In this document: positions 1-64,000 of the stretch, piece by piece
Layout: the number at the start of each line of letters is the position of its first letter
Numbering within the stretch: the first letter of the stretch is position 1
Origin: an uncultured Gammaproteobacteria bacterium
Lineage (GTDB): Bacteria; Pseudomonadota; Gammaproteobacteria; SZUA-229
Direction: 5' to 3'
Length of the DNA stretch: 64,000 bases
Assembly: GCA_963711255.1 (NCBI GenBank)
Contig: CAVQDO010000034.1
Span: forward strand, 10,553-74,552
Notes under the pieces: model-generated
Databases searched by the model: none
What the model was told of the DNA's origin: nothing
The model's input: the letters and a program-made list of their open reading frames with translations, nothing else
Program-made: the position numbers and the translations under genes

Positions 1-167
1 TAATACCGGCAGCTATTAGTGAAAAAGCTGAAACGAGGCAAGATATCTCGCATTCGTTGAATTATGATTAGAGGCTCAGGCGCAATCGATACGGCTTAAA
101 AAATGGCTGTGACAACACAGAGCGATTTGATTAGTGTTAAAACCGGCTTCATGAATAAGGAAAAAGA

Positions 168-1112
168 ATGACTAAACGACCACTACAAATAGGGCTGGCA
201 TTACTATTGACGCTGGCAATAGCCGTGGCGGTTTATTATCGCGAAAGTTTTGATATTGAGCGGATAGAGCAGTGGTTAATGCAGGCAGAAGGGTGGGCAC
301 CACTGGTTTTTATATTGATATACAGTGTCGCGGCAGTACTGTTTTTACCGGGTTCTGTTTTTACCCTGGCAGGCGGTGTGATATTCGGGCCGTTTTACGG
401 TGTTATCTACAATCTTATTGGTGCCACGACAGGAGCGGCACTATCATTTCTGGTGGCTCGTTACCTGGCGTCTGATTTCGTTATGGCGAAAGCGGGCGGT
501 AAATTAAAGCAGCTGATTAATGGTGTTGAGGCGGAAGGCTGGCGTTTTGTTGCTTTTACGCGGCTGGTGCCGTTATTCCCGTTCAATTTACTGAATTACG
601 CATTTGGCCTGACGCGGATACGATTTACTGAATATGTGATCGCAACCTTCATCTTTATCATTCCTGGCGCTATTGCTTATACCTACCTGGGTCACGCGGG
701 CCGTGAAGCGCTCAGTGGTGGCGATGACCTGATTAAAACGATTTTAATCGCGCTGGCATTACTGGCGGCAGCAATGTTTTTACCGCGTTTTGTGAAAACA
801 CTGAGACGAGGGCCGGGTATCGATATCGCCGAGCTAAAACGAAGAATCGAGCAGCAGCAGACAATGCTGCTGGATGTTCGCTCGAAAAAAGAGTTTGCTG
901 CGGATGGTCATATTGAAACCGCATTAAATATTCCCGTTGGACAGCTGGAGGCAGAGTTAATAAAACTGGAGGATTATATCGAGCAGCCAATTTCGATTGT
1001 GTGCCGAACCGATAAACGATCGGCAGCAGCAGCGGACATATTATTGAAACACGGTTTTAAGGATGTGCAGGTGGTTCGGGGCGGGATGATGGCGTGGCTT
1101 AAACAGGGCTAA
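168..1112 (+). CDS. DedA/TVP38 (SNARE-associated Golgi protein) family membrane protein with a fused C-terminal rhodanese domain
   Basis: ATG at 168 preceded by AGGAAAAAG. Translation has the TVP38/DedA signature (LFLPGSVFTLAGGVIFGP...) and a multi-TM core. The last ~100 aa form a rhodanese fold with an active-site Cys (IVCRTDKRSAAAADIL...RGGMMAW). Confidence 0.75.
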   Translation: MTKRPLQIGLALLLTLAIAVAVYYRESFDIERIEQWLMQAEGWAPLVFILIYSVAAVLFLPGSVFTLAGGVIFGPFYGVIYNLIGATTGAALSFLVARYLASDFVMAKAGGKLKQLINGVEAEGWRFVAFTRLVPLFPFNLLNYAFGLTRIRFTEYVIATFIFIIPGAIAYTYLGHAGREALSGGDDLIKTILIALALLAAAMFLPRFVKTLRRGPGIDIAELKRRIEQQQTMLLDVRSKKEFAADGHIETALNIPVGQLEAELIKLEDYIEQPISIVCRTDKRSAAAADILLKHGFKDVQVVRGGMMAWLKQG

Positions 1113-1312
1113 ATTAGGATGCTTTAATGTACTTAAGAGCATTATATTATTCCGCATAATGTATATTATGTTAAATAGCATGTATGGCCAGGTATGAATT
1201 TATCCAATATCTTCATTGGTGGCACCGCATTACCTATATTAGATATAACATAAGGTTTGCTATATAACCTACTGTTTTAAATATCTATATTGCGCGATAA
1301 GTAGATCGCTGG

Positions 1313-1666
1313 CTAGCTATCCTCGTACTGATCATGTCGATGTAGCCAGTGCATGATGCCATCACCCTCATCGCGTCCTTTTGGCGTTAAGTCAATATAA
1401 TTATAGGCACCATTCAAAATATCCAGCCCGCGTGAATAGCTTGAGTAAGTATGAAATATGTCACCTTTATCACCAAATAGATCATTTAGATTCTGTTTGC
1501 CCTGAGTGCTATCAAAGATGTAATCCTTTTCAATTTTTACCCATGGTAACGCGCGACGCTGTTCACTTAATAAATCTCGTGCGCGAGTAAATTCTTTTTC
1601 TTTAATAAGTAGTTCCTTGCGTGCCTGCAGCCATTCTTTCTGTGATACAACTTTATGTGTTGTCAT
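1313..1666 (-). CDS. DUF899 (thioredoxin-like) family homologue, abnormally short (117 aa), central CxxC core absent
   Basis: N-terminus MTTHKVVSQKEWLQARKELLIKEKEFTRARDLLSEQRRALPWVKIEKDY and C-terminus FHTYSSYSRGLDILNGAYNYIDLTPKGRDE...HRHDQY match the two ends of DUF899 proteins (normally ~230 aa). The ~110 aa between them that carry the redox Cys pair are missing in frame. Confidence 0.5.
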   Translation of the reverse strand: MTTHKVVSQKEWLQARKELLIKEKEFTRARDLLSEQRRALPWVKIEKDYIFDSTQGKQNLNDLFGDKGDIFHTYSSYSRGLDILNGAYNYIDLTPKGRDEGDGIMHWLHRHDQYEDS

Positions 1667-2203
1667 GATTACTCCATAAATGGTCAGTCTATGCTGCAGT
1701 TAAAAGTAAACCCACCGAGAATAAATGACTGTTATATGGCATTCCGGCTGCTATTCGTCGTTATGTTCCGGCTCGTCAATTAGTTGCCAAACGTTACTAT
1801 AACAGTCTCTTAACCAGTAACTATATAGCGGTCTTCTTTATAACCTGTTTTTACCGGTTATATTTATAATATTTAACTGAAATAGTAGTATTTTTATAAT
1901 ATATAAGTAAATAACTGTTTAGTTATATACGAATAAAGCATGACAGTATTGTCAGCCTGGAAACCCTTCTTATATAAGCGTCTGATTATATTTAAAAAAT
2001 TTATACTGGTGTAAATTAATTTACTGTGTGAAATCACACAATAAATGACAGACTGCTCTTGTGTAAACTCCTTATAAAAAGTAGGATACGCGCCGACTCT
2101 ATAACTAAAACCGTTTCGAAACCGTGAAATTTTGGTGACAAAAACAGGCTGAAGAGTTGCAAAAAGATTTTAAAAACTACAATAAAAATTGTCAGGAGAA
2201 AAC

Positions 2204-3328
2204 ATGAGTGCAGCAATCCGAGTTGCCAGTTTTATAGGACTGATGCTAGTCAGCATGCAGACCTGGGCTGAGTATCAATTGGATCTTCGTCCAGGTGTCA
2301 CTTCATTTAGTCAAGGTGCCTATGGCATACATACTTTGGTTATGTGGATATGTGTTGTTATCGGTATTATCGTATTTGGTGCGATGCTATATTCAATCAT
2401 CATGCATCGTAAATCACGCGGTGCTGAAGCCGCCAAGTTCGACGATAATCTAACCGTAGAAATTATATGGACGGTTGTTCCATTCATTATTCTGGGCTTT
2501 ATGGCCGTACCGGCAACCAAGGTACTGCTGGCGATGGAAGATGTATCTAACTCGGATATGTCGATCAAAATCACCGGTTACCAGTGGAAATGGCATTACG
2601 ATTATAACGTCGGTGAAAATGCACAGGACATAAGCTTTTTCAGCAACCTGTCAACGCCTATTGAAGAAATTCAGAACAAGGCAACAAAAAATGAAAACTA
2701 TCTTTTAGAAGTTGATAACCATGTTGTCATTCCTGTCGATAAGAAAGTACGTTTACTATTCACTTCTAGCGATGTAATCCACGCCTGGTGGATTCCTGCG
2801 TTTGGCGTGAAGAAAGATGCGATTCCCGGTTACATTAATGAAAGCTGGGTTAAAACTGATAAGATCGGTACCTATCGCGGCCAATGTGCCGAGTTATGTG
2901 GAACCAACCATGGCTTTATGCCTATCGTAGTTGATGTTGTTTCACAGGCTGATTACGACAAGTGGGTTGGTGGTCAGCAGGAACAGGCTGCAGCAGCAGA
3001 AGCAAGCTCAAATAAAGTATGGACAATGGAAGAGTCTATGGAGCATGGTAAAAAGGTTTATGCAACAAGTTGTGGAGCCTGTCATCAGGCTGGCGGTGAA
3101 GGTATTCCTAATGTGTTCCCGGGTCTGAAAGGCAGTGCGATTGCAGTCGGTGATGTCGCTAAACACATTGATGTTATTGTAAATGGTGTTTCGGGTACTG
3201 CTATGCAGGCATTCGGCCCACAGTTAAATGATGCAGATATTGCAGCGGTAGTTACCTATGAGCGTAACGCCTGGGGTAACAGCACTGGTGATCTGGTGCA
3301 GCCAACTGATATTAAGGCTGCCCGATAA
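2204..3328 (+). CDS. coxB: cytochrome c oxidase subunit II with fused C-terminal cytochrome c domain
   Basis: ATG at 2204 with AGGAG 6 nt upstream; the ORF track starts at an upstream TTG at 2189. Signal/TM helices are followed by a CuA domain (ITGYQWKWHYDY...CAELCGTNHGFM) and a C-terminal CGACHQ heme-binding motif. Confidence 0.93.
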   Translation: MSAAIRVASFIGLMLVSMQTWAEYQLDLRPGVTSFSQGAYGIHTLVMWICVVIGIIVFGAMLYSIIMHRKSRGAEAAKFDDNLTVEIIWTVVPFIILGFMAVPATKVLLAMEDVSNSDMSIKITGYQWKWHYDYNVGENAQDISFFSNLSTPIEEIQNKATKNENYLLEVDNHVVIPVDKKVRLLFTSSDVIHAWWIPAFGVKKDAIPGYINESWVKTDKIGTYRGQCAELCGTNHGFMPIVVDVVSQADYDKWVGGQQEQAAAAEASSNKVWTMEESMEHGKKVYATSCGACHQAGGEGIPNVFPGLKGSAIAVGDVAKHIDVIVNGVSGTAMQAFGPQLNDADIAAVVTYERNAWGNSTGDLVQPTDIKAAR

Positions 3329-3409
3329 GCAGCTCGTCATTGACTACAGAACATAACATTAATAACTAAATTCAACGTATTTGAATAATAAAAGATAAAC
3401 GAGGCAACT

Positions 3410-5011
3410 ATGAGCGCTGTTATCGAAGAACATCATGATGATCATCATGACCACAAACCAACCGGTATAGGCCGCTGGTTATTTAGTACCAATCATAAAG
3501 ACATCGGAACCATGTATCTCTGGTTCAGTTTCATCATGTTATTTATTGGTGGAACGCTGGCACTGGTTATCCGTGCTGAATTATTTGAACCGGGTCTGCA
3601 ATTTATAGAGCCTGAACTTTTCAACCAGATGACTACCCTGCACGGCCTTATTATGGTGTTCGGGGTAATTATGCCGGCCTTCGTTGGCCTGGCTAACTGG
3701 ATGGTGCCGTTAATGATCGGTGCGCCGGATATGGCGCTGCCACGCATGAACAACTGGAGTTTCTGGTTGCTGCCGGGTGCTTTTGGTCTGCTGATAGCAA
3801 GCCTGATTATGAGCCTGATGGGTATGGGTTCTGCTCCTAACTTCGGCTGGACATTCTACGCACCGCTGTCTACCACTTACGGTCCAGCGAGTACTGACTT
3901 CTTCATCTTCTCAGTACACATGATGGGTATCTCATCAATTATGGGTGCGATTAACATTATCGCAACTATCATCAACATGCGTGCACCTGGCATGACTTAT
4001 ATGAAGATGCCTATCTTCGTATGGACATGGTTCATTACTGCATACCTGCTGATTGCGGTAATGCCTGTACTGGCTGGCGCTGTAACAATGATGCTGACTG
4101 ACCGTAACTTCGGTACCAGTTTCTTTGATGCTGCCGGTGGCGGTGACCCTGTACTGTTCCAGCACGTATTCTGGTTCTTTGGTCATCCTGAAGTATATAT
4201 TATGATTCTGCCCTCTTTCGGTATTGTCTCTCAGATCGTTCCTACATTCTCTCGTAAGAAAATCTTTGGTTACTCTTCAATGGTATATGCAACCTCTTCA
4301 ATTGCGTTCCTGTCATTCATCGTATGGGCGCATCACATGTTCACAACAGGTATGCCAGTAGCAACTGAACTGTTCTTCATGTATGCAACTATGTTGATTG
4401 CGGTACCAACCGGTGTGAAAGTATTTAACTGGGTCAGCACCATGTGGAGAGGTTCGTTGAGCTTTGAGACACCGATGCTGTTTGCGATTGCATTTATCTT
4501 CCTGTTCACCATTGGTGGTTTCTCAGGTCTGATGCTTTCTATTACGCCAGCTGACTTCCAGTACCACGATACTTACTTTGTGGTTGCTCACTTCCACTAT
4601 GTACTGGTAACAGGCGCTTTATACGGTATCTTTGCTGCGGTTTATTTCTGGCTGCCAAAATGGACCGGCAACATGTATGACGAAGGTCTGGGTAAACTGC
4701 ATTTCTGGGTTTCAACCATCTCGGTAAATGTTCTGTTCTTCCCGATGCACTTTGTAGGACTTGCAGGTATGCCACGCCGTATTCCTGACTACCACATGCA
4801 GTTTGCCGAGTTTAACCAGATCGCCTCTATCGGTGCGTTCATCTTTGGTTTCTCACAGCTTATCCTGCTGTACAACGTGATTAAAACCATTCGTGGTAAG
4901 AACACAGCAAAAGCAACTGACCAGGTATGGGAAGGCGCTGAAGGTCTTGAGTGGACATTACCATCACCTGCTCCATTCCATAGCTTTACAACACCACCGA
5001 CTGTTAAGTAA
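3410..5011 (+). CDS. coxA: cytochrome c oxidase subunit I (aa3-type)
   Basis: 533 aa with 12 TM helices and the canonical heme-copper oxidase motifs (GGGDPVLFQHVFWFFGHPEVYI, HHMFTTGM, VVAHFHYV). Confidence 0.97.
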   Translation: MSAVIEEHHDDHHDHKPTGIGRWLFSTNHKDIGTMYLWFSFIMLFIGGTLALVIRAELFEPGLQFIEPELFNQMTTLHGLIMVFGVIMPAFVGLANWMVPLMIGAPDMALPRMNNWSFWLLPGAFGLLIASLIMSLMGMGSAPNFGWTFYAPLSTTYGPASTDFFIFSVHMMGISSIMGAINIIATIINMRAPGMTYMKMPIFVWTWFITAYLLIAVMPVLAGAVTMMLTDRNFGTSFFDAAGGGDPVLFQHVFWFFGHPEVYIMILPSFGIVSQIVPTFSRKKIFGYSSMVYATSSIAFLSFIVWAHHMFTTGMPVATELFFMYATMLIAVPTGVKVFNWVSTMWRGSLSFETPMLFAIAFIFLFTIGGFSGLMLSITPADFQYHDTYFVVAHFHYVLVTGALYGIFAAVYFWLPKWTGNMYDEGLGKLHFWVSTISVNVLFFPMHFVGLAGMPRRIPDYHMQFAEFNQIASIGAFIFGFSQLILLYNVIKTIRGKNTAKATDQVWEGAEGLEWTLPSPAPFHSFTTPPTVK

Positions 5012-5031
5012 TTAGTGGCCGAGTAAAGACT

Positions 5032-5655
5032 ATGAGTGCAAAACCGAATTCGAAAGAGAACACGAGCCAGGGCGACAGCAATAAAAAAATAATACGTAAT
5101 TTATTGTTTGTCGTTGTTGGTATGTTCGGATTCGGTTTTGCGCTGGTTCCCCTGTATGACGTGTTTTGCGACATTACGGGACTAAATGGAAAAACGGATG
5201 GTCGCTATGTATCGCAGGAAGCAGTACAGGTCGATACCACTAGAACGATAAAAGTCGAGTTTCTGGCAAATTTAAACGAAGAGATGCCCTGGGAATTTAA
5301 GCCGCTAACAAGGACGGTTAAGGTGCACCCGGGTGAATCTGCACGCGTTGAGTACGTTGCCAGAAATAAAACAGATAGAGACATCGTCGGTCAGGCTATT
5401 CCCAGTGTAAGCCCGGGACAGGCTGCAGGCCATTTTCAGAAGACAGAATGTTTCTGTTTTACTGAACAGGTATTAAAAGCCGGCGAAGAAAAGATAATGC
5501 CAGTGATCTTTATGATTGATCCATCAATTGATGAAGATGTACATGAAGTTACACTGGCTTATACATTTTTTATAAAACCAGGATCAGAGGACGCGAATGC
5601 GGCGAATGATAAAAAACATTCAACTGCTCTAAGCACACCTTTGGCACAATACTAA
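5032..5655 (+). CDS. ctaG: cytochrome c oxidase assembly protein CtaG/Cox11 (CuB insertion)
   Basis: Single N-terminal TM helix followed by a Cox11 domain containing the conserved CFCF motif (KTECFCFTEQ). Sits between coxA and coxC as in other cox operons. Confidence 0.9.
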   Translation: MSAKPNSKENTSQGDSNKKIIRNLLFVVVGMFGFGFALVPLYDVFCDITGLNGKTDGRYVSQEAVQVDTTRTIKVEFLANLNEEMPWEFKPLTRTVKVHPGESARVEYVARNKTDRDIVGQAIPSVSPGQAAGHFQKTECFCFTEQVLKAGEEKIMPVIFMIDPSIDEDVHEVTLAYTFFIKPGSEDANAANDKKHSTALSTPLAQY

Positions 5656-5674
5656 AAAAAACAGGAAATAAACT

Positions 5675-6553
5675 ATGTCATCAAGTACAAACCATGATGT
5701 ATATTTCATACCAGAACCAAGTAAATGGCCTGTTGTAGGTACTATTGCCTTAACAACGTCTGTTATCGGTGCGGTTACATCTATACATGCAGGGTCAATT
5801 AATATGATTCTGCCCGTCGGCTTATTAATGATCGCTTATCTGTTCTTCGGATGGTTCGGCGCTGTTATTAAAGAGTCAATGGCCGATAGCTACAATCCTC
5901 AGGTGGATAAATCGTTCCGTATCGGTATGTTGTGGTTCATTTTCTCAGAAGTTATGTTCTTTGCTGCCTTCTTTGGTGCCCTGTTCTATGCCCGCGTTAT
6001 TGCGATGGAATGGCTGGGTGGTGCAAGTAATAATGCGATGACACATGAGCTGTTATGGCCAGCATTCGATGCTGTGTGGCCAATAATGACTAACCCGGAT
6101 AATGCGAAATTTGCCGGTCCTAGTGAAGTCATTCCAGCAAGCGGATTACCTGCCTGGAATACTGCCATCCTGTTAGCTTCTTCTGTAACCGTGACTATTG
6201 CTCATCACGCTTTGCGTGCAAACCACAGAAAACCGTTAATATTATGGCTGGCCGCTACGGTGTTACTGGGCTGTATCTTCCTTGTGCTGCAGGCTGAAGA
6301 GTATATTCATGCCTATACTGAACTTGGTCTGACCATGGAATCTGGTATTTACGGCAGCACTTTCTTTATGTTGACGGGCTTCCACGGCTTTCATGTAACC
6401 ATGGGTACAACCATGTTACTGATCATGCTGATACGTGCGATTAAGGGTCACTTTACACCTGAAAAACACTTTGCTTTTGAAGCGGTTGCCTGGTACTGGC
6501 ACTTTGTAGACGTTGTCTGGCTAGGATTGTTTATCTTCGTTTACTGGTTCTAG
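5675..6553 (+). CDS. coxC: cytochrome c oxidase subunit III
   Basis: 292 aa, 7 TM helices, with typical CoxC sequence (GFHGFHVTMGTTMLLI, WYWHFVDVVWLGLF). Confidence 0.95.
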   Translation: MSSSTNHDVYFIPEPSKWPVVGTIALTTSVIGAVTSIHAGSINMILPVGLLMIAYLFFGWFGAVIKESMADSYNPQVDKSFRIGMLWFIFSEVMFFAAFFGALFYARVIAMEWLGGASNNAMTHELLWPAFDAVWPIMTNPDNAKFAGPSEVIPASGLPAWNTAILLASSVTVTIAHHALRANHRKPLILWLAATVLLGCIFLVLQAEEYIHAYTELGLTMESGIYGSTFFMLTGFHGFHVTMGTTMLLIMLIRAIKGHFTPEKHFAFEAVAWYWHFVDVVWLGLFIFVYWF

Positions 6554-6606
6554 AAGAGCAGTGAAAATATAAAGCAGTTAATTACTAATAATTCACTGTT
6601 TTATTA

Positions 6607-6807
6607 TTACAGGCCATGTGGTGTAATAAACCCCATGGCCTGTCCTATTAAGAGCAGAATAAAAATAAGTACCGACAGGCCGATTCGCCAGCTTAGTGAC
6701 TTCACCATTTTGTCAGATTGATCTCCTTTGGACATAGCCACCAGTGCGGAGCCAAGGCTTATCAGAACTACCACTAATAAGCCCAGAATGACGATTTTAA
6801 ATACCAT
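6607..6807 (-). CDS. small twin-TM membrane protein (DUF2909-like), cox-cluster associated
   Basis: 66 aa with two hydrophobic helices separated by a short charged loop. A small DUF2909 gene occupies this position, convergent on coxC, in other gammaproteobacterial cox clusters. Confidence 0.5.
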   Translation of the reverse strand: MVFKIVILGLLVVVLISLGSALVAMSKGDQSDKMVKSLSWRIGLSVLIFILLLIGQAMGFITPHGL

Positions 6808-6841
6808 GTGTTTTCCTGATTACGATCTTTTTAATTTCTAG

Positions 6842-7600
6842 ATGAATTTAAATGCAATAAAAAATATTCGCTTAATGTCGATTACTGTTGCTTCTTTCCA
6901 TTTCAACCCGGGAATTATAAGTAGCCTGGTAACTGCTGTGCTGCTATACACAATGCTGTCACTGGGAAACTGGCAACTTGGACGTGCGGACTATAAGGAT
7001 ACTTTACAACAAAAGATTGCTGAACGAAAAAATTTAATGCCTTCAGGCATTAATGATTTGCCGGAAACACTCGACGATCGCCGCTATCTTCCGTTAAAAT
7101 TTATCGCAGAATATGACCTTGAGCACAGCTTTCTACTGGATAACATAACTTTTAACGGCAAGGTTGGTTATCACGTTTATACCGCGGTAAAATTAGCTGC
7201 CGGCAAGGCCATACTGGTGAACCGGGGTTTTATTGCACAGGGTGCTTCGCGCCAGCAATTACCCGAATTAATAACACCCGGTGGTAAAATTGAAATCAAT
7301 GGCTTGCTCGACCTGCCACCTTCACGGGCCCTGGTGCTGGCTGAAAATTTTCATGACAGCAGCCAGTGGCCTATGGTTTTACAGTATATAGACCTGAATG
7401 AACTGAATGAAATTACAGAATATGAACTGTATGATATGGTGCTCTGGCTTGATAAGGAAGAGCCCGGTATTTTTGATTATGATCTGCCGGTACTCAACTT
7501 AAATTCGGCAAAAAATAATGGTTATGCCTTTCAATGGTTCGCCATGTCGCTGGCTTTGGTTCTGATTTATATCTTTGTTAATACCCGGCGTAAACAATAA
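6842..7600 (+). CDS. surf1: SURF1 family cytochrome oxidase assembly protein
   Basis: N- and C-terminal TM helices flank a periplasmic domain (GNWQLGRADYK...NRGFIAQG), the topology of SURF1/Shy1. It lies in the cox cluster. An alternative start at ATG 6873 is possible. Confidence 0.8.
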   Translation: MNLNAIKNIRLMSITVASFHFNPGIISSLVTAVLLYTMLSLGNWQLGRADYKDTLQQKIAERKNLMPSGINDLPETLDDRRYLPLKFIAEYDLEHSFLLDNITFNGKVGYHVYTAVKLAAGKAILVNRGFIAQGASRQQLPELITPGGKIEINGLLDLPPSRALVLAENFHDSSQWPMVLQYIDLNELNEITEYELYDMVLWLDKEEPGIFDYDLPVLNLNSAKNNGYAFQWFAMSLALVLIYIFVNTRRKQ

Positions 7601-7637
7601 GTTAGAGCTAAATAGACAACTATTAAACGATGCAATT

Positions 7638-8291
7638 ATGAATGATACAAACAGTGATAATACAAGCAGTAACCCGGTTAACAGACCTGTTAACAATGCT
7701 ATGCAGGGTAAAAAAAATCCGTACACCGTATGGTTTGTTGTTATTGCCTTCATCGCACCGGTTGCGCTGGCGTACATCATGTTCTTCTTTGTTGATGTCT
7801 CTTCATTTACCAATCGCGGTGAAATTTTAAATCCGATTGTCCATATTGAAGATTTCGAGCTTAAAAATGAAAACGGAGAACTAATTGCAAAAGAAGAACT
7901 AACTTATAAGTGGCGCCTGGTTTCTTTTTTAAGCAGCGAATGCAATACCGAATGCCAGGCCCGTCTGTTTGATACGCGACAGATACATAAAGCATTAGGC
8001 AAGAACCAGCATCGTATCATGCGTATGTTTGTCCACCTTGAACCTGCCGGTGAGGCATTGAAAAAACTGATAGAAGAAACGCATCCAGGCGTTATTCATG
8101 TTTATGGCGACGCTGAAATGATCACTAAAGTGTTGGCTAAAAATATTCGCAGTGACGCAGCGATTAACAATAATGAAACCTATATTATGGATCCTATGGG
8201 TAACGTAATGATGCGTTTCACGCAGGACCAGCCTAATAAAGACTTTCTCTATGATTTACGTAAATTATTGAAGGCTTCACAAATTGGATAA
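7638..8291 (+). CDS. membrane-anchored thioredoxin-fold protein with CxxxC motif (SCO-like/cytochrome oxidase biogenesis-associated)
   Basis: ATG at 7638; the ORF track begins upstream at 7575, overlapping surf1. One TM helix (VWFVVIAFIAPVALAYIMFFF) is followed by a soluble domain with SSECNTECQ, resembling the SCO/SenC CxxxC copper-binding motif. Confidence 0.45.
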   Translation: MNDTNSDNTSSNPVNRPVNNAMQGKKNPYTVWFVVIAFIAPVALAYIMFFFVDVSSFTNRGEILNPIVHIEDFELKNENGELIAKEELTYKWRLVSFLSSECNTECQARLFDTRQIHKALGKNQHRIMRMFVHLEPAGEALKKLIEETHPGVIHVYGDAEMITKVLAKNIRSDAAINNNETYIMDPMGNVMMRFTQDQPNKDFLYDLRKLLKASQIG

Positions 8292-8506
8292 TACAAAAAC
8301 ACAAATGTACGGCATCAGCTATAAGCTTGCCTTGAATGTCGTTTTACCATTACCATTGGCCGTCGCAGTTGCCCATAACGGTGTTGCAGTCTTACTGTTT
8401 GTTAATGAGCCTGGCAACCCTGGTGCATTATTCGGGCCTGAAAACGAAACAGCGCAGTTAGCATTAAGTAATAACTGGCAATAATAAATAACTGGATAAT
8501 TTCGTA

Positions 8507-9463
8507 ATGAATAGCAAAACCGAAAGCATCGATAAGGTCAGGTCCGAGAAGGCTACCTGGCGTGATTACTATGATTTGTGCAAGCCAAAAGTGGTCATGC
8601 TATTACTGCTTACCTCGATAGTTGGTGTTGTTCTGGCTAGCCCACCGGGTGAGATTTCATTATTTATCCTGGTAATGTCTACCCTGGGTATTGGCCTGGG
8701 TTCGGCTGCTGGCGCCGCAATTAATCAGATCGTTGAGCGGGATAGCGATGCCAGGATGGCCCGCACTGAAAACCGCCCCCTTCCCCAGGGTCGCGTAAGC
8801 CAGCAAAACGCCTTTATTTTCGCCATCATGATGGCGGCAGCATCGGTATTCATTTTAACGGCCTGGATCAATGTGCTTACCGCGGTACTGACTTTTGCCA
8901 GTATGATCGGGTATGCTGTTGTTTATACCATGTATTTGAAGAAAGCCACGCCGCAAAATATTGTTATTGGCGGGCTTGCCGGCGCGACACCACCGTTACT
9001 CGGCTGGACCTCGGTTACCGGCGCGGTAGATGCACACGGTTTGCTGCTGGTACTGATTATTTATACCTGGACGCCGCCACATTTCTGGGCACTGGCGATA
9101 CACCGTCGTGATGATTACGCAAAAGTTAATCTGCCAATGCTGCCTGTGACGCACGGCATTCAATTTACCAAGTATTCAATACTGGGTTATACCATCCTGA
9201 TGTTCATGGTTACCCTGCTGCCCTATCTTGCTTTCATGCGAGGTGAGTTTTACCTGGTATCTGCTGTAATACTAGGTATCTACTTCTTTTATAAAGTCTT
9301 TATGCTGATGTTTAGCAGTCGTAAAAATGCAGCAATTTCCACTTTTGTCTATTCAATAAATTATTTGATGTTGCTGTTTATTGCCATGGTAATCGACCAT
9401 TATTTTGCCGGCACTGTTAGTCAGTTTTTGTGTGAAAACCTACAATATAAATGTTATCCATAA
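8507..9463 (+). CDS. cyoE: protoheme IX farnesyltransferase (heme O synthase)
   Basis: UbiA-family polytopic membrane protein of 318 aa, with the characteristic Asp-rich region and conserved CyoE/CtaB sequence (YWDLCKPKVVML...). In the cox cluster. Confidence 0.92.
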   Translation: MNSKTESIDKVRSEKATWRDYYDLCKPKVVMLLLLTSIVGVVLASPPGEISLFILVMSTLGIGLGSAAGAAINQIVERDSDARMARTENRPLPQGRVSQQNAFIFAIMMAAASVFILTAWINVLTAVLTFASMIGYAVVYTMYLKKATPQNIVIGGLAGATPPLLGWTSVTGAVDAHGLLLVLIIYTWTPPHFWALAIHRRDDYAKVNLPMLPVTHGIQFTKYSILGYTILMFMVTLLPYLAFMRGEFYLVSAVILGIYFFYKVFMLMFSSRKNAAISTFVYSINYLMLLFIAMVIDHYFAGTVSQFLCENLQYKCYP

Positions 9464-9589
9464 TAAGGATTTTCTATCACTTTTATTGCCGGTAACTTGA
9501 TCTAGCTCCATTTCTGCAACTGTGTAATATGTGTATACTGCTTGGATAATAACTATTTAATGAGCCTGCTTTGGCAGGTGTAATTTTCT

Positions 9590-10348
9590 ATGTCTCTAAA
9601 ATCAAGTAGTTTTGTTCTAGGCGCAGCTCTCGCTGCGTTATCAGCAGGTTACCTGCTGTCCGTGGTGCTGCAGGATGCAGTTGATCAAGATTTTGAAGCG
9701 GTCAATGAAAAAGCGCTGGAAGATGCGCGCAAGTATTTCTCGCCGATTCAAGGTTCAATTTTGTCACCAACACGAAAGATTGCGGTGCCTGATCTGACCA
9801 AGGATAACGGTGAAGCTTTTACCCTGGATGATTTAACCGGTAAATGGCATTTGTTGTTTTTTGGTTATACGCATTGCCCGGATATATGCCCGACCACGAT
9901 GGGAACGCTTGCCCAGGCAAAAAAAATATCGAAGGTGAACAATCATATCTTTCCTGACGTCATATTCATCTCGGTCGATCCCGAGCGTGACAAGGTTGAA
10001 TTGCTGGGTGACTATGTCCGCTATTTTGATAAAGACTTTATTGGTGTCACCGGCAGTGAAGATATGATTAAAGCGCTTACACTGCAGGTTAGCGTGGTTT
10101 ATATGAAAATGGCTGAGCAGAAGCCGCAGAAAAAATCAGTAAAACATGCCAAGAAAGATGCCGGGAAAGATAAAGTAGCGAACAAGGACGCAGAAAGCAG
10201 CGGTTACCTTGTTGATCACAGTTCTGCCCTGCTGCTTGTTAATCCTGAAGGTCGCCTGGTAGCTTTTTTAAATCCGCCGCATAGTCCTGACGTTATTATT
10301 GATAGCTTCCAGTCCGTGGTTAATCAAAGCAATATGCCAAGCTTCTAA
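9590..10348 (+). CDS. SCO1/SenC family copper chaperone
   Basis: Signal-anchor followed by a thioredoxin-like domain with the FFGYTHCPDICPTT motif (CxxxC plus a downstream His). It carries an unusual Lys-rich insert (KPQKKSVKHAKKDAGKDKVANKDAE). Confidence 0.85.
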   Translation: MSLKSSSFVLGAALAALSAGYLLSVVLQDAVDQDFEAVNEKALEDARKYFSPIQGSILSPTRKIAVPDLTKDNGEAFTLDDLTGKWHLLFFGYTHCPDICPTTMGTLAQAKKISKVNNHIFPDVIFISVDPERDKVELLGDYVRYFDKDFIGVTGSEDMIKALTLQVSVVYMKMAEQKPQKKSVKHAKKDAGKDKVANKDAESSGYLVDHSSALLLVNPEGRLVAFLNPPHSPDVIIDSFQSVVNQSNMPSF

Positions 10349-10425
10349 GCTCTGTTCTCTAGCCTGTGGTTCAGGTTGCTATTCAGAATGCTCGCCGTTA
10401 CTCAGAAAGAAGACGGCTTAACAAA

Positions 10426-11367
10426 CTAAGGCGCATCGTCAACCACTTCTTCTTTAGCCGCAATCAGGAAATCCTGCTTGTGTATATTCATTACCATTAA
10501 TGTGCTGCTGGCAATGTAAATAGATGAATAGGTACCAATGACAACACCAATGATCAGGGCAAAGGCAAATCCATGAATGATCTCACCACCGAAGTAGAAC
10601 AGCGCAAATAACACCAGCAAGGTGGTTAATGAAGTTACCAGTGTTCTTGCCAGTGTCTGGTTGATTGATATATTTAAAATTTCTTCTGGCGAGGTTTTCC
10701 TGATACTTCTGAATGTTTCGCGAATTCGGTCAAGCACCACTACGGTATCATTCAATGAATAACCGATAACCGCCAGGATGGAAGCCAGAACGGTAAGGTC
10801 AAACTCCAGCTGAAATAAGGAGAATGCACCGATGGTTATGATAACGTCATGTACCAGCGCCAGGATTGCGCCTACGGCTGATTTTAGCTGGAAGCGAAGG
10901 CTGATATAGATAAGGATGCCACCAAGAGCTACCAGCAAGGCAATGCCGCCATCGTCCCTTAATTCATCGCCTACCTGTGGGCCGACGAACTCTACCCGTC
11001 GCATGGTTACTTCCTGCTCAGAGGTGCTTTTTAAGACGGCTAAAATATTGTCACCAATAGTGGCTTTGTTGATATCTTCACGCGGTGCTATGCGAACAAT
11101 AATATCTTTCGAGGAGCCAAAATTCTGCACCTGGGCATCCTTGAATTTTGCAGTGGCCAGAGCGTCTCTTACCTGCTCAAGGTTTACATCGTTCTTGTAG
11201 CCCGCTTCTATTAAATATCCGCCGGTAAAGTCGATGCCGAGGTTTAGGCCTTTAGTAGCGATGCTGCCCAGGGAAATTAAAATTAGCACTAATGAGAAAA
11301 CCATGGCTGGTTTTCGTTTGTTCATGAAATTAATTAATGTCTTGTTGCTTGCGTGTGTTTGAGACAT
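10426..11367 (-). CDS. secF: protein translocase subunit SecF
   Basis: 313 aa with 6 TM helices and a SecF signature; conserved position downstream of secD. Confidence 0.95.
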   Translation of the reverse strand: MSQTHASNKTLINFMNKRKPAMVFSLVLILISLGSIATKGLNLGIDFTGGYLIEAGYKNDVNLEQVRDALATAKFKDAQVQNFGSSKDIIVRIAPREDINKATIGDNILAVLKSTSEQEVTMRRVEFVGPQVGDELRDDGGIALLVALGGILIYISLRFQLKSAVGAILALVHDVIITIGAFSLFQLEFDLTVLASILAVIGYSLNDTVVVLDRIRETFRSIRKTSPEEILNISINQTLARTLVTSLTTLLVLFALFYFGGEIIHGFAFALIIGVVIGTYSSIYIASSTLMVMNIHKQDFLIAAKEEVVDDAP

Positions 11368-11408
11368 ATCGTTTACCTGATGTTGGGTATTTTTAATTAT
11401 TATTCGGT

Positions 11409-13259
11409 TTAGATCGATAACTTTTTAATATCGTGGTTACCGTAGAGCTTGTTAACGATGGCACGGGTGCCAACAATAGCGGTAAACATCGATGTTAAAA
11501 TACCAATACTTAAAGTAATCGCGAAACCTTTGACCGGACCGGTGCCAAGGGAAAATAGCACAATGGCAGCGAGCAAGGTGGTGACGTTTGCATCAGTAAT
11601 GGTGCTGAATGCTTTTTCATAACCGGAGTGAATGCTCGCCTGCGGAGAATTGCCGTTTTTAATTTCTTCCTTGATGCGTTCAAAGATCAGCACGTTTGCA
11701 TCCACTGCCATACCGACCGTGAGAACGATGCCGGCGATACCGGGTAGCGTTAATGTTGCCTGCAACAATGAAAGCACGGCGATAATAATGACCAGGTTTG
11801 CGGTTAATGCGATATTGGCTATTATGCCAAAACCTTTGTAGTAAACCGACATGAAAACCAGAACCAGGCAGAAACCGATAATAACGGACATGAAGCCTCT
11901 TTCAATATTATCTTTACCCAGGCTTGGGCCAACAGTTCGCTCTTCAATGATTTCTACTGGCGCGCGCAATGAGCCTGCTCGCAGCAACAGGGCCAGGTCA
12001 CGAGCTTCCTGTGATTCCAGTCCGGTAATCTGAAAACGCGCACTGAACTGACCCTGGATTGTTGCAACGTTGATTACTTCTTTTGTTGTCGTGCGTTGTT
12101 TTCTGGTTACGTCACCGACACGTTTAGTTTCAATTTTATTTTCGATGAAGACAACGCCCATCGGGTTGCCGATATTGTCACGTGTTGTGTCGCCCATTTT
12201 ATTGGCGCCTTTTCCGTTCAGGCGAACCGTTACTGCCGGTGTACCTTTCTGGCTGTCAAAAGTTGATGCGGCATCAACAATCTGGTCACCGGTCACAATG
12301 ACTCGGCGGTTTAACAATACCGGGCTGCCGTCGCGTTCGTGGTAAAGAATAGAGTTAAGCGGTGTGCGGCCGGTTTTCTCAGCTTCCAGCCAGTCGGCAC
12401 GTGTGCCTTCAGCCATTCGGAATTCCAGTGTTGCGGTTGCGCCAAGAATCTTTTTCGCGCCGGCTGTGTCCTGTATGCCCGGTAATTGCACAACAATACG
12501 TGAACTTCCCTGCTGCTGGATTAGCGGTTCGGCAACGCCCAGCTCGTTAACACGGTTGCGCAGGGTAATAATGTTTTGCTGCAATGCGGCTTTCTTTTCG
12601 TTTCTGATGGCAACATCAGAAAGTTTTGCATGCAGGCTTAAGGTGTCTTCATCTTCACTAAATTCCAGTTCGCGGAACTGGCGTGGCAGTTGTTCTGCCG
12701 CTGACTGCATATGCTCAAGTTCACGGAAGTTAATGTGCATACCATCATCGTCACGGCGTACCCCGCGGTAGCGAATTTTCTCTTCACGAAGGTAGCTGCG
12801 AATATCGGATAGCGTGCTTTCTTCCAGGCGTTTTATGGCAGCAACCATATCGACTTCCATGAGGAAGTGGACGCCACCGCGCAAATCAAGGCCGAGGTAC
12901 ATTGGTGAAGCATTTAATGCACGTAACCAGTCTGGTGTAGCGGGTGCAAGGTTCAGTGCAACCAGGTACTGTTTGCCCAGTTCCTCTTTTAATGCATCAG
13001 CAGCAATCAGCTGTGTTTCAGTATCATTGAATCTAACCAGTAAATGTCCCTGCACGACTTCTGAGGATTTGAAAGCGATGTCTCTGGACTGTATGGTTTG
13101 CTCGACTGCCATCCTGTCTTCTTCAAGCAAGGATTTTGTGCGATGGCTTATTTGTATAGCAGGGTCTTCACCATACAGGTTGGGCAAGGCATAGATGCTG
13201 GAGACCAGCAATACAACGGCGAGTAAAATGTATTTCCACAGTGGATATTGATTCAGCAT
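11409..13259 (-). CDS. secD: protein translocase subunit SecD
   Basis: 616 aa; large periplasmic domain plus C-terminal 6-TM SecD/SecF domain; yajC-secD-secF order conserved. Confidence 0.96.
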   Translation of the reverse strand: MLNQYPLWKYILLAVVLLVSSIYALPNLYGEDPAIQISHRTKSLLEEDRMAVEQTIQSRDIAFKSSEVVQGHLLVRFNDTETQLIAADALKEELGKQYLVALNLAPATPDWLRALNASPMYLGLDLRGGVHFLMEVDMVAAIKRLEESTLSDIRSYLREEKIRYRGVRRDDDGMHINFRELEHMQSAAEQLPRQFRELEFSEDEDTLSLHAKLSDVAIRNEKKAALQQNIITLRNRVNELGVAEPLIQQQGSSRIVVQLPGIQDTAGAKKILGATATLEFRMAEGTRADWLEAEKTGRTPLNSILYHERDGSPVLLNRRVIVTGDQIVDAASTFDSQKGTPAVTVRLNGKGANKMGDTTRDNIGNPMGVVFIENKIETKRVGDVTRKQRTTTKEVINVATIQGQFSARFQITGLESQEARDLALLLRAGSLRAPVEIIEERTVGPSLGKDNIERGFMSVIIGFCLVLVFMSVYYKGFGIIANIALTANLVIIIAVLSLLQATLTLPGIAGIVLTVGMAVDANVLIFERIKEEIKNGNSPQASIHSGYEKAFSTITDANVTTLLAAIVLFSLGTGPVKGFAITLSIGILTSMFTAIVGTRAIVNKLYGNHDIKKLSI

Positions 13260-13433
13260 GGCTGAGTGTTCCCGGTTTTTGAAAGTTATTTTTGAATTAT
13301 TCTTATATTTATAGTTAGTTAAAGCATCACTTATAAGCCGGCTTAAGCCTAAGTGGTTACTTTATATAGTCTATCTGGCAACAATAGCCACAGTATTAAA
13401 TAATAGAACTGGCTACTGTTACCGCAGACTTTA

Positions 13434-13778
13434 TTACTTTGCCATGTCCTTTATTGTGCCTTTGGGCATTATGTTCTGAACGGCTGATTTCTGTATATTA
13501 ATAGACACATTGCTGGCAATTTCCAGGGTGATGAAATCGTCAGTTACTTTGGTGATTTTGCCAAGGATGCCGCCTGAAGTAATGACTTCTTCACCTTTTT
13601 GCAGATCGCTTACCATTTTTTTATGTTCTTTCTGGCGTTTGCTTTGCGGACGGATCAGGAAGAAATAAAATAATACAACCAGGCCAATCGGCAGTAGTAA
13701 AGATGCTAATGGATCAGCTGATTGCTGTGCTGCGGCAGTACCCGTTTCAGCAATTGCGTCGGAAATGAAAAAACTCAT
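13434..13778 (-). CDS. yajC: preprotein translocase subunit YajC
   Basis: 114 aa with one TM helix and a YajC signature (LIRPQSKRQKEHKKM...GGILGKITKV). Confidence 0.93.
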   Translation of the reverse strand: MSFFISDAIAETGTAAAQQSADPLASLLLPIGLVVLFYFFLIRPQSKRQKEHKKMVSDLQKGEEVITSGGILGKITKVTDDFITLEIASNVSINIQKSAVQNIMPKGTIKDMAK

Positions 13779-13925
13779 GATTATCCTCGTAGAATTAGAA
13801 GTCCGGACTTTTTACCTGTTCCGGGTTACTTAATTATTATGGCCACTATTGAGTCCCGTTTATGGTTCTTTATAGCGGCCTTTAATGGCGCGATATTATG
13901 CCACAAATCCACCCCTTTCAGTGTT

Positions 13926-15098
<1,173 letters not shown>

Positions 15099-15103
15099 CT
15101 ATT

Positions 15104-15163
15104 CGCGGAATAAATTCCGCTCCTACACGGTGCCGCTTTGCTAGCAGCGGAATTTATTCCGCG
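15104..15163. repeat. perfect 18-bp inverted repeat (CGCGGAATAAATTCCGCT...AGCGGAATTTATTCCGCG) with 24-nt spacer in the queA-tgt intergenic region
   Basis: Read directly from the sequence; the arms are exact reverse complements and have an AT-rich centre. Confidence 0.7.
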
Positions 15164-15191
15164 ATGTTTAGTTGTTAATGTCTCACCTGGA

Positions 15192-16226
15192 TTAACTGAT
15201 AAACATGGCATCGCCATAACTGAAAAAGCGGTATTCATTAGCGATTGCTGATTCGTAACAGCGCATTATTTCATCTTTACCGGCAAATGCACTGATTAAC
15301 ATTAGCAGTGTTGACTCGGGCAGGTGAAAGTTAGTAATCAGCGCATCAATACTTTTGAAGCTGTAACCGGGGTAAATGAAAATATCGGTTTCACCACGGT
15401 ATGCTTCGAGTTCACCGTGTAGCGATGCTGATTCCAGTGAACGAACCGTGGTTGTACCGACAGCAATAATACGCCCGCCTTTTTCTCGCGTTCGCCGGCA
15501 TTTATCGACCGTATCCTGCGTTACATCGATGTATTCAAAATGCATTTTGTGGTCTTCGATCGCGTCACAGCGCACCGGCTGAAAAGTACCGGCGCCAACA
15601 TGCAGGGTAACATAAGCGCTGTTCACGCCTTTTTGTTTAATCTTTTCCAATAATTCATCGTCAAAGTGCAGGCCGGCGGTTGGCGCTGCGACAGCGCCAG
15701 GAGCATCCGCATAAACTGTTTGATAACGCGACATATCCTCGACGGTGTCACCACGAGTGATGTAGGGCGGTAGCGGCATATGGCCTATTTGTTCCATGAT
15801 ATCTGCGATGGACTCGCCGTCAGGGCTGCTGAGTCGAAAAAGATCACCTTCCCGGCCTTCGACATTAACGCTGTATTGATGTGCCCTGCTTTCATCACAG
15901 AGCGTGATTTTACTGCCTGATTTTGGGGTTTTACTGGCCTTGAGGTGTGCCAGGCACGAATGTTTACCAGTCAGGCGCTCGATCAGTATTTCTACCTTAC
16001 CCCCGGTTTCCTTGAAACCGTATATTCGCGCCGGGATAACCCGGGTATTGTTAAATACCAGCAGGTCATCAGGATTGATTAAATCCAGGATTTCATTGAA
16101 CTGAAGGTGTTCAATAATTTTCTGTTGACGCGAATAGTGCAGCAGGCGGCTATGCGAGCGGATTTCGCAGGGTGTTTGAGCAATCAGGTGCTCAGGTAGA
16201 TGGTATTGGAATTCGCGTGTTTTCAT
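15192..16226 (-). CDS. queA: S-adenosylmethionine:tRNA ribosyltransferase-isomerase
   Basis: 344 aa with QueA similarity throughout; conserved position upstream of tgt. Confidence 0.95.
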   Translation of the reverse strand: MKTREFQYHLPEHLIAQTPCEIRSHSRLLHYSRQQKIIEHLQFNEILDLINPDDLLVFNNTRVIPARIYGFKETGGKVEILIERLTGKHSCLAHLKASKTPKSGSKITLCDESRAHQYSVNVEGREGDLFRLSSPDGESIADIMEQIGHMPLPPYITRGDTVEDMSRYQTVYADAPGAVAAPTAGLHFDDELLEKIKQKGVNSAYVTLHVGAGTFQPVRCDAIEDHKMHFEYIDVTQDTVDKCRRTREKGGRIIAVGTTTVRSLESASLHGELEAYRGETDIFIYPGYSFKSIDALITNFHLPESTLLMLISAFAGKDEIMRCYESAIANEYRFFSYGDAMFIS

Positions 16227-16332
16227 TGGCGGCGAATAATAACGCTTTCACGCGAAAGAATATATTACTGAACGCTGATTTTTAACTTAAATACCGTTTT
16301 AAGGTTTTATTTCAGGTGAGTCTGGCGAGTTA

Positions 16333-16611
16333 CTAACTGCTCATTTTGCCAACAGCGCAACTGACAAAGGATTTAGCTTTTGCTTTCGCGGCTTTCAGGC
16401 CTTCTGCGGTACCGCTTTCGGGGTAACCCAGCTTTAGCAGCAGCATGCTTATCGCTTCGCGGCTGGATTCGTCACCGTTAATGCTAACGACACCATTTTC
16501 GATATCAACCTGGCAGTCATCCACCGCCTCATGGGCATTTAACTTTGTGCTGATGGTATTGGCACAGCCGCCGCATTTAATGTTTTCAACTGAAATCTGG
16601 TATGTCATCAC
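16333..16611 (-). CDS. heavy-metal-associated (HMA) domain protein, CopZ-like
   Basis: 92 aa; ferredoxin-like HMA fold with the metal-binding CGGC motif near the N-terminus (VENIKCGGCANTI). Confidence 0.7.
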   Translation of the reverse strand: MMTYQISVENIKCGGCANTISTKLNAHEAVDDCQVDIENGVVSINGDESSREAISMLLLKLGYPESGTAEGLKAAKAKAKSFVSCAVGKMSS

Positions 16612-16633
16612 TAGCCCCTTATGAAGCGTTTAA

Positions 16634-16921
16634 CTAGCAGCCCATAAACTGCAGGTAGCCGCCGATATTATGTACCCGGTCTACCCCTAGTTGTTGCAGG
16701 TATTTTTTAACCATTTCTGAACGTGCACCGGTACGGCAATATAGTACTACAGGTTTGGTGGTATCAATATCATCTTTTAAATGCTGAAAACTATTGATAG
16801 GCATGTTGATGGCACCAGTTAGTGCGCCCTGGCTGAATTCGACAGGTGAGCGAACGTCGATAAGCTGGCCTCCTTCACTCATGATTTCCTTTAAAAAACT
16901 GCAATTGTATCTCTCAATCAT
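16634..16921 (-). CDS. single-domain rhodanese (sulfurtransferase)
   Basis: 95 aa; rhodanese active-site loop CRTGARS (VVLYCRTGARSEMV). Confidence 0.8.
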   Translation of the reverse strand: MIERYNCSFLKEIMSEGGQLIDVRSPVEFSQGALTGAINMPINSFQHLKDDIDTTKPVVLYCRTGARSEMVKKYLQQLGVDRVHNIGGYLQFMGC

Positions 16922-17082
16922 AATTAAATTAGTAATAGCGAAGAATATAAGGATTCTATTATATTTGGATAATTATTTCAATATCAATGTGTTAAGTCTA
17001 TGCGCCTGTTCTGCTTTATTAACAGGCTTTATTGCGTCTAGAATACGCCAGCAAATAACCCGGTGTTAATAGAGGAAGCACT

Positions 17083-17364
17083 ATGTTTAAAACGAATGAA
17101 TATTTTGACGGAAAAGTGAAATCAATAGCTTTTCAGGGTGATTCAAAGGCCGCCACAGTCGGTGTTATGGCGGCAGGCGAGTATGTGTTTAATACGGCTG
17201 AAAAAGAAAAAATGAGCGTTGTTTCTGGTGAGCTGGTTATCCAGCTGGCCGGAGAGGATAACAGTAAATCTTACACCGCTGGCCAGTCGTTTGAGGTTGC
17301 TGCAGACAGCTCTTTTACTGTTTCTGTGCCAGCTGATTGTGCTTACTTATGTGAGTACGGCTAA
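17083..17364 (+). CDS. ppnP: pyrimidine/purine nucleoside phosphorylase PpnP (YaiE/DUF1255)
   Basis: 93 aa; near-collinear with E. coli YaiE (NEYFDGKVKSI...GVMAAGEY...LCEY). Confidence 0.88.
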   Translation: MFKTNEYFDGKVKSIAFQGDSKAATVGVMAAGEYVFNTAEKEKMSVVSGELVIQLAGEDNSKSYTAGQSFEVAADSSFTVSVPADCAYLCEYG

Positions 17365-17480
17365 GTCAGTTATTTGCTAAAAAATCGTATTATGTGAAGT
17401 GCCGCACATTTTAGTGGCAGATTTAAGGCGAAAATGCTGATAGTGATTTTTAACGGCAAGTTTTTAACGGCAAGTAGTAG

Positions 17481-17978
17481 GTGTATCGCGTGAGTAGCCG
17501 AGTTTTTCGTTCCATTACAAGTATTTCCATTGCTGTAGCCAGCCTCATGTTACTGGCCTGTAACTCCCAAAACCTTCAGCAGGCACAGTCTGGCATGTGT
17601 CCACAGCAGCGGGCGACGGAAATGGCTCCAGCTTTTTCGGCCAGCCAGTCTAATCCACTAGATATTAATGAACAGAATTTTGAGGCCGGCAAAGATCTCT
17701 ATCTAAAAACCGTAAAACCGGTTGCCTGTGTTGAATGTCATGGTGAGCGCGGTGACGGCAACGGCCGCATGGCCAGTATGTTTGAACCGGCACCGAGGAA
17801 TTTTACCTGTTCTGAAGTGGTTGCTGATTTACCGGATGGCCAGCTGTTCTGGATTATCAAAAACGGTTCTATTGGCACCAGCATGCCAGCATTTCATAGT
17901 TTAAGTGATGAACAAATCTGGCAGTTAACAATGTACCTGCGTAGCTTCGAAATAAAAACTGAAGTCACCATGAAATAG
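17481..17978 (+). CDS. monoheme c-type cytochrome, probable lipoprotein
   Basis: GTG start. Signal peptide with an LLAC lipobox, a single CVECHG heme-binding motif and a distal Met ligand region. Confidence 0.8.
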   Translation: MYRVSSRVFRSITSISIAVASLMLLACNSQNLQQAQSGMCPQQRATEMAPAFSASQSNPLDINEQNFEAGKDLYLKTVKPVACVECHGERGDGNGRMASMFEPAPRNFTCSEVVADLPDGQLFWIIKNGSIGTSMPAFHSLSDEQIWQLTMYLRSFEIKTEVTMK

Positions 17979-18066
17979 TATTTCAGACTATCGTGATTGC
18001 CAGCCTTTAATTAAATCCCTGTTATTAACCCGTTGATATTTTTTCATGTGTCGTCACAATGAACAC

Positions 18067-19545
18067 ATGAGTACATTAGAACAGCTGAGTTTCAGTAACA
18101 GCTTCAGCACCCTTCCTGAAATATTTTATTCAGAACACAAACCAAAAGCATTGTCGGGAGATTTTTTAATTCACTTTAATCACGCTGTAGCCGCTATGCT
18201 GGGGCTGGATGAGAGTGAATGTGAACGCAGTGATTTGCTGGATATTTTTACCACGAAGAAAAAATTTACCGGTTTCAAGCCAGTCGCCATGTGTTATGCC
18301 GGGCATCAGTTTGGACATTTTGTTCCGCGTTTAGGTGATGGCCGCGCAATATTACTTGCGCAGTTACGCAATGAAAATCAGACCTGGGATCTTCAGTTAA
18401 AAGGTGCCGGTCCAACTTTGTACTCACGCGGCAGTGACGGCCGAGCCGTGCTTCGTTCTTCTATACGTGAATATTTATGCAGTGCTGCAATGCACGGTTT
18501 AAATATAGCAACTACGCATGCACTGTTTTTATCAGGCAGTTCTGAAGAAGTATACCGCGAAGAGATTGAACCGGGTGCCATGGTATTGCGCGTGGCGCAA
18601 AGTCATATACGTTTTGGCAGCTTTGAGTATTATTTTTATTCACAGCGTTATGATGATCTAAAGTTGCTGGCCGATTATGTACTGCAGCAGTATTACCCTC
18701 ACCTGCTGCATGAAAAAAATCCGATGCATGCTTTTTTAGATGAAGTGATTGCTGACACTGCAGAGCTTATCGCTAACTGGCAGGCGGTAGGTTTTGCTCA
18801 TGGCGTGATGAATACCGATAATATGTCAATTCACGGTATCACGCTGGATTATGGTCCGTTTGGCTTTGTTGAACAGTTTGATCCCCAGTATATCTGCAAT
18901 CATTCTGACCATCATGGCCGTTACGCTTTTAATAAACAGCCGGAAATCGGTTTGTTTAATGTTAGCTGCCTGGCGCAGGCATTATTGCCGGTATTACACG
19001 ACGATCCCGATGAAGCGGTAAAACTGGCTAAACAGTCACTGGAAAATTATCAACCGGCATTCATGAAAAACTATGCAGCGCTCATGCGTAAAAAGCTGGG
19101 TTTTGTCCAGGCCAGGGATGAAGATCAAACGTTAATTACTGCACTGCTGGAGTTACTTGAAGCCGGTCATGTCGATTACACTATTTTCTTCAGGCGCTTA
19201 AGTCACTTATTAAGCGATGAAAATATCGTAAAATGCCGTGATCTGTTTATTGATCGTGAGTCATTTGATCAGTGGTTTGCGCAGTACCAGGAACGCTTAA
19301 GCATTGAAAACAGCTCAGCCGAAGAGCGCAGTGAGCAAATGAAAAAGGTCAATGCAAAGTTTATCTTACGAAATTACATGGCAGAAAAAGCGATCCGAAA
19401 AGCGCAGGATGAAAACGATTATTCTGAAATAGAAAATTTGATGAAAATACTACAGCAACCATTTGATGAGCATAGTGAGTTTGAACATTATGCCGGCCAC
19501 CCACCGGAATGGGCGCAGCAGATAGAAGTGAGCTGCTCATCATAG
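18067..19545 (+). CDS. selO: protein adenylyltransferase/AMPylase SelO (YdiU, UPF0061)
   Basis: Collinear with E. coli YdiU (GHQFGHFVPRLGDGRAILL..., KGAGPTLYSRGSDGRAV...). The ATG at 18067 matches the family N-terminus better than the upstream ATG at 18046. Confidence 0.93.
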   Translation: MSTLEQLSFSNSFSTLPEIFYSEHKPKALSGDFLIHFNHAVAAMLGLDESECERSDLLDIFTTKKKFTGFKPVAMCYAGHQFGHFVPRLGDGRAILLAQLRNENQTWDLQLKGAGPTLYSRGSDGRAVLRSSIREYLCSAAMHGLNIATTHALFLSGSSEEVYREEIEPGAMVLRVAQSHIRFGSFEYYFYSQRYDDLKLLADYVLQQYYPHLLHEKNPMHAFLDEVIADTAELIANWQAVGFAHGVMNTDNMSIHGITLDYGPFGFVEQFDPQYICNHSDHHGRYAFNKQPEIGLFNVSCLAQALLPVLHDDPDEAVKLAKQSLENYQPAFMKNYAALMRKKLGFVQARDEDQTLITALLELLEAGHVDYTIFFRRLSHLLSDENIVKCRDLFIDRESFDQWFAQYQERLSIENSSAEERSEQMKKVNAKFILRNYMAEKAIRKAQDENDYSEIENLMKILQQPFDEHSEFEHYAGHPPEWAQQIEVSCSS

Positions 19546-19552
19546 GTGTAGT

Positions 19553-20179
19553 GTGAATCACTCCGATACAACCCTTTATTATGTGCATGACCCGATGTGC
19601 AGCTGGTGCTGGGGCTTTCTTCCGGTGTGGAAGCAGGTTCAGGCTGCACTGCCGCAAACGCTGCCGGTAAGATATGTGCTGGGCGGTTTGGCACCCGATA
19701 CGGATGAGCCTATGCCCGAGAGTATGCAGCGAACCATAAAACAGACCTGGCAAAGAATTCAGCAGGAAATACCGGGAACGCTGTTTAATTATGATTTCTG
19801 GGTAAACTGCCAGCCACGGCGTTCCACCTATCCTGCCTGCCGCGCGGTGCTGGCAGCGGGTATGCAGAGTGAAGTAAAGGCCAGGAAAATGCTGCTGGCG
19901 ATACAGCAGGCCTATTATCTGCAGGCAAGAAATCCTTCTGATAATACGGTTTTAATCGCGATTTCCGCTGAAATCGGCCTTGATAGCAGCCTGTTTGAGC
20001 AGGATTTTTACTCCGGGCAATGTAAAACATTGTTAACAGAGCAGCTGCAGCTGGCGTCAGCTCTTGAGGCTTACAGCTTTCCTGGTTTAGTATTACGGCG
20101 TAATGAATCTAACACTATGATTTCTATAGACTATACTAACAGTGATTCGATTGTTTCTGAGGTATTGAAGCATATTTGA
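19553..20179 (+). CDS. DsbA-like thioredoxin-domain protein (FrnE/HCCA-isomerase-like)
   Basis: GTG start; N-terminal YVHDPMCSWCWGF motif typical of the DSBA-like thioredoxin domain family. Confidence 0.8.
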   Translation: MNHSDTTLYYVHDPMCSWCWGFLPVWKQVQAALPQTLPVRYVLGGLAPDTDEPMPESMQRTIKQTWQRIQQEIPGTLFNYDFWVNCQPRRSTYPACRAVLAAGMQSEVKARKMLLAIQQAYYLQARNPSDNTVLIAISAEIGLDSSLFEQDFYSGQCKTLLTEQLQLASALEAYSFPGLVLRRNESNTMISIDYTNSDSIVSEVLKHI

Positions 20180-20245
20180 TCCAGCGAGTTAATTGTTACT
20201 AAATCACCTTTAAATACCAACCCCCCATATGGATTACCAAGATTG

Positions 20246-23200
20246 ATGCTGCACACTATTAGACATCACCTGAATATAACGATTGCTGCTGTCTGTCTGA
20301 TCGCCGCCCCATACGTTTATGCTGTTAATGTTGCCGATGTGGCGACTGGTGGTGTCACCGCTGCCCAAATGCAAACGGCATTAACAGGTAGTGGCGTCAC
20401 AATCAGTAATTTAACGATAACACCAATTGCAGGCTGCACGGTCAATCAGGGTGTGGGTGTTTTCAGCAATGGTACGACACCGGTCGGTCCCGGTCCGGTG
20501 CTGGGTGTGTCTACCGGTGTAGTGGTATCGAACAGTGCTTTTGATATTACTACGGGTAGTGGTGACCAGGTTGATACCTCGAATAACCGGGCTAATAATA
20601 CCAACCTGTTATGCAGCGGTACGGCCAGTGATGCAGATATTGTTGCGATTGAGCCGGCGGCAGTAGCTGGCGAATATGCTGCAATTGAATTTGATGTGGT
20701 GCCCACTGCAGCCATCCTGGCTATCCCCTTTCAATTTGGTTCAGATGAATTCCCTGAATATGTCTGCAGTAACTTTGGTGACCTGGTTGGAATATTTGTC
20801 AGTGGCCCCGGTATTTCTGGTCCCTATTCCGGTGGGCTGAATGCTGAAAACTACGCTAAAACATCATCTGGCCAGCTTTCTTCCATTAACTGGGTTAATA
20901 CGGGTGTGGTCGGTATTAACGGCAACATTGCAAACTGCGGTAGCCTGGCGAACTCGGCTTATTATTCGGATAACAGTAATGGTAATACCACAGGCGGTAA
21001 TGCTGTAGTCGCAACAACCAATGCCAATCTTGAACTGGATGGTTTTACCAATACCCTGTTTCAGCCGATTAACGTTACCCCTGGCCAGACCTACCATGTA
21101 AAAATTGCAGTAGCTGATGCCGGTGACAGGCAATATGATTCAACGGCGTTTATTCACCCTCTTTTTAGCACAACCACCTTTTCCGGTTTTGACCTGGGTG
21201 ACGCGCCGGACAGTTATAAAACCCTGACCAGCAGTGGTGGCCCGAGTCATGGCGTTGATAATTCAATTTTTATCGGTGCTGCAGCACCTGACAATGAAGT
21301 AACAGGTTTACCCTCTGTGAATGCAGATGGCGATGACCTTGATAATGCCGATGATGAAGATGGTGTGGCCAGTTTTCCTGTGCTCAGCAGCAATGCAACA
21401 AGTTACAGTGTGAATGTTAATGTCACTAATAACTCAGGCAATTCTGCCAGGCTTGTAGGCTGGATAGACTTTAATCGTAATGGCACTTTTGAGTCAGGTG
21501 AAGGTACGCAAACTAACATTGCAAATGGAACGACAGGCGCAACAGTCGCACTAAACTGGCCGGCATTAAGCGGTCTGGTTATCGGTGATAGCTATGTGCG
21601 CATACGTTTTTCCAGTGACCTTGGACTGTCTGTTTTTAGCACCGGTGGAACCATGTCTGACGGTGAAGTGGAAGACTATTCGATCCCCATTGTAGGGGTG
21701 AATTTTGACAAGTATGCCAGCACCAACGCAACCTGTAGCGATACACTCGATGCGATCACGGTTACCAGTGGTACCAATGTTTATTATTGTTATACCGTTT
21801 CAAATCCGAATGCGATTCCATTTGTTATCAGTGCTGGAAACACCTCAGATGACCAGGGCCATGATTTATCCGGACTGGAACAGAATTACCTGCCTGCAGC
21901 ATCGCAAACAGTCATTGTCGGTCCAATCGTTGCTGGCAGCGCGCAATTACCAACAGGTAACACTACGGTAAATAATGCACAGGTTATAGCCACTATTAGC
22001 GGTAACGATGTACCCGATAATGAATCAGCCAGTGTTACCGTTAATGTTATTCCGCCCGCCAGTGGCATCAAGCAGCTATATTTCGATGCCTTAAATACTG
22101 CTGCGCAAGATCTTACCCGTGTGCCGCCCGCTGCACAGACGGTAACGCCAGATTTAGATGTACTAACGCTTAACCAGTCAGTGCCATTTGCTGCGCCGTT
22201 TACTATAACCGGTGGCAGTACAACGAATGTGCAACTACGTATACGCCGTCGTAATGGTGGTGGCGGGCGTACTATTCAAGTTGATTTGTACAATGGCGGT
22301 ACAGCAACATTGATTGCTTCAAATACTGCAAACTGGAATTCAGGAGCCTGGACCACTGTTACAGTGCCACTTGCTATTGCGGCGGATGCAAACTTTGCGA
22401 TTGGTGATTTTGTTCGAGTGGTGATTACTAACACGCCAGCCAGCAATGGTGATATCAGGGTAAGTTCGCTGAGAAACGGCATTCGTTCCGAAGTACAGAT
22501 GCAGTCAGGTACGGTGATTAATGTTGATAATATTGACGTATTTTCTGCACCTTATCCCGCTGTTACAAAATTCTCATCGTATGAACCGGGAAATACCGTC
22601 TACATCCGCGCCACAGTGAGTGACCCTTTTGGCAGTGCCGATATTAACGGAGCAAACATTACCATTACTGATCCGACGCCATCGGTTCCAGTTAATAATG
22701 TTGCCATGACATCGGTTGCAACACCGACAGCTGCAACACGTGTTTATGAATACATGTATGTTATTCCAGCAACGCCAGATGGTTTCTGGAGCCTGAGTGT
22801 TACTGCCAATGAAGGTACTGAAGGTACGGTGTCACATACCGCGCTGGCAACAATGATTGTCGGTACGGCTAATATCACGGTCAGTAAAAACAGCCAGGTT
22901 TTATCCGACCCGGTTAATGCTACAGAACCAAAAGCAATTCCAGGGGCCATTGTTGAATATACTATTGGTGTAGTAAATAGCGGTTTCGGCTATGTTGATA
23001 CTGACTCATTTATTATTACCGACCCATTATCACCTAGTGTTACTTTTTACTTTGGCTCGCCGCTTGATCCGGTAAACATGATCGATGGGGTTACTGCAAG
23101 CGGTCTTACTGTGCCCTTAAATATTGGCCCTGTGGCTGATCCGCTTGATGATATTGACTATTCCAATGACGGTGGTTTATCGTATATCGTACCGACACTC

Positions 23201-23332
23201 GACGCTGGTGGTTTTGACATAACGGTACCGCCCATCAACTATATTCGTATAAACCCCAAGGGTGAATTCAGCGGCAGTGACGGGGTGAATAATCCATCGA
23301 TGGAAATCAAGTTCAGGGTCCGGGTTGAATAA
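20246..23332 (+). CDS. large secreted beta-rich surface protein (choice-of-anchor-L-like N-terminal domain, GEVED motif, repeated Ig/DUF11-like modules)
   Basis: ATG at 20246 (an upstream TTG is in the track). Signal peptide (AAPYVYA). The N-terminal ~300 aa resemble the choice-of-anchor-L domain. An acidic D-x-D stretch and a SDGEVEDYS motif follow, then ~600 aa of Thr/Ser/Asn/Val-rich beta modules. No recognisable C-terminal sorting signal. Confidence 0.6.
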   Translation: MLHTIRHHLNITIAAVCLIAAPYVYAVNVADVATGGVTAAQMQTALTGSGVTISNLTITPIAGCTVNQGVGVFSNGTTPVGPGPVLGVSTGVVVSNSAFDITTGSGDQVDTSNNRANNTNLLCSGTASDADIVAIEPAAVAGEYAAIEFDVVPTAAILAIPFQFGSDEFPEYVCSNFGDLVGIFVSGPGISGPYSGGLNAENYAKTSSGQLSSINWVNTGVVGINGNIANCGSLANSAYYSDNSNGNTTGGNAVVATTNANLELDGFTNTLFQPINVTPGQTYHVKIAVADAGDRQYDSTAFIHPLFSTTTFSGFDLGDAPDSYKTLTSSGGPSHGVDNSIFIGAAAPDNEVTGLPSVNADGDDLDNADDEDGVASFPVLSSNATSYSVNVNVTNNSGNSARLVGWIDFNRNGTFESGEGTQTNIANGTTGATVALNWPALSGLVIGDSYVRIRFSSDLGLSVFSTGGTMSDGEVEDYSIPIVGVNFDKYASTNATCSDTLDAITVTSGTNVYYCYTVSNPNAIPFVISAGNTSDDQGHDLSGLEQNYLPAASQTVIVGPIVAGSAQLPTGNTTVNNAQVIATISGNDVPDNESASVTVNVIPPASGIKQLYFDALNTAAQDLTRVPPAAQTVTPDLDVLTLNQSVPFAAPFTITGGSTTNVQLRIRRRNGGGGRTIQVDLYNGGTATLIASNTANWNSGAWTTVTVPLAIAADANFAIGDFVRVVITNTPASNGDIRVSSLRNGIRSEVQMQSGTVINVDNIDVFSAPYPAVTKFSSYEPGNTVYIRATVSDPFGSADINGANITITDPTPSVPVNNVAMTSVATPTAATRVYEYMYVIPATPDGFWSLSVTANEGTEGTVSHTALATMIVGTANITVSKNSQVLSDPVNATEPKAIPGAIVEYTIGVVNSGFGYVDTDSFIITDPLSPSVTFYFGSPLDPVNMIDGVTASGLTVPLNIGPVADPLDDIDYSNDGGLSYIVPTLDAGGFDITVPPINYIRINPKGEFSGSDGVNNPSMEIKFRVRVE

Positions 23333-23371
23333 GCAAGAGTTAAAATTAACTTGATCCAGCAGACATAAAAA

Positions 23372-23395
23372 AGCTGGTTATATAAATAACCAGCT
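23372..23395. terminator. perfect 10-bp stem hairpin (AGCTGGTTAT-ATAA-ATAACCAGCT) between convergent genes; candidate bidirectional terminator
   Basis: Stem-loop read from the sequence, flanked by A/T-rich sequence between the adhesin stop (23332) and the DUF1631-like stop (23458). Confidence 0.5.
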
Positions 23396-23457
23396 ACAAG
23401 GGTGCTGCTTTATAATTGTTGTTTATTCGTTATCCGGGTTCGTAATGCGCCGAGATA

Positions 23458-25635
23458 TTATGCTGCCAGCGCAGTAATTACGTTTCCTAAAGCGTGGTCA
23501 AAGGTTGAATGGTCAGCCAGTACGCGTGATCGATTTTCTTCCAGTTCACGGGCAAAATCTTCAGCATCTTTTTCAATTACTTTTATGCCTTTCCTGTTAA
23601 CAAAGACCAGCTGCGCGGCATCAGTAAGAATAACGGATAATTTAAGCCGTCTTACCGGTTTGTCTTCACCGTTATAAATTTCATACCACATGCCCGGTTT
23701 TGTAGAGTTGGTCAATTGCGCTATTTTCTGTTTGGCAATATCAGTTTGTTGCTGTATAAATTCAAGTTCTTCCTGTAAGTTGTCGCTCGACGCTTCACAG
23801 ATGTCTTCTTCAATTTCACTGTTGTTTTCATCCACAACTTTATAGCCGAACTCATCAATCATCGACATGAGATAATTTTTTAATTCTGAAATCTGGTTAC
23901 TGATTTCATCTTTATTCTGTTGTGTTTCGTATAACTCATCATTCATCGCTTCGAGCAATGCAGCGTGATTGTTTTTGATCAGATCGTATTGTGAATTGTA
24001 CTTAATAGGCTGTATACATTTCAGTAAGAGTTTCAGCAGCAATACAGATTGCAGCCACTCTTCACTATTACGCCCGTGCCGTATATAACGGTTAAGCATT
24101 AATGTGGACCAGTGTTTAAGCACTAATGGCCTGACATTATTTGGTATTTTTTTATCGCAGGAAATCATTTTCAACTGTGTAATAACAATGTTACGTGCAT
24201 GTTCCTGCAGGATTTTTTTCTGTTCAGATCTTTCTGTCTCTGAAGTTAACGCGTCTTCTTTCTGCAGGATAATTTCAAGTGCGTCTACAGCCTCTTCGAA
24301 CGACTGTATGTCGATATCGAATTTATCAAGAATGTCATCAACGATACTTTCTAGTTCATCATAAAGATGGTCTTCTTTGGCGTTGATGCCTTTGCCAGCA
24401 GTGGTTAACAGGTCTACGGTATTTCTCGCTGGATGTTTTTCATTATCAAAAAGTGTACGGTCCATCATCGCTACTTTCATTACAGGTACCTGTAACTGGT
24501 AAATTAAGCTGGTCATAATTTCTGATACAGTCGTGTCATCAGAGATTGCGCCAAACATCATACCTACAAAATCGATACTTCTCTCATCAAGTAAATTAAC
24601 CTGCTTATCAACAATGCCACCATTTTGTTTACTGATGTCAGAAAGAACTTCCTGCTTGATTTCTTCTGTCGTCAGGATTTCTGCAGCAGTATTTAACGTT
24701 GATATTTTTCGTTGTAGTGATGACAGCGCTTTAACAACTTCTTTACGCTGGTAACAGTTCTTGCCTTCTATGTCCTGCTGTGTCGGTGTACGCAAAAATG
24801 ATTCAGGTAATTGCAGTTCATCGCCACTGATTGTCATGTCGCCGCTCATGAATTCGTTAACGATACGACTGATATCCTGATTAGAGCGAGGAATAAAATC
24901 TGTAGATACTTTTTCTGTTGGATCGTAGTAGCTGGCGACCTGTGTAGAAACTTGATCCTCTTCTTCGACTTCTTCCTGCTTGGTTGTTTTCAACATGATT
25001 TCAGGCATGATGTTATTCTCAATGAGAATCTTGTTAATGGCTTTAAACATTACACCAAGTTTTGAGCAGACTTCCTGATCAAAGAGTTTGTAGAACACCA
25101 GTTTTACTTCAATATCTATATCAATGTTTTCGATGGTTTTCTGAAAAACCTGGCATATGTGCCTGGGATCGAGTGATTCTTTGTCAATAGCGTTCTCATA
25201 CATCAACTCGATGTATTCAAGACGCGCTTCAAGGTGATTAACGTCTTCACCATATAAATTCATTGCTTTGGCGTGCATGGTTGTAATCGCAACCATTTCA
25301 TCCATTTCATCCTGACCTACCAGGCTCAGCTCGTTTTCGTCTTTTGCAGATAAGGACTTTGAAGTTGATAATGCGTGGTTAAGGTTGATAAAGAAATGAT
25401 GGCTGATGTCATTTTTTTCAGTTCTGAATATACGGGTGCAGTCCATATATTTCATCTGTTCTTCATCAGTGGCTGCTTTTTCAGCGAGATCGAACAACAT
25501 GTTATCCGCGCTGTTAAGCATCTGATTGATCAAAATCATCAGGTGATCATTGACGCTGGTAAATACCTTATCAATGATTTTCGAATATTTAAGCGATTCG
25601 TTATTTTGTACTGAAGTGTCTTGATTTAAGCCCAT
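23458..25635 (-). CDS. DUF1631-like large acidic cytoplasmic protein of unknown function
   Basis: 725 aa with no TM helices. Highly acidic and helical, with a PilZ-like C-terminal segment (KPGMWYEIYNGEDKPVRRLKLSVIL...QLVFVN). The overall size and composition resemble gammaproteobacterial DUF1631 proteins; the family assignment is tentative. Confidence 0.45.
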   Translation of the reverse strand: MGLNQDTSVQNNESLKYSKIIDKVFTSVNDHLMILINQMLNSADNMLFDLAEKAATDEEQMKYMDCTRIFRTEKNDISHHFFINLNHALSTSKSLSAKDENELSLVGQDEMDEMVAITTMHAKAMNLYGEDVNHLEARLEYIELMYENAIDKESLDPRHICQVFQKTIENIDIDIEVKLVFYKLFDQEVCSKLGVMFKAINKILIENNIMPEIMLKTTKQEEVEEEDQVSTQVASYYDPTEKVSTDFIPRSNQDISRIVNEFMSGDMTISGDELQLPESFLRTPTQQDIEGKNCYQRKEVVKALSSLQRKISTLNTAAEILTTEEIKQEVLSDISKQNGGIVDKQVNLLDERSIDFVGMMFGAISDDTTVSEIMTSLIYQLQVPVMKVAMMDRTLFDNEKHPARNTVDLLTTAGKGINAKEDHLYDELESIVDDILDKFDIDIQSFEEAVDALEIILQKEDALTSETERSEQKKILQEHARNIVITQLKMISCDKKIPNNVRPLVLKHWSTLMLNRYIRHGRNSEEWLQSVLLLKLLLKCIQPIKYNSQYDLIKNNHAALLEAMNDELYETQQNKDEISNQISELKNYLMSMIDEFGYKVVDENNSEIEEDICEASSDNLQEELEFIQQQTDIAKQKIAQLTNSTKPGMWYEIYNGEDKPVRRLKLSVILTDAAQLVFVNRKGIKVIEKDAEDFARELEENRSRVLADHSTFDHALGNVITALAA

Positions 25636-26007
25636 TGCAATGATCCAAAATAATATATGGTTAAAAAAGCACCAGTATTTGGCGTTTTACACGCACAATA
25701 AAGGGTGTTTTATTATATTTTTAAGTACATTTTGGGTTGCATGCGGTGAGTACAGGCATGCAGTAGAAATTTATGATTTATTCAATTGAGTTGTAACTGT
25801 TTGAAATATCTAAAAATAGAATGTTTATTATAGAAACTGCCAAACAACTGTTAAACACTTAATGTAACTATAGTCTGGTGTGACATTATTTCAACAGGTT
25901 TGTACCAAAAATTGACAGCTCACTGTTGATTTTCCGACAGACGGTCTATTTGCCTGGAGCGCTTCTAAAATTTGGCCAATGTTTTAGACAATTTCCAGTA
26001 AATTGAA

Positions 26008-26394
26008 TCACTTAGTACCCTGCTGCTTATTGTTTGCCCGGTATAGATAATCATGGATCACTGATAATTGATCTTCGTCGACAATCAGAAAGTGTGGTGT
26101 TCCGTTTAGCTTTTTATTATGTGCCCGCATCCAGTGGTACATGGCAACGCCGCTACCATCAAAGTAATCATATAACTGCTGGTAGGTTTCAATAAAAAGT
26201 GCCGCGCGCTGCCCTGCTTCACTATCCTGTTTAATAAGACGTTTGCCGGATGTTAACTCGCCAATATCGCTGCACTGCAGCTTTAAAATGCGTGCCAGTT
26301 CGGCGTGATACATGCCCAGTAATTCAATAACCTGTATAACCGAGCAGGTAAGCTTACGCTCATTTTGAGCGGGATTATCTAGCTTGAAAACCAT
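26008..26394 (-). CDS. DUF2384 (Xre/MbcA/ParS-like antitoxin toxin-binding domain) protein, orphan
   Basis: 128 aa; C-terminal HWMRAHNKKLNGTPHFLIVDEDQLSVIHDYLYR fits the DUF2384 pattern W..pn..LgG.tP..l...G...v...L. No RES/ART toxin gene is adjacent. Confidence 0.55.
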   Translation of the reverse strand: MVFKLDNPAQNERKLTCSVIQVIELLGMYHAELARILKLQCSDIGELTSGKRLIKQDSEAGQRAALFIETYQQLYDYFDGSGVAMYHWMRAHNKKLNGTPHFLIVDEDQLSVIHDYLYRANNKQQGTK

Positions 26395-26416
26395 GATTTA
26401 TCGCTTACATAGACAG

Positions 26417-27058
26417 TTAGATATAAATGGGACTGTCACCACTTTTCCATAATTCATGTTTCTGAAAAACATCCTGAAAAAGTTCGGAGTCGATTAGTTT
26501 ATCAAGCCATGCTTTGACCCTGACATATCGTGACTGCTCAAACCATTCCTTATCAACCAGTGAAAATTGACGCACAAACGGAAAGACACCGATATCTGCC
26601 ATTGTTATACGGTCGCTTAACAGGAACGTATTGTCATTGAGCATGTCTTCCAGTTCTTCGATGAATTCTTCGCAGGCGTGACGATAATAGTCGGCACTGT
26701 GTTCCGGATAGCGATCAGCATACTTATAGTGGTCGAGATCTTCCTTGAATGAAAAATCGTTGGTTTCGATGAGGATTTCTGAATCAAGTAAAAACTCATT
26801 ATCTGTGCCAAGCCAGTTGTCAGGATCATTTTGCTGCAGCGCCCATTTGACTATGTCCCAGCTTTCATCAATGACTTTGCCATCAGGCAGAACCAGCACA
26901 GGCACTGTTTCATGTTCTGAAACGGACAGCGCTTCTTCGGGCATGTTGCTTAATTCCACTTCGCGCAGCTCAACGGTCTGAGCCGATACTTTTAACGCCA
27001 TATGCGCGCGCATGCAGTACGGGCAGCGGCGAAAGCTGTATAAAACGGGGTGAGTCAT
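26417..27058 (-). CDS. glutathione S-transferase / glutaredoxin-2-like protein
   Basis: 213 aa; N-terminal thioredoxin-like domain with CPYC (YSFRRCPYCMRAHMAL) and a C-terminal helical GST-C domain. Confidence 0.75.
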   Translation of the reverse strand: MTHPVLYSFRRCPYCMRAHMALKVSAQTVELREVELSNMPEEALSVSEHETVPVLVLPDGKVIDESWDIVKWALQQNDPDNWLGTDNEFLLDSEILIETNDFSFKEDLDHYKYADRYPEHSADYYRHACEEFIEELEDMLNDNTFLLSDRITMADIGVFPFVRQFSLVDKEWFEQSRYVRVKAWLDKLIDSELFQDVFQKHELWKSGDSPIYI

Positions 27059-27338
27059 AATTCTAAAGTTTATCGTATTTGAATTTAAATATAATCAGCA
27101 AAACACTCATTATTGCGATAAGACTGGCACCGGATAACAAAGGTATGTTTTGTGTCATGGCGGCATGTGCAGCCCAGAAGCCATTGCCTGAAACCGATAA
27201 TACGAGCATCAGCATTGAAACATCATCAGTATGGCGTGTTTGTCAATGCTTTAAAAATTTGCGGCACAAGAATCAGGGTGCAGAGTATTGACGCGATCCA
27301 GCCTAATAAAACTTCTATAGTCACGGGTTAATCCTACT

Positions 27339-28331
27339 CTAACGATGTTTTTGGCTTGAGAGCCTGTTTTGCTGACGTACAGCTTCTTTTTCCTGTTTTC
27401 TGTGCTGGCTGATGATATTCGCTTCAGAGCCAAGGTGCTGCTCGCCGCGTTCTCTGGCCAGTTGCATCTGTCGCTCTCGTTCGGCAAAGCGATGACGTTG
27501 CTGTTCTGATTTTTTATCATGGCAGCTGGGGCAGCTAACACCGGCTATATATTTTTCACTTTGTTTATCATCTTCTGTAATCGGCAGGCGGCAGGCATGG
27601 CACTGGTCGTAACTGCCTTTTTCAAGGTTATGGTCGACACTGACGCGGTTATCAAAGACAAAGCATTCGCCCTGCCACAATGATTCATCCTGCGGTACAG
27701 TTTCCAGGTATTTAAGAATGCCGCCCTGCAGGTGATACACTTCTTCAAAACCCTGCTCTTTTAAATAAGCGGTCGATTTTTCACAGCGGATTCCGCCGGT
27801 ACAGAACATGGCGACTTTTTTATGTTTGCCGGGTTCCATGTTGTTTTTAACGTACTCGGGAAATTCTCGAAAGGTTTCAGTCTCAGGGTTGACCGCATTT
27901 TTAAAAGTGCCGATACCTATTTCATAATCGTTGCGTGTATCGACCAGCAGGACGTCCGGGTCAGAAATTAAATCATTCCAGTCTTCAGGCTTAACATAAG
28001 TCCCTACAACACGGTTCGGATCAATACCGGTGACACCCATGGTGACAATTTCTTTTTTGAGTTTTACCCGGGTGCGGTAAAACGGCATCGTGTGTTCATA
28101 GGATTCTTTGGTGCGCAGGTCTTTAAGTCGTTCATCAGAGCGCAGCCAGTGGTGCAGCTTATCGATGGCTGCCCTGCTACCAGCGACAGTACCGTTAATA
28201 CCTTCCTGTGCAAGTAACAAGGTCCCCTTAATGTCGTTTTCAACCATGTAGTCGTACAATGGTTTGCGCAGTGCCTGATAGTTATCAAGCGTAACAAAAT
28301 GATAAAGCGCAGATACAACGAAATGCGGCAT
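27339..28331 (-). CDS. trhO: tRNA uridine(34) hydroxylase TrhO (rhodanese-related sulfurtransferase YceA, UPF0176)
   Basis: Collinear with E. coli YceA ([20 protein letters not shown], Cys-rich C-terminal Zn-ribbon-like CHACRL...SCPSCHDK). Confidence 0.9.
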
Positions 28332-28517
28332 AGTTATTTCCTGTGTTTGAATTGCCCGGTTCCCCGTGAAATGTGTTGTTTAATACAGGGTCAGCTAAAG
28401 CGCTAATTTTACCCTATGTTTGGCCGTGATGCCTGTCCATGTATAAAATATGCGCCATATACTGTTAATATCCGCTTCATAAATAATAATCCAGAAATAC
28501 AATAACCAAGAAAAACT

Positions 28518-29855
28518 ATGCAATTGATCAATGAGTGGGTTTCAGCCCTGAACAGCATTGTCTGGGGCCCGTTAATGCTGTTCCTTATTTTAGGAACCGG
28601 CCTGTATTTGATGTACGGCCTGTCATTCATGCCTTTACGACGAATTGGCTACAGCTTCAGGCTGTTATGGCAGGGACGTGAAAAGAAAGACGGCGAAGGC
28701 GATATTGCGCCATTTAATGCCCTGATGACCTCCCTTTCTGCCACTATTGGCACCGGCAATATTGCGGGAGTGGCGACTGCCATTTTCCTCGGTGGCCCGG
28801 GTGCCCTGTTCTGGATGTGGTGTACTGCCCTGGTTGGTATGGCGACAAAATATGCCGAAGCGGTACTTGCTGTTAAATACCGGGAGGTGGATGGCAATGG
28901 ACATCATATTGGCGGCCCTATGTTTTATATCAAAAACGGGCTGAAACCACACTGGGCCTGGCTAGGCACCTGTTTTGCGATTTTTGGTGCACTTGCCGGT
29001 TTCGGCATCGGAAACACCATACAGGCTAATTCTGTCGCCGATGTAATGAACAATACCTTTGCGGTACCGCACCTTGTAACCGGGGTTATTATCGCAATAC
29101 TGGCTGCACTGGTATTGATTGGTGGCATTGAGCGTATTGCCAGTGTCGCCGGCAAGCTGGTTCCACTAATGGCACTAACTTATCTGTTTTCTGGTCTGTT
29201 CATTTTACTGCTGAATTTCGAAACATTGCCTGCTGCTTTTTCATTGATATTTACACACGCGTTCACCCCGGTCGCAGCGACTGGCGGCTTTGCCGGTGCT
29301 GCTGTATGGGCAGCGATACGTTTCGGTGTGGCACGTGGTATTTTTTCCAACGAAGCCGGATTAGGCAGTGCGCCCATTGCTCATGCCGCAGCAGCTACCA
29401 ACAATCCGGTAAAACAGGGACATATTGCGATGCTGGGAACATTTATTGATACCATCATCCTTTGCTCGATTACGGGTCTGGTGATCATTACCAGCGGTGT
29501 ATGGACACAGGGGGAAACCGGAGCAAGCCTGTCATCGGCCGCTTTCGAATCACTGCTTCCGGGTGCAGGTGGTTATATTGTTACCTTTGGCCTTAGTATT
29601 TTTGCTTTTACCACAATATTAGGCTGGAGCTTTTACAGCGAAAAATGTGTTGAGTTCCTGCTGGGTGAACGCGCAATAAAAGTATTTAGATTGTTCTGGA
29701 TAGTGGCCATACCTATTGGTGCTTCCGCCAGCCTGGATTTTATGTGGCTGGTTGCCGATACCCTGAATGCTTTAATGGCAATTCCTAACCTGCTTGCACT
29801 GATATTATTAAGTCCGGTTGTTTTTAAATTGACCAGAGAGCACTTTAATCAATAA
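28518..29855 (+). CDS. alanine/glycine:cation (Na+) symporter, AGCS family
   Basis: 445 aa with ~11 TM helices and the AGCS family N-terminal region (WGPLMLFLILGTGLYL...). Confidence 0.9.
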   Translation: MQLINEWVSALNSIVWGPLMLFLILGTGLYLMYGLSFMPLRRIGYSFRLLWQGREKKDGEGDIAPFNALMTSLSATIGTGNIAGVATAIFLGGPGALFWMWCTALVGMATKYAEAVLAVKYREVDGNGHHIGGPMFYIKNGLKPHWAWLGTCFAIFGALAGFGIGNTIQANSVADVMNNTFAVPHLVTGVIIAILAALVLIGGIERIASVAGKLVPLMALTYLFSGLFILLLNFETLPAAFSLIFTHAFTPVAATGGFAGAAVWAAIRFGVARGIFSNEAGLGSAPIAHAAAATNNPVKQGHIAMLGTFIDTIILCSITGLVIITSGVWTQGETGASLSSAAFESLLPGAGGYIVTFGLSIFAFTTILGWSFYSEKCVEFLLGERAIKVFRLFWIVAIPIGASASLDFMWLVADTLNALMAIPNLLALILLSPVVFKLTREHFNQ

Positions 29856-29878
29856 GCGTTAACCGCTTTTCTATTGGC

Positions 29879-30616
29879 ATGTTTCCTGATTTTACGATAC
29901 TGGATATAGCGCTTAGCGCGTTGCTGTTTATGTGGGCAGGCTTTGTCCGCAGTGGCCTGGGTTTTGGCGGCGCTGCCCTGGGGCTGCCTTTCATGCTGTT
30001 TATTTATAATCAGCCGCTTTACTGGCTGCCGCTAATTGGTGCCCACCTGCTGTTTTTTTCCGCCTTAACACTGCGCACCCGCTTGAACAATGTTAACTGG
30101 GAGTATTTAAAATCCTCCCTTTACTACATTATCCCGCCGGCACTGGTCGGGGTATTTGGTTTGATTAGTCTGCCCAATCTGTGGATTGTTACTTTCATAT
30201 ACAGTATTACCCTGTTCTATGCCGTGATGTGGCTGTTGAATAAAAGTATTCACAGTGAAAGTGCCTGGATAGACCGGTTTCTATTGATCTTTGGCGGTTA
30301 CGTTGCCGGTACCTCGTTGACTGGTGCGCCGATAATGGTTGCGGTATATGTGCGTAATGTTGTTCAGTCACAATTACGTAATACGCTTTTTGTGCTCTGG
30401 TTTATTTTAGTCAGTATTAAAATGACTACGTTTGCGGCTTTAGGTGTGGATTTGAATATTATGACTGCCCTTGTCTTGCTGCCGGTTGCGGCGATTGGGC
30501 ATTTTATTGGATTGAAGACGCATGACATTATTTTGCAGAATGATGTTTTGTTTAAGCGGGTTATTGGTGGCATGTTGATGGTTGTTAGCGGGCTGGCGCT
30601 TTGGAATATTTGGTAG
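29879..30616 (+). CDS. TauE/SafE (DUF81) family sulfite/anion exporter-like membrane protein
   Basis: 245 aa with 7-8 TM helices and the Gly-rich first helix motif GFVRSGLGFGGAALGLPFMLF. Confidence 0.75.
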   Translation: MFPDFTILDIALSALLFMWAGFVRSGLGFGGAALGLPFMLFIYNQPLYWLPLIGAHLLFFSALTLRTRLNNVNWEYLKSSLYYIIPPALVGVFGLISLPNLWIVTFIYSITLFYAVMWLLNKSIHSESAWIDRFLLIFGGYVAGTSLTGAPIMVAVYVRNVVQSQLRNTLFVLWFILVSIKMTTFAALGVDLNIMTALVLLPVAAIGHFIGLKTHDIILQNDVLFKRVIGGMLMVVSGLALWNIW

Positions 30617-30618
30617 TT

Positions 30619-31350
30619 TTTTATTTCCCGTTTGTATTTACGATTGGCGTTAATATTTTCTTTTGGTTGCTTACTTAGGCTTTGCGGTTCTCGCACCGCG
30701 GGCGAGTTACTCTTTTGTCAGCAGCAACAAAAGAGTAACCAGAAAAGTGCCGCCCCGACTTGTTTGCCCCGAGAAAAGCACTCGGGGTTCCTGACTTTGG
30801 GTGCATTGCCTACGAGCCGTGCTGATGCGCCGTCCGGGCGCAGCATCACTAAATCCGCCGTCCATGGCGGATTTGCTCTACCAATGCGCCCAAAGTCAGC
30901 AAACAAAAGGGGGGTAAACAAAGAAAAACAAGAAACGAAACAAAAGCTTCTCCAGCTATGGCGCTACGCGCCATGTTTTTTGCTGTGTTCTAGTTGGTGC
31001 TATTGACTCTGTTGTTGACTTTGACTTTTCCGCCTTCGATAGCTGAATTTGCCAACACGTAGAGCAAATCCGCCATGGACGGCGGATTTAGCCACGCTGC
31101 GCCCGGACGGCGCATCGGGGCGGCTCGGGCCAAAGTAAGCATACACACCTTAAGCAAACACCAACGCCAAAAGAACAGACACCCTCAAATTCAGGTTCCC
31201 CGGACGCTTCTCCGGGGCTATCGAGTTCGCGGCGGCCTTTTCTGGTTACTCTTTTGGGCTGTAGCAAAAGAGTAACTCGCCCGCGGTGCGAGAACCGCAA
31301 TGCCAAAGTATGCAAACCATAGAAAATATTGACGCCAATAGGAAATAAAA
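30619..31350. repeat. complex GC-rich nested inverted-repeat element, non-coding (arms 30619-30881 and 31059-31350; central spacer 30882-31058)
   Basis: The two arms are reverse complements, with perfect blocks of 34 bp (30684-30717 vs 31266-31299), 20 bp, 21 bp and 32 bp (30850-30881 vs 31059-31090). Each block is itself a local hairpin. Local GC is ~55-60% against ~42% for the window. All ORFs through this region are low-complexity and look spurious. Confidence 0.85.
30958..30982 (+). terminator. terminator-like hairpin ATGGCGC-TAC-GCGCCAT followed by GTTTTTT, inside the central spacer of the palindromic element
   Basis: 7-bp GC-rich perfect stem, 3-nt loop and T6 run, read from the sequence. 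A tandem TTGACT x3 (31003-31026) follows. Confidence 0.5.
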
Positions 31351-31449
31351 AACGCAAAACCCCAAATACCCACAAACAACTATACGCACACAACTAAATC
31401 TACCTTAAAATACCCCGTTCAATGAGTACAAAAGTTAAAAACAAGAAAA

Positions 31450-34335
31450 ATGTCTGAATTTATCCCCGGTCAGCGTTGCATCAGCGATGCTGAACTACAA
31501 ATGGGGCTGGGCACCATTTTAACGGTTGAAGCACGGACCTTAACTGTACTATTTATGGCGACCGGCGAAACCCGTACCTATGCAATACAAACAGCACCGC
31601 TCACACGAGTGCTTTTCTCCATCGGTGATACTGTAACCAGTCACGAAGGTGTCAGTGTTACGGTTAAAGAAGTAGCCGAGAATCATGGTCTTGTCACCTA
31701 CTCCGGCATTGATAGTAATGGCAAGGTGTATCAGCTTGAAGAAGCCGAACTTGATAACTTTATACAATTGAATCGGCCCTCCGAACGATTGTTCAATGGC
31801 CAGATTGATAAAGACAACTGGTTCGAACTGCGTTATCAAACGCTTTTGCATAAGAGTCGACTGGCTAAGTCGGATCTATACGGTTTAGTGGGCAGTCGCA
31901 CCAGTCTAATATCTCATCAGCTATATATCGCTCATGAAGTAGCCAATCGTTATGCTCCGCGTGTGTTACTGGCTGATGAAGTTGGCCTCGGAAAAACCAT
32001 AGAGGCCGGCCTGATTCTGCACCACCAGGTATTAACCGAACGTGCGAAGCGACTATTAATTGTTGTACCGGAAACCCTTATCCATCAGTGGCTGGTAGAA
32101 ATGCTGCGCCGCTTTAATCTTCATTTCAAAATTTTTGATAAGAACCGCTGTGATGACTTAATCCAGGAAAACGATTTTGATAATATTTTTCATTCTGAAC
32201 AGTTTGTTTTGTGCAGTATTGATTTCCTGGTAAGTAACTCAGCTGTTTTTGAACAGTGTGTGATGGGTGAATGGGATTTGATGGTGGTTGATGAGGCTCA
32301 CCATCTGCAGTGGTCAGCAGAAGAACCCAGCATCGAGTATATGGTGGTTGAGCAGTTAAGTTACCACACCAAGGGTGTTTTACTGCTGACAGCTACGCCC
32401 GAGCAGCTTGGCAAGGAAAGTCATTTTGCACGCTTACGATTACTTGACCCCAATCGTTTCCCTGATTACCAGCAGTTTATCGAGGAAGAAGAAAACTATG
32501 AGCCTTATGCTCAGCTTATAGAAGATTTACTGAGTGGCCAGGCGTTAAGCGATACGGATTTCGAGCTTATTCATGCCACGATTCAGGAAGGTGATAATTT
32601 AAGCTTGCTTAATCAAATGCAGGATAACGGCAGCCAGGATGAGGAGCAAATGCAGCATGCTCGTACCGAACTGGTTGAACACCTGCTTGATCGTCATGGC
32701 ACAGGCCGTGTTTTATTTCGAAATACCCGCTCTGCAGTTAAAGGCTTTCCAGAAAGAAAACTTGAAAGTTATGCCCTGCCAATGCCTGAAGCCTACACGC
32801 AATTACAGGCTGAACAGGCTATCCAGTTATTAACCCCCGAGGTTCTGTATCAACAACAGGGTCTTGCAGAGCACTGGACTAAAATTGACCCAAGAATAAA
32901 CTGGTTGAGCAAAAAATGTGCTGAACTTTATCCGCAAAAAATTCTGGTTATTGCTGCTAATGCTGATACAGCGCTGGAAATTACACAGTACTTTAAAACC
33001 CAGACTGGATTGCATGCTACAGCTTTTCATGAAGGACTGAGCATTGTTGAACGTGATCGCGCCGCTGCATTTTTTGCGGATTTTGAAACGGGAAGCCAGA
33101 TCCTGGTATGTTCGGAAATTGGCAGTGAAGGCCGAAACTTTCAGTTTGCTCACCACCTGGTTGTTTTCGATTTGCCGATTAACCCGGATCTGCTGGAACA
33201 GCGTATAGGCCGACTCGATCGTATCGGGCAAAAAAACAGCATCGTTATTCATGTGCCTTACCTGGAAAATTCTGCCCAGTCAGTCTGCTTCCAGTGGTAT
33301 AACGAGGCGCTTGAAGCTTTCGAGCATACCTGCCCGGCGGGACATTCTGTTTACAAACGGGTACAGCATGATCTCCACCAGGCGTTACTTGAAAGCCAGA
33401 ACAATGAACTCAATGAGACATTACTGCAGCAGTTAATTAAATCTTCCCGATCACACTATCTTGAAATGACCCAGTCTCTGCAAAATGGTCGTGACCGATT
33501 GCTGGAATATAACTCCTGCCGCCCGCGCATAGCGAATGATATTAAATTACGGGCCGAAGCCGAAGATGAGCATTCGCTACTGGCTGACTATATGGAAAAC
33601 GTTTATGACTGTTTTGGTATAGATAATGAGCTTCATAGTGATGGTTGTTTCATTATTCGTCCAACCGAGCACATGATTAATCATTTCCCCGGACTTTCAG
33701 AAGAAGGCATGACTATTACCTATGAGCGTAATATTGCACTTAGTTTTGAAGATGCGCACTATATTACATGGGAGCACCCGTTAACCAATAACGCTATTGA
33801 TATGGTGTTAAGCAATGAAAATGGCAATACCTCGGTTACTGCGGCAGATTACAGTAATGTCAAGGCTGGCAGTGTTTTACTGGAATGCCTGTTTTCGCTG
33901 GAAAGTGCACCGATAGAAGAGTTGCAAAGTAACCGGTATTTACCGCCAACCATGATTCGCGTGGTTTGTGATGAACGTGGTGCAGACCATAATAGCAAGC
34001 TTTCACACGAAGTAATTAACAGCACTCGTCAGTTTGTTGATAGCGGTGTTGGAAACAAAATTGTTAAGGCGAAAAAGAAAATTCTAAAAGCCATGCTTAA
34101 GCGCAGTGAAAAATATGCCGAGTTAAAGTCGGCAAAAATTCTGGCTCAGGCTCAGCACTCAGCAACAGAGACATTATCAATTGAAATTAATCGATTAAAT
34201 GCGCTTTCTAAAGTTAACCCGAATATCCGGGCCGACGAAATAAATTACTTTGAGAAACAGTTGTCGAAGTTAACCAGGGTCATTGATGCGGCTAACTTAC
34301 GGCTGGATGCGGTACGGGTTATTGTAGCAACCTGA
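31450..34335 (+). CDS. rapA: RNA polymerase-associated protein RapA (HepA), SNF2-family ATPase
   Basis: 961 aa with the RapA N-terminal domain and SNF2 helicase motifs (LLADEVGLGKTIEAG, DEAHHL, helicase C-terminal QRIGRLDRIGQ). Confidence 0.95.
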   Translation: MSEFIPGQRCISDAELQMGLGTILTVEARTLTVLFMATGETRTYAIQTAPLTRVLFSIGDTVTSHEGVSVTVKEVAENHGLVTYSGIDSNGKVYQLEEAELDNFIQLNRPSERLFNGQIDKDNWFELRYQTLLHKSRLAKSDLYGLVGSRTSLISHQLYIAHEVANRYAPRVLLADEVGLGKTIEAGLILHHQVLTERAKRLLIVVPETLIHQWLVEMLRRFNLHFKIFDKNRCDDLIQENDFDNIFHSEQFVLCSIDFLVSNSAVFEQCVMGEWDLMVVDEAHHLQWSAEEPSIEYMVVEQLSYHTKGVLLLTATPEQLGKESHFARLRLLDPNRFPDYQQFIEEEENYEPYAQLIEDLLSGQALSDTDFELIHATIQEGDNLSLLNQMQDNGSQDEEQMQHARTELVEHLLDRHGTGRVLFRNTRSAVKGFPERKLESYALPMPEAYTQLQAEQAIQLLTPEVLYQQQGLAEHWTKIDPRINWLSKKCAELYPQKILVIAANADTALEITQYFKTQTGLHATAFHEGLSIVERDRAAAFFADFETGSQILVCSEIGSEGRNFQFAHHLVVFDLPINPDLLEQRIGRLDRIGQKNSIVIHVPYLENSAQSVCFQWYNEALEAFEHTCPAGHSVYKRVQHDLHQALLESQNNELNETLLQQLIKSSRSHYLEMTQSLQNGRDRLLEYNSCRPRIANDIKLRAEAEDEHSLLADYMENVYDCFGIDNELHSDGCFIIRPTEHMINHFPGLSEEGMTITYERNIALSFEDAHYITWEHPLTNNAIDMVLSNENGNTSVTAADYSNVKAGSVLLECLFSLESAPIEELQSNRYLPPTMIRVVCDERGADHNSKLSHEVINSTRQFVDSGVGNKIVKAKKKILKAMLKRSEKYAELKSAKILAQAQHSATETLSIEINRLNALSKVNPNIRADEINYFEKQLSKLTRVIDAANLRLDAVRVIVAT

Positions 34336-34352
34336 TGTTATTACAGGGCCGG

Positions 34353-34823
34353 CTACAGGCTGATATAGCTAAAGCCCTGCTCCTGTAATTGCATAATACT
34401 ATCAATACCAATCGGAACGACCACAGCGATGTCTAGCAGGTCATCCTGCTGCCAGTTCATGCTTTTCATGGTATTACCGCAAGCGAGAAATTTGACGCCA
34501 TAATCAGCGAGCGAGTTGACACGCTGTTGGTGCAATCTCGAAATGGGCCGTGCCGGACGCTCAACCAGTAAATTCAATCCCGGGCCAAATGCAGAAATCA
34601 CTAACTCAATATCGTCACCGTATTTGCGCAGCATTTCAGAGCAGGAAAACAGCAGGTGCTCCAGGTATTCATTATCTGCCTTATTACACTGGTAGACGAG
34701 CTGGTGTGCGGCTTTATCTTCGAAGTGAGTATCGGTGTGACTCGCCTGTGCCCGGTTTACGGTCAGGCCAGCACCAAGCAGCCCTAACATGGATAAAAAA
34801 TGTCGTCTTTTTGTAATCTTCAT
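34353..34823 (-). CDS. Tat-signal DsrE/DsrF-like family protein
   Basis: Twin-arginine motif (KRRHFLSMLGLLGAG) followed by a ~120 aa DsrE/DsrF-like (YchN fold) domain (...AVVVPIGIDSIMQLQEQG). Confidence 0.5.
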   Translation of the reverse strand: MKITKRRHFLSMLGLLGAGLTVNRAQASHTDTHFEDKAAHQLVYQCNKADNEYLEHLLFSCSEMLRKYGDDIELVISAFGPGLNLLVERPARPISRLHQQRVNSLADYGVKFLACGNTMKSMNWQQDDLLDIAVVVPIGIDSIMQLQEQGFSYISL

Positions 34824-34898
34824 CGTAGTTCCCCTCGATACTAGCTTATAATACTAGTTCATTTACATACCAGATAAAACTGTAATATAGGTACTAAC

Positions 34899-36200
34899 TT
34901 GTTTTCTTCACTATTGCTTGATGAACCCATCCTTGACGCCCTTGCCTTTCTTGGATTAGAGGAAATGACTGAAGTTCAGTCAGCATCGATACCGCTGGCC
35001 CTGGAAGGACGAGACCTGATTGTTAATGCACGTACCGGCAGCGGCAAAACACTGGCTTATGTTATACCGATGATGCAGCAGATACTGGATAATCCGCAAA
35101 GTGTCACCCAGGCTATTATTCTCGCGCCAACACGCGATTTATGCCGCCAGATAAATAAACAGTGCATGTTGATGGCTCAGTATACCGAGATAAAAACCGC
35201 GGTCATCATCGGCGGTGAAGACCCCAAGCACCAGATAACGGCGTTACAGCAGTATCCAGACATTATCGTCGCAACCCCGGGCAGACTTTTAGAGCATGTT
35301 AAGCGCGAAATGATCGCACTGGATGCAATCAATATACTTGTGCTTGATGAAGCCGACAGGATGCTGGATATGGGCTTCAGTGATGATGTTGTTAAAATAG
35401 CCACACAGTGCAGTGAAGAATGCCAGACGCTACTCTACTCTGCCAGCTTCAATGAAGGCAAATTTAAAGTTTTGACTGATAAGGTATTGTTCGACGCAGA
35501 AAAAATTCTGGTTGATAGCGCTCGTGAAAATAACCTGAATGCCACGCAGCTAAAAATCCTGGCGGATGATAATAACCATAAAATGGAACTCTGCCGTGCC
35601 ATCCTTAAAAATGAAGAACAGAACTTTGAATATAAGAAAGCCATAATATTTGCCAATAAGAAAGAGACGGTAAACACAATAAGTCGCTGGTTACAGTCAA
35701 AAGAAATATACTCAGCAGTCATTCACAGTGATGTAGAGCAGGATAAAAGAAATTTAATTCTAAGCAAGTTTAGAAATAATGATGTCAAAATTATTGTTGC
35801 CACAGATGTCGCCTCTCGTGGTCTTGATATTAATGATCTAGATTTGATTATTAACTTCGATGTGCCACGTAGTGGTGAAGATTATATGCATCGAATTGGC
35901 CGTACCGGAAGAATGTACGAAACCGGAATGGCTATTACCCTGGTTAATTCACAGGAATGGAACCAGATGGTTAGTATAGAAAACTTTCTTGAAATTAAGT
36001 GTATAGAACGTACTATTAAGTCACACCCGGCATCCTATAGTGGACCGCAAAACAGGAAAACCTCTGGTAAGGCTTATGGCGTAAAAAGAAAGAAAGCGAT
36101 AAAGAAAAAAGCAAAGACCAGGGTGAAAAGCCGCGTACGTGACAAGAAAAATGTTGGTAAGAGAAGGCAGCCATCAGACAGTGATCTGAAAAAAACATAG
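34899..36200 (+). CDS. DEAD-box ATP-dependent RNA helicase with Lys/Arg-rich C-terminal tail
   Basis: TTG start. Q-motif (TEVQ), Walker A (ARTGSGKT), DEAD (LVLDEADRM), [14 protein letters not shown] and a basic C-terminal tail (KRKKAIKKKAKTRVKSRVRDKK). Confidence 0.9.
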   Translation: MFSSLLLDEPILDALAFLGLEEMTEVQSASIPLALEGRDLIVNARTGSGKTLAYVIPMMQQILDNPQSVTQAIILAPTRDLCRQINKQCMLMAQYTEIKTAVIIGGEDPKHQITALQQYPDIIVATPGRLLEHVKREMIALDAINILVLDEADRMLDMGFSDDVVKIATQCSEECQTLLYSASFNEGKFKVLTDKVLFDAEKILVDSARENNLNATQLKILADDNNHKMELCRAILKNEEQNFEYKKAIIFANKKETVNTISRWLQSKEIYSAVIHSDVEQDKRNLILSKFRNNDVKIIVATDVASRGLDINDLDLIINFDVPRSGEDYMHRIGRTGRMYETGMAITLVNSQEWNQMVSIENFLEIKCIERTIKSHPASYSGPQNRKTSGKAYGVKRKKAIKKKAKTRVKSRVRDKKNVGKRRQPSDSDLKKT

Positions 36201-36220
36201 TTGTAGAAGTGTGACCTTTT

Positions 36221-37069
36221 ATGAAAACTATAAACATAATTATTGCAATAACATTTTTAGCCGTTGGCTTTGTCAGCGCCTACCTGGTTCTAAGTGCTAC
36301 CGCTGATAATAAAGCCGCTGTTGATACAGCCAGTCTGAACGATGATAGCGAAACAGCAATATTTGTTAATCCTTTCTCCACGAAAGCGCCGGAGACAACC
36401 GATAATGCAAGGTTGAACTCGCTCGAGAATGATGTTGCAGATATTATGCAACAGTTACAAAATATCGAGCTGACATTGCAGAATTTAGCGGCTGAAACTG
36501 AAACCGGTTCATCGGCAACACGCCAGTCGAGTTCGCGTAGTAATCGCTTTACTTCAGCTTTGAGCCAGCGTCTCTATAACCTGGATAATTTGATCCGGGG
36601 CGGTATTGATCCATCGATAGCAGAAGATATCGTCCGACGAAAAAATAAAATTGAATTAGAAAGACTGGAGCTGCAGGATCGTGCTCGCAGAGAAGATTAC
36701 CTGGATACCGAGCGCTATTTTGACGAACTTGAAGCAATTAATTCTCAGGATATCAGTCTTAGAGAAGAGCTGGGTGATCAGCAATATGATGAGTATCTTT
36801 TTAACAGTAAACAAAATAATCGTATTAAAATTACATCAGTTATGCTTGGTTCGGTTGCCGAACAGGCTGGCATAGAAGCTGGTGATGTAGTCTTAAGTTA
36901 CGATAGCCAGCGTATGTATACCTGGCAGGAACTAAAAGATGCAACAGCCGAAGGCCAGCTTGGCGAGTACGTATCTATTAGCATGTCCCGAAGTGGTGAG
37001 ATATTCAGTTTTACTGTGCCAAGAGGCCCTCTGGGTGTGCAGTTAGGTGCTACCCGGCTTATTCCCTAG
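36221..37069 (+). CDS. membrane-anchored coiled-coil protein with C-terminal PDZ domain
   Basis: N-terminal TM helix, a long helical region and a C-terminal PDZ-like segment (ITSVMLGSVAEQAGIEAGDVVLSYD...GEYVSISMSRSGEIFSFTV). Confidence 0.6.
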   Translation: MKTINIIIAITFLAVGFVSAYLVLSATADNKAAVDTASLNDDSETAIFVNPFSTKAPETTDNARLNSLENDVADIMQQLQNIELTLQNLAAETETGSSATRQSSSRSNRFTSALSQRLYNLDNLIRGGIDPSIAEDIVRRKNKIELERLELQDRARREDYLDTERYFDELEAINSQDISLREELGDQQYDEYLFNSKQNNRIKITSVMLGSVAEQAGIEAGDVVLSYDSQRMYTWQELKDATAEGQLGEYVSISMSRSGEIFSFTVPRGPLGVQLGATRLIP

Positions 37070-37092
37070 TTACAATTAATATTGATTTAAAT

Positions 37093-37971
37093 ATGACGAT
37101 GAAAAAAGATATATACGTTTTTGAAGTGAGTGAAAGCAGTTTTCAGGAATCTGTTATTCAAAATTCACATACTCTTCCTGTGTTTGTTGAATTTATGGGA
37201 TTCTGGTCCGAGCCATGCATTGTTTTATCAGCCATTATGTCTGATCTGGCTGCGGAGTTTGCCAGTCAGTTTGTTTTTGCAAAACTCGACATTGATGATC
37301 ATGCCGAACTGCGAAAGCAATTCGCTGTTGAAAATATACCGACAATAAAGGTATTTGTTAACGGTGAAGTCGTTGCTACTGAGGAAGGACAGTTAACAGA
37401 AGATGAGTGCCGTGCTTTACTGAAACAATATGGTGTCTATCATGAGTCTGATGAAATGCGTCTCCAGGCCAGAGAGCTGCATCTGTCTGGCGATACCCAG
37501 GCGGCTTTTATACTTTTAACCGAAGCGATTAAAAAAGATCCAAAAAATACCCGTGTCGCCATGGATATGGTGCAGGTTTTTATTGATTCAAAACTGATTG
37601 ATAACGCCAATGGCCTGTTCAGCAAGTTACCGTCAGCTGTCAAGGATAGCCGCATGGGTAAGTCTCTCGCAAGTCAGCTAGCCTTCATTAATCAGGCGGC
37701 TACAACTGATGGTATTACAGCGCTGCAACAGCGCATCAGTGATAATGAAAAAGACTATGACGCGCACTTCGACCTGGCTATATGCCTGCTTGCAGAATAT
37801 GAAACCATGGCGGCGATTGAAGAACTGTTTTATATCCTGGAAAATAAAGCCGATTACAAGGATGGTGCGGCGAAGGAAATGATTATTGTTTTAGTCGGTT
37901 CAATGAAAGAGAAAGAACCTGAGGTAGCACAGAGTATTCAGCAGCGACTTAGCAATATGCTTGCCCAGTAA
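37093..37971 (+). CDS. ybbN: thioredoxin-domain plus TPR co-chaperone YbbN/CnoX family
   Basis: Thioredoxin fold with a degenerate SxxC active site (FWSEPC) and a C-terminal TPR-like domain, the YbbN architecture. Confidence 0.8.
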   Translation: MTMKKDIYVFEVSESSFQESVIQNSHTLPVFVEFMGFWSEPCIVLSAIMSDLAAEFASQFVFAKLDIDDHAELRKQFAVENIPTIKVFVNGEVVATEEGQLTEDECRALLKQYGVYHESDEMRLQARELHLSGDTQAAFILLTEAIKKDPKNTRVAMDMVQVFIDSKLIDNANGLFSKLPSAVKDSRMGKSLASQLAFINQAATTDGITALQQRISDNEKDYDAHFDLAICLLAEYETMAAIEELFYILENKADYKDGAAKEMIIVLVGSMKEKEPEVAQSIQQRLSNMLAQ

Positions 37972-37986
37972 TATTATTCAGGAATA

Positions 37987-38478
37987 TTATTTTTTCCTGG
38001 TTATTATTTTAAGTTCGTATTCATTGTAAGCTTTTTTTGAATTGCCTTTGATAACATTTCTTATCTCTTCCATTGATGTATATGAGCCACTGCCTAGAGG
38101 CTTCTGATCACTGGCAAGTACCCATATAGACTCACTGCCGAAAGGCTCACTGATTATAAAGCGGTAAGCATCATCGTATTCAGGTACGGTAAGAAAGAAA
38201 CCATGCTGGTAAAAGTTACTTGACTGGTTTTCATTGGGCAGTATCTGGCTGATATTATTGTCAGCATCAACATAATACATATAAATATAGGCGTCACTGC
38301 CCAAACTTAATAGAAACTGGATCTCGTCACCATCAACAAATTCCTGTTTGTCGCCAAGATGTGTGGTTAATTCCAGAGGAATGCTTTGCAATGTCTGATG
38401 TCCGCTAATATTGCTGTTCTGGGCTCCACAAGCGCCAAGCATTAGCGCTAATAGGAAATACGAAAAAGGTTTAATCAT
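37987..38478 (-). CDS. DUF4384-domain lipoprotein
   Basis: LGAC lipobox. Central IYMYYVDADNNISQILPN matches the DUF4384 signature (a domain often fused to the C-terminus of bacterial caspase-family proteins). Last gene of the minus-strand caspase module. Confidence 0.6.
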   Translation of the reverse strand: MIKPFSYFLLALMLGACGAQNSNISGHQTLQSIPLELTTHLGDKQEFVDGDEIQFLLSLGSDAYIYMYYVDADNNISQILPNENQSSNFYQHGFFLTVPEYDDAYRFIISEPFGSESIWVLASDQKPLGSGSYTSMEEIRNVIKGNSKKAYNEYELKIITRKK

Positions 38479-38651
38479 TGATGCAATTTATTCATGCGTG
38501 AAGGTGTGTTTGCTTAATAATATTGTGTTAAAGACTGAAACTGTAGTTATAACCGATGAATATAGCATTGATTCTATATTCCTGTTTGCTTGAGTCCAGA
38601 TATTCAAATTTATAGTTTCGGGTTTTTATGCCGGCATTTAGAAAATGCTGA

Positions 38652-39242
38652 TCATTCAGTGTGTAGACCGTGCCGAACTTCGAGTGCCCAGCTTTTGCCT
38701 TCGCCAACTTTGTTGTCACTGCCATCTTTGATGTCTCCCTTGCCGATAAATCCAAAGGATCCAAACAATGTCCATTTCGGGTTTAAGGGTATAAAGCCGG
38801 ATGTGCCGAGGCCCAGGCCAACAAAATTTTGTGTATATGGATCGTTCTTCCAGTCATTGGAAACGACTTTTAAATCTGCAAATAATGATACCTGTGGCCA
38901 GAAATAATAACCAACCAGCAGGTCAAAATCTCTTTGTTTGATTCTAACGTTTGACGTTGCAACACGGCCTGCCAGGGTGAATTTATCAGGCGCATTACTA
39001 TTAAAGTCATATTCACCGCCTTGAAGATTAAGGCCAGTATAAAAATTATCAAGCTGATAAGAAATATTTAGAGCAAACTGGCCGCCCTCGTCGCTTTCGA
39101 AATCACTGCCACCAGATCCGTTATCGCCATTCCAGCCAGCACCTAGTAGTTTTGCACCAAATGTCAGACGCTGGTCTGCACACAGGTTGCTGCTGGTAAA
39201 TATCAATGAAAGTAATACGAAAGATATTGTTTTATACAACAT
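38652..39242 (-). CDS. outer-membrane beta-barrel protein (OmpA-like/opacity family), apparently frameshifted near the 3' end
   Basis: Signal peptide followed by Gly/aromatic-rich amphipathic strands. The predicted C-terminus (..SWALEVRHGLHTE) lacks a terminal aromatic residue. The overlapping frame at 38528-38783 encodes a canonical barrel C-terminus (..GTVYTLNDQHF..YRINAIFIGYNYSF). Confidence 0.55.
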   Translation of the reverse strand: MLYKTISFVLLSLIFTSSNLCADQRLTFGAKLLGAGWNGDNGSGGSDFESDEGGQFALNISYQLDNFYTGLNLQGGEYDFNSNAPDKFTLAGRVATSNVRIKQRDFDLLVGYYFWPQVSLFADLKVVSNDWKNDPYTQNFVGLGLGTSGFIPLNPKWTLFGSFGFIGKGDIKDGSDNKVGEGKSWALEVRHGLHTE

Positions 39243-39254
39243 AATATTATCCTT

Positions 39255-40334
39255 TTACAGTGTTGGAATGGGTACTACTTTTGGCTGTTTTACGGGCTTT
39301 TTAATTACTTTCTCGCTAGCCCCGCTTATTGCCGGGTCAGCGGGTACTACATTAACTTCGACTTTTACTTTCTCGGGTGCTACGCCTTCTACAGCAACAT
39401 CCAGCCTTATAAATATGAACTCGCCCAGTTCGTCACCGGCGCCCTGTAATACACCGCTTTCGGGTACCTGCTCAACATTATTGGCAACAGCGCGTTCTAC
39501 GTTGCCGGAAAGCTGGCTGAGGGTAAACATAGGTTTGTTATTAGTATCCAGTTCGTTAAGTAAAAAATAGGTAAATGGAGAGTGCCCAGAGTTTCTGTAG
39601 TCGTCATCAACAAACTCAAATCCTCCAGCGGCCATTATTTGCACGCTTTTCTTTTTGGAAACTTTTTCAAAATATTTTTCATTATAGTCAGATTCTGAAA
39701 AGCCACGAGTGGCTGTTCTTAGTAAGGAACCACTAAAGCAGGAGTCGGATATTAACAATGTGTGTTTGACGCGAGAGGCAATACTCGATACTTCATCTCT
39801 TATCGTAGAGTTGCGTAAAAAAGTTGTGTGGTCACTACCTTCCGCATCAACCGGTACCCAGAACCCCTTGTTGGTTTCGTCGTCAAGAAAGCCATGGCCG
39901 GCATAATAGATGAGTACATTGTCATTTTTTAAGGATTTTGCGGCCAGTTCTTCCAGGGCGAGCAAAACTTCCCGCCGTGTTGCATTCTCCATCAGGTTAA
40001 CATCGCTAAACCCATATTGCTCGCTCAATAGTTTGGCAACAGCCCGGGCATCGGTAACGGCTGTACTCAATGATTTCCATTTCCCCTTTTCGTCCTGGTA
40101 GTCATTATTGCCAATGATAAGCGCACGATAAACACCGTTGCCAATTATGTTTTCAGATATTGATGGAGTGTTTACGTTTTCAGTTTTTTCGATAGAGATG
40201 CCACGACTGTCAGCAGCAAAACTATTGCTGGCCGTTACAGACAGTGCCAGAAAAAGAGGTATCACAATATTGAAATAGTAACGCAAAATAAATCTTGTAT
40301 TTGCGAATAATTTAAAAAGTGTTTTCTTAAACAT
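39255..40334 (-). CDS. caspase-family (peptidase C14) protein with signal peptide; periplasmic/secreted orthocaspase-like
   Basis: N-terminal signal sequence. C14 core YRALIIGNNDYQ..., with catalytic His in LIYYAGHG and catalytic Cys in LLISDSCFSG. A Pro/Lys-rich C-terminal tail follows. Confidence 0.85.
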   Translation of the reverse strand: MFKKTLFKLFANTRFILRYYFNIVIPLFLALSVTASNSFAADSRGISIEKTENVNTPSISENIIGNGVYRALIIGNNDYQDEKGKWKSLSTAVTDARAVAKLLSEQYGFSDVNLMENATRREVLLALEELAAKSLKNDNVLIYYAGHGFLDDETNKGFWVPVDAEGSDHTTFLRNSTIRDEVSSIASRVKHTLLISDSCFSGSLLRTATRGFSESDYNEKYFEKVSKKKSVQIMAAGGFEFVDDDYRNSGHSPFTYFLLNELDTNNKPMFTLSQLSGNVERAVANNVEQVPESGVLQGAGDELGEFIFIRLDVAVEGVAPEKVKVEVNVVPADPAISGASEKVIKKPVKQPKVVPIPTL

Positions 40335-40336
40335 GG

Positions 40337-41353
40337 TTAATAACCCTTGTCGATAATAAAGCCGCCGGAGGCATAAAACATCCGTTCATTTTTGGTGTTG
40401 CCATATAATATCCATTCATAACGTTTATTATGATGGATATTTGTGCCGTTGGTGGCATTGTCGGTTGTGCTGTCATTTTCGGTTAATTTGTTATCTATAT
40501 CCAGCTTGAATGTTGCGTAGTTATTTTCTGTGGTTTTCTCTTTTAAAACTGTTTTCCTGCCCTGGTTAAAAACCTGTATGCGCATTTTGTAAACGATTGC
40601 GTCTTCAACCTGTGGCCAGCTAATTTTGATTGTGTTTTCAGCCACTAACTCGATGCTGATATTATCAAATGGTTTGGTGGTTTTGCTATCGCCAGAAAAG
40701 AATCCAATGCCAGGCAATTTGCTGGTTTCTGTAAATTGAATGGTTGGGTCATCCTGGTAGCTGGCAATCATAGTCTGATTAGTATTAAAGCTGGTGACAT
40801 TTATGATCATCAGCAGTGCAATAAATATAGTGGCTGTTACCGCAATAGTTGCTGCAAATGGTGAATCAACGACAAATAGCTGTTCGAATAATGAGATCAA
40901 TTTACTTTTTAGTGTCATTGATTCACTGCTTGCATTCATGTTGTCTGTCGGCGCCATGCTACTGTCACTGGCTAGATCGGTTCGCAGAGACTCGGCATGA
41001 CACTGGTAATGCAGAGCGGCTTTCATGGCATCGGTATTATTTTCTATCAATTGTTTGACTGTCGTTATATCTTCCGCGCTTAATCTGCCCTCTATGTACT
41101 GACAAATCATTGCATGCTGTTCTGGTGTAAGCGTTGACTGTTCATTTATAACTGCGGCATTATCATAAAGAGCACGCATGGCGGTAAGCTGCTCCCTGCA
41201 ATCCTGGCAGTTAGCGAGATGATCGAGCAGATCATTATACTCATTGTTCGCCTTAGCTAGATCAGCCGGTGGTATTCTGGCAAACCCGCTCAAACTATTG
41301 TGATCTATATGCTGAGTATTCATTTTATTGTTTTGACTGTTCATGTTTATCAA
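40337..41353 (-). CDS. ZAS-family transmembrane anti-sigma factor
   Basis: N-terminal HxxxCxxC zinc motif (HLANCQDC), a central TM helix (IAVTATIFIALLMIINV) and a ~170 aa periplasmic domain. It is separated by 2 nt from the caspase gene and lies directly downstream of the sigma-like gene. Confidence 0.7.
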   Translation of the reverse strand: MINMNSQNNKMNTQHIDHNSLSGFARIPPADLAKANNEYNDLLDHLANCQDCREQLTAMRALYDNAAVINEQSTLTPEQHAMICQYIEGRLSAEDITTVKQLIENNTDAMKAALHYQCHAESLRTDLASDSSMAPTDNMNASSESMTLKSKLISLFEQLFVVDSPFAATIAVTATIFIALLMIINVTSFNTNQTMIASYQDDPTIQFTETSKLPGIGFFSGDSKTTKPFDNISIELVAENTIKISWPQVEDAIVYKMRIQVFNQGRKTVLKEKTTENNYATFKLDIDNKLTENDSTTDNATNGTNIHHNKRYEWILYGNTKNERMFYASGGFIIDKGY

Positions 41354-41397
41354 GAGACAGTATTTTTGTGTTTTTTTGAAAAAGATAATACATAAAT

Positions 41398-42318
41398 TTA
41401 TTTTAAAAAATTACCAAGTTTTGCCAGTGTTTTACGACGAAAATAATATAGCTGCTGCCGGTTTGTTTGCTCTGCCGGGATGCCCTTTTTAATACTTAGA
41501 TTCATCTTTTTTAAACTGTTGAGTACGATTTCTCCATCCATTTCATTAATAACCAGCGCTTCTAAAACAAACTGCTCAATTGCGTTGAGATTTTTCCAGG
41601 CGCCTGATAATCGTCTGCTATCTTCGCTTACATCAATATCAACGTCGTAACTTGCTGTTTCCGAATCAAGCCGGTTAGCTGAGTCTTCGTCAGTCTGAGA
41701 AAGCGATATGTTTTTATCTGCATTGAGTAAATGCAGTTTATTTCTTATGCTGAGCTGCCTGACAATTTCGCGGCTGATTAACCTGGTTTGTTCTTCGCTC
41801 TGTCCAGTGTCGTGGCTTATCTGCTCAATACTCAATTGTGAGCGTAAACCATAAAATACCGCGATGGCTGTTTTACCCAGGTTCTGTATATAGGCCGGCA
41901 CGTAAACTTTTCGTCCAAACCGCCAGTCTTTCCAGCGTTCGTAAAACGGCAATGAATTAGCAATAACGTAACAGTAATCGAACAGGCTGGCATTATTACT
42001 GGCCTGGTATTTTTTCAAGCGTTTACTACTGGCCAGATCGTCCAGCATCCATGTGTAGCTGCCATTGCCCCACTCACAGAATGGGGCATCTGCCGGCGGA
42101 GACCCAATGGGCTGTTTTAACGTGCATTTGAAGATGCTGCGGTTTTCTTTACAAAAACGTTTGCAGAAGCGGCTGCTTTGATAGTTTATTACCGGTTCAA
42201 TTAATTCATTGACCTTTTTCCTGGCAGATATTTCATTGTCAGCCGCTTTTCGAGCAAGCTCTAGCTGCTCATTATTTCGTTCAGTCTGGCTGAGCGTTGG
42301 CTTGGCTGATGAAGACAA
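41398..42318 (-). CDS. divergent ECF-like sigma-70 family protein with Cys-rich insert and C-terminal extension
   Basis: A region-2.1-like start (LELARKAADNEISARKKVNELIEPVINYQSSRF) is interrupted by a Cys-rich insert (CKRFCKENRSIFKC...FCEW). A region-4-like HTH (LGKTAIAVFYGLRSQLSIEQISHDTGQSEEQTRLISREIVRQL) is followed by a ~110 aa extension. Adjacent to a ZAS anti-sigma gene. Confidence 0.45.
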   Translation of the reverse strand: MSSSAKPTLSQTERNNEQLELARKAADNEISARKKVNELIEPVINYQSSRFCKRFCKENRSIFKCTLKQPIGSPPADAPFCEWGNGSYTWMLDDLASSKRLKKYQASNNASLFDYCYVIANSLPFYERWKDWRFGRKVYVPAYIQNLGKTAIAVFYGLRSQLSIEQISHDTGQSEEQTRLISREIVRQLSIRNKLHLLNADKNISLSQTDEDSANRLDSETASYDVDIDVSEDSRRLSGAWKNLNAIEQFVLEALVINEMDGEIVLNSLKKMNLSIKKGIPAEQTNRQQLYYFRRKTLAKLGNFLK

Positions 42319-42428
42319 TGTAATTCCTTCAGGCAGTGCTTAATCATAAAAAAGCATGACACTGCTTATTGTTTAAGTAAATAATACTGAGTGTAGTGAA
42401 TATTTCAGAAATTATTACTGCGTCCGGC

Positions 42429-44402
42429 CTATCGTGCTTCATATAAAAACCAGCCTTTAACCTGATTGTTACTGAGGCGGATGGCCAGTCCGTAATCGTC
42501 ATAAGCCAGGTATTCGCCTGATGTCATATTGAGTCGCCTGTCTGGAATTCCCAGTGCCTTAAAAGGACGGTCCGCTGAATCACCTATTTTAAGGCCACTG
42601 TTAGCAATGGATTTATCTGCTGTGTTTATTTCTGTTGATATGCCGTGCTGCCAGGCACCGATCAGCTTGCCATTATCCTGTGCGATATATTTTGCGCCAT
42701 CCACCAGGCTTACCTGGTAACGCTCACCATCTATCCATAAATCAGAGTGCTGTTTACCCGGTAGTGCATTATCACTCAAATTATCTCCAAGTCGTTTGCC
42801 GTTTACGGTAGGTGCCTGTTGCAACTGTTGTGTTTTAGCGATCCTGTTTTCGGGCGTTACCTGGTTTAATGACAGTCTGAATAACAGGGTGTTGCCCTGC
42901 TCTTTTGATTGTCGTGCAAGATCCATCCAGACTTTTTTTGCTTCTTCCTGTTGATTGATCGAGCGGTATAACTCGGCGAGGTTATAGTAGGCGCTATAGC
43001 GTAAAACATTGTCTGCCAGTGGTGATACGGTCGACTTCTCCTTTATCTTTTCAAGCAGTGAGGCTAGTGTTTCTATGGACTTTTTAGTGTTTCCTTCGAT
43101 GGCTGTGGTTAATGCCAGTAACATTTCAAGCGAACTGTCTTGACCAAACCGGGCTTCAAATTTGGGCTGGTACTGGCCCTGCAATACCCCGCGTGCACGG
43201 TAAGTGTTTTTCGCTAGCAGGTGTGCAGAGGCCAGTAATATATACGTTTGCCGATATTCTGGTGCCAGCCGGATCGCTTTTTCAAAATGACTAATGCTGC
43301 GAGTGAGCAGTTGTTTTTTGCGCTTGTTTAAGTTTGAGATCAGTTTTTCGTTATCGCCGCGTTTATTGTCCAGTAACACAGTTTCATTAATTTCAGCAGG
43401 CTGCGCATCAAGTATCATCGGGTAATAAAAATTAAATAACGGTGGCTTGCCATCACTGGTGATAATGGTATTCAGTTGTTTGTGTATGCGTTGCGCCTCG
43501 GCGAAATAAGTTAGTCCTATCGCACTAATAATTGCCCTGCCCGGGTAGTCGCGTCCATAACTGGTGAAATAATCTCTTGCCTGCTGGTAATCACCGGCAA
43601 CGAAAGACTGTACCCCGAGGTCGTATAACATTGATTGTGTAGCAACAGTATTGAGTTGTGCCTGCGTCCTTAACGCACGTGACTGCGCCTGTTTACAGGC
43701 ACTAACATTGCTATTTTGCATCTGTTTCTCTGCACAGGGCTGCTGCCAGATATTTTCGACCCATAAGGTAAAGAAATCTTTTTCAGCGACAACCTGGTAG
43801 GGATCAAAGCCGACACTGGCCATTAACACCAGGCCGTCATGATCGGCCTGCGCTTCTTTTTCTTCGAGTTGAGATAGCAGCTCGTCATTAAGGTCCAGGC
43901 CGGCCATCATTTTTTTCTGTGATTCTGCCGGATGTGAACCGATCATGCGAAAGAAACGCTGATGCCATAAATCATCTGCGCGCTGGTGTGCCAGCTCGTG
44001 AGCCAGGACAAAGGCAAGCAAATGTTCACCACGTTGCTGACCAAAGGAAAAACTGGTTTCTATTGCCTGACGGCTTAACAGGATGTTGCCATCAGCCAGC
44101 GAGGCTGCCCAGGCACCGGCTTCAGATTCGACAACATACAGCGCCGGTTCGATTCGTGATTGATCCCAGGCTCGTAATAACACGGAAAATATTTCCCGCG
44201 AACGGATTACATTCGGCTCATTTTCATCAATAGTGTATTTTTTCCAGTAGGTTATTGACTGTTTCACGTCTGCTGGCGGAATGAGTGAATCAGCCACTGA
44301 ATCGGCTAAAACAGGTGATGTTCCTGTAAATAGTATAAGCAGTATTAACAAAAGGTGATTTACAGGTTTGTTCATGGTGTTAGCAATGGTATTTATTTTC
44401 AT
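42429..44402 (-). CDS. secreted M48-family zinc metalloprotease with TPR repeats
   Basis: Signal peptide (MNKPVNHLLLILLILFTGTSPVLA), HExxH zinc motif (FVLAHELAHQ) and a C-terminal half rich in TPR-like helical repeats. Start at 44402 or 44375 is uncertain; the track gives 44420. Confidence 0.7.
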   Translation of the reverse strand: MKINTIANTMNKPVNHLLLILLILFTGTSPVLADSVADSLIPPADVKQSITYWKKYTIDENEPNVIRSREIFSVLLRAWDQSRIEPALYVVESEAGAWAASLADGNILLSRQAIETSFSFGQQRGEHLLAFVLAHELAHQRADDLWHQRFFRMIGSHPAESQKKMMAGLDLNDELLSQLEEKEAQADHDGLVLMASVGFDPYQVVAEKDFFTLWVENIWQQPCAEKQMQNSNVSACKQAQSRALRTQAQLNTVATQSMLYDLGVQSFVAGDYQQARDYFTSYGRDYPGRAIISAIGLTYFAEAQRIHKQLNTIITSDGKPPLFNFYYPMILDAQPAEINETVLLDNKRGDNEKLISNLNKRKKQLLTRSISHFEKAIRLAPEYRQTYILLASAHLLAKNTYRARGVLQGQYQPKFEARFGQDSSLEMLLALTTAIEGNTKKSIETLASLLEKIKEKSTVSPLADNVLRYSAYYNLAELYRSINQQEEAKKVWMDLARQSKEQGNTLLFRLSLNQVTPENRIAKTQQLQQAPTVNGKRLGDNLSDNALPGKQHSDLWIDGERYQVSLVDGAKYIAQDNGKLIGAWQHGISTEINTADKSIANSGLKIGDSADRPFKALGIPDRRLNMTSGEYLAYDDYGLAIRLSNNQVKGWFLYEAR

Positions 44403-44556
44403 GTATCGGAAGAGACACAAATAATCTTCATATTTGAATATTAAATTAATGGATTATTTTTCAAATTTTTAATTTATGCCTGTCTCTTTAGTATTGAAGA
44501 TTAAAAACCGGTAGTTATGTGATTTTAAGCATATGCCAGAATAATGGAGAAACAAG

Positions 44557-45982
44557 ATGAATATCGACAATTTTTTAATGCCACATATGAAAACTGCGGC
44601 GGCAAACTCAAAACAGGTACTCAGTGTGGTGTTGCTGAGCACTATGCTGGTTGCCTGCGGTGATGATGACAATAACACAGTTAATTCGAGTGTGCCTTCC
44701 CTTGACCTGGCGATCCCACAAAGTTTAACCGGTGGCCAGGCAACGATTGCAGCTAAATCAGAGTTGTTGTCTGCAGCTACTTCCGTCAATGCTTCATTGA
44801 AACTGGCAAAAGCTGGAACCGGGGAACCCTGTGCCTACCTCGGCAATGAAGACGATGATGACCCGTTCAGGAATGGCTATGAAACCAGCAAGTTTATGAT
44901 TTCAATAATGGCGTCATGGACTTGCATTGCAGACTTGATAATCGATGTTGCTACCTTTGTGCCTCACAATGGTGCGATTTTTGAAACTGAAAATGATAAT
45001 AACTCTGATGACTTTGAGGCTGATGAACCGACACATTATAGTGTTACTGATGAATCGGCTAGCCAGGTTACGGTTCGTCTTTATTATAACTACAGCCGTT
45101 CCCAGCCACCGATTACTGGTGAAAAAGCTCAGTTTTATATTTCCTGGAATGAAGCTGTCAATGGTGATATTGAAGGCAGAATGATTATTGATAGACTGGC
45201 TGTTGAATGGGATGATCATGATGTCGATGACCCGAACCATGATGCGCATGGATTTCAACTTTACTGCAGCAACAAAAACAGCCGATATGTTCTTACAGTT
45301 TGATGAGAATAATGCATGGGCAGATGGTTTTAGAATACAGCTGCAGAAGGATCTTGAAGCAAATCCATTGCTCAAGGTATTTGAGGCACGCGGTTTAATT
45401 AATATGAAAGCGCAATTTGTTCCAGTAGCGAATATAACGGAAGTTCCCGATGTGCAGTTATTTACCGTATCCGACGGTCTTGGTAATGGCGCATCCATTG
45501 CTGAATTTCAGGATATGTCCCTGCCCCTGGTACTGAATGCCGACCTGGATAACCACCTGGGTGATTATATTTTCACTAAAAAAGATGCGTATTATTTCGA
45601 GCATGATATGGACTGGGAATATATCAATAAAACCGTACTTTCATCTGAGTATCGTGGCAGTCGCACCACCCCGGAAACTGGCGGTAGCTGGATACCTTTT
45701 GATCCTTCGCTGGACCTGGTTGTAGGTGCGTTGTTACTGGATGTTGATTATTTTACTGGCACGCAATGTGCGGATATTGGCGACGACTGTAATGATTTGC
45801 TTAATGCTGTCTTTAACTTTACCGGCGGCTTTGCCGGTCAGGAAGAGAACCAGGGAACTAACCCACTCGACTGGCGGTCAACAGAACTGGATAATGCGGA
45901 GTATTTAACATCGGTTTATCCAAATGGTGTTGACTGGACGGGTGCTTTCGAGCATAGCTTTACTCCGCTAGCCAATCCATAA
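44557..45982 (+). pseudogene. Asp-rich lipoprotein gene split into two overlapping ORFs (44557-45303 and 45188-45982) by an apparent frameshift near an A5 run at ~45270
   Basis: The first ORF has a signal peptide and LVACG lipobox. The second frame is open from 45188 and continues with protein-like sequence to 45982. The two overlap by 116 nt. The true shift must lie near 45240-45300, where a CAACAAAAACAG run occurs. Confidence 0.45.
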
Positions 45983-46007
45983 TACAGCTTGGACGCCTGC
46001 TTTAAAA

Positions 46008-46040
46008 ACCCGGTGCATTTAAGTTGCACCGGGTTTTTTT
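46008..46040 (+). terminator. rho-independent terminator (ACCCGGTGCA-TTTAAGT-TGCACCGGGT followed by T7)
   Basis: 10-bp perfect GC-rich stem and T-run, directly after the stop of the preceding plus-strand gene. Confidence 0.8.
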
Positions 46041-46100
46041 ATGCCTGCGACTTTAAAATCCGATAATATAATTTCTTATTAATATAAAAGTACCTCTACA

Positions 46101-46490
46101 ATGATCACATACTTATACTGGTTTTCAATTATCGCCCTGGCCTCCGGGCTGCTTTATTTCATCGGTTACAAAGTTGAAGAATGGAAAATTGCTGTTATTG
46201 CCGGCATCAGCGTCATGCTTATCGGTTTTATCGCCTACCATTTTCATTTTCAGCAGGTTTTCGTCAAGCGATACGGCGGCGTGATGACGATTAAAGTGCC
46301 TGCAGGTGAAAGACACCTTGCAGCAACCTGGAAAGACGATAATCTGTGGATTGAAAATTATGATCCAGCCACAAATACCTGCCATTTCAGGGAGTATTCC
46401 CGTGGTAACCTGTTACAGGGCCAGGTATCAATAAAAAACTGTAACCCATTGACTCGTGTACCAGCCACGATGCCAGTGGTTGCGCCCTGA
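46101..46490 (+). CDS. small membrane protein of unknown function (2 TM helices plus soluble C-terminal domain)
   Basis: Two N-terminal hydrophobic helices; no recognisable family. Confidence 0.45.
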   Translation: MITYLYWFSIIALASGLLYFIGYKVEEWKIAVIAGISVMLIGFIAYHFHFQQVFVKRYGGVMTIKVPAGERHLAATWKDDNLWIENYDPATNTCHFREYSRGNLLQGQVSIKNCNPLTRVPATMPVVAP

Positions 46491-46512
46491 TCAAACAGAG
46501 AGATATTATATA

Positions 46513-47442
46513 GTGAACCGTCTAAAAGCCTGTAAAGTCATTTCATCCAGCCTGCTAATACTGTTTAGTTTACTGGCAGCTACAAACAGTGCCCTGTCAG
46601 CCCAGGCGCAATATTCGTCAAAAGATTTTTCACACTGGCTGGATGCTGCACGCATTGCGAACGCAACCTATCAATCAGAAGATAACCTGAAAGAAACGCT
46701 CGCCAGCCAGGGTTATGAAGTCGAACTGATTCAACAAATTGAAGGTTACTCGGTGGGCTTCGTTCTGGCGACAAATCATACCAGCAAGCAACAGCTCATC
46801 GCCGTGCGTGGAACCTCCAATATCGAAAATGTTCTGGTCGATGCGGCTTTTGTACTGGTACCCGACAAGCTTTCAGGCATTGATATACACCAGGGATTCC
46901 TGTTATCAGCCAGGGATATTTATCAGGCTGTTTCCAGCAGCTTGAAACCCGGTTACCAGATCAGGACAATTGGTCACAGTCTGGGTGGAGCTGCTGCAGT
47001 CATACTGGCGATGATGCTGGATGCTCAGGGTTATGATATTACTGAAGTTATTACTTTTGGTCAGCCTAAAGTGACCAATATCAGTGGTAGTCGACAATTT
47101 AAGCATCTCAATGTAACGCGACTGGTAACATTGAAAGATATGGTGCCGCTGGTGCCGCCACTGGATCCGCTGGAACTGATGAACCTGAGTATATTCTGGC
47201 ACCAGGGTACGGAAATCATTTTATATGACAATCAGCAGTATTCGGTACTGCAAGGCACCGACAGCATGATGCGGGCCCGTGATTTCTTAAATGACATACC
47301 CGGTGAAAAACATGTTAATAGTCACTTTATGAGTACTTATATCAAAAATCTTGAAAATAAGCTGGATTTAGCCGAGCAGGTTAAATATAAAAGTGACTTC
47401 AAACTGACAGACTGGTTTGGAAATACAAAGAAGGCGCAATAA
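46513..47442 (+). CDS. secreted class-3 (fungal-type) lipase family protein
   Basis: GTG at 46513 after AGAGAG. Signal peptide (LLILFSLLAATNSALSA). GHSLGGAAA nucleophile-elbow motif in a lipase_3-like context (...VRGTSNIENVLVDA...). Confidence 0.75.
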   Translation: MNRLKACKVISSSLLILFSLLAATNSALSAQAQYSSKDFSHWLDAARIANATYQSEDNLKETLASQGYEVELIQQIEGYSVGFVLATNHTSKQQLIAVRGTSNIENVLVDAAFVLVPDKLSGIDIHQGFLLSARDIYQAVSSSLKPGYQIRTIGHSLGGAAAVILAMMLDAQGYDITEVITFGQPKVTNISGSRQFKHLNVTRLVTLKDMVPLVPPLDPLELMNLSIFWHQGTEIILYDNQQYSVLQGTDSMMRARDFLNDIPGEKHVNSHFMSTYIKNLENKLDLAEQVKYKSDFKLTDWFGNTKKAQ

Positions 47443-47570
47443 TTAGTTTTTAATATTACCTTTCTAAAAAAATGCTGGCACTCACAGGTTTACCGGAATA
47501 ACATATGGCAGGTGCAGCGGTAATGTTTTTAGCCTGCACACTGGTAAAAATTAAACCTTGGAGTAAATGT

Positions 47571-48434
47571 ATGAGAGTTAAATATTTCACCTCCGCTGCA
47601 GCAGCGGTTGCGTTCGGTACATGCGCAATGGTGGCACAGGCGAATAATGGCAATATGAATCCTGACGGTAACTGGATGCCAAAGCAGCCAGAAAATCGTT
47701 ACTGGCAGGCACCAGACTGGTCTAATTATAATGTTTCACCCGGCAACAGACAGTCACGACAAACCCATACTCCACAGTCCGGGCCTGGGTATAACAATGC
47801 ATATCGCCCTGCTCCACCCGCTATGCAGCAGCCGCCAATGCAACGGTCTCAAGGACAGAGGCCACCCATGCAACAGTCTCAAGGACAAAGGCCACCCATG
47901 AAACAGTCACAAGGACAAAGGCCACCAATGCAACAGTCTCAAGGACAAAGGCCACCAATGCAACGGTCTCAAGGACAAAGGCCACCAATGCAAAGGCCAG
48001 CGCAGGCACCTGGCGCAGAGCGTCGTCCAGAGTTTAATCGTCCTGATTCGGCTGCAATGGCACCACCAGCAGCGAACATCAATCGTATGCCACCACCGCC
48101 TATGGGACCATACAACAGCGGCATGAGGGGCCCTGATAATGGCGCTTCTGCTTTTAATGTGCCTGGTTATAACCGTTACAGAAATAATCGCCGGGATAAC
48201 AATAAATTCTGGGGACGCAGCGGCCCGAGCAAGTGGATGAACCCGAATAAAATGAACATGGAACGGGGCTGGGACGATATGATTAATGCACCAAGTCGGA
48301 TGGGCGAAATGCCCGGCGGCTGGACAGCACCTGAAGTCAGCGTGCCTAATCCAGTGGATATGGGTGATCAGATTCAGGAAAACCTTGAAGACCTGCCAGA
48401 GCAGGTACGCGATATGGATGTTGGCGATAACTAG
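47571..48434 (+). CDS. secreted Pro/Gln-rich repeat protein ((P)PMQ(Q/R)SQGQRP decapeptide repeats)
   Basis: ATG at 47571 with GGAG 9 nt upstream. Signal peptide (AAAVAFGTCAMVAQA). About seven tandem copies of a 10-aa unit, then Pro/Gly/Asn/Met-rich low-complexity sequence and an acidic C-terminus. Confidence 0.65.
   Translation: MRVKYFTSAAAAVAFGTCAMVAQANNGNMNPDGNWMPKQPENRYWQAPDWSNYNVSPGNRQSRQTHTPQSGPGYNNAYRPAPPAMQQPPMQRSQGQRPPMQQSQGQRPPMKQSQGQRPPMQQSQGQRPPMQRSQGQRPPMQRPAQAPGAERRPEFNRPDSAAMAPPAANINRMPPPPMGPYNSGMRGPDNGASAFNVPGYNRYRNNRRDNNKFWGRSGPSKWMNPNKMNMERGWDDMINAPSRMGEMPGGWTAPEVSVPNPVDMGDQIQENLEDLPEQVRDMDVGDN
47841..47990 (+). repeat. five near-identical in-frame 30-bp tandem repeats (CAACRGTCTCAAGGACARAGGCCACCMATG)
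   Basis: Counted directly; copies differ at 1-3 positions (R/Q/K codon). Confidence 0.9.
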
Positions 48435-48465
48435 CCAGAAAAATCCACATTATTTATGAATAAAT

Positions 48466-48495
48466 AAGCCCTGCAATGCGGGGCTTATTTTATTT
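48466..48495. terminator. hairpin (AAGCCC-TGCAATGCG-GGGCTT) followed by a T-rich run, between convergent genes
   Basis: Stem-loop plus ATTTTATTT, read from the sequence; 6-7 bp stem. Confidence 0.45.
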
Positions 48496-48500
48496 GCGCC

Positions 48501-49274
48501 TTAAAGTGCTTTAAGCCATAAGGTAATCTTATGACAAACCCACTCCTCATCATCCAGTGGAATGTCGTGACCGGCAGTGTCATGTATTTCAATGGGTAAT
48601 TGCCAGTGCTCGGCGAGTGTCAATGAGCATTCCGGGCTAACCATCTGGTCAGCCATACTGGTGAGTAGCAGCATTGGAGTGACTGGCCGCTGCTCCGGAA
48701 CATTAAATCGCATCGCCGCAATGAGTTGCCTCAAACCATTACTGGCAGACACCGGATACTGCCTGGCATAACTTACCCATGCTTCTATGATATCAGTGCT
48801 TTTACTATTATCACTGGCGGTAGTATTAGATACCATTGACAAAATTCTACTTTCATTATGGTAAATGTTTTTTGCCAGCATTAATGATTTGAGAATTACA
48901 GGGTAATTCGCCGGCAGCAGCCGTTGATAGAATGGGTTCAGGCCACGCAAACTGGTGCTGATTAATACAGAACCGGCGCATTCATCAGGATAGCGTTTCA
49001 TCCATTCAATAGCGACCATGGCACCTAGTGATAAGGCAAGAATAAATACCGGTTTCTCTATTGATTGTTGTTCTATTGATAGTCTAATGTCCTCTACCAT
49101 TTCACGAATGCTGATCGCGCTTTTTTCTTTATAGCGATGACCGTTACCGGCAAAATCATGCAGGTATAATTTATCGTCAGGCAGGTGTGATTGCAGAATC
49201 GTTGCAAAATTTCCCCAGTGCCTTTGTTCACGCATTAAACCACGCAACAATATCCAGGTCCGTTGCTTCGGCAT
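48501..49274 (-). CDS. alpha/beta-hydrolase fold esterase
   Basis: 257 aa; HG oxyanion region (LLRGL) and a GxSxG-like nucleophile elbow (ALSLGAMVA). Confidence 0.7.
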   Translation of the reverse strand: MPKQRTWILLRGLMREQRHWGNFATILQSHLPDDKLYLHDFAGNGHRYKEKSAISIREMVEDIRLSIEQQSIEKPVFILALSLGAMVAIEWMKRYPDECAGSVLISTSLRGLNPFYQRLLPANYPVILKSLMLAKNIYHNESRILSMVSNTTASDNSKSTDIIEAWVSYARQYPVSASNGLRQLIAAMRFNVPEQRPVTPMLLLTSMADQMVSPECSLTLAEHWQLPIEIHDTAGHDIPLDDEEWVCHKITLWLKAL

Positions 49275-49628
49275 TGCAGGTTACTCCTGGTGAGATATAT
49301 TTTCCATAATCGGATCAAGTTCACATAAATAATAATAGCAGTACATGCACTGACATGTTAATAAGTTGGAGAATCCCGTTAAATAATAATAAATTCAATA
49401 GCTTGTCATTTTAAGTTAAAGCTGGTTTGTGACGCCAAAAAGCCGTCATTATTTAGATATTATCTATCATTTATCAGATATTACACTATGCTTATACAAC
49501 TGGAGATAGACATCCAGTTGTAGTTACGCACCATAAAATGTAAATAGAGTTCTACTGCGTACAATAAATTTATTACAGGGAGTATAAATTTGTAATAGGT
49601 GAAAAAATAAAATATTGCTGCATGTCAC

Positions 49629-51695
49629 ATGGCTAAATATACTCTAACGAATTCATTTTTGGTAAAAGCACAGGTAGAACCTTTATTCAAGGCTACCCTA
49701 CCTGGCGGTCTGGGCAATATCTTTTCAGCCTGCCTGATCTTAATGTTTCTTTATGGCAGTTCACAGCAATATCATGCTGTCATACTCTCAGCAGTCATTT
49801 CTTTATTGTCTTTATTACGAATCCTTGTATCAAGTCACTATCTTAATAAATGCACATACAGCATAAATAGTTATATATATGCGCATGTGCTGTTTACCTT
49901 TTTAATCGGCCTTTGCTGGGCCGGTTACGCCTATATGCAGTTGCATTCCGAAAGCGAGTCCTTAAGAAGCCTGGTAATCCTGGTTAATTTCGGTTTGATC
50001 GCTGCAAGTATTGCAACGCTCTCAACCTGGATGCCGGCCTATCTTGCCTACATGATTCCGCAGTCACTGGCGATCTTTTATGTATTTTTGAATATTGATA
50101 CCGGCTACAACATGCAGATGGGTGTTGCTTTGCTCATTTTTGTCGGCATCATGATAACAACCAGTATTCGCTTTAATAAGCGATTCAAGACAGAAATACA
50201 GCTTACTTATAATAACAAACAGTTAATTAATGATTTAAACAGTGAAATTGGTATACGCGAAGAGGTACAACTTGAGCTTGAGCACGGCAAAATGGAGCTG
50301 GAAAACAAGGTAGAAGAAAGAACCAAGGAACTGGTTGATATTAATTTAAGCCTTGAAAGTGTTATCGATAAAAAGGAAAAAGCCGAGCAGAGCCTGCAGT
50401 ACCTCGCCTATCATGATGAGCTAACAGGGCTTCCCAATAAAAGCCTGCTGGTCGACCGTATCAATCAGTCGATAAAAACATCTTCACGAGATGACCAGAA
50501 GATGGCGATACTGTTTCTCGATCTTGACCGATTTAAAACAATCAATGACAGCCTCGGGCATACTATTGGTGATGATTTATTAAAAGAAGTTTCGGCGAGG
50601 CTGCATAAGACCTTGCGTAATCACGATACTATTTCAAGAAATGGTGGTGATGAGTTTGTTGTTGTCCTGGAAAGACTGAAAAATACAGACGAAGCCATTC
50701 ACGTAGCCAAGAAAGTTATAAATTGCCTGACAGATACCTTCCACATACACTCACACCGAATTCACATTGGCGCCAGTATCGGCATCAGTATTTATCCATC
50801 AGATGGCGATACTCCCCTGATATTGTTACGTAATGCGGATACTGCGATGTATCGTGCCAAACAGGCTGGCGGAAACCAGTTGCAGTTCTACGACAAGAGT
50901 ATGTCGAATCAGCTGCACGATCGGCTGGTGCTGGAAAATGAATTACATACCGCGCTTGCGAATAATGAATTTTATATGGTTTATCAGCCGCAGGTAAATT
51001 GCAAAACTGGACTAACTACCGGTTTTGAATCCTTAATGCGCTGGAATAATAAAAATTATGGCGAGATTGGTCCGGACCGGTTTATACCACTGCTGGAAGA
51101 AACAGGACTGATTTATGACGTAGGACAGTGGATTGTTAACGAAGTTATTAATTTCATAGCAGCACAAGAGATTCATGATATCGGTTTTTCGATAAACCTG
51201 TCTGCATTGCAATGCAATAATTTTGACTTTATTGATTTTGTTAAAGGTGAAATTCGCAGGGCTGGTATTAATGCCTCGCAACTGGAATTTGAAATTACTG
51301 AATCGTTGTTAATTAAAGATTTCGAAAAAACAAAACTATTCCTTGATGAGTTGCATTCAATTGGCTGTTCGATTGCACTCGATGATTTTGGTACCGGTTA
51401 TACCTCAATGAGCTACCTGGCACGTTTACCTATCGATGTAATTAAAATCGATAAGTCCCTGGTACGTAATATCCATAATAACGAGAGCCTTCGCAGTATT
51501 GTTAAAGCCATTATTACCATGAGCAGCAGCCTGGGTAAAACCAATGTATTTGAAGGCATCGAAACCAATGCGGAACTCGCCGAAATCAAGAAACTGAATG
51601 GTACGATTATACAGGGCTACCTGTTTAGCAAACCGTTAAAAACTGTTGACATTGATGGCTGGCTTCACGCTGTTTGTGATATTAAGCAGGCCTAA
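49629..51695 (+). CDS. membrane-anchored diguanylate cyclase/phosphodiesterase (GGDEF-EAL) with N-terminal polytopic sensor domain
   Basis: N-terminal ~6 TM helices, a coiled coil, a GGDEF domain (RNGGDEF) and an EAL domain (QPQVNCKTG...EFEITES...DDFGTGY). Confidence 0.9.
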   Translation: MAKYTLTNSFLVKAQVEPLFKATLPGGLGNIFSACLILMFLYGSSQQYHAVILSAVISLLSLLRILVSSHYLNKCTYSINSYIYAHVLFTFLIGLCWAGYAYMQLHSESESLRSLVILVNFGLIAASIATLSTWMPAYLAYMIPQSLAIFYVFLNIDTGYNMQMGVALLIFVGIMITTSIRFNKRFKTEIQLTYNNKQLINDLNSEIGIREEVQLELEHGKMELENKVEERTKELVDINLSLESVIDKKEKAEQSLQYLAYHDELTGLPNKSLLVDRINQSIKTSSRDDQKMAILFLDLDRFKTINDSLGHTIGDDLLKEVSARLHKTLRNHDTISRNGGDEFVVVLERLKNTDEAIHVAKKVINCLTDTFHIHSHRIHIGASIGISIYPSDGDTPLILLRNADTAMYRAKQAGGNQLQFYDKSMSNQLHDRLVLENELHTALANNEFYMVYQPQVNCKTGLTTGFESLMRWNNKNYGEIGPDRFIPLLEETGLIYDVGQWIVNEVINFIAAQEIHDIGFSINLSALQCNNFDFIDFVKGEIRRAGINASQLEFEITESLLIKDFEKTKLFLDELHSIGCSIALDDFGTGYTSMSYLARLPIDVIKIDKSLVRNIHNNESLRSIVKAIITMSSSLGKTNVFEGIETNAELAEIKKLNGTIIQGYLFSKPLKTVDIDGWLHAVCDIKQA

Positions 51696-52750
51696 ACCTT
51701 CTCGTATAGGAACTGTCCGTTGCCATAGCTGTTGCCCTTGTTTGGGCTGAACATGGTTTTGCACAACACAAAATATTTGTTCCAGTGGTCAACCTCTTCA
51801 ATCGACAAATATTCAGGATAAAGTTGATCTATCGCTAGCCAGAATCGTTTGTGCCACTCATCAAGCGTTTTCCAGTAGTTTCTGCCATTCATAAACCAGC
51901 TGTCTACATATTTCAAATGTGTATCATGCCTTTGCGGTTCTTTGAATGGCCAGATGTGAGCACCCGGATAATAAACGCCCATATGCGTGTCTTCCGAATT
52001 TAAAAAGGCGGGGATGGTGTCAAATGAGACGATACAGTGGTGCAGGCATTTGCCGCCGGGTTTTAACAGTTGTGAAATGTTCTTTTGCAATGACGCTATG
52101 TTGGTTACATGCTCGAGTAAACCGATAGAAATGACCCGGTCAAAATAATTGCTCTCGATATCCAGTTCACTAGCATCATCAAAATAGGTTTGTATCAAGC
52201 GAAAGCGTGAACTGTCAATATCACTGTTATTAATGATTTTATTACGAATGTGGCTGGTTTGAACATCACTGGGGTTAATGCCAATAATGTTTACCTTTGG
52301 GAATGTCTCGAGTAAATATTTAGATAATCCGCCAAAGCCACAGCCTAAATCAAGGATGTTTTGCCCGTCCCTGATATCAGCACGTTCTATCAATAACTTG
52401 TATTTATTTTGTTGCGCCTGTTCCAGTGATATATCCTGGATCTTATCAGTATCGTTATTTATGCCATAAAACCCCATGGTATACGCCATGTAGTCTTTAT
52501 CAAGAAAAGCGAGGTAGGCCTGGTACTCTTCATTGTAATGGCTGAGAGAAGCATCCGCGATTGTTTTTTTAGCAATGTTTCCTTCGAAAGAATTAACTCC
52601 GTGTGATTCTGGCAGGTCATTATTGCCCTGCCAGCGTTTATATTCACGTTCGAAGTAACGCTCCATCTGTTGTTCAAATTTAGTTGTTTCGGCTGAGCCG
52701 TAACAGTAGATCCCATTGTCTTTGAGCTGGTTTATTATATTAGTAGGCAT
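51692..52750 (-). CDS. cyclopropane-fatty-acyl-phospholipid synthase-like SAM-dependent methyltransferase
   Basis: Class I SAM-binding motif ILDLGCGFGGLSKYL in a CFA-synthase/mycolic-acid-MT-like context. Confidence 0.75.
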   Translation of the reverse strand: MPTNIINQLKDNGIYCYGSAETTKFEQQMERYFEREYKRWQGNNDLPESHGVNSFEGNIAKKTIADASLSHYNEEYQAYLAFLDKDYMAYTMGFYGINNDTDKIQDISLEQAQQNKYKLLIERADIRDGQNILDLGCGFGGLSKYLLETFPKVNIIGINPSDVQTSHIRNKIINNSDIDSSRFRLIQTYFDDASELDIESNYFDRVISIGLLEHVTNIASLQKNISQLLKPGGKCLHHCIVSFDTIPAFLNSEDTHMGVYYPGAHIWPFKEPQRHDTHLKYVDSWFMNGRNYWKTLDEWHKRFWLAIDQLYPEYLSIEEVDHWNKYFVLCKTMFSPNKGNSYGNGQFLYEKV

Positions 52751-52752
52751 GC

Positions 52753-53967
52753 TTAATTATATTTCTTCAGGGCAATTACAGCGTTTAAACCGCCAAATGC
52801 GAATGAGTTACTCAGGGCAACATTGATGTCTTTTTTGCGGGCCGTATTAGGCACGTAATCCAGCGTACAGTCTTCAGCAGCTTCCGTGAAATTGACCGTT
52901 GGCGGAAGTATACCGTGGTAAATAGCCAGTACACTGGCGGCAACTTCCAGTGCACTTGAGGCGCCAAGGGCGTGTCCGTGAATTGATTTTGTTGAAGAAA
53001 CCGCCAGTTTATCTGCATGCTGTTTAAACACCCTTCTGATGGCCTCGGTTTCAGTGCTGTCATTTGCCATAGTTGCGGTGCCGTGTGCATTGATATAGTC
53101 AACATCTTCGGGTTGTAAACCGGCTTGTATCAGTGCAGTGCTGATTGCTTTGCATATGCCGTCAATATCTGGTCGGGTTATATGACCCGCATCAGAAGAC
53201 ATGCCGCTGCCGGCAAGTTCAGCATATATACGTGCATTTCGGGCTTTGGCGTGGCTTTCTGATTCCAGTACCAGCATCGCAGCGCCCTCACCTAAAACAA
53301 GCCCGCTGCGGTCTTTACAGAAAGGGCGACAGGTGTCATTCGATGCGACTCTGAGTGCTTCCCATGACTTTAACAGGCCATAGGTGAAGGGTGCGTCAGT
53401 AGCACCAACCAGTGCTACTTCAACCAGGCCTGCCTGAATCATCGCCATGCCCTGGATAATGGCATGTGAGCCCGAAGCGCAGGCGCTGGAAATCATAAAT
53501 GAAGGACCTTTAATACCAGAATGAGAGCAGACCATACTGGCGGCAGCACTCGGCATACCTTTTGGAATGGTTAGCGGATGCGCACGGGTGCGTTGATTTT
53601 TATACAACTGCTGATAGGTATCTTCATCGGTGTGTTTACCGCCGCAGCCACTGCCGATAATGGCGGCTGCATTTTTCAGGTGTTTATCACCCTTTTCCAT
53701 GCCGGCATCAGTTATTGCCTGACTGGCTGCGATTACGGCATATTGTGAGAATAGATCCAGTGTCGTCAGTTCATCAGCAGTAAAATAATCTTCAGGCTGG
53801 TAACCGTTCAGTATTGATGCTCGTGCAATTTTTGTTTCTGCATTGGGCAGTGAAAAATCATTTATCGCGCTGCGTCCACTCTTCAATGCATCCCAGAATG
53901 AATCGGTAGTTAAACCCGGACCTGAAACTACGCCTAGCCCGGTAATCATGACACGATTTTTTTGCAT
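52753..53967 (-). CDS. beta-ketoacyl-ACP synthase (KAS I/II-like)
   Basis: 404 aa thiolase fold; active-site Cys (SSACASGSHAI) and His motifs (HGTAT, HGHALGASSA). Confidence 0.9.
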   Translation of the reverse strand: MQKNRVMITGLGVVSGPGLTTDSFWDALKSGRSAINDFSLPNAETKIARASILNGYQPEDYFTADELTTLDLFSQYAVIAASQAITDAGMEKGDKHLKNAAAIIGSGCGGKHTDEDTYQQLYKNQRTRAHPLTIPKGMPSAAASMVCSHSGIKGPSFMISSACASGSHAIIQGMAMIQAGLVEVALVGATDAPFTYGLLKSWEALRVASNDTCRPFCKDRSGLVLGEGAAMLVLESESHAKARNARIYAELAGSGMSSDAGHITRPDIDGICKAISTALIQAGLQPEDVDYINAHGTATMANDSTETEAIRRVFKQHADKLAVSSTKSIHGHALGASSALEVAASVLAIYHGILPPTVNFTEAAEDCTLDYVPNTARKKDINVALSNSFAFGGLNAVIALKKYN

Positions 53968-53986
53968 GAATAATATTCAGGAAATG

Positions 53987-54214
53987 CTAGCCGCGCATTT
54001 CTTCTACCTTTATTAGAATATCATTCACAGTGACAATGGATGGGATGAGTTCGTTTGGGATTTCGATATCGAATGCCTCTTCGAGCTCAAACAGAACGGT
54101 GATGGCTTTTAGTGAATCAATACCTAAATTAATAAGTTCTGCTTCGGGTTTAACATCTTCGATGTTGCAATGACCAACATCAGCGATAATTTTTCTAACT
54201 GTATCTAATGGCAT
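53987..54214 (-). CDS. acyl carrier protein
   Basis: 75 aa; phosphopantetheine attachment site LGIDSLKAITVL. Confidence 0.85.
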   Translation of the reverse strand: MPLDTVRKIIADVGHCNIEDVKPEAELINLGIDSLKAITVLFELEEAFDIEIPNELIPSIVTVNDILIKVEEMRG

Positions 54215-54489
54215 AAATAGACCTTGTGCTGCTCAATTTCGGAAAGTGCCAGGTAGTTGAATATTTACAAAACTCAAACTTGGAAACACACCTCAGGTCC
54301 ATCTACGGCTGCTTGTATAGTACAAATATAGGCCTCTTACGTCTATATTTTTTTATAATTTAATTATTATATTTCAGCAAGATTCGTTTACTTTTTAATA
54401 CAAAATTTAACTTGCTGTCTATACTCTAGGTTGTATGATAGGTATATCAATCAAGTCAGTCGAATAACAATAATAATAAGGCAATACTA

Positions 54490-55557
54490 ATGAAGATTGA
54501 GCAAGAACAAAATGCCGTCCGTCGTACAGAAAGAAAAAAACTGCTTCATGGCTTTACCCAGTTCGGTACACGTTATGATTCCGAAACCAGTACTATCTGG
54601 TGCTGGATGCAACCCCGCCCCCGCCCCTGTATCAACCTGACTTTAATTGAGGAGTTAATACAGCTTCAGCAGCAACTGACTACCACCTATAAAAATCAGG
54701 ACCCCGACACCACCTGGCCTTTTCGCCACCTGATACTGGCATCAAAAATAAACGGGATATATAACCTGGGCGGTGATCTATCGTTGTTTAAGCAATGCAT
54801 CGAAAATAAAGATGAAGAGAAGCTGAGAGATTACGCCTACAAATGCGTCAGCCTGGTACATCGTAATGTCAATAATCTTGATTTGCCCATTACCATGGTT
54901 TCACTGGTTCAGGGGCAGGCACTGGGAGGCGGCTTTGAAACAGCGCTATCCTGTGATGTCATCATTGCAGAGCGCAGATCCCAGCTCGGTTTCCCTGAAA
55001 TACTGTTTAATCTATTCCCCGGTATGGGCGCTTATAACCTGCTGGCGCGAAGAATAGGCTCTGCACTGGCTGAGCGAATAATATTAAGTGGTAAGACCTA
55101 CAGCGCCGAAGAGCTTTATGAAATGGGTGTTATTGATGTGCTGGCAGAGAATGGCAAAGGTGTTCAGGCGACAGAAACATATCTGAAAAGCCATAACCAG
55201 TCGCACAATACCATTCGTTCAATGAAACGTATTCGTCAGATTGTGCATCCGGTAACACGTCAGAATCTTTTTGATATTGTCGATATCTGGGTAGAAGCAG
55301 CAATGGATCTGAGTAAAAAAGATCTGGCTAAACTCGAACGCCTGTTGCATCTGCAGATAACACAGAAAGACAGCCAGGTTATTCAGCAGCAGGATATGAC
55401 CTTGACGAAGCGTCGCGGGGACTGGCGAAAAGTGACAGAAGTAAGTTTCCCGCTTAAAACACATTTAGGTGAAGATGTTTTGCATAACAGAAGAAAAGCC
55501 GACTGCCGCAGACAAACCCGGGAAGAAAGCCGAAACAGGATAGAAACCACAAAGTAG
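54490..55557 (+). CDS. crotonase-fold (enoyl-CoA hydratase/isomerase family) protein with C-terminal extension
   Basis: Oxyanion-hole region ALGGGFETALSCDVIIAE and a GGDLS motif; ~100 aa extra basic C-terminus. Confidence 0.7.
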   Translation: MKIEQEQNAVRRTERKKLLHGFTQFGTRYDSETSTIWCWMQPRPRPCINLTLIEELIQLQQQLTTTYKNQDPDTTWPFRHLILASKINGIYNLGGDLSLFKQCIENKDEEKLRDYAYKCVSLVHRNVNNLDLPITMVSLVQGQALGGGFETALSCDVIIAERRSQLGFPEILFNLFPGMGAYNLLARRIGSALAERIILSGKTYSAEELYEMGVIDVLAENGKGVQATETYLKSHNQSHNTIRSMKRIRQIVHPVTRQNLFDIVDIWVEAAMDLSKKDLAKLERLLHLQITQKDSQVIQQQDMTLTKRRGDWRKVTEVSFPLKTHLGEDVLHNRRKADCRRQTREESRNRIETTK

Positions 55558-55598
55558 TAATTCTCCACTATTATCTATAGTAAGGCCATTGTATAGGT

Positions 55599-56351
55599 GT
55601 GTACTTGCTTAAATCTATTTCTAACCTGATTGTACTGCCACTTGTCTGGCTGCTTCTTATTGTCCTGAGTATTGTGCTTTATTTGTTATCGCTTTTACCG
55701 CGCACATTTTCCGTTAGTTATTACCATTCCCTGTCTCGTTTCTGGTGCAGGGTATTTGTTCGCGCGCTGGATACAGATTTGAAGCTGGTCCATAAAAATA
55801 CCAGGCCATTACCCGAACATTATATCCTCGTTGCCAACCACCCTTCTGCGTTTGAAGACTTTGCTATACCCGCGCTATTTGATATCTATCCATTAGCAAA
55901 AACGGGGGTACGTGACTGGCTGTTACTGGGACGAATTAGTGATTACGCGGGCACCATTTACGTAGAACGTAAAAATGCAGAATCGAGACATAGCGCTCTG
56001 CAGTCATTAATCGAGACGGTTCAAAATGGTAAAAATATTGTTATCTTTCCTGAAGGTGGCTGCCACGGGCGAAGAATTTACCATACGTTTCATACCGGTG
56101 CCTTTGACATTTCGCTGCAATCGGGTATTCCGGTGGTGCCAGTATTTCTTCACTATATTGATCAGGATGCCTTCGAGTGGAAGAATGAAAGCCTGCCGCT
56201 CAAGCTATGGCAAATATTTAAAACCAGTAATAAGCTCGTTAACTATTATGTTTACGATGCTTATTTGCCATCTGATTTTGATGATAAGGAAAGTTTTGCA
56301 AAGCATGTGCATGAGCAATACCTGCTCTGGCAGCAAGAGTATCTTGATTAA
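55599..56351 (+). CDS. lysophospholipid (1-acylglycerol-3-phosphate) acyltransferase family protein
   Basis: GTG start. N-terminal TM helix, an HX4D motif (NHPSAFEDF) and an FPEGG motif. Confidence 0.8.
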   Translation: MYLLKSISNLIVLPLVWLLLIVLSIVLYLLSLLPRTFSVSYYHSLSRFWCRVFVRALDTDLKLVHKNTRPLPEHYILVANHPSAFEDFAIPALFDIYPLAKTGVRDWLLLGRISDYAGTIYVERKNAESRHSALQSLIETVQNGKNIVIFPEGGCHGRRIYHTFHTGAFDISLQSGIPVVPVFLHYIDQDAFEWKNESLPLKLWQIFKTSNKLVNYYVYDAYLPSDFDDKESFAKHVHEQYLLWQQEYLD

Positions 56352-56356
56352 TTTTT

Positions 56357-57241
56357 CTACTGGTTCAGGTCTTTTTTGGATTGCAGGCTGCTGCCTGGCA
56401 GCTGGTAGTATTTAAATACAGTGGATGTTTTATTATAAGAGTGTCGCCGGAAGAAATCGGTTAGATTGATGCCAATACCCAGAAACAGGTTGCGTTCTTT
56501 TGCCGCATTCGGATCGGCAAATCCGCGGGTATAATAGCCGGCGTGTAATTCTATATGTTTTAAAAAACTGTCTCTCGCAAATTCAAAACCATTGAATTTT
56601 AGAGCCAGTAAATATTTCGAATTTTCATAATCGGTGGAGAAATCAGAAGAGCCTGAATCGGGAAAATATTCCCAGCGAAAATCGAGTTTATTTGACAGCT
56701 CAGGATTTATATAAGAAAAATAAGCAAAGGTGATACCCGCAATATTAGCGACCATGTCCTCTTTCGAAAAACCAAATTCGCTGAAGGAATCACCTATCTC
56801 CATGTAACCAACAATAGCCAGGCTGGATAAAGCACCGTAAATTGCAGCGTCACGTTTATTAATGCACCAGTACTCGTACAGGCTGGATAAGCCGTGAGCG
56901 GTAACATAACTGGTATATGCATGGCCCAGTTTGTCAGCGCCGCCCGATTTGGTGTCATTATTAAACCAGCCCTCAGAGCTGGCCGTTGGTGAGGTCGTAA
57001 AATAGTCCCACTTGGCAACACCCCATACAGTAATAATAGCTATACCGCTAAGATTTACAGTTAGGATTTTGCTGTTTTTCTGAGACCGGGAAAGTTCTTC
57101 AGTGCAGCCGTCATCCAGTGCAAACCATGCTGTATTACTTGCGCTAAACGGCTGACCATCCGTAGTAGCGTAAGCCGAATTGAATAGTTGCATAGACAAC
57201 AGAATGAGCAGCAGTAATTTTTTTACAGTGATGACTTTCAT
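56357..57241 (-). CDS. secreted protein of unknown function (possibly DUF2279-like)
   Basis: Signal peptide (MKVITVKKLLLLILLSMQLFNSAYA), a GADKLGHAYTSY motif and Ser/Tyr/Phe-rich sequence. The family assignment is weak. Confidence 0.4.
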   Translation of the reverse strand: MKVITVKKLLLLILLSMQLFNSAYATTDGQPFSASNTAWFALDDGCTEELSRSQKNSKILTVNLSGIAIITVWGVAKWDYFTTSPTASSEGWFNNDTKSGGADKLGHAYTSYVTAHGLSSLYEYWCINKRDAAIYGALSSLAIVGYMEIGDSFSEFGFSKEDMVANIAGITFAYFSYINPELSNKLDFRWEYFPDSGSSDFSTDYENSKYLLALKFNGFEFARDSFLKHIELHAGYYTRGFADPNAAKERNLFLGIGINLTDFFRRHSYNKTSTVFKYYQLPGSSLQSKKDLNQ

Positions 57242-57777
57242 ATTAAAGAATATTGACTCGCCCATCTCAGAAAGTTACCCTAGAATGACCTGACTTGAAT
57301 TGCTATATATCAAATACGGATGCTGCTAACGCTGCAAAGTGTCTGTTCGTTATTCTACAACCAGTATATTTCTGAGTTTCACTCTATTTTAATTAGCCGT
57401 TACATAACTGAATACTTTTTTAAGCTGCGTCTGTAACCAGGTGTGCTATATTAGGTTTTAATTATATTTAAATCAGTGCTTTAGCTGAAACGATCATTGT
57501 CAGAGATTTTCGTTAACAAGAGAAAAAGATGAACAACTGCAGATTAGAATGATACTGCTGCGCTGTTAACTTCATCGTTCCTAATTAATAATGCTATATG
57601 TTGCTGTATTTATAGTATATAATTCGCACCTCAATTTCGGGTGCACTTCGGTCTGTACCCTTGTAGTAGCAGTAATTAATAGTAATTACATACGCACATT
57701 CTTGTTTCCGCCTGGACCGACTCATTGTTAGATTATTGAGCGGGCTGTTATAGACACTAGTGCTGGAGAACATTTTA

Positions 57778-59166
57778 ATGTCATTTGAATCACTCGGTCT
57801 TATGGCCGAATTGCATCGTGCTGTATCCGAAAAAGGTTACAGCGAACCAACGCCTATTCAAAAACAGGCCATACCCTTAATACTGGAAGGCCGCGATTTG
57901 ATGGGCGGTGCACAAACCGGTACCGGTAAAACGGCTGGTTTTACCCTGCCCTTATTGCAACGCCTGATGGAAACTCAAAACACGAATCCTGCTAAAGGCC
58001 GTCGTCCTATTCGAGCTTTGGTACTCACTCCAACGCGTGAACTGGCCGCACAGGTTGCTGACAGCGTTATTAATTATGGCAGGCACCTGCCGCTGAAATC
58101 TACGGTTGTCTTCGGCGGCGTCAGCATCAACCCGCAGAAAATGAAGCTGATCAAAGGTGTTGATATTCTGGTCGCAACCCCGGGACGTTTACTGGATCAT
58201 GTGGGCCAGAAAACAGCCGATCTTTCCCAGATTGATATCCTGGTACTGGATGAAGCCGACCGTATGCTGGATATGGGTTTTATTCACGATATTAAAAAAG
58301 TTCTCGCGCTGTTGCCTAAAAATAAACAGACGCTACTGTTCTCGGCAACATTTTCCGATGATATTAAAAAGCTGGCTAACAGCCTGCTTAAATCACCGGC
58401 GCTGATTGAAGTAGCCAGAAGCAATGCAGCAACAGAAACTGTCACACAGGTTGTACACCCGGTTGATAAAAGCCGTAAACGTGAACTACTTTCTTTTTTA
58501 ATCGGTTCCAACAACTGGCAGCAGGTACTGGTTTTTAACCGTACCAAGCACGGTGCCAATCGTCTTGCCGAACAGTTAAACAAAGATGGTATAACCGCAG
58601 CAGCTATACATGGTAATAAGAGCCAGGGCGCACGCACTAGAGCACTGGCTGATTTTAAAGCAGGAAAGGTTCGTGTACTGGTAGCGACTGATATTGCGGC
58701 TCGTGGCATCGATATTGATCAACTGCCGCATGTGGTTAACTTCGAGTTGCCTAATGTAGCTGAAGATTATGTGCATCGAATTGGACGAACCGGCCGTGCT
58801 GGTAATGAAGGTGAAGCCATGTCACTGGTCTGTGTCGATGAGCTTAAACTGCTCAAAGATATTGAGAAGCTTATTAAACGTGACATTCCCAGTGTAACTA
58901 TTGAAGGTTATGACCCGGATCCAAAGATCAAGGCTGAGCCCATTCAAAATGGCAGAAATAAGGGCAATAATAGCGGACGAGGCAGACGCCAGGCGCCGGC
59001 AAATAAAACGCCTCGTGCTGGTAAGAACGCAAGAAAGCGTGCCTCAGATCGTAATGGTAACGGTTCCAGTGATAACACTTCTTCGCCCTGGAGTAGCCAG
59101 TCAAGAAGCAGTAATGGAAACAAAAAGAACACAAATAATCAGAATCGCTCACGCAACGCTGCTTAA
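57778..59166 (+). CDS. rhlE: DEAD-box ATP-dependent RNA helicase RhlE-like
   Basis: Collinear with E. coli RhlE from MSFDSLGL. All DEAD-box motifs are present, with a Gly/Arg/Asn/Ser-rich C-terminal tail. Confidence 0.9.
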
Positions 59167-59230
59167 CAAGCGATGGATTTATAATTTACACCTGGTCCTT
59201 AAAAACTAAATTTATACCCGGAAATAAACT

Positions 59231-60841
59231 ATGTTAGTAACAGCAAATATTACAATGCAATTTGGCCCCAAGCCGCTGTTTGAAAATGTCTCTGTTAAGT
59301 TTGGTGATGGTAACCGCTATGGTTTAATCGGTGCCAACGGTTGTGGTAAATCAACCTTCATGAAAATACTTGGTGGTGATCTCGAAGCCACCGCTGGCAA
59401 TGTTTCAAAAGATCCAAACGAACGTATTGGTAAATTAAAACAGGACCAGTTTGCTTACGAAGAAATTAATGTCATCGACACCGTATTGATGGGGCACGAA
59501 GAACTGTGGGCGATTAAATCAGAAAAAGATGCGATATATGCCAACCCGGAAATGACAGAAGCCGATGGTATTCGTGCCGGAGACCTGGAGGCAGAGTTTG
59601 CCGAGATTGATGGTTATTCAGCAGAAGCGCGTGCCGGTGAATTGCTGCTTGGTGTTGGTATTCCAACCGAACAGCATTATGGCCCGATGAGTGAAGTAGC
59701 GCCAGGCTGGAAGTTGCGTGTCCTGCTGGCCCAGGTGCTGTTTTCCGAGCCTGATATCATGCTGCTGGATGAGCCTACCAATAACCTGGATATTAATACT
59801 ATTCGCTGGCTCGAAGGCGTGTTGAATGATCGCAACTGTACTATGATCATCATCTCGCATGACCGTCACTTCCTCAACAGCGTCTGTACGCATATGGCTG
59901 ACCTGGACTATGGTGAAGTTCGCATGTATCCGGGTTCATACGATGAGTACATGATTGCTTCGACCCAGGTTGCAGAGCGTTTACAATCTGAAAATGCTAA
60001 AAAGAAAGCACAAATTGCAGAACTGAAATCTTTTGTCAGCCGCTTCTCGGCAAATGCGTCAAAATCAAAACAGGCGACATCACGTGCCAAGCAGATCGAT
60101 AAAATACAACTGGCCGAAGTTAAACCTTCCAGTCGTAAAAACCCCTACATTTATTTTGAAGAAGATAAAAAGCTGCATCGACTGGCACTCGAAGTTGAAG
60201 GCCTGGCTAAAAGTTATGATGACTACCTGTTTGCCAACCTCGACCTGATGGTCGAAGTTGGAGAACGCATAGCGATTATCGGCCCTAACGGTATAGGTAA
60301 AACCACCCTGCTGCGCTGTCTGTATGGTGACCTTGAAGCCTCTGCCGGTGTCGTGAAGTGGTCAGAAAATGCACAGCTTGGTTATTACGCACAGGATCAC
60401 GCGGCTGATTTTGAAGATGATAAAACATTAATCGACTGGATGAATCAATGGGGCAAGGAGACTGATGACGAGCAGTCAATTCGCGGTACCCTGGGACGTT
60501 TGCTGTTTTCATCAGATGATATCAATAAGAAGGTCAGTGTATTATCGGGTGGTGAACAGGGCCGCATGCTGTTTGGAAAACTCATGCTGCAGCGTAACAA
60601 TATATTGTTGATGGACGAACCAACGAACCACCTGGATATGGAATCCATCGAGTCACTTAATCTTGCACTGGAAAATTATCCGGGCACCCTGTTCTTTGTC
60701 AGTCACGATCGTGAATTCGTTTCTTCACTGGCAACGCGCATCATCGAGATGACGCCGAAAGGTATCGTTGATTTCCGTGGAAACTATGAAGATTATCTTG
60801 CCAGTCAGCAGATGGAACAGGGTAAACAGAAAGCCTCATAA
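59231..60841 (+). CDS. ybiT: ABC-F family ATPase YbiT
   Basis: 536 aa with two ABC cassettes and no TM domain. Near-collinear with E. coli YbiT ([25 protein letters not shown]...). Confidence 0.92.
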
Positions 60842-60900
60842 GCTGATGTTGGTCATTGCTTGCGGCAACAGCTGTTACCCAGGGAATTTGTCCCCCGGCT

Positions 60901-61374
60901 ATGAATAAAATAGCCCTGTTCGTCGACGTACAAAATATTTATTACACAACACGTGATGCCTATGGCCGGCAGTTTAATTACAGGGCACTATGGGATCGTG
61001 TGAGCGCTAAGGGAGAAATAGTATCGGCGACGGCTTATGCTATTAAGCGTGACGATGACCGTCAAATAAAGTTTCAGGATGCGCTGGCTCATATTGGGTT
61101 TAGAGTAAAGCTTAAGCCTTTTATTCAGCGCAGAGATGGCTCCGCGAAAGGTGACTGGGATGTCGGCATCACCATTGATGTCATGGAAACGGCAAAAGAC
61201 GTCGACACGGTAATTCTGCTATCCGGTGATGGAGATTTCGATCTTTTACTGGAAAAGATAAACAAGGATTACGGCGTTACTACAGCAGTCTATGCTGTTC
61301 CGGAACTGACCGCCAGATCCCTAATTGAAGCTGCCTCTGAATATTATCCGATTGATAAAGAGCTGTTAATGTAG
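60901..61374 (+). CDS. NYN-domain (LabA-like/DUF88) protein
   Basis: IALFVDVQNIYY...DWDVGITIDVME...ILLSGDGDF are the NYN/PIN-like acidic motifs. ATG at 60901 is preferred over the track start at 60856, which overlaps ybiT. Confidence 0.75.
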   Translation: MNKIALFVDVQNIYYTTRDAYGRQFNYRALWDRVSAKGEIVSATAYAIKRDDDRQIKFQDALAHIGFRVKLKPFIQRRDGSAKGDWDVGITIDVMETAKDVDTVILLSGDGDFDLLLEKINKDYGVTTAVYAVPELTARSLIEAASEYYPIDKELLM

Positions 61375-61392
61375 TTTACCAGGCAGTTCGTT

Positions 61393-62571
61393 TCAGGGGA
61401 CTTTTTTGACTGGGTCATGCTCTGTCTGTAACTGGCCACGCGCATATTTCAAAAACGATTCCAGCGGGTCAATTAATTTTTCAATATATTTTCTCGGTAC
61501 TTTCTCGAACTCGCCCTGAATAATCGCGGTCATATAACGATTGAATAATGCCGTATCCAGTTTATCAAAATCAGCCGCTAACTCCTGACCCAGGGTCTCT
61601 TCTTTCCTGTCAGCTATTTCGGCTTTTTTATTCTCTTCCCTGTTGATGGTTTCATCATGACGAACAATCTGGCAGGCGCGCCGCAGTAGTGACTCTTGCA
61701 GAGCAATATCAGCCTGCATGGTCAAACCGGTAAAGGTTACGGATTCGTTATAACCTTCCGTTGAGTTCAGGCCGGCAGCCAGTTTTATACGAATCGTATC
61801 GTTACTGATTTTAAACGCCAGGTTTGAGACCGTCTTTTGAAAACGTATGCCGACTATGTGGGCCCTGAATGCTTTGGTCATTGGCATAACCAGGATGAAC
61901 TTTCCTGAGCCCAGGTGCCCAAGAACTTCTTCTTTACGCAGAGACTCTTTTAAATTATCTGATACCGATGTAATTATCTGCGAGGTGATTTTTTTGCCAT
62001 GTGTTTCGGTAATAGTATCAATATCGGCAATCTGCATGCTTAAAATAGAAAGTTCGAATTTGTGCCGATGAGCACCGGAGATAGCTTTATCTCCCATATC
62101 CTGAATGCCGCGTTCATTAAACAGTTCAGTAAGACTGTCACGCGTAACATTATCCTGAAGCGAGGTGATTTTATTGCTCAGTTTAGAGTATGAGCTGGTA
62201 CGGCTGATAATATCTGTCGCAGAAAATGGTTTACTGATGAAGTCTGTGGCGCCCATGTTGAATGAGGCCTGTTTCGCCGCGTCAGTGTCCTCGTGACCGG
62301 TAATCATTATTACCGGTAAACTGGCGATGTGCTCATCATCAGATTCCCTTATCTGTTTCAGCAACAGCATACCGTTCATTACAGGCATATGCAGGTCGGC
62401 AAAGACCAGGCTTATTGAACTGTCTTCCTGAATTCTGTCCCAGGCAACATCACCATTTTCTGCATGCGAAATAAAAAAGGAATCATCAAGATGTTTTGCG
62501 ATTACACTGCGAATAGTCGCTGAGTCATCAACGATCAAAACATGAACTTTTTCATTTTTTGGCATATACAA
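61393..62571 (-). CDS. response regulator with CheY-like receiver and a degenerate GGDEF-like output domain
   Basis: Receiver domain (VLIVDDSATIRSV..., phospho-acceptor D in VFADLHMPVMNG). The C-terminal domain aligns to GGDEF but carries GSGKF in place of GGDEF/GGEEF. Confidence 0.75.
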   Translation of the reverse strand: MYMPKNEKVHVLIVDDSATIRSVIAKHLDDSFFISHAENGDVAWDRIQEDSSISLVFADLHMPVMNGMLLLKQIRESDDEHIASLPVIMITGHEDTDAAKQASFNMGATDFISKPFSATDIISRTSSYSKLSNKITSLQDNVTRDSLTELFNERGIQDMGDKAISGAHRHKFELSILSMQIADIDTITETHGKKITSQIITSVSDNLKESLRKEEVLGHLGSGKFILVMPMTKAFRAHIVGIRFQKTVSNLAFKISNDTIRIKLAAGLNSTEGYNESVTFTGLTMQADIALQESLLRRACQIVRHDETINREENKKAEIADRKEETLGQELAADFDKLDTALFNRYMTAIIQGEFEKVPRKYIEKLIDPLESFLKYARGQLQTEHDPVKKVP

Positions 62572-62722
62572 TCTCTATTAACCGAAGGTTAAGCACTATT
62601 TATTAGCTAATAGCAGTGAGTATAAGATAGATTTGCTGAAAATCATTGGTTTCAAGCTTTTACAGTGATTTAAGAACCCCTGAAATCATGACAGAAATGT
62701 TGAAAAACCAACAGCTTACAAA

Positions 62723-63370
62723 TCATGGCGCGAGCCGTTCAGAACCCCATGAAGCGTTATCTCTAACTGTATAAATAAAACGGTCATGCAGCCGGCTTTC
62801 TCTTGCCTGCCAGAATTCAAAACTTGCTGGCTTAACACGGTACCCGCCCCAGAATGGCGGTAGCGGGATTTCCTTATCGCTGTATTTCTGTTTCATACTA
62901 TCAACCATTGTCTCCAGGATTGAACGTGAGTTAATCATCTGGCTTTGCTGTGATGCCCAGGCACCCAACTGGCTGCCACGTGGCCGTGTAGCGAAATATT
63001 TTAATGATTCAGCCGTGCTCACTTTTGTCGCTACACCGGTAATTTTCACCTGGCGGCCAAGTGCATGCCAGGGAAACAGCAGGCTGACTTTTGGGTTGAT
63101 TCCTATCTGCTGTGCCTTGCGGCTTTCATAATTGGTGAAGAATACATAACCGTCTTCATCAAAGAGTTTTAACAATACAATACGCTGCCAGGGCTGCCCG
63201 TCCGCGTCTACCGTTGCTACCGACATGGCTCCGGGCTCGTATAATTCACTTCTGATGGTTTGCTGGTACCAGAACTCAAATTGTTTGAACGGGTTTGCTG
63301 CCAGGTCCTTATGATTTAGACCCTGTTGCATATACTGCTGGCGTAATTCATCAGTTTTCATTATTGCCAC
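62723..63370 (-). CDS. pdxH: pyridoxamine 5'-phosphate oxidase
   Basis: Collinear with E. coli PdxH (RIVLLK...FFTNYESRKAQQI...LFPWHALGRQV...FWQ...RLHDRF). Confidence 0.95.
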   Translation of the reverse strand: MAIMKTDELRQQYMQQGLNHKDLAANPFKQFEFWYQQTIRSELYEPGAMSVATVDADGQPWQRIVLLKLFDEDGYVFFTNYESRKAQQIGINPKVSLLFPWHALGRQVKITGVATKVSTAESLKYFATRPRGSQLGAWASQQSQMINSRSILETMVDSMKQKYSDKEIPLPPFWGGYRVKPASFEFWQARESRLHDRFIYTVRDNASWGSERLAP

Positions 63371-63585
63371 TCTGGCTGTAGTAAATAAGTCATCATTAAT
63401 ATTTTATCGCCATCAATTGAAGACGGCTTGAAATAAGTGCATTATAAAACAATTGATAATAATCGGGTGTTGATCCAGATTAATAAACAGAAGTTTGATT
63501 TTAGTCATTACACCGATATTAGCCGGTGTTATCTTGAACAAGTTGATAGTTTCCATGTGAGGATTGGGCGGGTCATTAATTAAAC

Positions 63586-64000
63586 ATGAATAACCTTGAA
63601 AACTACATAACAACGTTATTAAGCGATAATGGCGCTGAGCCTGATCAACTGCTTCAGCATTTGTGTGCAATTCAGCATCAGTATTCGTATATACCTGCCG
63701 CAGCGGTTGATCTGCTGGCCGAGAATTTACAGGTTCCGCCAGTTCAAATTTATGCTGTTATCGATTTTTATACTTTCCTGCATCGTGATGCTCGTGGCCA
63801 GTTCGATATTCTTTTTAGCGATAATATCACCGATCGCATGCTCGGCAGTGAGGCACTGTTTCGTCTGCTATGCGACGAACTCTCCATAGTACCGGGAATT
63901 CCACGGGAGGATGACCGCGTCAGTGCAGACCTGACTTCCTGTACCGGTATTTGTGACCAGGGGCCGGCATTACTGGTCAATGGCAGCGTGGTCTCCAGGC
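63586..64000 (+). CDS. NuoE-like thioredoxin-fold [2Fe-2S] domain (N-terminus of a NAD-linked formate dehydrogenase/hydrogenase diaphorase-type subunit), partial, continues beyond the window
   Basis: ATG at 63586, open to the window end. ...VIDFYTFLH...LTSCTGICDQGPALLVNG resembles the 24-kDa/NuoE-family Cys cluster. Confidence 0.5.
   Translation, partial: MNNLENYITTLLSDNGAEPDQLLQHLCAIQHQYSYIPAAAVDLLAENLQVPPVQIYAVIDFYTFLHRDARGQFDILFSDNITDRMLGSEALFRLLCDELSIVPGIPREDDRVSADLTSCTGICDQGPALLVNGSVVSR

Follow-up and report, generated by a model that had tools for sequence, protein, structure and literature searches.

A divergent pair of extended TwoAYGGAY RNAs with a pseudoknotted, putatively triple-helical 3′ core between tauE and rapA of an uncultured gammaproteobacterium

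Two divergent TwoAYGGAY RNAs between tauE and rapA

The interval between tauE and rapA in the stretch of DNA analysed here (the window, 64,000 nucleotides) probably encodes two paralogous, divergently oriented extended-TwoAYGGAY RNAs of ~230–270 nt, each composed of a 5′ module and a conserved core. Each arm of the interval holds a gene for a TwoAYGGAY RNA (RF01731), a known class of bacterial structured RNA whose function is unsolved. The Rfam scan that a sequence-only reading of the same DNA had proposed returned RF01731 in the left arm (30785–30905, minus strand, 60.6 bits) and in the right arm (31035–31162, plus strand, 53.8 bits), with a gathering score of 43; there was no further match in the 64 kb. 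As the left match lies on the minus and the right match on the plus strand, the two copies are divergent, and the convergent small-RNA pair considered in that reading is contradicted by both the Rfam strands and the strand test described below.

The interval had originally attracted attention as a nested palindrome. Indeed, positions 30616–31358 consist of two inverted arms with common exact blocks of 20–34 nt. An inverted-repeat search yielded the repeats I1 (30624–30717/31265–31358, 94 nt, 86%), I2 (30813–30881/31059–31127, 69 nt, 91%) and I3 (44 nt, 77%), and the arm symmetry reaches its outer limits at 30616 and 31353. All four perfect blocks reported before were recovered, i.e., a 34-mer starting at 30684, a 20-mer at 30728/31237, a 21-mer at 30824/31096 and a 32-mer at 30850/31059. 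The left copy of the 34-mer was placed correctly, while its reverse-complemented right copy, given as 31266–31299, lies one base off at 31265–31298. None of 100 shuffles produced such matches; the exact blocks are therefore far beyond chance. A DNA palindrome as such is nevertheless the wrong description, since the symmetry comes from the divergent pairing of two paralogous RNA genes. The flanking genes are as claimed, with TauE (PF01925) upstream and RapA (NF003426, 1285 bits) downstream. A GC content of 55–60% holds for the two arms only (57%), whereas 30619–31350 as a whole has 50.5% and the window 43.9%. The interval had also been said to lack a credible ORF; there are overlapping ORFs of 124 and 101 aa, but these run across the repeat and gave no Pfam match.

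The architecture of the doublet matches the extended form of TwoAYGGAY, so that the kind of element is already known. [quoted passage not shown] The window contains three extra hairpins (H3, H4 and the PK2 stem), a basal stem elongated by P0, which encloses the TwoAYGGAY module together with H3, and two covarying 3′ pseudoknots, PK1 (H4 loop with GGCN) and PK2 (UCGC/GCGA crossed with GCGGK/MCCGC), either of which may be the 3′ pseudoknot of the preprint. The two Rfam matches are separated by 129 bp; for divergent doublets, defined as pairs within 2 kb, the preprint reports an interquartile range of the gap of 163–312 bp. Direct repeats of 100–200 nt or REP arrays, present downstream at some Pseudomonas loci only, were not found within 30500–31500. 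The coordinates of all features are collected in Table 1.

Table 1 Features of the tauE–rapA interval (positions in the window)
Feature	Position	Strand	Basis and details
Left RNA gene, extended TwoAYGGAY type A, conserved part	30684–30915	−	Rfam RF01731, RNAfold, alignment A3; 5′ end near 30915, 3′ core ends at 30684
Left basal stems P0/P1/P2	30788–30906	−	Inverted repeat I4; helices 1–3 of alignment A3; P0, 30900–30906 (5′ strand) with 30760–30766; P1, 30882–30899 with 30791–30808; P2, 30875–30878 with 30814–30817
Left hairpin 1	30851–30874	−	Rfam alignment; 9-bp stem, loop AUGGAC (AYGGAY/GGA loop; plus-strand GTCCAT at 30860–30865)
Left hairpin 2	30819–30849	−	Stem GUG.UG.UGCGCC, loop CGGAC (30832–30836)
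Left H3 hairpin	30767–30787	−	CCCCGAG/CUCGGGG, inside extended basal stem; helix 7, 95.9% paired
Left pseudoknot PK1 with proposed triplex	30706–30751	−	Covariation; parallel linker match; S1a GGCA, 30748–30751; linker C-UUUUCU-G, 30740–30747; H4 (13 bp), 30706–30718 with 30727–30739; H4 loop, 30719–30726, first 4 nt pair with S1a
Left PK2	30684–30705	−	22-nt compact H-type pseudoknot; UCGC/GCGA interleaved with GCGGU/ACCGC
Left 3′ tail	30616–30683	−	Repeat I1; common to right arm
Central spacer	30907–31034		Sequence
Intrinsic-terminator-like hairpin with T6	30957–30981	+	Sequence; plus strand only
Right RNA gene, extended TwoAYGGAY type A	31030–31298	+	Rfam RF01731; alignment A3
Right P(−1)	31030–31033	+	CCGC
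Right P0	31036–31042 with 31218–31224	+	
Right P1	31043–31051 with 31186–31194	+	
Right hairpin 1	31066–31089	+	Loop AUGGAC at 31075–31080
Right hairpin 2	31091–31121	+	Loop CGGAC at 31104–31108
Lineage-specific insertion, ~58 nt	31127–31185	+	Absent from the other 21 type A copies
Right H3	31198–31217	+	
Right 3′ core	31234–31298	+	Covariation; cross-species identity; S1a GGCC, 31234–31237; linker UUUUCUG, 31238–31244; H4, 31245–31256 with 31265–31276; H4 loop, 31257–31264
Right PK2	31277–31298	+	
Right 3′ tail	31299–31358	+	Repeat I1; common to left arm

Covariation supports every helix

The fold was evaluated on two sets of homologues, 22 full-length type A sequences including the right copy (alignment A3) and 60 partial homologues covering the 3′ core. 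This comparison, which had been suggested as a check along with RNAfold, supports every helix. Under the full structure model 96.2% of the cells in alignment A3 were paired, compared with 34–45% when the partners were slid, and compensatory changes occurred in 38 of 81 pairs; 0 of 500 shuffles reached the observed values. The 3′ cores were paired in 93.8% of the cells (~48% when slid). Within the 5′ module, P0 was 98.1% paired with compensatory changes in five of its seven pairs, P1 96.2% with such changes in 11 of 17, hairpin 1 (helix 4) 97.7%, and hairpin 2 (helix 6) 97.9% with compensatory changes in five pairs. GGA was invariant in both hairpin loops throughout the alignment. Hairpin 1 carries an exact AYGGAY loop (AUGGAC), and the CGGAC loop of hairpin 2 retains GGAY without the A; both arms and all 22 homologues agree in this. 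Pairs of the G–U type outnumbered A–C by 71 to 20, which puts the structure on the outward-reading strands. Covariation as such fits RNA and single-stranded DNA of the same strand alike.

The two copies differ in their integrity. The left RNA folded with −119.2 kcal/mol and a z-score of −7.0 (RNAfold), the right RNA with a z-score of only −2.5. In the right copy, the lineage-specific insertion takes the place of the inner 3′ strand of the basal stem; the common stem around both hairpins comprises 17 bp on the left (I4) and only the outer 9 bp on the right. Because of the insertion and the weak folding, the right copy may be decaying. A closure of the left RNA by pairing of its 5′ leader with the 3′ tail, as drawn by RNAfold, was dropped, as it is the pairing of P0 with the segment right after H3 that covaries.

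The view that selection acts on RNA secondary structure, rather than the arms being a simple recent duplication, was borne out: the shared blocks correspond to helices and loops conserved throughout the family, with strong covariation. The claim of identical stems with different loops was overstated. One hairpin had been assigned loops of 10 nt (left) and 8 nt (right) on a 12-bp stem, but the left stem really has 13 bp and both loops have 8 nt. In the RNA sense these read UGCUGCUG (left) and GGCUGUAG (right), which are related sequences, and one loop is partly paired in a pseudoknot. The perfect blocks themselves, we infer, reflect constraint together with gene conversion between the copies.

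A pseudoknotted 3′ core with a putative triplex

The most constrained part of the element is the pseudoknotted 3′ core, not the GGA hairpins. Its first helix, P(−1), was paired in 81 of 87 cells, with variants such as UCCC/GGGA and CCGC/GCGG. The PK1 pairs were 99% paired in the 60 cores, with an A–U/C–G swap, and all four Watson–Crick combinations of the variable PK1 pair were found in metagenomes. Both stems of PK2 covary as well (e.g., CCGAC/GUCGG and GUGGG/CCCAC). An alternative pairing of GGCG upstream of H4 with UCGCC downstream was discarded, since UCGC covaries with GCGA inside PK2. In the right arm, the core showed a mean identity of 0.93 across four species, exceeding that of the adjacent coding sequence. 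The 3′ tails are poorly conserved, with mean cross-species identities of 0.60 on the left and 0.38 on the right, where the tail is C-rich and G-poor.

The pyrimidine linker of PK1 also varies in concert with the purine strand of H4. In parallel register, 440 of 444 layers were isosteric, compared with 54–78% in other registers or in antiparallel orientation, and the triplex-type match was perfect in 70 of 74 unique cores. Ten consistent linker–helix haplotypes were observed, the canonical one and nine others, that of the window included. In the 74 cores with U at linker position 6, G was never retained opposite it on the purine strand, and one doublet holds two different haplotypes, each internally consistent. 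The 3′ core is an H-type pseudoknot, and the parallel match of its linker implies a putative six-layer major-groove triplex. The 3′ core also occurs with 5′ modules other than TwoAYGGAY and in other phyla. The main text of the preprint contains no triplex, non-TwoAYGGAY partner modules, synteny, or core outside Pseudomonadota (bioRxiv 10.64898/2026.09.22.753630); with respect to that text, the putative triplex of the core and the occurrence of the core with other 5′ modules and in other phyla are new here.

Central spacer

The two RNA genes are separated by 115–130 bp, in which divergent promoters are presumed. Upstream of the left copy, the reverse complement of an A-rich tract (30901–30946) forms T-rich short words initiated by G; TTGACT/GACTTT words (30997–31029) lie upstream of the right copy. 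The three TTGACT copies noted before were confirmed at 31003, 31015 and 31021, and a T-rich tract precedes every type A copy. The spacer contained no sigma-70 consensus promoter, and the interval no GacA/UvrY box (TGTAAG-N6-CTTACA-like, up to three mismatches allowed). The GMTBT(T) 5–6-mer array known upstream of the Pseudomonas copies was not enriched (one match per spacer strand; background, 0.86 per 128 nt), although the spacer has T-rich words of different sequence that begin with G. There was no obvious covariation of the upstream T-rich words with the linker haplotype. The terminator-like hairpin with T6 seen in the sequence-only reading is present, but relatives do not conserve it; its predicted effect would be to block transcription running on from tauE. 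No intrinsic terminator follows the left or the right copy.

Conservation of the locus and copy number

The arrangement agcS–tauE–doublet–rapA was found in five uncultured gammaproteobacterial relatives (L044, L066, L082, L047 and L213) with RapA proteins 76–85% identical to that of the window. At these orthologous loci identity was 0.87–0.93 in the core, 0.78–0.86 in coding sequence and 0.4–0.6 in the spacers. The locus has been inherited vertically across at least five species, with purifying selection on the core. A sixth, more distant relative (L214, RapA 67% identical) has a 108-bp tauE–rapA spacer without the element; therefore ~740 bp were gained or lost as one unit, though gain and loss cannot be distinguished from five presences and one absence, and no polymorphism was seen among close relatives. 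The orthologous arms carry 5′ modules in the combinations B + A or B + B and have only the 3′ core in common; in L044, L082, L066 and L213 they differ over most of their length. The type B module is devoid of GGA loops and replaces one or both TwoAYGGAY modules. A permissive Rfam search with a type B partner returned only meaningless miRNA-like hairpin matches.

Of the pairs of copies lying less than 2 kb apart at the loci retrieved, 21 were divergent, two tandem and none convergent, with a median spacing of 549 bp (530 bp in the window). At least 19 loci were present in Ca. Soleaferrea AP7 and 6–9 copies in several MAGs. A BLASTN search of the interval against the PLSDB plasmids and a search of IMG/VR with the canonical H4 pattern gave no match. 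ORF clustering around 92 loci revealed only housekeeping synteny and spurious ORFs reading through the repeat.

Alternative explanations

The sequence-only reading had listed a REPIN/BIME-like mobile element first, and part of this idea holds, namely the multi-copy nature and the one empty site. We regard it as unlikely, however, that the interval is a non-autonomous MITE- or REPIN-like element whose DNA hairpins are targets of a transposase provided in trans and whose structure serves transposition rather than an RNA. Extreme copy-number variation has led to the argument of a mobile-element-like expansion in the preprint (bioRxiv 10.64898/2026.09.22.753630), but a target-site duplication is missing at 30616/31358 (bases outside the symmetry: left, ATTTGGTA; right, GCAAAACC), and neither the anticipated RAYT or transposase association nor any recurrent protein gene emerged from the 92 loci. 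The plasmid and viral searches were equally negative. Moreover, complex RNAs of ~230–270 nt, heterotypic arms in relatives, a strand-specific G–U excess, selection on two pseudoknots and the putative triplex, and vertical inheritance in at least five species under purifying selection all argue against a structure kept for transposition. The same strand-specific fold could in principle form in single-stranded DNA, e.g., in replication or with an HUH-type enzyme; the pyrimidine-motif triplex (T·A–T, C+·G–C) and G–T pairs are equally possible in DNA, and the failure to find a promoter or terminator fits this reading. Yet a 22-nt H-type pseudoknot with 2-nt loops and GGA-loop hairpins matching the motif of an RNA-binding protein are typical of RNA, the surroundings of the copies revealed no HUH or RAYT gene, and divergent pairing around a common spacer resembles divergent transcription units, which makes a DNA role very unlikely.

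Cis-acting mRNA parts are as improbable as a mobile element. The right copy would be a rapA 5′ leader, and the left copy, read antisense, a 3′-UTR stabiliser or terminator region of tauE. The right copy does lie ~150 nt upstream of rapA, points toward it at all five orthologous loci and is not separated from it by a terminator; a terminator-like hairpin follows the left arm on the plus strand, and Rfam labels RF01731 ‘Cis-reg’. Elsewhere, however, copies adjoin unrelated genes (gltB, purH, mutY, polA, valS and others) in either orientation, the motif was rated non-cis-regulatory by its discoverers (PMC2864571), the structure of the left copy is selected on the strand opposite tauE, and the central terminator is not conserved. 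A long snap-back dsRNA precursor, convergent antisense sRNAs or an origin/iteron-like DNA site can be dismissed almost entirely. Although the arms of the window are 83–91% complementary, their orientation is divergent, the internal helices of each arm covary independently, and complementarity between arms is not conserved in the four relatives with dissimilar arms, where different 5′ modules exclude a snap-back dsRNA; neither iterons nor replication genes were found nearby.

Proposed function and significance

For the favoured pair of divergent RNA genes, the following model can be drawn. Both RNAs would be made from promoters in the spacer. The 5′ module consists of the long basal stem P0/P1/P2 bearing the two GGA-loop hairpins AUGGAC and CGGAC. 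The core begins with the 5′ C-run of P(−1) closing onto GGGG, followed by PK1, in which the linker UUUUCU would run along the major groove of helix GUUACUCUUUUG/CAAAAGAGUAAC (12 bp) in U·A–U and C+·G–C triples, and then by PK2 as a second compact pseudoknot. Both loops match the CsrA-binding motif, and a decoy role has been proposed for TwoAYGGAY (PMC4333381). Our best guess, judged from sequence, is a CsrA/Rsm decoy with a structured 3′ cap: a CsrA/Rsm dimer would be captured by the two GGA loops, and the triple-helix/double-pseudoknot core, substituting for the missing intrinsic terminator, might be a 3′ cap that resists nucleases or a handle for a protein. Because relatives carry GGA-less type B modules at the same position, the conserved role of the locus must be something other than CsrA titration. 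No csrA gene was found in the window or the fetched loci, which are fragments of each genome sampled.

A broader proposal, to which we assign slightly less than an even chance, is that the triple-helix core is an autonomous, so far undescribed RNA module across several phyla, the constant part of a large family of multi-copy bacterial RNAs with interchangeable 5′ cassettes. It would comprise P(−1), the GGCN stem, the pyrimidine linker, a helix GUUAC-Y6/R6-GUAAC and, in most cases, a further compact pseudoknot; its cassettes would include TwoAYGGAY, type B ‘GUCUGAGC-hairpin-GCGAGUU’ (not represented in Rfam) and further ones from Clostridia and Bacteroidota. If so, TwoAYGGAY would be one cargo among several, and the triple-helix domain would be the seat of the family's biology (stability cap, handle for a conserved protein, catalytic or sensor core). 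An orphan RNA since 2010, TwoAYGGAY is now known from many Pseudomonadota, whose genomes contain tens to hundreds of copies. The locus shows its extended, divergently paired form outside Pseudomonas and its stable inheritance at one chromosomal site across species, and the parallel three-way covariation offers a concrete structural hypothesis, a six-layer bacterial RNA triplex. A core acting in stability or protein recruitment could help in the engineering of stable bacterial RNAs.

Comparison with known systems

RF01731 as originally described (Weinberg et al. 2010, PMC2864571) shares with the window two adjacent GGA-loop hairpins on a common basal stem and a gammaproteobacterial host. Its model, however, spans only ~120 nt of each ~230–270-nt unit, the loop of hairpin 2 is CGGAC instead of AYGGAY, and the right basal stem is broken by the insertion of 58 nt. 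The Pseudomonas doublets resemble ours in H3, H4, the PK2 stem, P0 enclosing H3, the 3′ pseudoknot, divergent pairing, an upstream T-rich short-word tract and multiple copies. They differ in the host, here an uncultured gammaproteobacterial lineage of ~44% GC, in the spacer (median 249 bp reported there), and in the enriched GMTBT 5-mers and downstream REP arrays described in the preprint (bioRxiv 10.64898/2026.09.22.753630). With REPIN/REP-RAYT, BIME, ERIC and Correia repeats the element has in common that it is intergenic, GC-rich, hairpin-forming, multi-copy and arranged in inverted pairs, as these repeats often are. In contrast to them, its units are ~10 times longer, multi-helix and pseudoknotted, the members of a pair can differ, copies were seen without a nearby RAYT/transposase gene or target duplication, and the locus is conserved across species. 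[quoted passage not shown] Unlike these RNAs, the present ones have only two GGA loops, no GacA/UvrY box, no intrinsic terminator and no sequence homology to them, and relatives place GGA-less modules at the same locus.

In the telomerase RNA core and the SAM-II and preQ1-II riboswitches, a U-rich loop 1 forms U·A–U triples in the major groove of S2. The predicted PK1 follows the same design, with a short stem S1 and a U-rich loop 1 running along the S2 major groove. It departs from these triple-helix pseudoknots in an S2 of 12 bp and six consecutive triples including C+·G–C, as deduced from covariation, as well as in the absence of an evident template or ligand role or a consistent downstream gene and in its thousands of genomic copies. 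The ENE triple helices (PAN, MALAT1, plant and fungal TEs) offer a further parallel, i.e., a major-groove U·A–U triplex in a repetitive-element-like RNA without a conventional 3′ end signal, with protection against decay as the suggested role. Whereas the U-rich internal loop of an ENE holds an A-rich tail at the 3′ end, the third strand proposed here would be an internal pyrimidine linker within a pseudoknot, followed by a second pseudoknot.

A divergent pair of probable TwoAYGGAY RNAs between tauE and rapA

The interval between the TauE-family gene and rapA contains two divergent, strand-specific units that belong to a known RNA family; both are highly structured and have a pseudoknot/triplex core under constraint. 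Exactly two matches in the window exceeded the curated threshold in a scan with Rfam 15, both to TwoAYGGAY, one on the minus and the next on the plus strand, demonstrating that the copies point apart. A repeat search paired the two inverted arms over 94 nt (86%), 69 nt (91%) and 44 nt (77%), and BLASTN of arm against arm aligned 69 nt (91%) and 170 nt (83%). The unique centre between them measures about 128–177 bp, according to how the arm ends are set.

The sequence-only reading had described a palindromic element with structure under selection. The feature proved real and non-random and that interpretation correct: all four exact blocks it named were present, were confined to this interval in the 64-kb window and gave no matches in shuffles. 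Some details required correction. The right 34-mer lies at 31265–31298, and both copies of the long hairpin, thought to differ in loop length, have an 8-nt loop, since the left stem comprises 13 bp. High GC content applies to the arms (57%) but not to the whole interval (50.5%; window 43.9%). The interval had been said to lack a credible ORF; ORFs of up to 124 aa do cross it, but none matches any Pfam family. A small repeat family, GCCAAAGTA(A/T)GCA(T/A)AC, was also observed, with sites at the start of a 58-nt insertion in the right arm, in the right 3′ tail and in part of the left basal stem.

Coordinates of the features discussed (window positions unless preceded by an L-number, which denotes a homologous locus fetched from another genome)
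Feature	Position	Strand	Details
TauE-family gene	stop 30616		PF01925
Interval with doublet	30616-31358		between TauE-family gene and rapA
TwoAYGGAY left	30785-30905	minus	RF01731, 60.6 bits (gathering score 43)
TwoAYGGAY right	31035-31162	plus	RF01731, 53.8 bits (gathering score 43)
rapA	start 31450		NF003426, 1285 bits
Hairpin with T6	30957-30981	plus	
GCCAAAGTA(A/T)GCA(T/A)AC	31129-31144, 31302-31317, 30889-30904		inverted at 30668-30680
ATACCCA-N-AACAACTATACG	31379-31401		about 50-70 nt upstream of rapA start
Type B module	L044:4490-4720	minus	in place of TwoAYGGAY, same 3′ core; also L066, L082, L213:2330-2480 and 2640-2770
Empty tauE-rapA site	L214:2049-2156		GCA_054016175.1, JBPMDN010000094.1; no element, 108-bp spacer; RapA 67% identical, more distant relative
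Clostridial copy (example)	L011:6700-7010		Ca. Soleaferrea massiliensis AP7, L002-L091 from NZ_CCYH01
Cores without linker	L014:1345-1474, L037:2202-2331, L075:1-100		three MAGs
Doublets of mixed haplotype	L039:5503-5900, L068:6832-7229, L078:4665-5062, L079:4557-4954		type A and type B partners

Conserved fold

A full-length model based on alignment A3 (22 copies with the TwoAYGGAY 5′ module, here type A) comprised P0, P1, P2, the GGA-loop hairpins 1 and 2, H3, H4 and two pseudoknots. In this alignment 96.2% of cells were paired, compared with 34–45% when partners were slid; compensatory changes occurred in 38 of 81 pairs, and none of 500 shuffles attained the observed values. P0 joins the bases immediately 5′ of the basal stem to those immediately 3′ of H3 (left UUGUUUG/CAAACAA, right UCGAUAG/CUAUCGA), while the P(-1) helix pairs a C-run upstream of P0 with the GGGG preceding the core (81/87 cells; variants UCCC/GGGA and CCGC/GCGG). 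The 60 3′ cores of alignment A2 were paired in 93.8% of cells versus about 48% with partners slid. PK1 is formed by GGCN, directly 5′ of a linker, and the first nucleotides of the H4 loop, its variable pair taking all four Watson–Crick forms in metagenomic copies (G-C 20, C-G 13, U-A 12, A-U 11). PK2, likewise of the H-type, spans 22 nt and interleaves UCGC/GCGA with GCGGK/MCCGC, with covariation in both stems. G-U pairs outnumbered A-C mismatches (71 vs 20), indicating that the fold is selected on the sense strand, i.e. minus for the left and plus for the right arm. In RNAfold the left copy folded at −119.2 kcal/mol (z = −7.0); z was −2.5 for the right copy. The insertion in the right basal stem, missing in 21/21 other type A copies, may have originated when this site recombined with part of a tail or stem.

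A T-rich tract was found upstream of every type A copy. In the central spacer, the reverse complement of the A-rich tract is a series of T-rich words beginning with G (GCUUUU GUUUC GUUUCUU ...), which directly precedes the left copy; the TTGACT copies form part of a corresponding series ahead of the right one. The six Pseudomonas-defined 5-mers showed no enrichment in this spacer, and neither a sigma-70 consensus promoter nor a GacA box was found at the locus. The hairpin with T6 works on the plus strand only, where it would stop tauE read-through, and shows no conservation in relatives.

A predicted triple helix

The 8-nt linker C-UUUUCU-G connects the short PK1 stem to H4 and mirrors the H4 pyrimidine strand. 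It is thus a parallel match to the purine strand AAAAGA, the hallmark of U.A-U and C+.G-C major-groove triples. In the orthologous left copy of L066 all three strands were altered together. As a test, metagenomes were scanned for cores with a linker U replacing C, the helix being free as any Y6/R6, and at least 120 loci were obtained. Among the matches listed, the parallel register was isosteric in 440 of 444 layers and 70 of 74 unique cores were perfect; shifted or antiparallel registers reached 54–78% in the same cores. In these listed cores 72 of 74 purine-strand G residues lay opposite a linker C, and none of the 74 retained the canonical G opposite the changed position. At least ten haplotypes occurred including that of the window, variants being, for instance, AGAAAA/UCUUUU, AAGAAA/UUCUUU, AAAAAA/UUUUUU, GAAAAA/CUUUUU, AGAAAG/UCUUUC, AAAGAA/UUUCUU, GAGAAA/CUCUUU and GGAAAA/CCUUUU. 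Doublet partners can differ in haplotype, each consistent within itself, so the interaction is intramolecular. The geometry is the classical one of H-type pseudoknots, loop 1 occupying the deep groove. After six triples, a single nucleotide would span the groove of the other 5 bp (GUUAC/GUAAC), a lower stem that itself shows compensatory changes (GGUAC/GUGCC, GUCAC/GUGAC).

In several MAGs a type A partner carries AGAAAA/UCUUUU and a partner with another 5′ module, type B, retains AAAAGA/UUUUCU, so that within one genome heads (5′ modules) may be linked to haplotypes. Three MAGs have an intact H4 helix and PK2, with an unrelated hairpin (UUUUGCUCCCGGCAAAAUUAGU) 5′ of ...CUG in place of the pyrimidine linker, the third strand being absent. 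These copies may be truncation or recombination products with a common breakpoint.

Homologues and exchangeable 5′ modules

The 12-bp hairpin GTTACTCTTTTG-N(4-16)-CAAAAGAGTAAC, searched for in 185,579 species genomes, was present at 92 loci, with flanks also conserved, mostly in uncultured Gammaproteobacteria MAGs, Cycloclasticus and one Methylococcaceae MAG, but also in Ca. Soleaferrea massiliensis (Clostridia), an Oscillospiraceae MAG and Bacteroidota/Ignavibacteriales MAGs. Type A was present in only 11 of 100 copies and is alone recognised by Rfam (4 matches in 18 loci at gathering thresholds). Type B accounted for 41 of 100, being the commonest head among fetched loci and in GC-rich metagenomic copies. 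It combines a long basal stem (about 23 bp) with a GGCUUUC bulge, a stem of 9 bp and a loop in which the motif GUCUGAGC-hairpin-GCGAGUU is conserved, possibly forming tandem G.A pairs; it is without an Rfam family, a permissive Rfam search returning nothing meaningful. Firmicutes and Bacteroidota copies carried yet other 5′ modules. In the Clostridia isolate AP7, linker and 12-bp helix recur in identical form at no fewer than 19 intergenic loci, and PK1 covaries (AUGGCC with GCCACG; ACGGCC with GCCGCG); the 5′ module and 3′ end bear no relation to those of the gammaproteobacteria. Copies of this type from termite-gut metagenomes showed a UUUUUU/AAAAAA haplotype.

History of the locus

The order agcS-tauE-[doublet]-rapA recurred in the MAGs L044, L066, L082 and L047 (RapA 77–85% identical) and in L213 (76%), a divergent doublet occupying the tauE-rapA spacer in all five. 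Since the site is empty in L214, gain or loss must at some depth have affected the doublet as a whole, and L214 can serve as an outgroup for dating that event. The 5′ modules at the locus differ: the window has A+A, L044 and L082 have B+A, and L066 and L213 have B+B. Mean pairwise identity was 0.87–0.93 in the two cores, 0.78–0.86 in adjacent coding ends and 0.38–0.63 in spacers, 5′ modules, H3 segments and tails. The doublet has since been inherited vertically, with strong core constraint and replacement of heads. Both window arms share derived states, for example in hairpin 1, AAAUCCGCC-AUGGAC versus AAAUUCGCC-AGGGAN or AUGGAC in copies from other genomes; this points to conversion, either from one copy to the other or elsewhere within the genome. 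Across all fetched loci, core pairs less than 2 kb apart were divergent in 21 cases, tandem in 2 and convergent in none, with a median spacing of 549 bp (window 530 bp). Separately, ATACCCA-N-AACAACTATACG was invariant or nearly so in the four aligned species, with a related string also in the empty site; it is probably part of the native rapA promoter or leader and not of the element.

Possible functions

The two units are very probably RNAs. Their invariant GGA loops, both noted in 2015 as fitting the CsrA-binding motif (PMC4333381), could dock a CsrA/Rsm dimer so that the RNA would act as a decoy, a reading we hold only tentatively. Type B heads at the same locus in relatives lack GGA, which makes it more likely that retention of the doublet is tied to the core rather than to CsrA. 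Conservation ends directly after PK2 and no terminator follows. The core might cap the 3′ end against exonucleases or offer a handle to a protein, a role that is somewhat less likely than not.

Comparison with known TwoAYGGAY RNAs

TwoAYGGAY was described in 2010 from gamma-proteobacteria, Clostridiales and the human gut as a probable RNA whose function was unknown and which was not considered cis-regulatory (PMC2864571). The main text of a September 2026 preprint on Pseudomonadota TwoAYGGAY RNA features (10.64898/2026.09.22.753630) reports medians of 11–23 copies per Pseudomonas genome, divergent doublets in 68% of neighbouring pairs and short upstream repeats, and does not mention a triplex. 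The triple-helix core and exchangeable heads go beyond the descriptions found in the literature, including that main text, and open the family's function to experiment. The element in the window agrees with the preprint's description arm for arm. Rather than a novel kind of element, it represents a new member, from outside Pseudomonas, of the extended TwoAYGGAY doublets.

Follow-up and report, generated by a model that had tools for sequence, protein, structure and literature searches.

A conserved, mostly gammaproteobacterial gene cluster with two exported proteases, most likely a self-contained sigma/anti-sigma envelope signalling module

The question raised by this locus is whether two exported proteases, an outer-membrane barrel and a DUF4384 protein are encoded beside a sigma/anti-sigma pair as parts of one regulated envelope system. 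The window, meaning the whole 64,000-nucleotide stretch analysed, covers positions 10,553-74,552 (forward strand) of contig CAVQDO010000034.1 in assembly GCA_963711255.1, from an uncultured Gammaproteobacteria bacterium (SZUA-229). Six consecutive minus-strand ORFs between 37987 and 44402 encode an M48-TPR protease, a sigma-like protein, an anti-sigma factor, a C14 caspase homologue, an outer-membrane protein (OMP) and a DUF4384 protein, as a first-pass annotation made from the sequence had listed them at about these coordinates. The same gene order recurs across species-level genomes, and each neighbour gene was found in 51-60 of the 55-64 loci with sufficient flanking sequence, a co-conservation of the six genes which far exceeds chance. 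The cluster is kept in at least 75 bacterial species, mostly uncultured and mostly gammaproteobacterial, and no study of the cluster as such was apparent in the literature. Because the six genes are real and strongly co-conserved, the core idea of the annotation holds, and its proposal that two exported proteases of the envelope are co-regulated as one module by a dedicated sigma/anti-sigma pair is supported by this co-conservation and by a module-specific motif of fixed spacer. The cluster is most likely a self-contained, autoregulated sigma/anti-sigma envelope signalling module, and a probability of roughly 0.6 is given to the reading that it combines a switch with a self-contained regulon.

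The exported C14 protease (39255-40334, minus strand) is metacaspase/orthocaspase-like and matched Peptidase_C14 with 86 bits (E 3.6e-24). A signal peptide is followed by an invariant SRGI motif, and the protein ends in a conserved C-terminal PxPT[LF] tail. The catalytic dyad, read as intact from the start, consists of His147 (YYAGHG) and Cys199 (DSCFSG), both invariant across 22 homologues, and the closest relatives of known structure are yeast metacaspase-1, Arabidopsis metacaspase-4 and MALT1. In three genomes (loci L036, L054 and L064) the C14 protein and the OMP barrel are fused as one ORF, with loss of the caspase C-terminal tail and of the barrel's signal peptide, and these fusions are a physical link of the caspase homologue with the outer-membrane barrel. 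The barrel gene of the window (38528-39242, minus strand) encodes an outer-membrane beta-barrel, as proposed, of the OMP_b-brl type, but its frame is broken. Its 715 nt are not a multiple of three; the ORF as it stands ends at 38652 (196 aa) and the +1 frame runs on to 38528, with one extra base near 38675-38677 that is absent from four close homologues. The frame-repaired product is 237 aa long, like its close homologues, and PF13505 matches over its full length (33.3 bits, cutoff 28.7). The exported DUF4384 protein (37987-38478, minus strand) matched PF14326 with 67.7 bits (E 9e-19), and 51 of the 55 loci whose flanks were long enough have its gene downstream. The annotation had called it a lipoprotein, and in the window's clade it is predicted to be one, with the lipobox LGAC; a lipobox was found in 18 of 56 homologues, those nearest to the window among them, and most of the others have an ordinary signal-peptide-like N-terminus.

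The second exported protease (42429-44402, minus strand) is an M48-like zinc metalloprotease: a signal peptide precedes HELAH (residues 135-139) and E183xxAD, TPR repeats come next, and about 120 aa at the C-terminus form a further conserved domain. HExxH and the downstream ExxAD are invariant in 25 homologues, as the first reading of HELAH implied, although the Pfam Peptidase_M48 score of the window protein (16.6 bits) falls below the cutoff of 20.3 and the family assignment is supported at family level, with weak matches in 16 of the 25. Alignment with E. coli BepA using hhalign covered the catalytic core with a probability of 64.7% (E 6e-5), and the architecture deduced from the sequence resembles that of BepA. 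At the distant locus L081 the sigma-like, zf-HC2 and M48+TPR genes occur together and a C14 gene is absent.

The six genes are not the full extent of the module, which becomes seven genes in two divergent transcription units with three promoter-like sites when the lipoprotein gene LP477 (44557-45982, plus strand) is counted. LP477 encodes an LVAC lipobox and is conserved beside the M48 gene: homologues of about 455-500 aa were matched in 49 loci overall and divergently adjoin the M48 gene in 36 of the 47 with enough flank. A strict lipobox pattern is present in 38 of 47 homologues, most others having a similar motif by eye, and Pfam and PDB searches with LP477 returned no match to any known domain. 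In the window a single extra base near 45237-45238 breaks the gene into two ORFs, 44557-45303 and 45188-45982; tblastn placed the shift of reading frame between 45237 and 45251, and an intact homologue of 477 aa lies at 6286-7719 of locus L003. Single-base frameshifts thus affect two of the seven window genes, LP477 and the barrel gene, so the window copy of the module may be inactive or the assembly may contain errors. The divergent gene, both frameshifts and the cytoplasmic location of the sigma-like protein had been overlooked in the first-pass annotation.

The anti-sigma factor (40337-41344, minus strand) is a single-pass inner-membrane protein of the ZAS type. Its cytoplasmic helical domain contains His15 and His45-x3-Cys49-x2-Cys52; the HLANCQDC segment noted originally corresponds to the invariant HxxxCxxC, and His15 is nearly invariant. 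The zf-HC2 model matched 33 of 37 family members and stayed under the Pfam threshold for the window protein, so that the expected HMM support exists at family level only. In the predicted model a transmembrane helix at approximately 166-186 is followed by a periplasmic FN3-like beta-sandwich (194-336), a conserved domain with many invariant residues and motifs of its own (YQD, PGIGFF and RYEW). Among the matches listed by a fold search, which were filled by FN3 hits, no anti-sigma-domain match to the N-terminal part appeared.

The 306-aa protein encoded by 41398-42318 (minus strand) had been taken for a divergent ECF-like sigma factor, and a lack of sigma-70 r2/r4 HMM matches had been named as one outcome that would undo the co-regulated-module reading. 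Taken literally the test failed: no Sigma70 HMM matched the ORF, Sigma70 models gave no match to 37 core-family members even at E<=1, and hhalign against E. coli RpoE found nothing. When the predicted structure was searched against the PDB using Foldseek, all 50 of the 50 matches listed were sigma factors (SigB, SigD, sigma-32, sigma-S and FliA), with alignments spanning approximately 290-375 columns, and the best full-length alignment was to group-3 sigma factors. The predicted structure has a pTM of 0.43 and global TM-scores to sigma factors of about 0.2-0.25, and the assignment of the sigma-2 domain rests on this model. The layout comprises a sigma-2-like domain with an insert, a middle HTH, an acidic disordered linker (201-227) and a sigma-4-like domain. 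The N-terminal domain is helical, with conserved aromatic and basic residues (FYERWKDWRF) which we infer to sit at the position of sigma regions 2.3-2.4, and its insert carries Cys52, Cys56, Cys65 and Cys81, which are invariant among homologues. Remote relatives found with the family profile match Sigma70_r4 (29.3 bits against a cutoff of 24.1 for P0313), their middle domain matches GerE/LuxR-type HTH models, and zf-HC2 genes come after them. On the basis of the predicted fold, the Sigma70_r4-bearing relatives, the ZAS anti-sigma partner and the promoter motif, the protein is most likely a very divergent sigma-70-family factor with a metal-type four-cysteine insert. The ECF part of the original assignment was not retained, as a length of 306 aa, three domains including an extra HTH and the invariant insert do not describe a textbook ECF factor. 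The protein has no signal sequence and is cytoplasmic, and with the anti-sigma factor in the inner membrane the earlier statement that every product is exported was incorrect.

The bipartite motif TTCAAA-N16-GTCT[CA] occurs three times in the 64-kb window, where 0.22 matches would be expected, and all three are located within the module. P_div (TTCAAATTTTTAATTTATGCCTGTCTC, 44460-44486, plus strand) lies upstream of the divergent lipoprotein gene and is an exact TTCAAA-N16-GTCTC; P_M48 (TTCAAATATGAAGATTATTTGTGTCTC, 44412-44438, minus strand) lies upstream of the M48-TPR and sigma genes; and P_asig (TTCAAAAAAACACAAAAATACTGTCTC, 41354-41380, minus strand) lies within the 44 nt that separate the sigma gene from the anti-sigma gene. 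The same three positions are occupied in 32-37 related loci each (P_div in 37, on the same strand, P_M48 in 33 and P_asig in 32, window included), the spacer in every case being 16 nt. The longer form of the motif is tttTTCAAAT-N-GTCTCTT, with TTCAAA and GTCT always 16 nt apart, and a scan of 1.17 Mb gave 106 matches at this spacing, while spacers of 13-15 and 17-20 nt gave 0-2 each. Of the related-locus matches, 100 of 103 fall in the interval that contains the three module sites, from the divergent lipoprotein gene to the start of the anti-sigma gene. From its position P_M48 would bring positive autoregulation, while P_asig would drive antisigma-C14-OMP-DUF4384. The distance from GTCTC to the start codon in the window is 9 to about 70 nt; at P_asig the GTCTC ends 9 nt ahead of the ATG at 41344, so this transcript would be leaderless or nearly so. 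The TTG at 44420 chosen by the ORF finder lies inside P_M48, and the real M48 start is therefore placed at 44402 or at the next ATG, 44375. A consensus scan also found a weak sigma-70-type match, CTGAAA-16-TATTAT (42381-42408, minus strand), in the 110 nt between the M48 and sigma genes, which is a candidate basal promoter only.

The missing sigma HMM signal in the core family and the GerE/LuxR-type matches of the remote relatives could also be explained if the 306-aa protein were an ordinary two-HTH DNA-binding activator acting on TTCAAA and GTCTC half-sites, with the housekeeping sigma factor carrying out transcription. This explanation is improbable: every full-length Foldseek alignment among the matches listed is to a sigma factor, the partner protein is of the zf-HC2 anti-sigma type, and the helical N-terminal domain carries FYERWKDWRF at the presumed 2.3-2.4 position. 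The motif argues against an activator as well, since it sits at promoter position, its spacing is as rigid as in ECF-type promoters, and no convincing TATAAT-type element was found beside the three window sites.

If the protein is a sigma factor, it would be kept at the inner membrane in the resting state through the anti-sigma factor, whose cytoplasmic zinc-finger domain would hold it, and once freed would guide RNA polymerase to the three module promoters. Transcription from P_M48 would supply the M48-TPR protease and the sigma factor itself (positive feedback), P_asig the anti-sigma factor, caspase homologue, barrel and DUF4384 protein (negative feedback plus output), and P_div the divergent lipoprotein. 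The caspase homologue's place of action would be the periplasm, where the small outer-membrane barrel would anchor it. Proteolytic cleavage of the anti-sigma factor is the probable trigger of the module, and control by proteolysis is established for the membrane-bound zinc-finger anti-sigma factors RsiW and RslA. The likeliest trigger would be a cut in the periplasmic FN3-like domain by a co-encoded exported protease, M48-TPR or caspase, although activation by the module's own proteases is suggested here only tentatively. M48-TPR is the better candidate for this cleavage, as it is still linked to the sigma/anti-sigma pair in the distant caspase-less branch. No site-2 protease was found among the module genes, and a housekeeping intramembrane protease would complete the release. 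Alternatively, a cytoplasmic thiol, redox or metal signal could release the sigma factor if the anti-sigma zinc finger, as in RsrA or ChrR, or the sigma factor's own four-cysteine site were oxidised or lost its metal, the two proteases, barrel, DUF4384 protein and lipoprotein being outputs only. The invariance of both cysteine motifs would fit such a signal, and every protease gene lies downstream of module promoters, as expected of outputs. We regard it as unlikely, because the conserved periplasmic anti-sigma domain argues for an extracytoplasmic input, and because the precedent of RsiW and RslA and the persisting linkage of the M48-TPR gene point to proteolysis. As for physiology, the best guess is that the module would monitor or remodel the envelope or the outer membrane.

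A caspase homologue beside a sigma factor also brings to mind an anti-phage or programmed-cell-death system, in which the caspase homologue would kill or arrest the cell and the sigma factor would mount a secondary response, compare type III-E Craspase and III-B PCaspase. A caspase-fold protease, a sigma factor and DUF4384 (in some Csx30 C-terminal domains) do occur together in type III-E, PCaspase cuts a presumed sigma factor, and a BrxR-type gene adjoins the module on one contig. Such a role is very unlikely here, as export signals are present on the caspase homologue, M48 protease, DUF4384 protein, barrel and lipoprotein and no cytoplasmic sensor is encoded. PADLOC matched one of the seven module proteins, to a generic caspase model only, no sigma homologue was found on plasmids, and neither cas genes nor large Cas7-11-like ORFs are present near the module in the window. 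The module flanks in the window's clade are syntenic housekeeping genes (DEAD-box helicase, PDZ protein and lipase).

When the envelope module is compared with known systems, a prokaryotic C14 gene and a sigma gene share one predicted operon in the metacaspase-sigma-70 operons of Myxococcus, Anaeromyxobacter, Haliangium, Sorangium, Ralstonia and Fibrobacter (PMC3501461). Those were noted as domain co-occurrence only, with recognisable sigma factors, and the present gene set, promoter motif and mostly gammaproteobacterial distribution are not described there. In the type III-E Craspase set (Csx29 TPR-CHAT protease, Csx30, Csx31 and RpoE/CASP-sigma) and the related III-B PCaspase/PCc-sigma and CalpL/CalpT/CalpS systems, a sigma factor is freed, as proposed here too, when its inhibitor is cut by a protease of caspase fold or another type. 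These systems are cytoplasmic, RNA- or nucleotide-triggered and encoded beside CRISPR-Cas, whereas here all products but the sigma factor are exported or membrane-bound. In M. xanthus, the ECF sigma factor DdvS is paired with the anti-sigma factor DdvA, which carries a caspase-like TPR + CHAT module outside the cytoplasm; a part for this protease in anti-sigma inactivation is a proposal only (PMC6061681). This pair, like the type III-E set with Csx29, Csx30 and RpoE, is a precedent for the envelope reading: in M. xanthus as here, a sigma/anti-sigma pair is linked with TPR repeats and with an extracytoplasmic cysteine protease of caspase fold. In DdvA, however, TPR and CHAT are within the anti-sigma polypeptide, while here the barrel-linked C14 protease (not CHAT) is exported separately and the TPR repeats are on a separate M48 metalloprotease; DdvS is also a regular ECF factor controlling a CRISPR-Cas operon. 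The anti-sigma factor shares with RsiW and RslA the N-terminal H-x3-C-x2-C with an upstream His, one transmembrane helix, an extracytoplasmic C-terminal domain and a gene directly downstream of its sigma gene, differing in its FN3-like sandwich with its own motifs and in a partner that is not a recognisable ECF factor. Compared with E. coli sigma-E/RseA/DegS-RseP, the sigma factor here has 306 aa, an extra HTH and a Cys4 insert and is undetected by sigma HMMs, the anti-sigma factor is of the zinc-finger type, unlike RseA, and caspase-fold and M48 proteases are encoded instead of a DegS-type serine protease. The likeness of M48-TPR to BepA, an M48-TPR protease under sigma-E control, is confined to the catalytic core and domain order, and the regulon, as far as visible, is the module itself. 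Common to both, on the reading given here, are a cytoplasmic alternative sigma factor with an autoregulated gene, an anti-sigma factor that crosses the inner membrane once and has a periplasmic domain, an ECF-like promoter geometry (short -35, rigid spacer of about 16 nt, GTC-containing -10), a regulon with a periplasmic protease in which TPR repeats come after the M48 part, and an input and output that would both concern outer-membrane proteins.

Six consecutive ORFs on the minus strand, between 37987 and 44420, encode an M48-TPR protease (42429–44402), a sigma-like protein of 306 aa (41398–42318), an anti-sigma factor (40337–41344), a C14 caspase homologue (39255–40334), an outer membrane barrel (38528–39242) and a DUF4384 protein (37987–38478), in the order described by the first-pass annotation. 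One genome per species was scanned for related loci, which gave 75 loci, mostly from uncultured Gammaproteobacteria (Chromatiales, Thiohalomonadales, Acidiferrobacteraceae, Thioalkalispiraceae, Ectothiorhodospiraceae, Agarilytica and Pseudomonadales) with a few from bins labelled Nitrospirota or Desulfobacterota. The six window proteins were searched against all ORFs of these loci and only loci with enough flanking sequence were counted. The M48-TPR gene was directly upstream of the sigma gene in 57 of 64 loci and the anti-sigma gene directly downstream in 60 of 64, and the C14, barrel and DUF4384 genes were present in 52/58, 51/58 and 51/55 loci, respectively. The six genes are therefore co-conserved, each neighbour occurring in 51–60 of 55–64 loci. 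Since the flanking genes differ among distant carriers and their synteny is confined to the six closest loci, the module behaves as a unit. The sigma-like family has 516 database matches; all of the 120 listed are unnamed proteins with no Pfam domain, and their named sources are uncultured Gammaproteobacteria or Pseudomonadales. The carriers so far are metagenome-assembled genomes of uncultured organisms and an Olavius symbiont scaffold.

The ORFs neighbouring the module encode RapA, a DEAD-box helicase, a PDZ protein, a thioredoxin-TPR protein, a lipase and others. The plus-strand gene of the membrane-anchored PDZ protein (36221–37069) was considered as a module member on account of the conserved C-terminal tail of the caspase homologue, but is probably not one, since no more than the six closest loci have it in synteny. 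It is separated from the module by the thioredoxin-TPR gene (37093–37971), which has a homologue in none of the fetched loci, the six closest included. At 47505–48434 on the plus strand is the gene of a secreted Pro/Gln-rich protein with tandem QSQGQRPPM-type repeats. It lies beside genes for a class-3 lipase and a small membrane protein and has a conserved counterpart in synteny in the closest relatives (3800–4531 in the related locus L003).

The composition of the module varies between loci. Five loci (L041, L060, L066, L069 and L072) lack the barrel gene, and most of these keep the genes for the sigma-like protein, anti-sigma factor, M48-TPR protease, C14 protein and DUF4384 protein; L041 is also without a C14 gene and L069 without a DUF4384 gene. 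The caspase domain is fused to an FGE-sulfatase domain in L060 and to Lcl_C in L069, and DUF4384 is found at the end of a 726–770 aa protein in L041, L060, L066 and L072. Tandem duplications were also seen, with two C14 genes in locus L019 (8831–11349) and two barrel genes in locus L037 (10850–12551). In locus L075, from the Olavius algarvensis Gamma 3 endosymbiont, only residues 5–149 of the sigma-like protein were matched (10001–10435) and no anti-sigma, C14, barrel or DUF4384 gene follows; the M48-TPR and lipoprotein genes are present, and the module looks disrupted in this symbiont.

The 306-aa protein had been labelled an ECF-like sigma factor, with HMMs of sigma-70 regions 2 and 4 proposed as the check. 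These models matched neither the window protein (Pfam, NCBIfam) nor, with matches admitted up to E≤1, any of 37 family members (Pfam). The family profile retrieved no sigma factor from the PDB sequences, an hhalign comparison of the family with E. coli RpoE was empty, and a jackhmmer search seeded with RpoE found nothing over all fetched loci. An AlphaFold model obtained from 37 sequences had a pLDDT of 78 and contained a helical N-terminal domain, a small helical domain at residues 142–191, a disordered acidic linker at 201–227 and a C-terminal four-helix domain. When this predicted structure was compared with the PDB using Foldseek, all 50 listed matches were sigma factors, with approximately 290–375 aligned columns and a best E value of 1e-4 at low global TM-scores, and the best full-length matches were group-3 sigma factors. 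Searched in full with HMMER, 1.84 billion representative proteins yielded only 140 relatives, of which the remote ones were reached by the family profile at E values of 1e-18 to 1e-4. Sigma70_r4 was recognised by Pfam in one of these remote proteins, P0313, with 29.3 bits against a cutoff of 24.1, and more weakly in four others (P0301, P0283, P0286 and P0319); zf-HC2 genes were found after the genes of remote relatives. Most remote relatives are on short contigs without usable gene context and only locus L081 was informative. There (1–8796) a distant sigma-like relative lies beside a zf-HC2 protein and an M48+TPR protease that scores above the Pfam cutoff, and instead of a caspase gene the locus has genes for a TPR-FGE-sulfatase protein, a FadL-type outer membrane protein and a PEGA-domain Ser/Thr kinase. 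In modules of this kind the portion that senses or carries out the response seems to be interchangeable.

Because the sequence-level sigma searches were all empty, the assignment is drawn from the fold, the remote relatives, the zinc-finger partner and the promoter, and on these grounds we conclude that the 306-aa protein is probably a member of the sigma-70 family. An activator outside the sigma family, with two HTH domains, is a less likely alternative; the empty searches count in its favour, and the sigma-factor folds retrieved by Foldseek and the Sigma70_r4 matches of the remote relatives speak for the sigma-70 assignment. ECF (group 4) sigma factors consist of sigma-2 and sigma-4 domains only, without sigma-3, and are approximately 170–220 aa long. 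In the model of the window protein an extra four-helix HTH domain (142–191) lies between the sigma-2-like and sigma-4-like domains, and this domain and the length of 306 aa show that it is not a textbook ECF factor; together with a cysteine-rich insert they remove the ECF-like label as far as domains and size are concerned. The gene context is of the ECF type, with the anti-sigma gene directly downstream (60/64 loci) and a conserved motif upstream of the unit that holds the sigma gene. Within the family alignment Cys52, Cys56, Cys65 and Cys81 are invariant and fall in the insert at approximately 50–81, and an aromatic and basic stretch, NSLPFYERWKDWRFG, is also invariant and by its position may be equivalent to sigma regions 2.3–2.4.

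The partner of the sigma-like protein carries a zinc-finger signature, in which His45-x3-Cys49-x2-Cys52 is invariant and His15 nearly so across 37 anti-sigma sequences. The window protein itself scored 15.3 bits with zf-HC2 (PF13490; E 0.023), below the cutoff of 22.2. At E≤0.1 the domain was matched in 33 of 37 family members, the lowest E value being 4.5e-7. Precomputed PF13490 matches were present in 14 of 85 database clusters. The model of this protein has a helical N-terminal domain, a single transmembrane helix at approximately 166–186 and a beta-sandwich at 194–336, and the periplasmic part contains invariant motifs of its own (YQD, PGIGFF and RYEW). A cytoplasmic thiol or metal signal, acting through the zinc finger and the four-cysteine site of the sigma-like protein, is a less likely alternative to a periplasmic trigger; the former would draw on the conserved zinc-finger residues and the four invariant cysteines, the latter on the beta-sandwich with its conserved motifs.

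When the closest loci were aligned over the sequence preceding the M48 gene, two conserved blocks emerged. The 64-kb window contains three occurrences of TTCAAA-N(15-18)-GTCTC, where shuffled sequence would be expected to give 0.22, and all three are inside the module. The first promoter-like site (P_M48, 44412–44438, minus strand) is just upstream of the M48 gene and was found in 33 loci including the window, the second (P_div, 44460–44486, plus strand) faces the opposite way toward 44557 and was found in 37 loci including the window, and the third (P_asig, 41354–41380, minus strand) lies in the 44 nt that separate the sigma gene from the anti-sigma gene and was found in 32 loci including the window. 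The spacer is 16 nt in every locus at all three positions. Over 1.17 Mb of fetched sequence TTCAAA-N16-GTCT[CA] gave 106 matches, compared to 0–2 for each spacer of 13–15 and 17–20 nt, and 100 of the 103 matches in related loci fall between the divergent lipoprotein gene and the start of the anti-sigma gene. The consensus of the motif is tttTTCAAATa-N-GTCTctT. In promoters of the ECF type the -35 element is short, the spacer is rigid and the -10 element contains GTC, and TTCAAA-N16-GTCT[CA] is likely to be the cognate bipartite promoter recognised by the 306-aa protein. This motif is the strongest single argument that the module has a dedicated sigma factor. As far as the data reach, the predicted regulon would contain the M48-sigma unit, giving positive feedback, the unit of anti-sigma, caspase, barrel and DUF4384 genes, and one divergent gene. 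Scans for sigma-70 consensus promoters and terminators gave nothing decisive on the ends of the operons. At both minus-strand sites an ATG (41344 and 44402) follows GTCTC after exactly 9 nt, so that the transcripts would have little or no leader, unless translation begins at the next in-frame ATG (41314 for the anti-sigma factor and 44375 for the M48 protease).

The plus-strand site points to 44557, the start of a seventh gene (44557–45982), where two overlapping ORFs (44557–45303 and 45188–45982) jointly match one intact lipoprotein of 477 aa in L003. A homologue of this lipoprotein was matched in 49 loci and divergently adjoins the M48 gene in 36 of the 47 loci with enough flank. Nearly all homologues have a lipobox; the protein has no Pfam match and no PDB sequence relative. 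The reading frame is broken by one extra C in GAACCATG, near 45237–45238. A similar break was found in the barrel gene. The annotated span of 38528–39242 does not hold as one gene, since its 715 nt are not divisible by three; a stop ends the ORF at 38652, and a typical barrel C-terminus continues in the +1 frame to 38528. Compared with four close homologues there is one base more, in GAAGTTCGGC near 38675–38677. No Pfam match was obtained with the 196-aa ORF in its present form, and the repaired protein of 237 aa matches OMP_b-brl (PF13505) over residues 9–235 with 33.3 bits against a cutoff of 28.7.

Neither frameshift is in a long homopolymer. In exact look-ups the repaired barrel and lipoprotein proteins were absent from the protein collection, and the truncated forms occurred only on the same 79,675-bp contig. 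The only other suspicious pair of overlapping ORFs of at least 150 aa, at 6842–7600 and 7575–8291, was rejected as a third split gene since the two ORFs encode SURF1 and SCO1. Because both single-base frameshifts detected in the 64-kb window fall within one 8-kb module, the evidence leans towards real mutations at both positions; the module could be decaying in this genome, or the assembly could be in error.

The M48-TPR window protein scored 16.6 bits against the Peptidase_M48 cutoff of 20.3, and the model gave a weak match in 16 of 25 homologues. The catalytic residues His135, Glu136 and His139 of HExxH and Glu183, Ala186 and Asp187 of ExxAD are invariant in the homologues. Comparison of the catalytic core with E. 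coli BepA using hhalign gave a probability of 64.7% over 97 columns. NCBIfam returned no match of the BepA type, and of 97 PDB matches at E≤1 the 60 listed contained no BepA chain, whether a single sequence or the family profile was used. The protein shares with BepA the order of the domains, protease followed by TPR, but not orthologue-level similarity, and it has an additional C-terminal domain of approximately 120 aa. In locus L002, from a close relative, the M48-TPR gene (7845–9857) is in three ORF pieces of the same frame, which implies two in-frame stop codons.

The C14 protein matched Peptidase_C14 (PF00656) with 86.2 bits against a cutoff of 21.4; a CHAT match was below threshold. The caspase dyad is intact, as had been proposed, with His147 and Cys199 invariant in all 22 aligned sequences. 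In these sequences the signal peptide is followed directly by an invariant SRGI motif, and the protein ends in a conserved PxPT[LF] tail; these are possibly an autoprocessing site and a docking tail, respectively. The nearest solved relatives are metacaspases and MALT1, which suggests that cleavage would take place after Arg or Lys. In three loci (L036, L054 and L064) the caspase homologue and the barrel are fused in one ORF, and the caspase tail and the barrel signal peptide are missing at the junction. These fusions are good evidence that the two proteins function jointly at the outer membrane. The DUF4384 protein matched PF14326 with 67.7 bits against a cutoff of 27. Its description as a lipoprotein applies to the closest relatives of the window, which have both DUF4384 and a lipobox, and does not extend to the family, where a lipobox is found in only 18 of 56 homologues and most others have an N-terminus like an ordinary signal peptide.

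The presence of a caspase homologue also raises a defence or cell-death system as an explanation, and PADLOC does see a caspase here, but only through its generic model. All products but the sigma factor are exported, the genes around the module are housekeeping genes, and no homologue of the sigma factor was found on plasmids. Taken together these observations disfavour a role in defence or cell death, and the PADLOC result with the lack of a plasmid homologue led to its rejection as the main explanation. The preferred reading is a trans-envelope switch together with its regulon. In this switch the zinc-finger domain of the anti-sigma factor would tether the sigma factor to the membrane until a periplasmic event strips the FN3-like domain; the freed sigma factor would then switch on transcription of its own gene and of those encoding the envelope proteins. 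What was computed directly is the set of parts, how they are inherited together, the gene fusions and the common promoter motif, and we put the probability of a switch plus regulon at roughly 0.6. The six-gene description of the first-pass annotation thus stands in part, the gene order being retained and the barrel span and ECF label revised, and its interpretation as a co-regulated module is partly supported.

That the switch is triggered by a protease is proposed tentatively. The M48-TPR protease is the more likely candidate, because a distant branch lacking the caspase gene still has it beside the sigma/anti-sigma pair, and the caspase-barrel-DUF4384 set may act as a sensor or as an effector. 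We regard as rather unlikely the fullest form of the model, in which the sigma family, not detected by current models, would be an unrecognised branch of the sigma-70 family with three domains and a four-cysteine site, and the whole regulon would be a periplasmic proteolytic device in which an outer-membrane-tethered caspase, possibly with the M48-TPR protease, destroys the anti-sigma factor from outside the cytoplasm. If the caspase homologue were such a signal-activated destroyer of an anti-sigma factor, it would be the first caspase-family site-1 protease of a trans-envelope sigma pathway.

Both the counting and the classification of sigma factors depend on HMMs for regions 2 and 4, and a conserved family that these models miss, with a clear cognate promoter and a zinc-finger partner, suggests that such censuses overlook some members. 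The sigma factor, anti-sigma factor and promoter could also serve as a ready-made orthogonal set. To our knowledge most bacterial caspase homologues have no known substrate or location; an exported caspase tied to a barrel, in a seven-gene unit with a predicted on-switch, offers a tractable entry point.

The logic of the module is like that of the sigma-E/RseA envelope pathway, which includes the sigma-E-regulated protease BepA, and like that of membrane-bound zinc-finger (ZAS) anti-sigma factors. The closest parallel is DdvS/DdvA of M. xanthus, where the anti-sigma factor carries periplasmic TPR and CHAT modules (PMC6061681). Type III-E CRISPR systems contain the same trio of caspase-fold protease, DUF4384 and sigma factor but in the cytoplasm, and the linkage of DUF4384 to a caspase-fold protease and a sigma factor hints at a common recognition role for the domain. 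The Craspase neighbourhood of Cas7-11, a CRISPR locus and the TPR-CHAT protease Csx29 was not found at this locus, where the adjoining genes are those of RapA, the DEAD-box helicase and the others named and the protease is C14. Control of a sigma factor by proteolysis is also seen in PCaspase and CalpL, and operons of metacaspases with sigma factors were noted in 2012 (PMC3501461). A literature search found no paper on this gene set, sigma family or motif, and in this module a known envelope-type logic is built around a sigma family that current models miss.

Follow-up and report, generated by a model that had tools for sequence, protein, structure and literature searches.

The DSF-family signal synthase RpfF acts on 3-hydroxyacyl-ACP as a dehydratase and thioesterase and is partnered by RpfC/RpfG or by RpfR (PMC4504480). 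The RpfF-RpfR (BDSF) system of Burkholderia and Cronobacter links its signal to the turnover of c-di-GMP (PMC4504480). In the known DSF systems 3-hydroxyacyl-ACP is drawn directly from general FAS-II. The methyl branch of Xanthomonas DSF derives from branched-chain primers entering via FabH and not from a SAM-dependent enzyme (PMC5011732). A dedicated fatty-acid enzyme feeding DSF synthesis has a precedent in Xcc FabG2 (PMC5941067), and anammox AmxMT1 provides one for a SAM methyltransferase which, as part of an accessory FAS-II cluster outside the core pathway, acts on a chain tethered to an ACP (PMC9821293); the same source describes the cyclopropane-synthase mechanism.

The window (the whole analysed stretch of 64,000 nucleotides) was found to contain a locus (Table 1) which probably encodes cell-cell signalling of the DSF family (cis-2-unsaturated fatty acids), together with dedicated enzymes for supplying and tailoring the precursor. 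The five open reading frames named in the sequence-only reading, from MT to AT, were found at identical positions in the ORF list and their domain classes were all matched in Pfam far beyond chance, but the unit is larger than had been drawn, as the convergent GGDEF-EAL gene belongs to it too. The MT, KAS and ACP genes (the trio) are separated by 2 nt (MT-KAS) and 19 nt (KAS-ACP) and the ECH and AT genes by 41 nt, and the GGDEF-EAL and MT stops overlap by 4 nt. Apart from the window, the DUF2279 gene was found beside the AT in L001 only, and it was absent from that position in L004 and L088; its membership of the unit is doubtful.

Table 1. Positions and strands of the features in and beside the locus.
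Feature	Position	Strand	Remark
Membrane-bound GGDEF-EAL protein, 688 aa	49629..51695	+	convergent with MT
SAM-dependent methyltransferase (MT), CMAS family, 352 aa	51692..52750	-	ORF list and Pfam
FabF-like beta-ketoacyl-ACP synthase (KAS II type), 404 aa	52753..53967	-	ORF list and HMMs
Dedicated acyl carrier protein (ACP), 75 aa	53987..54214	-	PP-binding
Divergent control region, 275 bp, ACP to RpfF-like gene	54215..54489	no strand	conserved non-coding blocks
Operator-like element ATAGTAC-N17-GTCTA, candidate regulator site	54317..54345	+	imperfect dyad symmetry
RpfF-type crotonase (ECH), 355 aa	54490..55557	+	PDB and NCBIfam matches
PlsC/LPLAT-family acyltransferase (AT), 250 aa, GTG start	55599..56351	+	PF01553
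DUF2279 predicted periplasmic lipoprotein	56357..57265	-	convergent with AT; PF10043 4e-33

The ECH was found to match Pfam ECH_1 (4e-25), and its best PDB matches were the RpfF entries 7zq7, 3m6m, 5fus and 6dgn (3e-53 to 4e-50), with 2e-52 to 3m6m on the side of the Xanthomonas system and about 3e-50 to 5fus and 6dgn on that of RpfF-RpfR, whereas ordinary hydratases were matched only at 3e-15, about 35 orders of magnitude more weakly. The NCBIfam model NF006452 was matched with 367 bits (cut-off 177), and the RpfF model NF053515 with 233 bits, which misses its equivalog cut-off of 550, so that the activity could have diverged. The catalytic Glu141 and Glu161 of Xcc RpfF are retained as E150 and E170. 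The pocket of Xcc RpfF contains L136, G137, G138, G85, M170 and W258 (PMC9864630), and the equivalents of these residues as well as the catalytic Glu were found to be conserved and invariant across 23 homologues. Homologues are annotated as 'DSF synthase' by JGI, and relatives of 40-49% identity belong to rpfF/rpfC loci of the classical kind, where an RpfC-like hybrid kinase gene is convergent with them. To judge from these matches the protein is an RpfF-type DSF-family signal synthase and not a generic hydratase; the crotonase fold had been recognised correctly in the sequence-only reading, and the RpfF identity had gone unnoticed. The crotonase-fold core (about residues 20-295) is followed by the C-terminal extension already pointed out there, which was found to reach about 50-60 aa past the RpfF core, to be strongly conserved among homologues and to have no match in Pfam. 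Its conserved Arg-rich part (about residues 305-345, nt 55402-55524) sets the synthase apart from that of the RpfF-RpfR system.

The KAS was found to contain the N and C ketoacyl-synt domains (5e-41 and 2e-35) and to match the FabF model (6e-125), and its translation contains the active-site motifs ACASG, HGTAT and HGHALG with the Cys-His-His triad present. It reached 417 bits against TIGR03150, below the FabF equivalog cut-off of 493.75, and is 38% identical to E. coli FabF. The ACP was found to contain a PP-binding domain (1e-11) and the DSL serine motif, with 41.6 bits against TIGR00517 (cut-off 70.45) and 40% identity to E. coli AcpP over 60 aa. Since both fall under their equivalog cut-offs they are not core FAS-II, which bears out the earlier view of an accessory acyl-chain toolkit. 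That they are the organism's core fabF and acpP is scarcely credible: no further fab genes were found in the window, as this would allow, but the low scores and identities speak against it, no fabH, fabD or fabG flanks the pair, and the pair was found as a movable cassette across contexts and phyla, only beside rpfF-like genes.

Aryl-polyene clusters also contain a KS, an ACP, a methyltransferase and an LPLAT-type acyltransferase, and this shared content favours an aryl-polyene-type or other polyketide-like secondary-metabolite cluster. However, the locus was found to contain a single KS and a single ACP, with no ketoreductase, dehydratase, starter ligase, glycosyltransferase or export genes adjoining in the window and the related loci. 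The polyketide KS model PRK07103 was matched by the KAS with 258 bits against a cut-off of 445, and there is no HMG-CoA-synthase cassette to account for a crotonase in a polyketide setting. A cluster of this kind is extremely improbable, being effectively ruled out by the gene content, from which a second KS, an aryl starter ligase and export genes are all missing.

The MT was found to belong to the CMAS family (PF02353, 6e-30), yet it reached 100 bits against the CFA synthase cut-off of 400 bits and is 26% identical to E. coli Cfa, far under every equivalog cut-off. The invariant residues E213, H238, I240 and Y292 correspond to Cfa E239, H266, I268 and Y317, so that of the five residues which make up the bicarbonate/catalytic site in cyclopropane synthases four are retained, namely the catalytic Glu and the bicarbonate-site His, Ile and Tyr of the CMAS enzymes (Cfa, CmaA1, MmaA), whereas Cfa C139 of the bicarbonate site is replaced by M or T. 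Unlike these enzymes, the MT has an N-terminal region of its own, conserved and about 60 aa long, and its subfamily is tiny, with only 22 clusters (50% identity) at E values of 1e-30 or lower among 1.84 billion proteins and, in the assessable loci, a position only beside rpfF-like genes. The nearest solved relatives were plant N-methyltransferases as much as CFA synthases (8e-18 to 2e-16). The MT thus represents a small distinct CMAS subfamily and is predicted to be a tailoring enzyme acting on an ACP-bound acyl chain; the CMAS enzymes of mycolic-acid synthesis are likewise thought to act on ACP-bound chains. As the bicarbonate-site Cys is replaced and the nearest relatives are mixed, O-methylation, or C-methylation next to a keto group, may be its chemistry instead. 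AmxMT1 differs from it in being a PKS-type C-methyltransferase without a bicarbonate site, in an unrelated pathway.

Linkage was counted in loci anchored on the MT which had enough flank on both sides to be assessable. Where each flank was 1.3 kb or longer, the KAS was found to adjoin the MT in 28 of 28 loci, and where each was 6.5 kb or longer, the KAS, ACP and RpfF-like gene were present together in all 10 loci; these counts overstate independence since many metagenome loci are near-duplicates. The KAS of all trio loci were 55-72% identical to that of the window. The flanking genes vary from locus to locus, so that the trio and the synthase travel as a cassette, and relatives keep the cluster together, as do genomic contexts unrelated to that of the window. 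Xcc FabG2, unlike the trio, is a reductase whose gene is unlinked to rpfF. It is quite unlikely that the DSF/BDSF system is of the ordinary type, with a trio that does not shape the signal and serves its turnover, self-protection or an unrelated function, for example by forming a methyl ester which inactivates or volatilises the acid (compare the 3-OH-PAME signal type). O- and N-methyltransferases do occur within the CMAS family, the replaced Cys of the cyclopropane-synthase site would suit them, and methyl-ester signals exist in Ralstonia (cited in PMC11298618). However, neither a KAS nor an ACP would be needed to turn over or esterify a free acid, and the KAS adjoins the MT throughout, with the trio genes often 2-30 nt apart; this tight linkage argues for chemistry on an ACP-bound intermediate.

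The GGDEF-EAL protein was found to match Pfam GGDEF (2e-47) and EAL (1e-69), and its translation contains about six N-terminal hydrophobic helices followed by a coiled-coil linker, the GGDEF domain and the EAL domain. The GGDEF motif and the RxxD I-site are intact, and the EAL domain carries the ESL variant with DDFGTG present. The N-terminal 220 aa gave nothing significant in Pfam (best MASE5, E=0.17), a comparison of the membrane domain with the input domain of RpfC by hhalign revealed no homology (probability 2.4%), and the PAS domain, which binds BDSF in RpfR, was absent according to Pfam, which counts against a receptor role. In related loci, 25 full-length orthologues were found to adjoin the MT. 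With no PAS domain and no homology to the RpfC input, it is the conserved adjacency alone that makes the 6TM-GGDEF-EAL protein a candidate receptor or effector which may tie the signal to c-di-GMP turnover. The locus resembles the RpfF-RpfR system in having an RpfF-type synthase beside a GGDEF-EAL protein, in the convergent arrangement with the signalling gene and in a coupling to c-di-GMP turnover which is here suggested by the genes, whereas the six-helix membrane domain in place of PAS and the private ACP, KAS and CMAS-type MT are unlike it.

The trio and synthase were found with three receptor types. The 6TM-GGDEF-EAL type is present in the window and about 25 loci. The second, an RpfR-like PAS-GGDEF-EAL partner, was found in cultured Desulfopila inferna in the single operon ACP-KAS-MT-ECH-PAS-GGDEF-EAL, and the third contains a REC-HD-GYP protein and a HisKA-HATPase-REC-Hpt hybrid kinase beside the synthase (L136-L162), RpfG/RpfC-like as in the Xanthomonas rpfF-rpfC-rpfG system. 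The linked accessory gene of Xanthomonas is rpfB (acyl-CoA ligase), whereas here it is the trio, with the AT in some loci. The trio loci L005, L117, L132 and L091 have no adjoining receptor gene, which counts against the signalling model. The tie of the trio to RpfC/RpfG- or RpfR-type receptors elsewhere argues for a diffusible fatty-acid signal and not a structural lipid.

The AT was found to match PF01553 (2e-20) and to contain an N-terminal membrane helix, with weak OlsA-like matches (58 bits). The AT gene immediately follows that of the ECH in L001, L004, L032, L088, L094, L101, L107, L126 and L161 and is missing in L002, L003, L005, L082 and all RpfC-type loci; although central to the earlier lipid reading, it is an accessory and the least conserved member of the unit, present in only part of the lineage. 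A co-transcribed AT would be no less expected if the end-product were a lipid than if it were diffusible, which counts against the signal model. It is nevertheless unlikely that the locus makes an unusual fatty acid for the membrane by a pathway of its own. The crotonase would there be FabM-like, or only a dehydratase/isomerase, installing a cis double bond on the private ACP, followed by extension by the KAS, cyclopropanation or methylation by the CMAS enzyme and loading of the lipid by the PlsC-type AT, with the neighbouring c-di-GMP gene regulatory or incidental. Cis double bonds are the target of all lipid-acting CMAS enzymes and the MT retains the catalytic Glu/His/Tyr, AT and crotonase are co-transcribed in the window as in eight other loci, and the crotonase falls under the RpfF equivalog cut-off. 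Yet most trio loci, including Desulfopila, contain no AT, among solved crotonases RpfF is by far the nearest to the ECH, and the RpfC/RpfG-like and RpfR-like genes beside the trio in independent lineages would be left unexplained by a structural lipid. The specialised membrane lipid or aryl-polyene-type purpose proposed in the sequence-only reading is therefore not upheld.

The divergent control region has 31% G+C against about 44% across the window, and the 26 aligned orthologous ACP/ECH intergenic regions were found to contain conserved non-coding blocks. The ATAGTAC/GTCTA element was matched once in the window (0.07 expected) and was present with the same 29-nt span in 13 related loci, in or beside the ACP/ECH intergenic region by coordinates; the only other match among 166 loci was in L010, with a different spacing. 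A sigma-70 consensus scan gave 12 sites against 15 expected from shuffled sequence, that is, no excess, and the promoter-like hexamer pairs on the minus strand (54463-54435 and 54450-54423) belong to a scan which was overall not above chance. The length and AT-rich composition given in the sequence-only reading were borne out, and the proposed shared promoter is backed by the geometry and the conserved motif, whereas the promoter scan gave it no support.

For the signalling module we infer six steps, including the product and the regiochemistry of the MT. The private ACP would be phosphopantetheinylated and malonylated by housekeeping enzymes, no FabD or AcpS being found in the cluster. The KAS would then join an acyl thioester from general fatty-acid synthesis to malonyl-ACP, and the resulting 3-oxoacyl chain on the private ACP would be reduced to 3-hydroxyacyl-ACP by housekeeping FabG, as the cluster contains no reductase. 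The CMAS-type MT would place a SAM-derived carbon on the ACP-bound chain, most likely at an isolated cis double bond, so as to create either a cyclopropane or a methyl branch in the manner of other lipid CMAS enzymes. By homology to RpfF and Bcam0581, the crotonase would form cis-2-enoyl-ACP by dehydration, followed by thioester hydrolysis which frees the signal, a modified cis-2-enoic acid. By analogy with RpfR and from the conserved adjacency, the 6TM-GGDEF-EAL protein would sense it directly or indirectly and shift the c-di-GMP level. In the Thiotrichaceae-like lineage the AT may, speculatively, salvage or store acyl chains for a purpose analogous to that of RpfB.

In the literature open to search, no description was found of an RpfF-like gene arranged with a private ACP, KAS and MT. 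The private ACP would shield the general acyl-ACP pool from the known promiscuous thioesterase activity of RpfF. The module is unusual in that the synthase always comes with a dedicated carrier protein, a chain-extending enzyme and a methyltransferase, which suggests that the signal is SAM-modified and of a kind not yet described.

The five genes that the sequence-only reading had described as an accessory lipid-biosynthesis cluster were found at the positions claimed, the ORF list agreeing to the base. The assignments, a CMAS-type SAM methyltransferase (MT), a FabF-like condensing enzyme (KAS), an acyl carrier protein (ACP), a crotonase and an acyltransferase, were all backed by Pfam and NCBIfam (E-values 1e-11 to 1e-125). 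The intergenic gaps were 2, 19 and 41 nt, and the divergent spacer between the ACP and crotonase genes was found to contain 275 bp with 31% G+C, against about 44% for the window. The 688-aa GGDEF-EAL gene and the RpfF identity of the crotonase had been overlooked. It is fairly likely that the cluster is a signalling module of the DSF family (cis-2-unsaturated fatty-acid signals) with a private ACP, KAS and SAM-methyltransferase precursor line, coupled to c-di-GMP.

Features of the cluster and its surroundings in the window
Feature	Position	Strand	Source or remark
MT	51692-52750	-	ORF list
KAS	52753-53967	-	ORF list
ACP	53987-54214	-	ORF list
Crotonase (RpfF-like)	54490-55557	+	ORF list
Acyltransferase	55599-56351	+	ORF list
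GGDEF-EAL gene, 688 aa	49629-51695	+	converges on MT; stop codons overlap
Spacer element ATAGTAC-N17-GTCTA	54317-54345		
Terminator-like hairpin	56386-56403	+	35 nt past the acyltransferase stop, within the 3'-terminal part of the DUF2279 gene, which is convergent
Alpha/beta-hydrolase (Hydrolase_4)	48501-49274	-	directly upstream of the GGDEF-EAL gene
P/Q-rich repeat protein, 309 aa	47505-48434	+	weak Extensin-like Pfam match only
Class-3 lipase gene	46456-47442		
REC-GGDEF response regulator gene	61393-62571	-	5 kb downstream of the cluster
TwoAYGGAY RNA motif	30785-30905	-	Rfam RF01731, 60.6 bits
TwoAYGGAY RNA motif	31035-31162	+	Rfam RF01731, 53.8 bits

The crotonase had been taken for a generic member of its fold, which proved wrong, as both NCBIfam and PDB matches placed it in the RpfF type. 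It was found to belong to NF006452 (367 bits; cut-off 177), followed by the RpfF DSF synthase model NF053515 as second-best NCBIfam model with 233.5 bits, under the equivalog cut-off of 550. The protein is not an orthologue of the xanthomonad RpfF; the two belong to different branches of one family. The best PDB matches (7zq7, 3m6m, 5fus and 6dgn; 3e-53 to 4e-50) were RpfF of Xanthomonas, Burkholderia and Cronobacter and one protein whose entry names it simply as a crotonase family member, and the next class, ordinary enoyl-CoA hydratases, matched from 3e-15. E150 and E170 were found to align to the catalytic Glu141 and Glu161 of Xanthomonas (Xcc) RpfF, and L145/G146/G147, G94-95, M179 and W267 to the Xcc substrate-pocket residues L136/G137/G138, G85, M170 and W258 (as listed in PMC9864630). 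Both glutamates and the pocket residues were invariant among 23 homologues, and many homologues carry the JGI label 'DSF synthase'. RpfF enzymes take 3-hydroxyacyl-ACP, dehydrate it to cis-2-enoyl-ACP and hydrolyse the thioester, and their partners are either RpfC/RpfG or the PAS-GGDEF-EAL receptor RpfR (PMC4504480). Judged by its sequence, the crotonase is thus named an RpfF-type synthase of the DSF family, with a predicted dehydratase and thioesterase function. Its relatives of 40-49% identity in 75 genomes were mostly found beside a convergent RpfC-like hybrid histidine kinase, which is the classical rpfF/rpfC layout. A genomic linkage of this synthase type to DSF sensing genes was present, namely to GGDEF-EAL in the window, to PAS-GGDEF-EAL in an operon of Desulfopila inferna, and to an RpfC-like kinase with REC-HD-GYP in a sister architecture.

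The C-terminal extension of the synthase (residues ~305-345) was found to contain the pattern R-x-G-D/E-W-R-K ... F-P-L-x-T-H-L-G-E ... N-R-R-x4-R-R and had no match in Pfam. A second RpfF-like clade, not accompanied by MT, KAS and ACP (the trio), is characterised by a related tail, R-T-K-Q-D-R-R ... F-P-L ... D-R-R-x4-D-R-R. Where the locus has an RpfC-like kinase, the synthase mostly lacks the tail, one such locus (L008) being the exception. An AlphaFold2 model of the synthase, made for a view of the extension, was unusable (mean pLDDT 45.8) because the alignment was shallow. A c-di-GMP motif of the PilZ or BldD type was considered and set aside, the short R-x-G-D resemblance being too weak to claim. 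Purely as a hypothesis, the extension could be a regulatory tail, possibly binding c-di-GMP; with its arginine-rich composition and R-x-G-D motif, it may put signal synthesis under feedback by c-di-GMP.

The KAS was found to contain the Cys-His-His triad, read from its translation, and was 38% identical to E. coli FabF, the ACP being 40% identical to AcpP. Their scores were 417 bits against the FabF equivalog cut-off of 493.75 (TIGR03150) and 41.6 bits against the AcpP equivalog cut-off of 70.45 (TIGR00517), respectively, and no fabH, fabD or fabG was found within the window. On the gene content of the window and these sub-cut-off scores, a role as the core FAS-II FabF and AcpP was rejected as very unlikely. 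An aryl-polyene cluster was tested by its hallmarks of paired KS genes, two ACPs, ketoreductases, dehydratases, a starter ligase or lyase and export genes; the locus contained one KS and one ACP only, its neighbours encode GGDEF-EAL, hydrolase, helicase and ABC-F proteins, and the reading was rejected. Polyketide beta-branching was likewise rejected, on the genes present and the cut-offs of the curated models.

[quoted passage not shown] In Cfa, C139, E239, H266, I268 and Y317, which we take to be the bicarbonate and catalytic site, were confirmed in the E. coli sequence and map to M92, E213, H238, I240 and Y292 of the MT. The latter four were invariant in the subfamily, and the cysteine position was occupied by Met or Thr. 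A true Cfa was therefore rejected, as the equivalog score was missed and the bicarbonate site is incomplete, its Cys being replaced. The CMAS mechanism transfers a methyl group to the olefin, followed by deprotonation helped by bicarbonate and Glu (PMC9821293). The MT sequence is compatible with an enzyme that would methylate or cyclopropanate a cis double bond on an ACP-bound chain. O-methylation or alpha-C-methylation is also possible, because plant N-methyltransferases were found at similar scores among the solved neighbours of the MT. The subfamily was tiny, with 22 clusters (50% identity) at E<=1e-30 among 1.84 billion representatives, beyond which there is a steep drop to scores typical of generic CMAS proteins.

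Among the closest genomes, which belong to Thiotrichaceae and unclassified gammaproteobacterial MAGs and have synthases 58-79% identical to that of the window, the order was found to be GGDEF-EAL gene (forward), MT, KAS and ACP (all reverse) and crotonase (forward). The 79%-identical relative, in MAG NORP24, shares flanking genes with the window, so that a Thiotrichaceae-like source is probable for the latter, and the order recurs where flanking genes differ. The unit is thus conserved in relatives, and the view of an accessory acyl-chain toolkit was right, the KAS and ACP lying below the FabF and AcpP cut-offs and the gene order recurring. In a metagenome scan anchored on the MT, loci were judged by the length of sequence on either side: where each side had 1.3 kb or more (28 loci), the KAS always adjoined the MT, and where each had 6.5 kb or more (ten loci), KAS, ACP and an RpfF-like gene were present throughout, counts that overstate independence since several loci are near-duplicates. 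The cultured Desulfopila inferna, represented by assembly GCA_016919005.1, was found to contain a single operon, ACP-KAS-MT-ECH-PAS-GGDEF-EAL, in which ECH is the crotonase gene. A third set of loci (MT ~40% and KAS 55-66% identical) contained the trio with a REC-HD-GYP regulator, a HisKA-HATPase-REC-Hpt hybrid kinase and an RpfF-like gene of 299-334 aa, which is an RpfG/RpfC/RpfF set. In a neighbour-joining tree, the trio-linked synthases fell in two separate clades. The synthase of Desulfopila inferna (Desulfobacterota; L082-L084), 72% identical to that of the window, nests in the gammaproteobacterial clade of this tree, which suggests that the whole cassette was horizontally transferred between phyla. 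The trio is a dedicated companion of DSF-type synthases. This linkage is the main reason for a signal rather than a lipid reading, and the lipid-biosynthesis purpose was a mis-assignment.

Some trio loci were found to contain further genes. Three of them, which have neither an acyltransferase nor a GGDEF-EAL gene, carried a conserved gene of ~121 aa (MPVIIFKLKNVPDDEADDIRE...) directly downstream of the RpfF-like gene (L117:6602-6967, L132:6403-6771, L005:11087-11455). In another (L091:6362-10784), the immediate neighbours of the MT encode proteins of 1036 aa and 435 aa, whose lengths and membrane-rich N-termini recall an RND-type efflux pump and its adaptor; they could export the product.

The GGDEF-EAL protein was found to contain about six N-terminal hydrophobic helices in its translation, followed by a coiled coil and the GGDEF and EAL domains (Pfam); an RxxD site precedes GGDEF by five residues, and the EAL domain contains DDFGTG. 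It has GGDEF and EAL like RpfR but lacks the signal-binding PAS domain of RpfR, the six-helix N-terminus having no significant Pfam match; it is therefore not an RpfR member, though it may work like RpfR. The membrane domain gave no support for kinship with the input domain of RpfC-like kinases (BLASTP E=4.2; profile-profile probability 2.4%), and a search with it retrieved nothing but 11 orthologues, all truncated, with no further domain architecture among them. The nearest tandem structures to the GGDEF-EAL pair were MucR and MorA. From 25 conserved adjacencies and the analogy with RpfR, we infer that this protein would be the receptor.

The acceptance of the acyltransferase in the family PF01553 was clear (73 bits; cut-off 23), and its translation contained the blocks NHPSAFED, YAGTIYVER, FPEGG and IPVVPV, block I being H-x4-E-D instead of the canonical H-x4-D; these motifs place it as a predicted PlsC/LPLAT family member. 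Nine loci had it 3' of the synthase, among them L161, where the MT/KAS order is rearranged, and it was missing from most trio loci. The DUF2279 gene adjoined the cluster only in the window and in one related locus (L001). The spacer element (0.07 matches expected in the window) recurred in 13 related loci, its span of 29 nt unchanged, and a sigma-70 scan of the cluster gave promoter-like sites no more often than shuffled expectation. A terminator-like hairpin was also present.

The surrounding genes included a second c-di-GMP gene, encoding a REC-GGDEF response regulator. The Hydrolase_4 protein, found at the same position in another locus (L110), may serve as an esterase, with the signal or lipids as its substrate. 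The 309-aa protein contained near-identical P/Q-rich repeats (QRSQGQRPPMQ-like), and its gene was kept with the class-3 lipase gene beside the GGDEF-EAL gene in four Thiotrichaceae-like contigs (L004, L088, L098, L131). Farther off, the two TwoAYGGAY motifs (gathering score 43), of a family for which we know of no function, form a divergent pair in the gap between ORFs 29879-30616 and 31450-34335.

More tentatively, and somewhat against the balance of our expectation, the loci might form an unrecognised branch of DSF quorum sensing, ranging over Thiotrichaceae-like Gammaproteobacteria, Desulfopila (Desulfobacterota) and unclassified metagenome lineages, whose signal would be built by the private ACP and KAS and methylated or cyclopropanated by the MT (a new cis-2-enoic class), with possible c-di-GMP feedback through the Arg-rich tail. 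The arrangement is not described in the searchable literature: no account of rpfF clusters with ACP, KAS or methyltransferase was found in searchable full text, an absence that is not proof of novelty, and nothing relevant on DSF in Desulfobulbaceae, Thiotrichaceae or Desulfopila was found there, nor did a paper on DSF in Leptospirillum mention such a cluster.

Known DSF signals owe their structural variety to general fatty-acid synthesis, namely to its primers and intermediates. When a synthase is always accompanied by an ACP, a condensing enzyme and a SAM methyltransferase of its own, another logic is implied, that of an insulated and tailored precursor pool, and probably a new signal structure as well. 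Genome-mining rules would class such loci as 'fatty acid / lipid' and overlook the signalling role. The cassette was found with all known DSF receptor types, in uncultured bacteria and in the cultured Desulfopila inferna, and so provides a testable entry to fatty-acid signalling and c-di-GMP control that would reach beyond the plant and human pathogens in which DSF has been studied.
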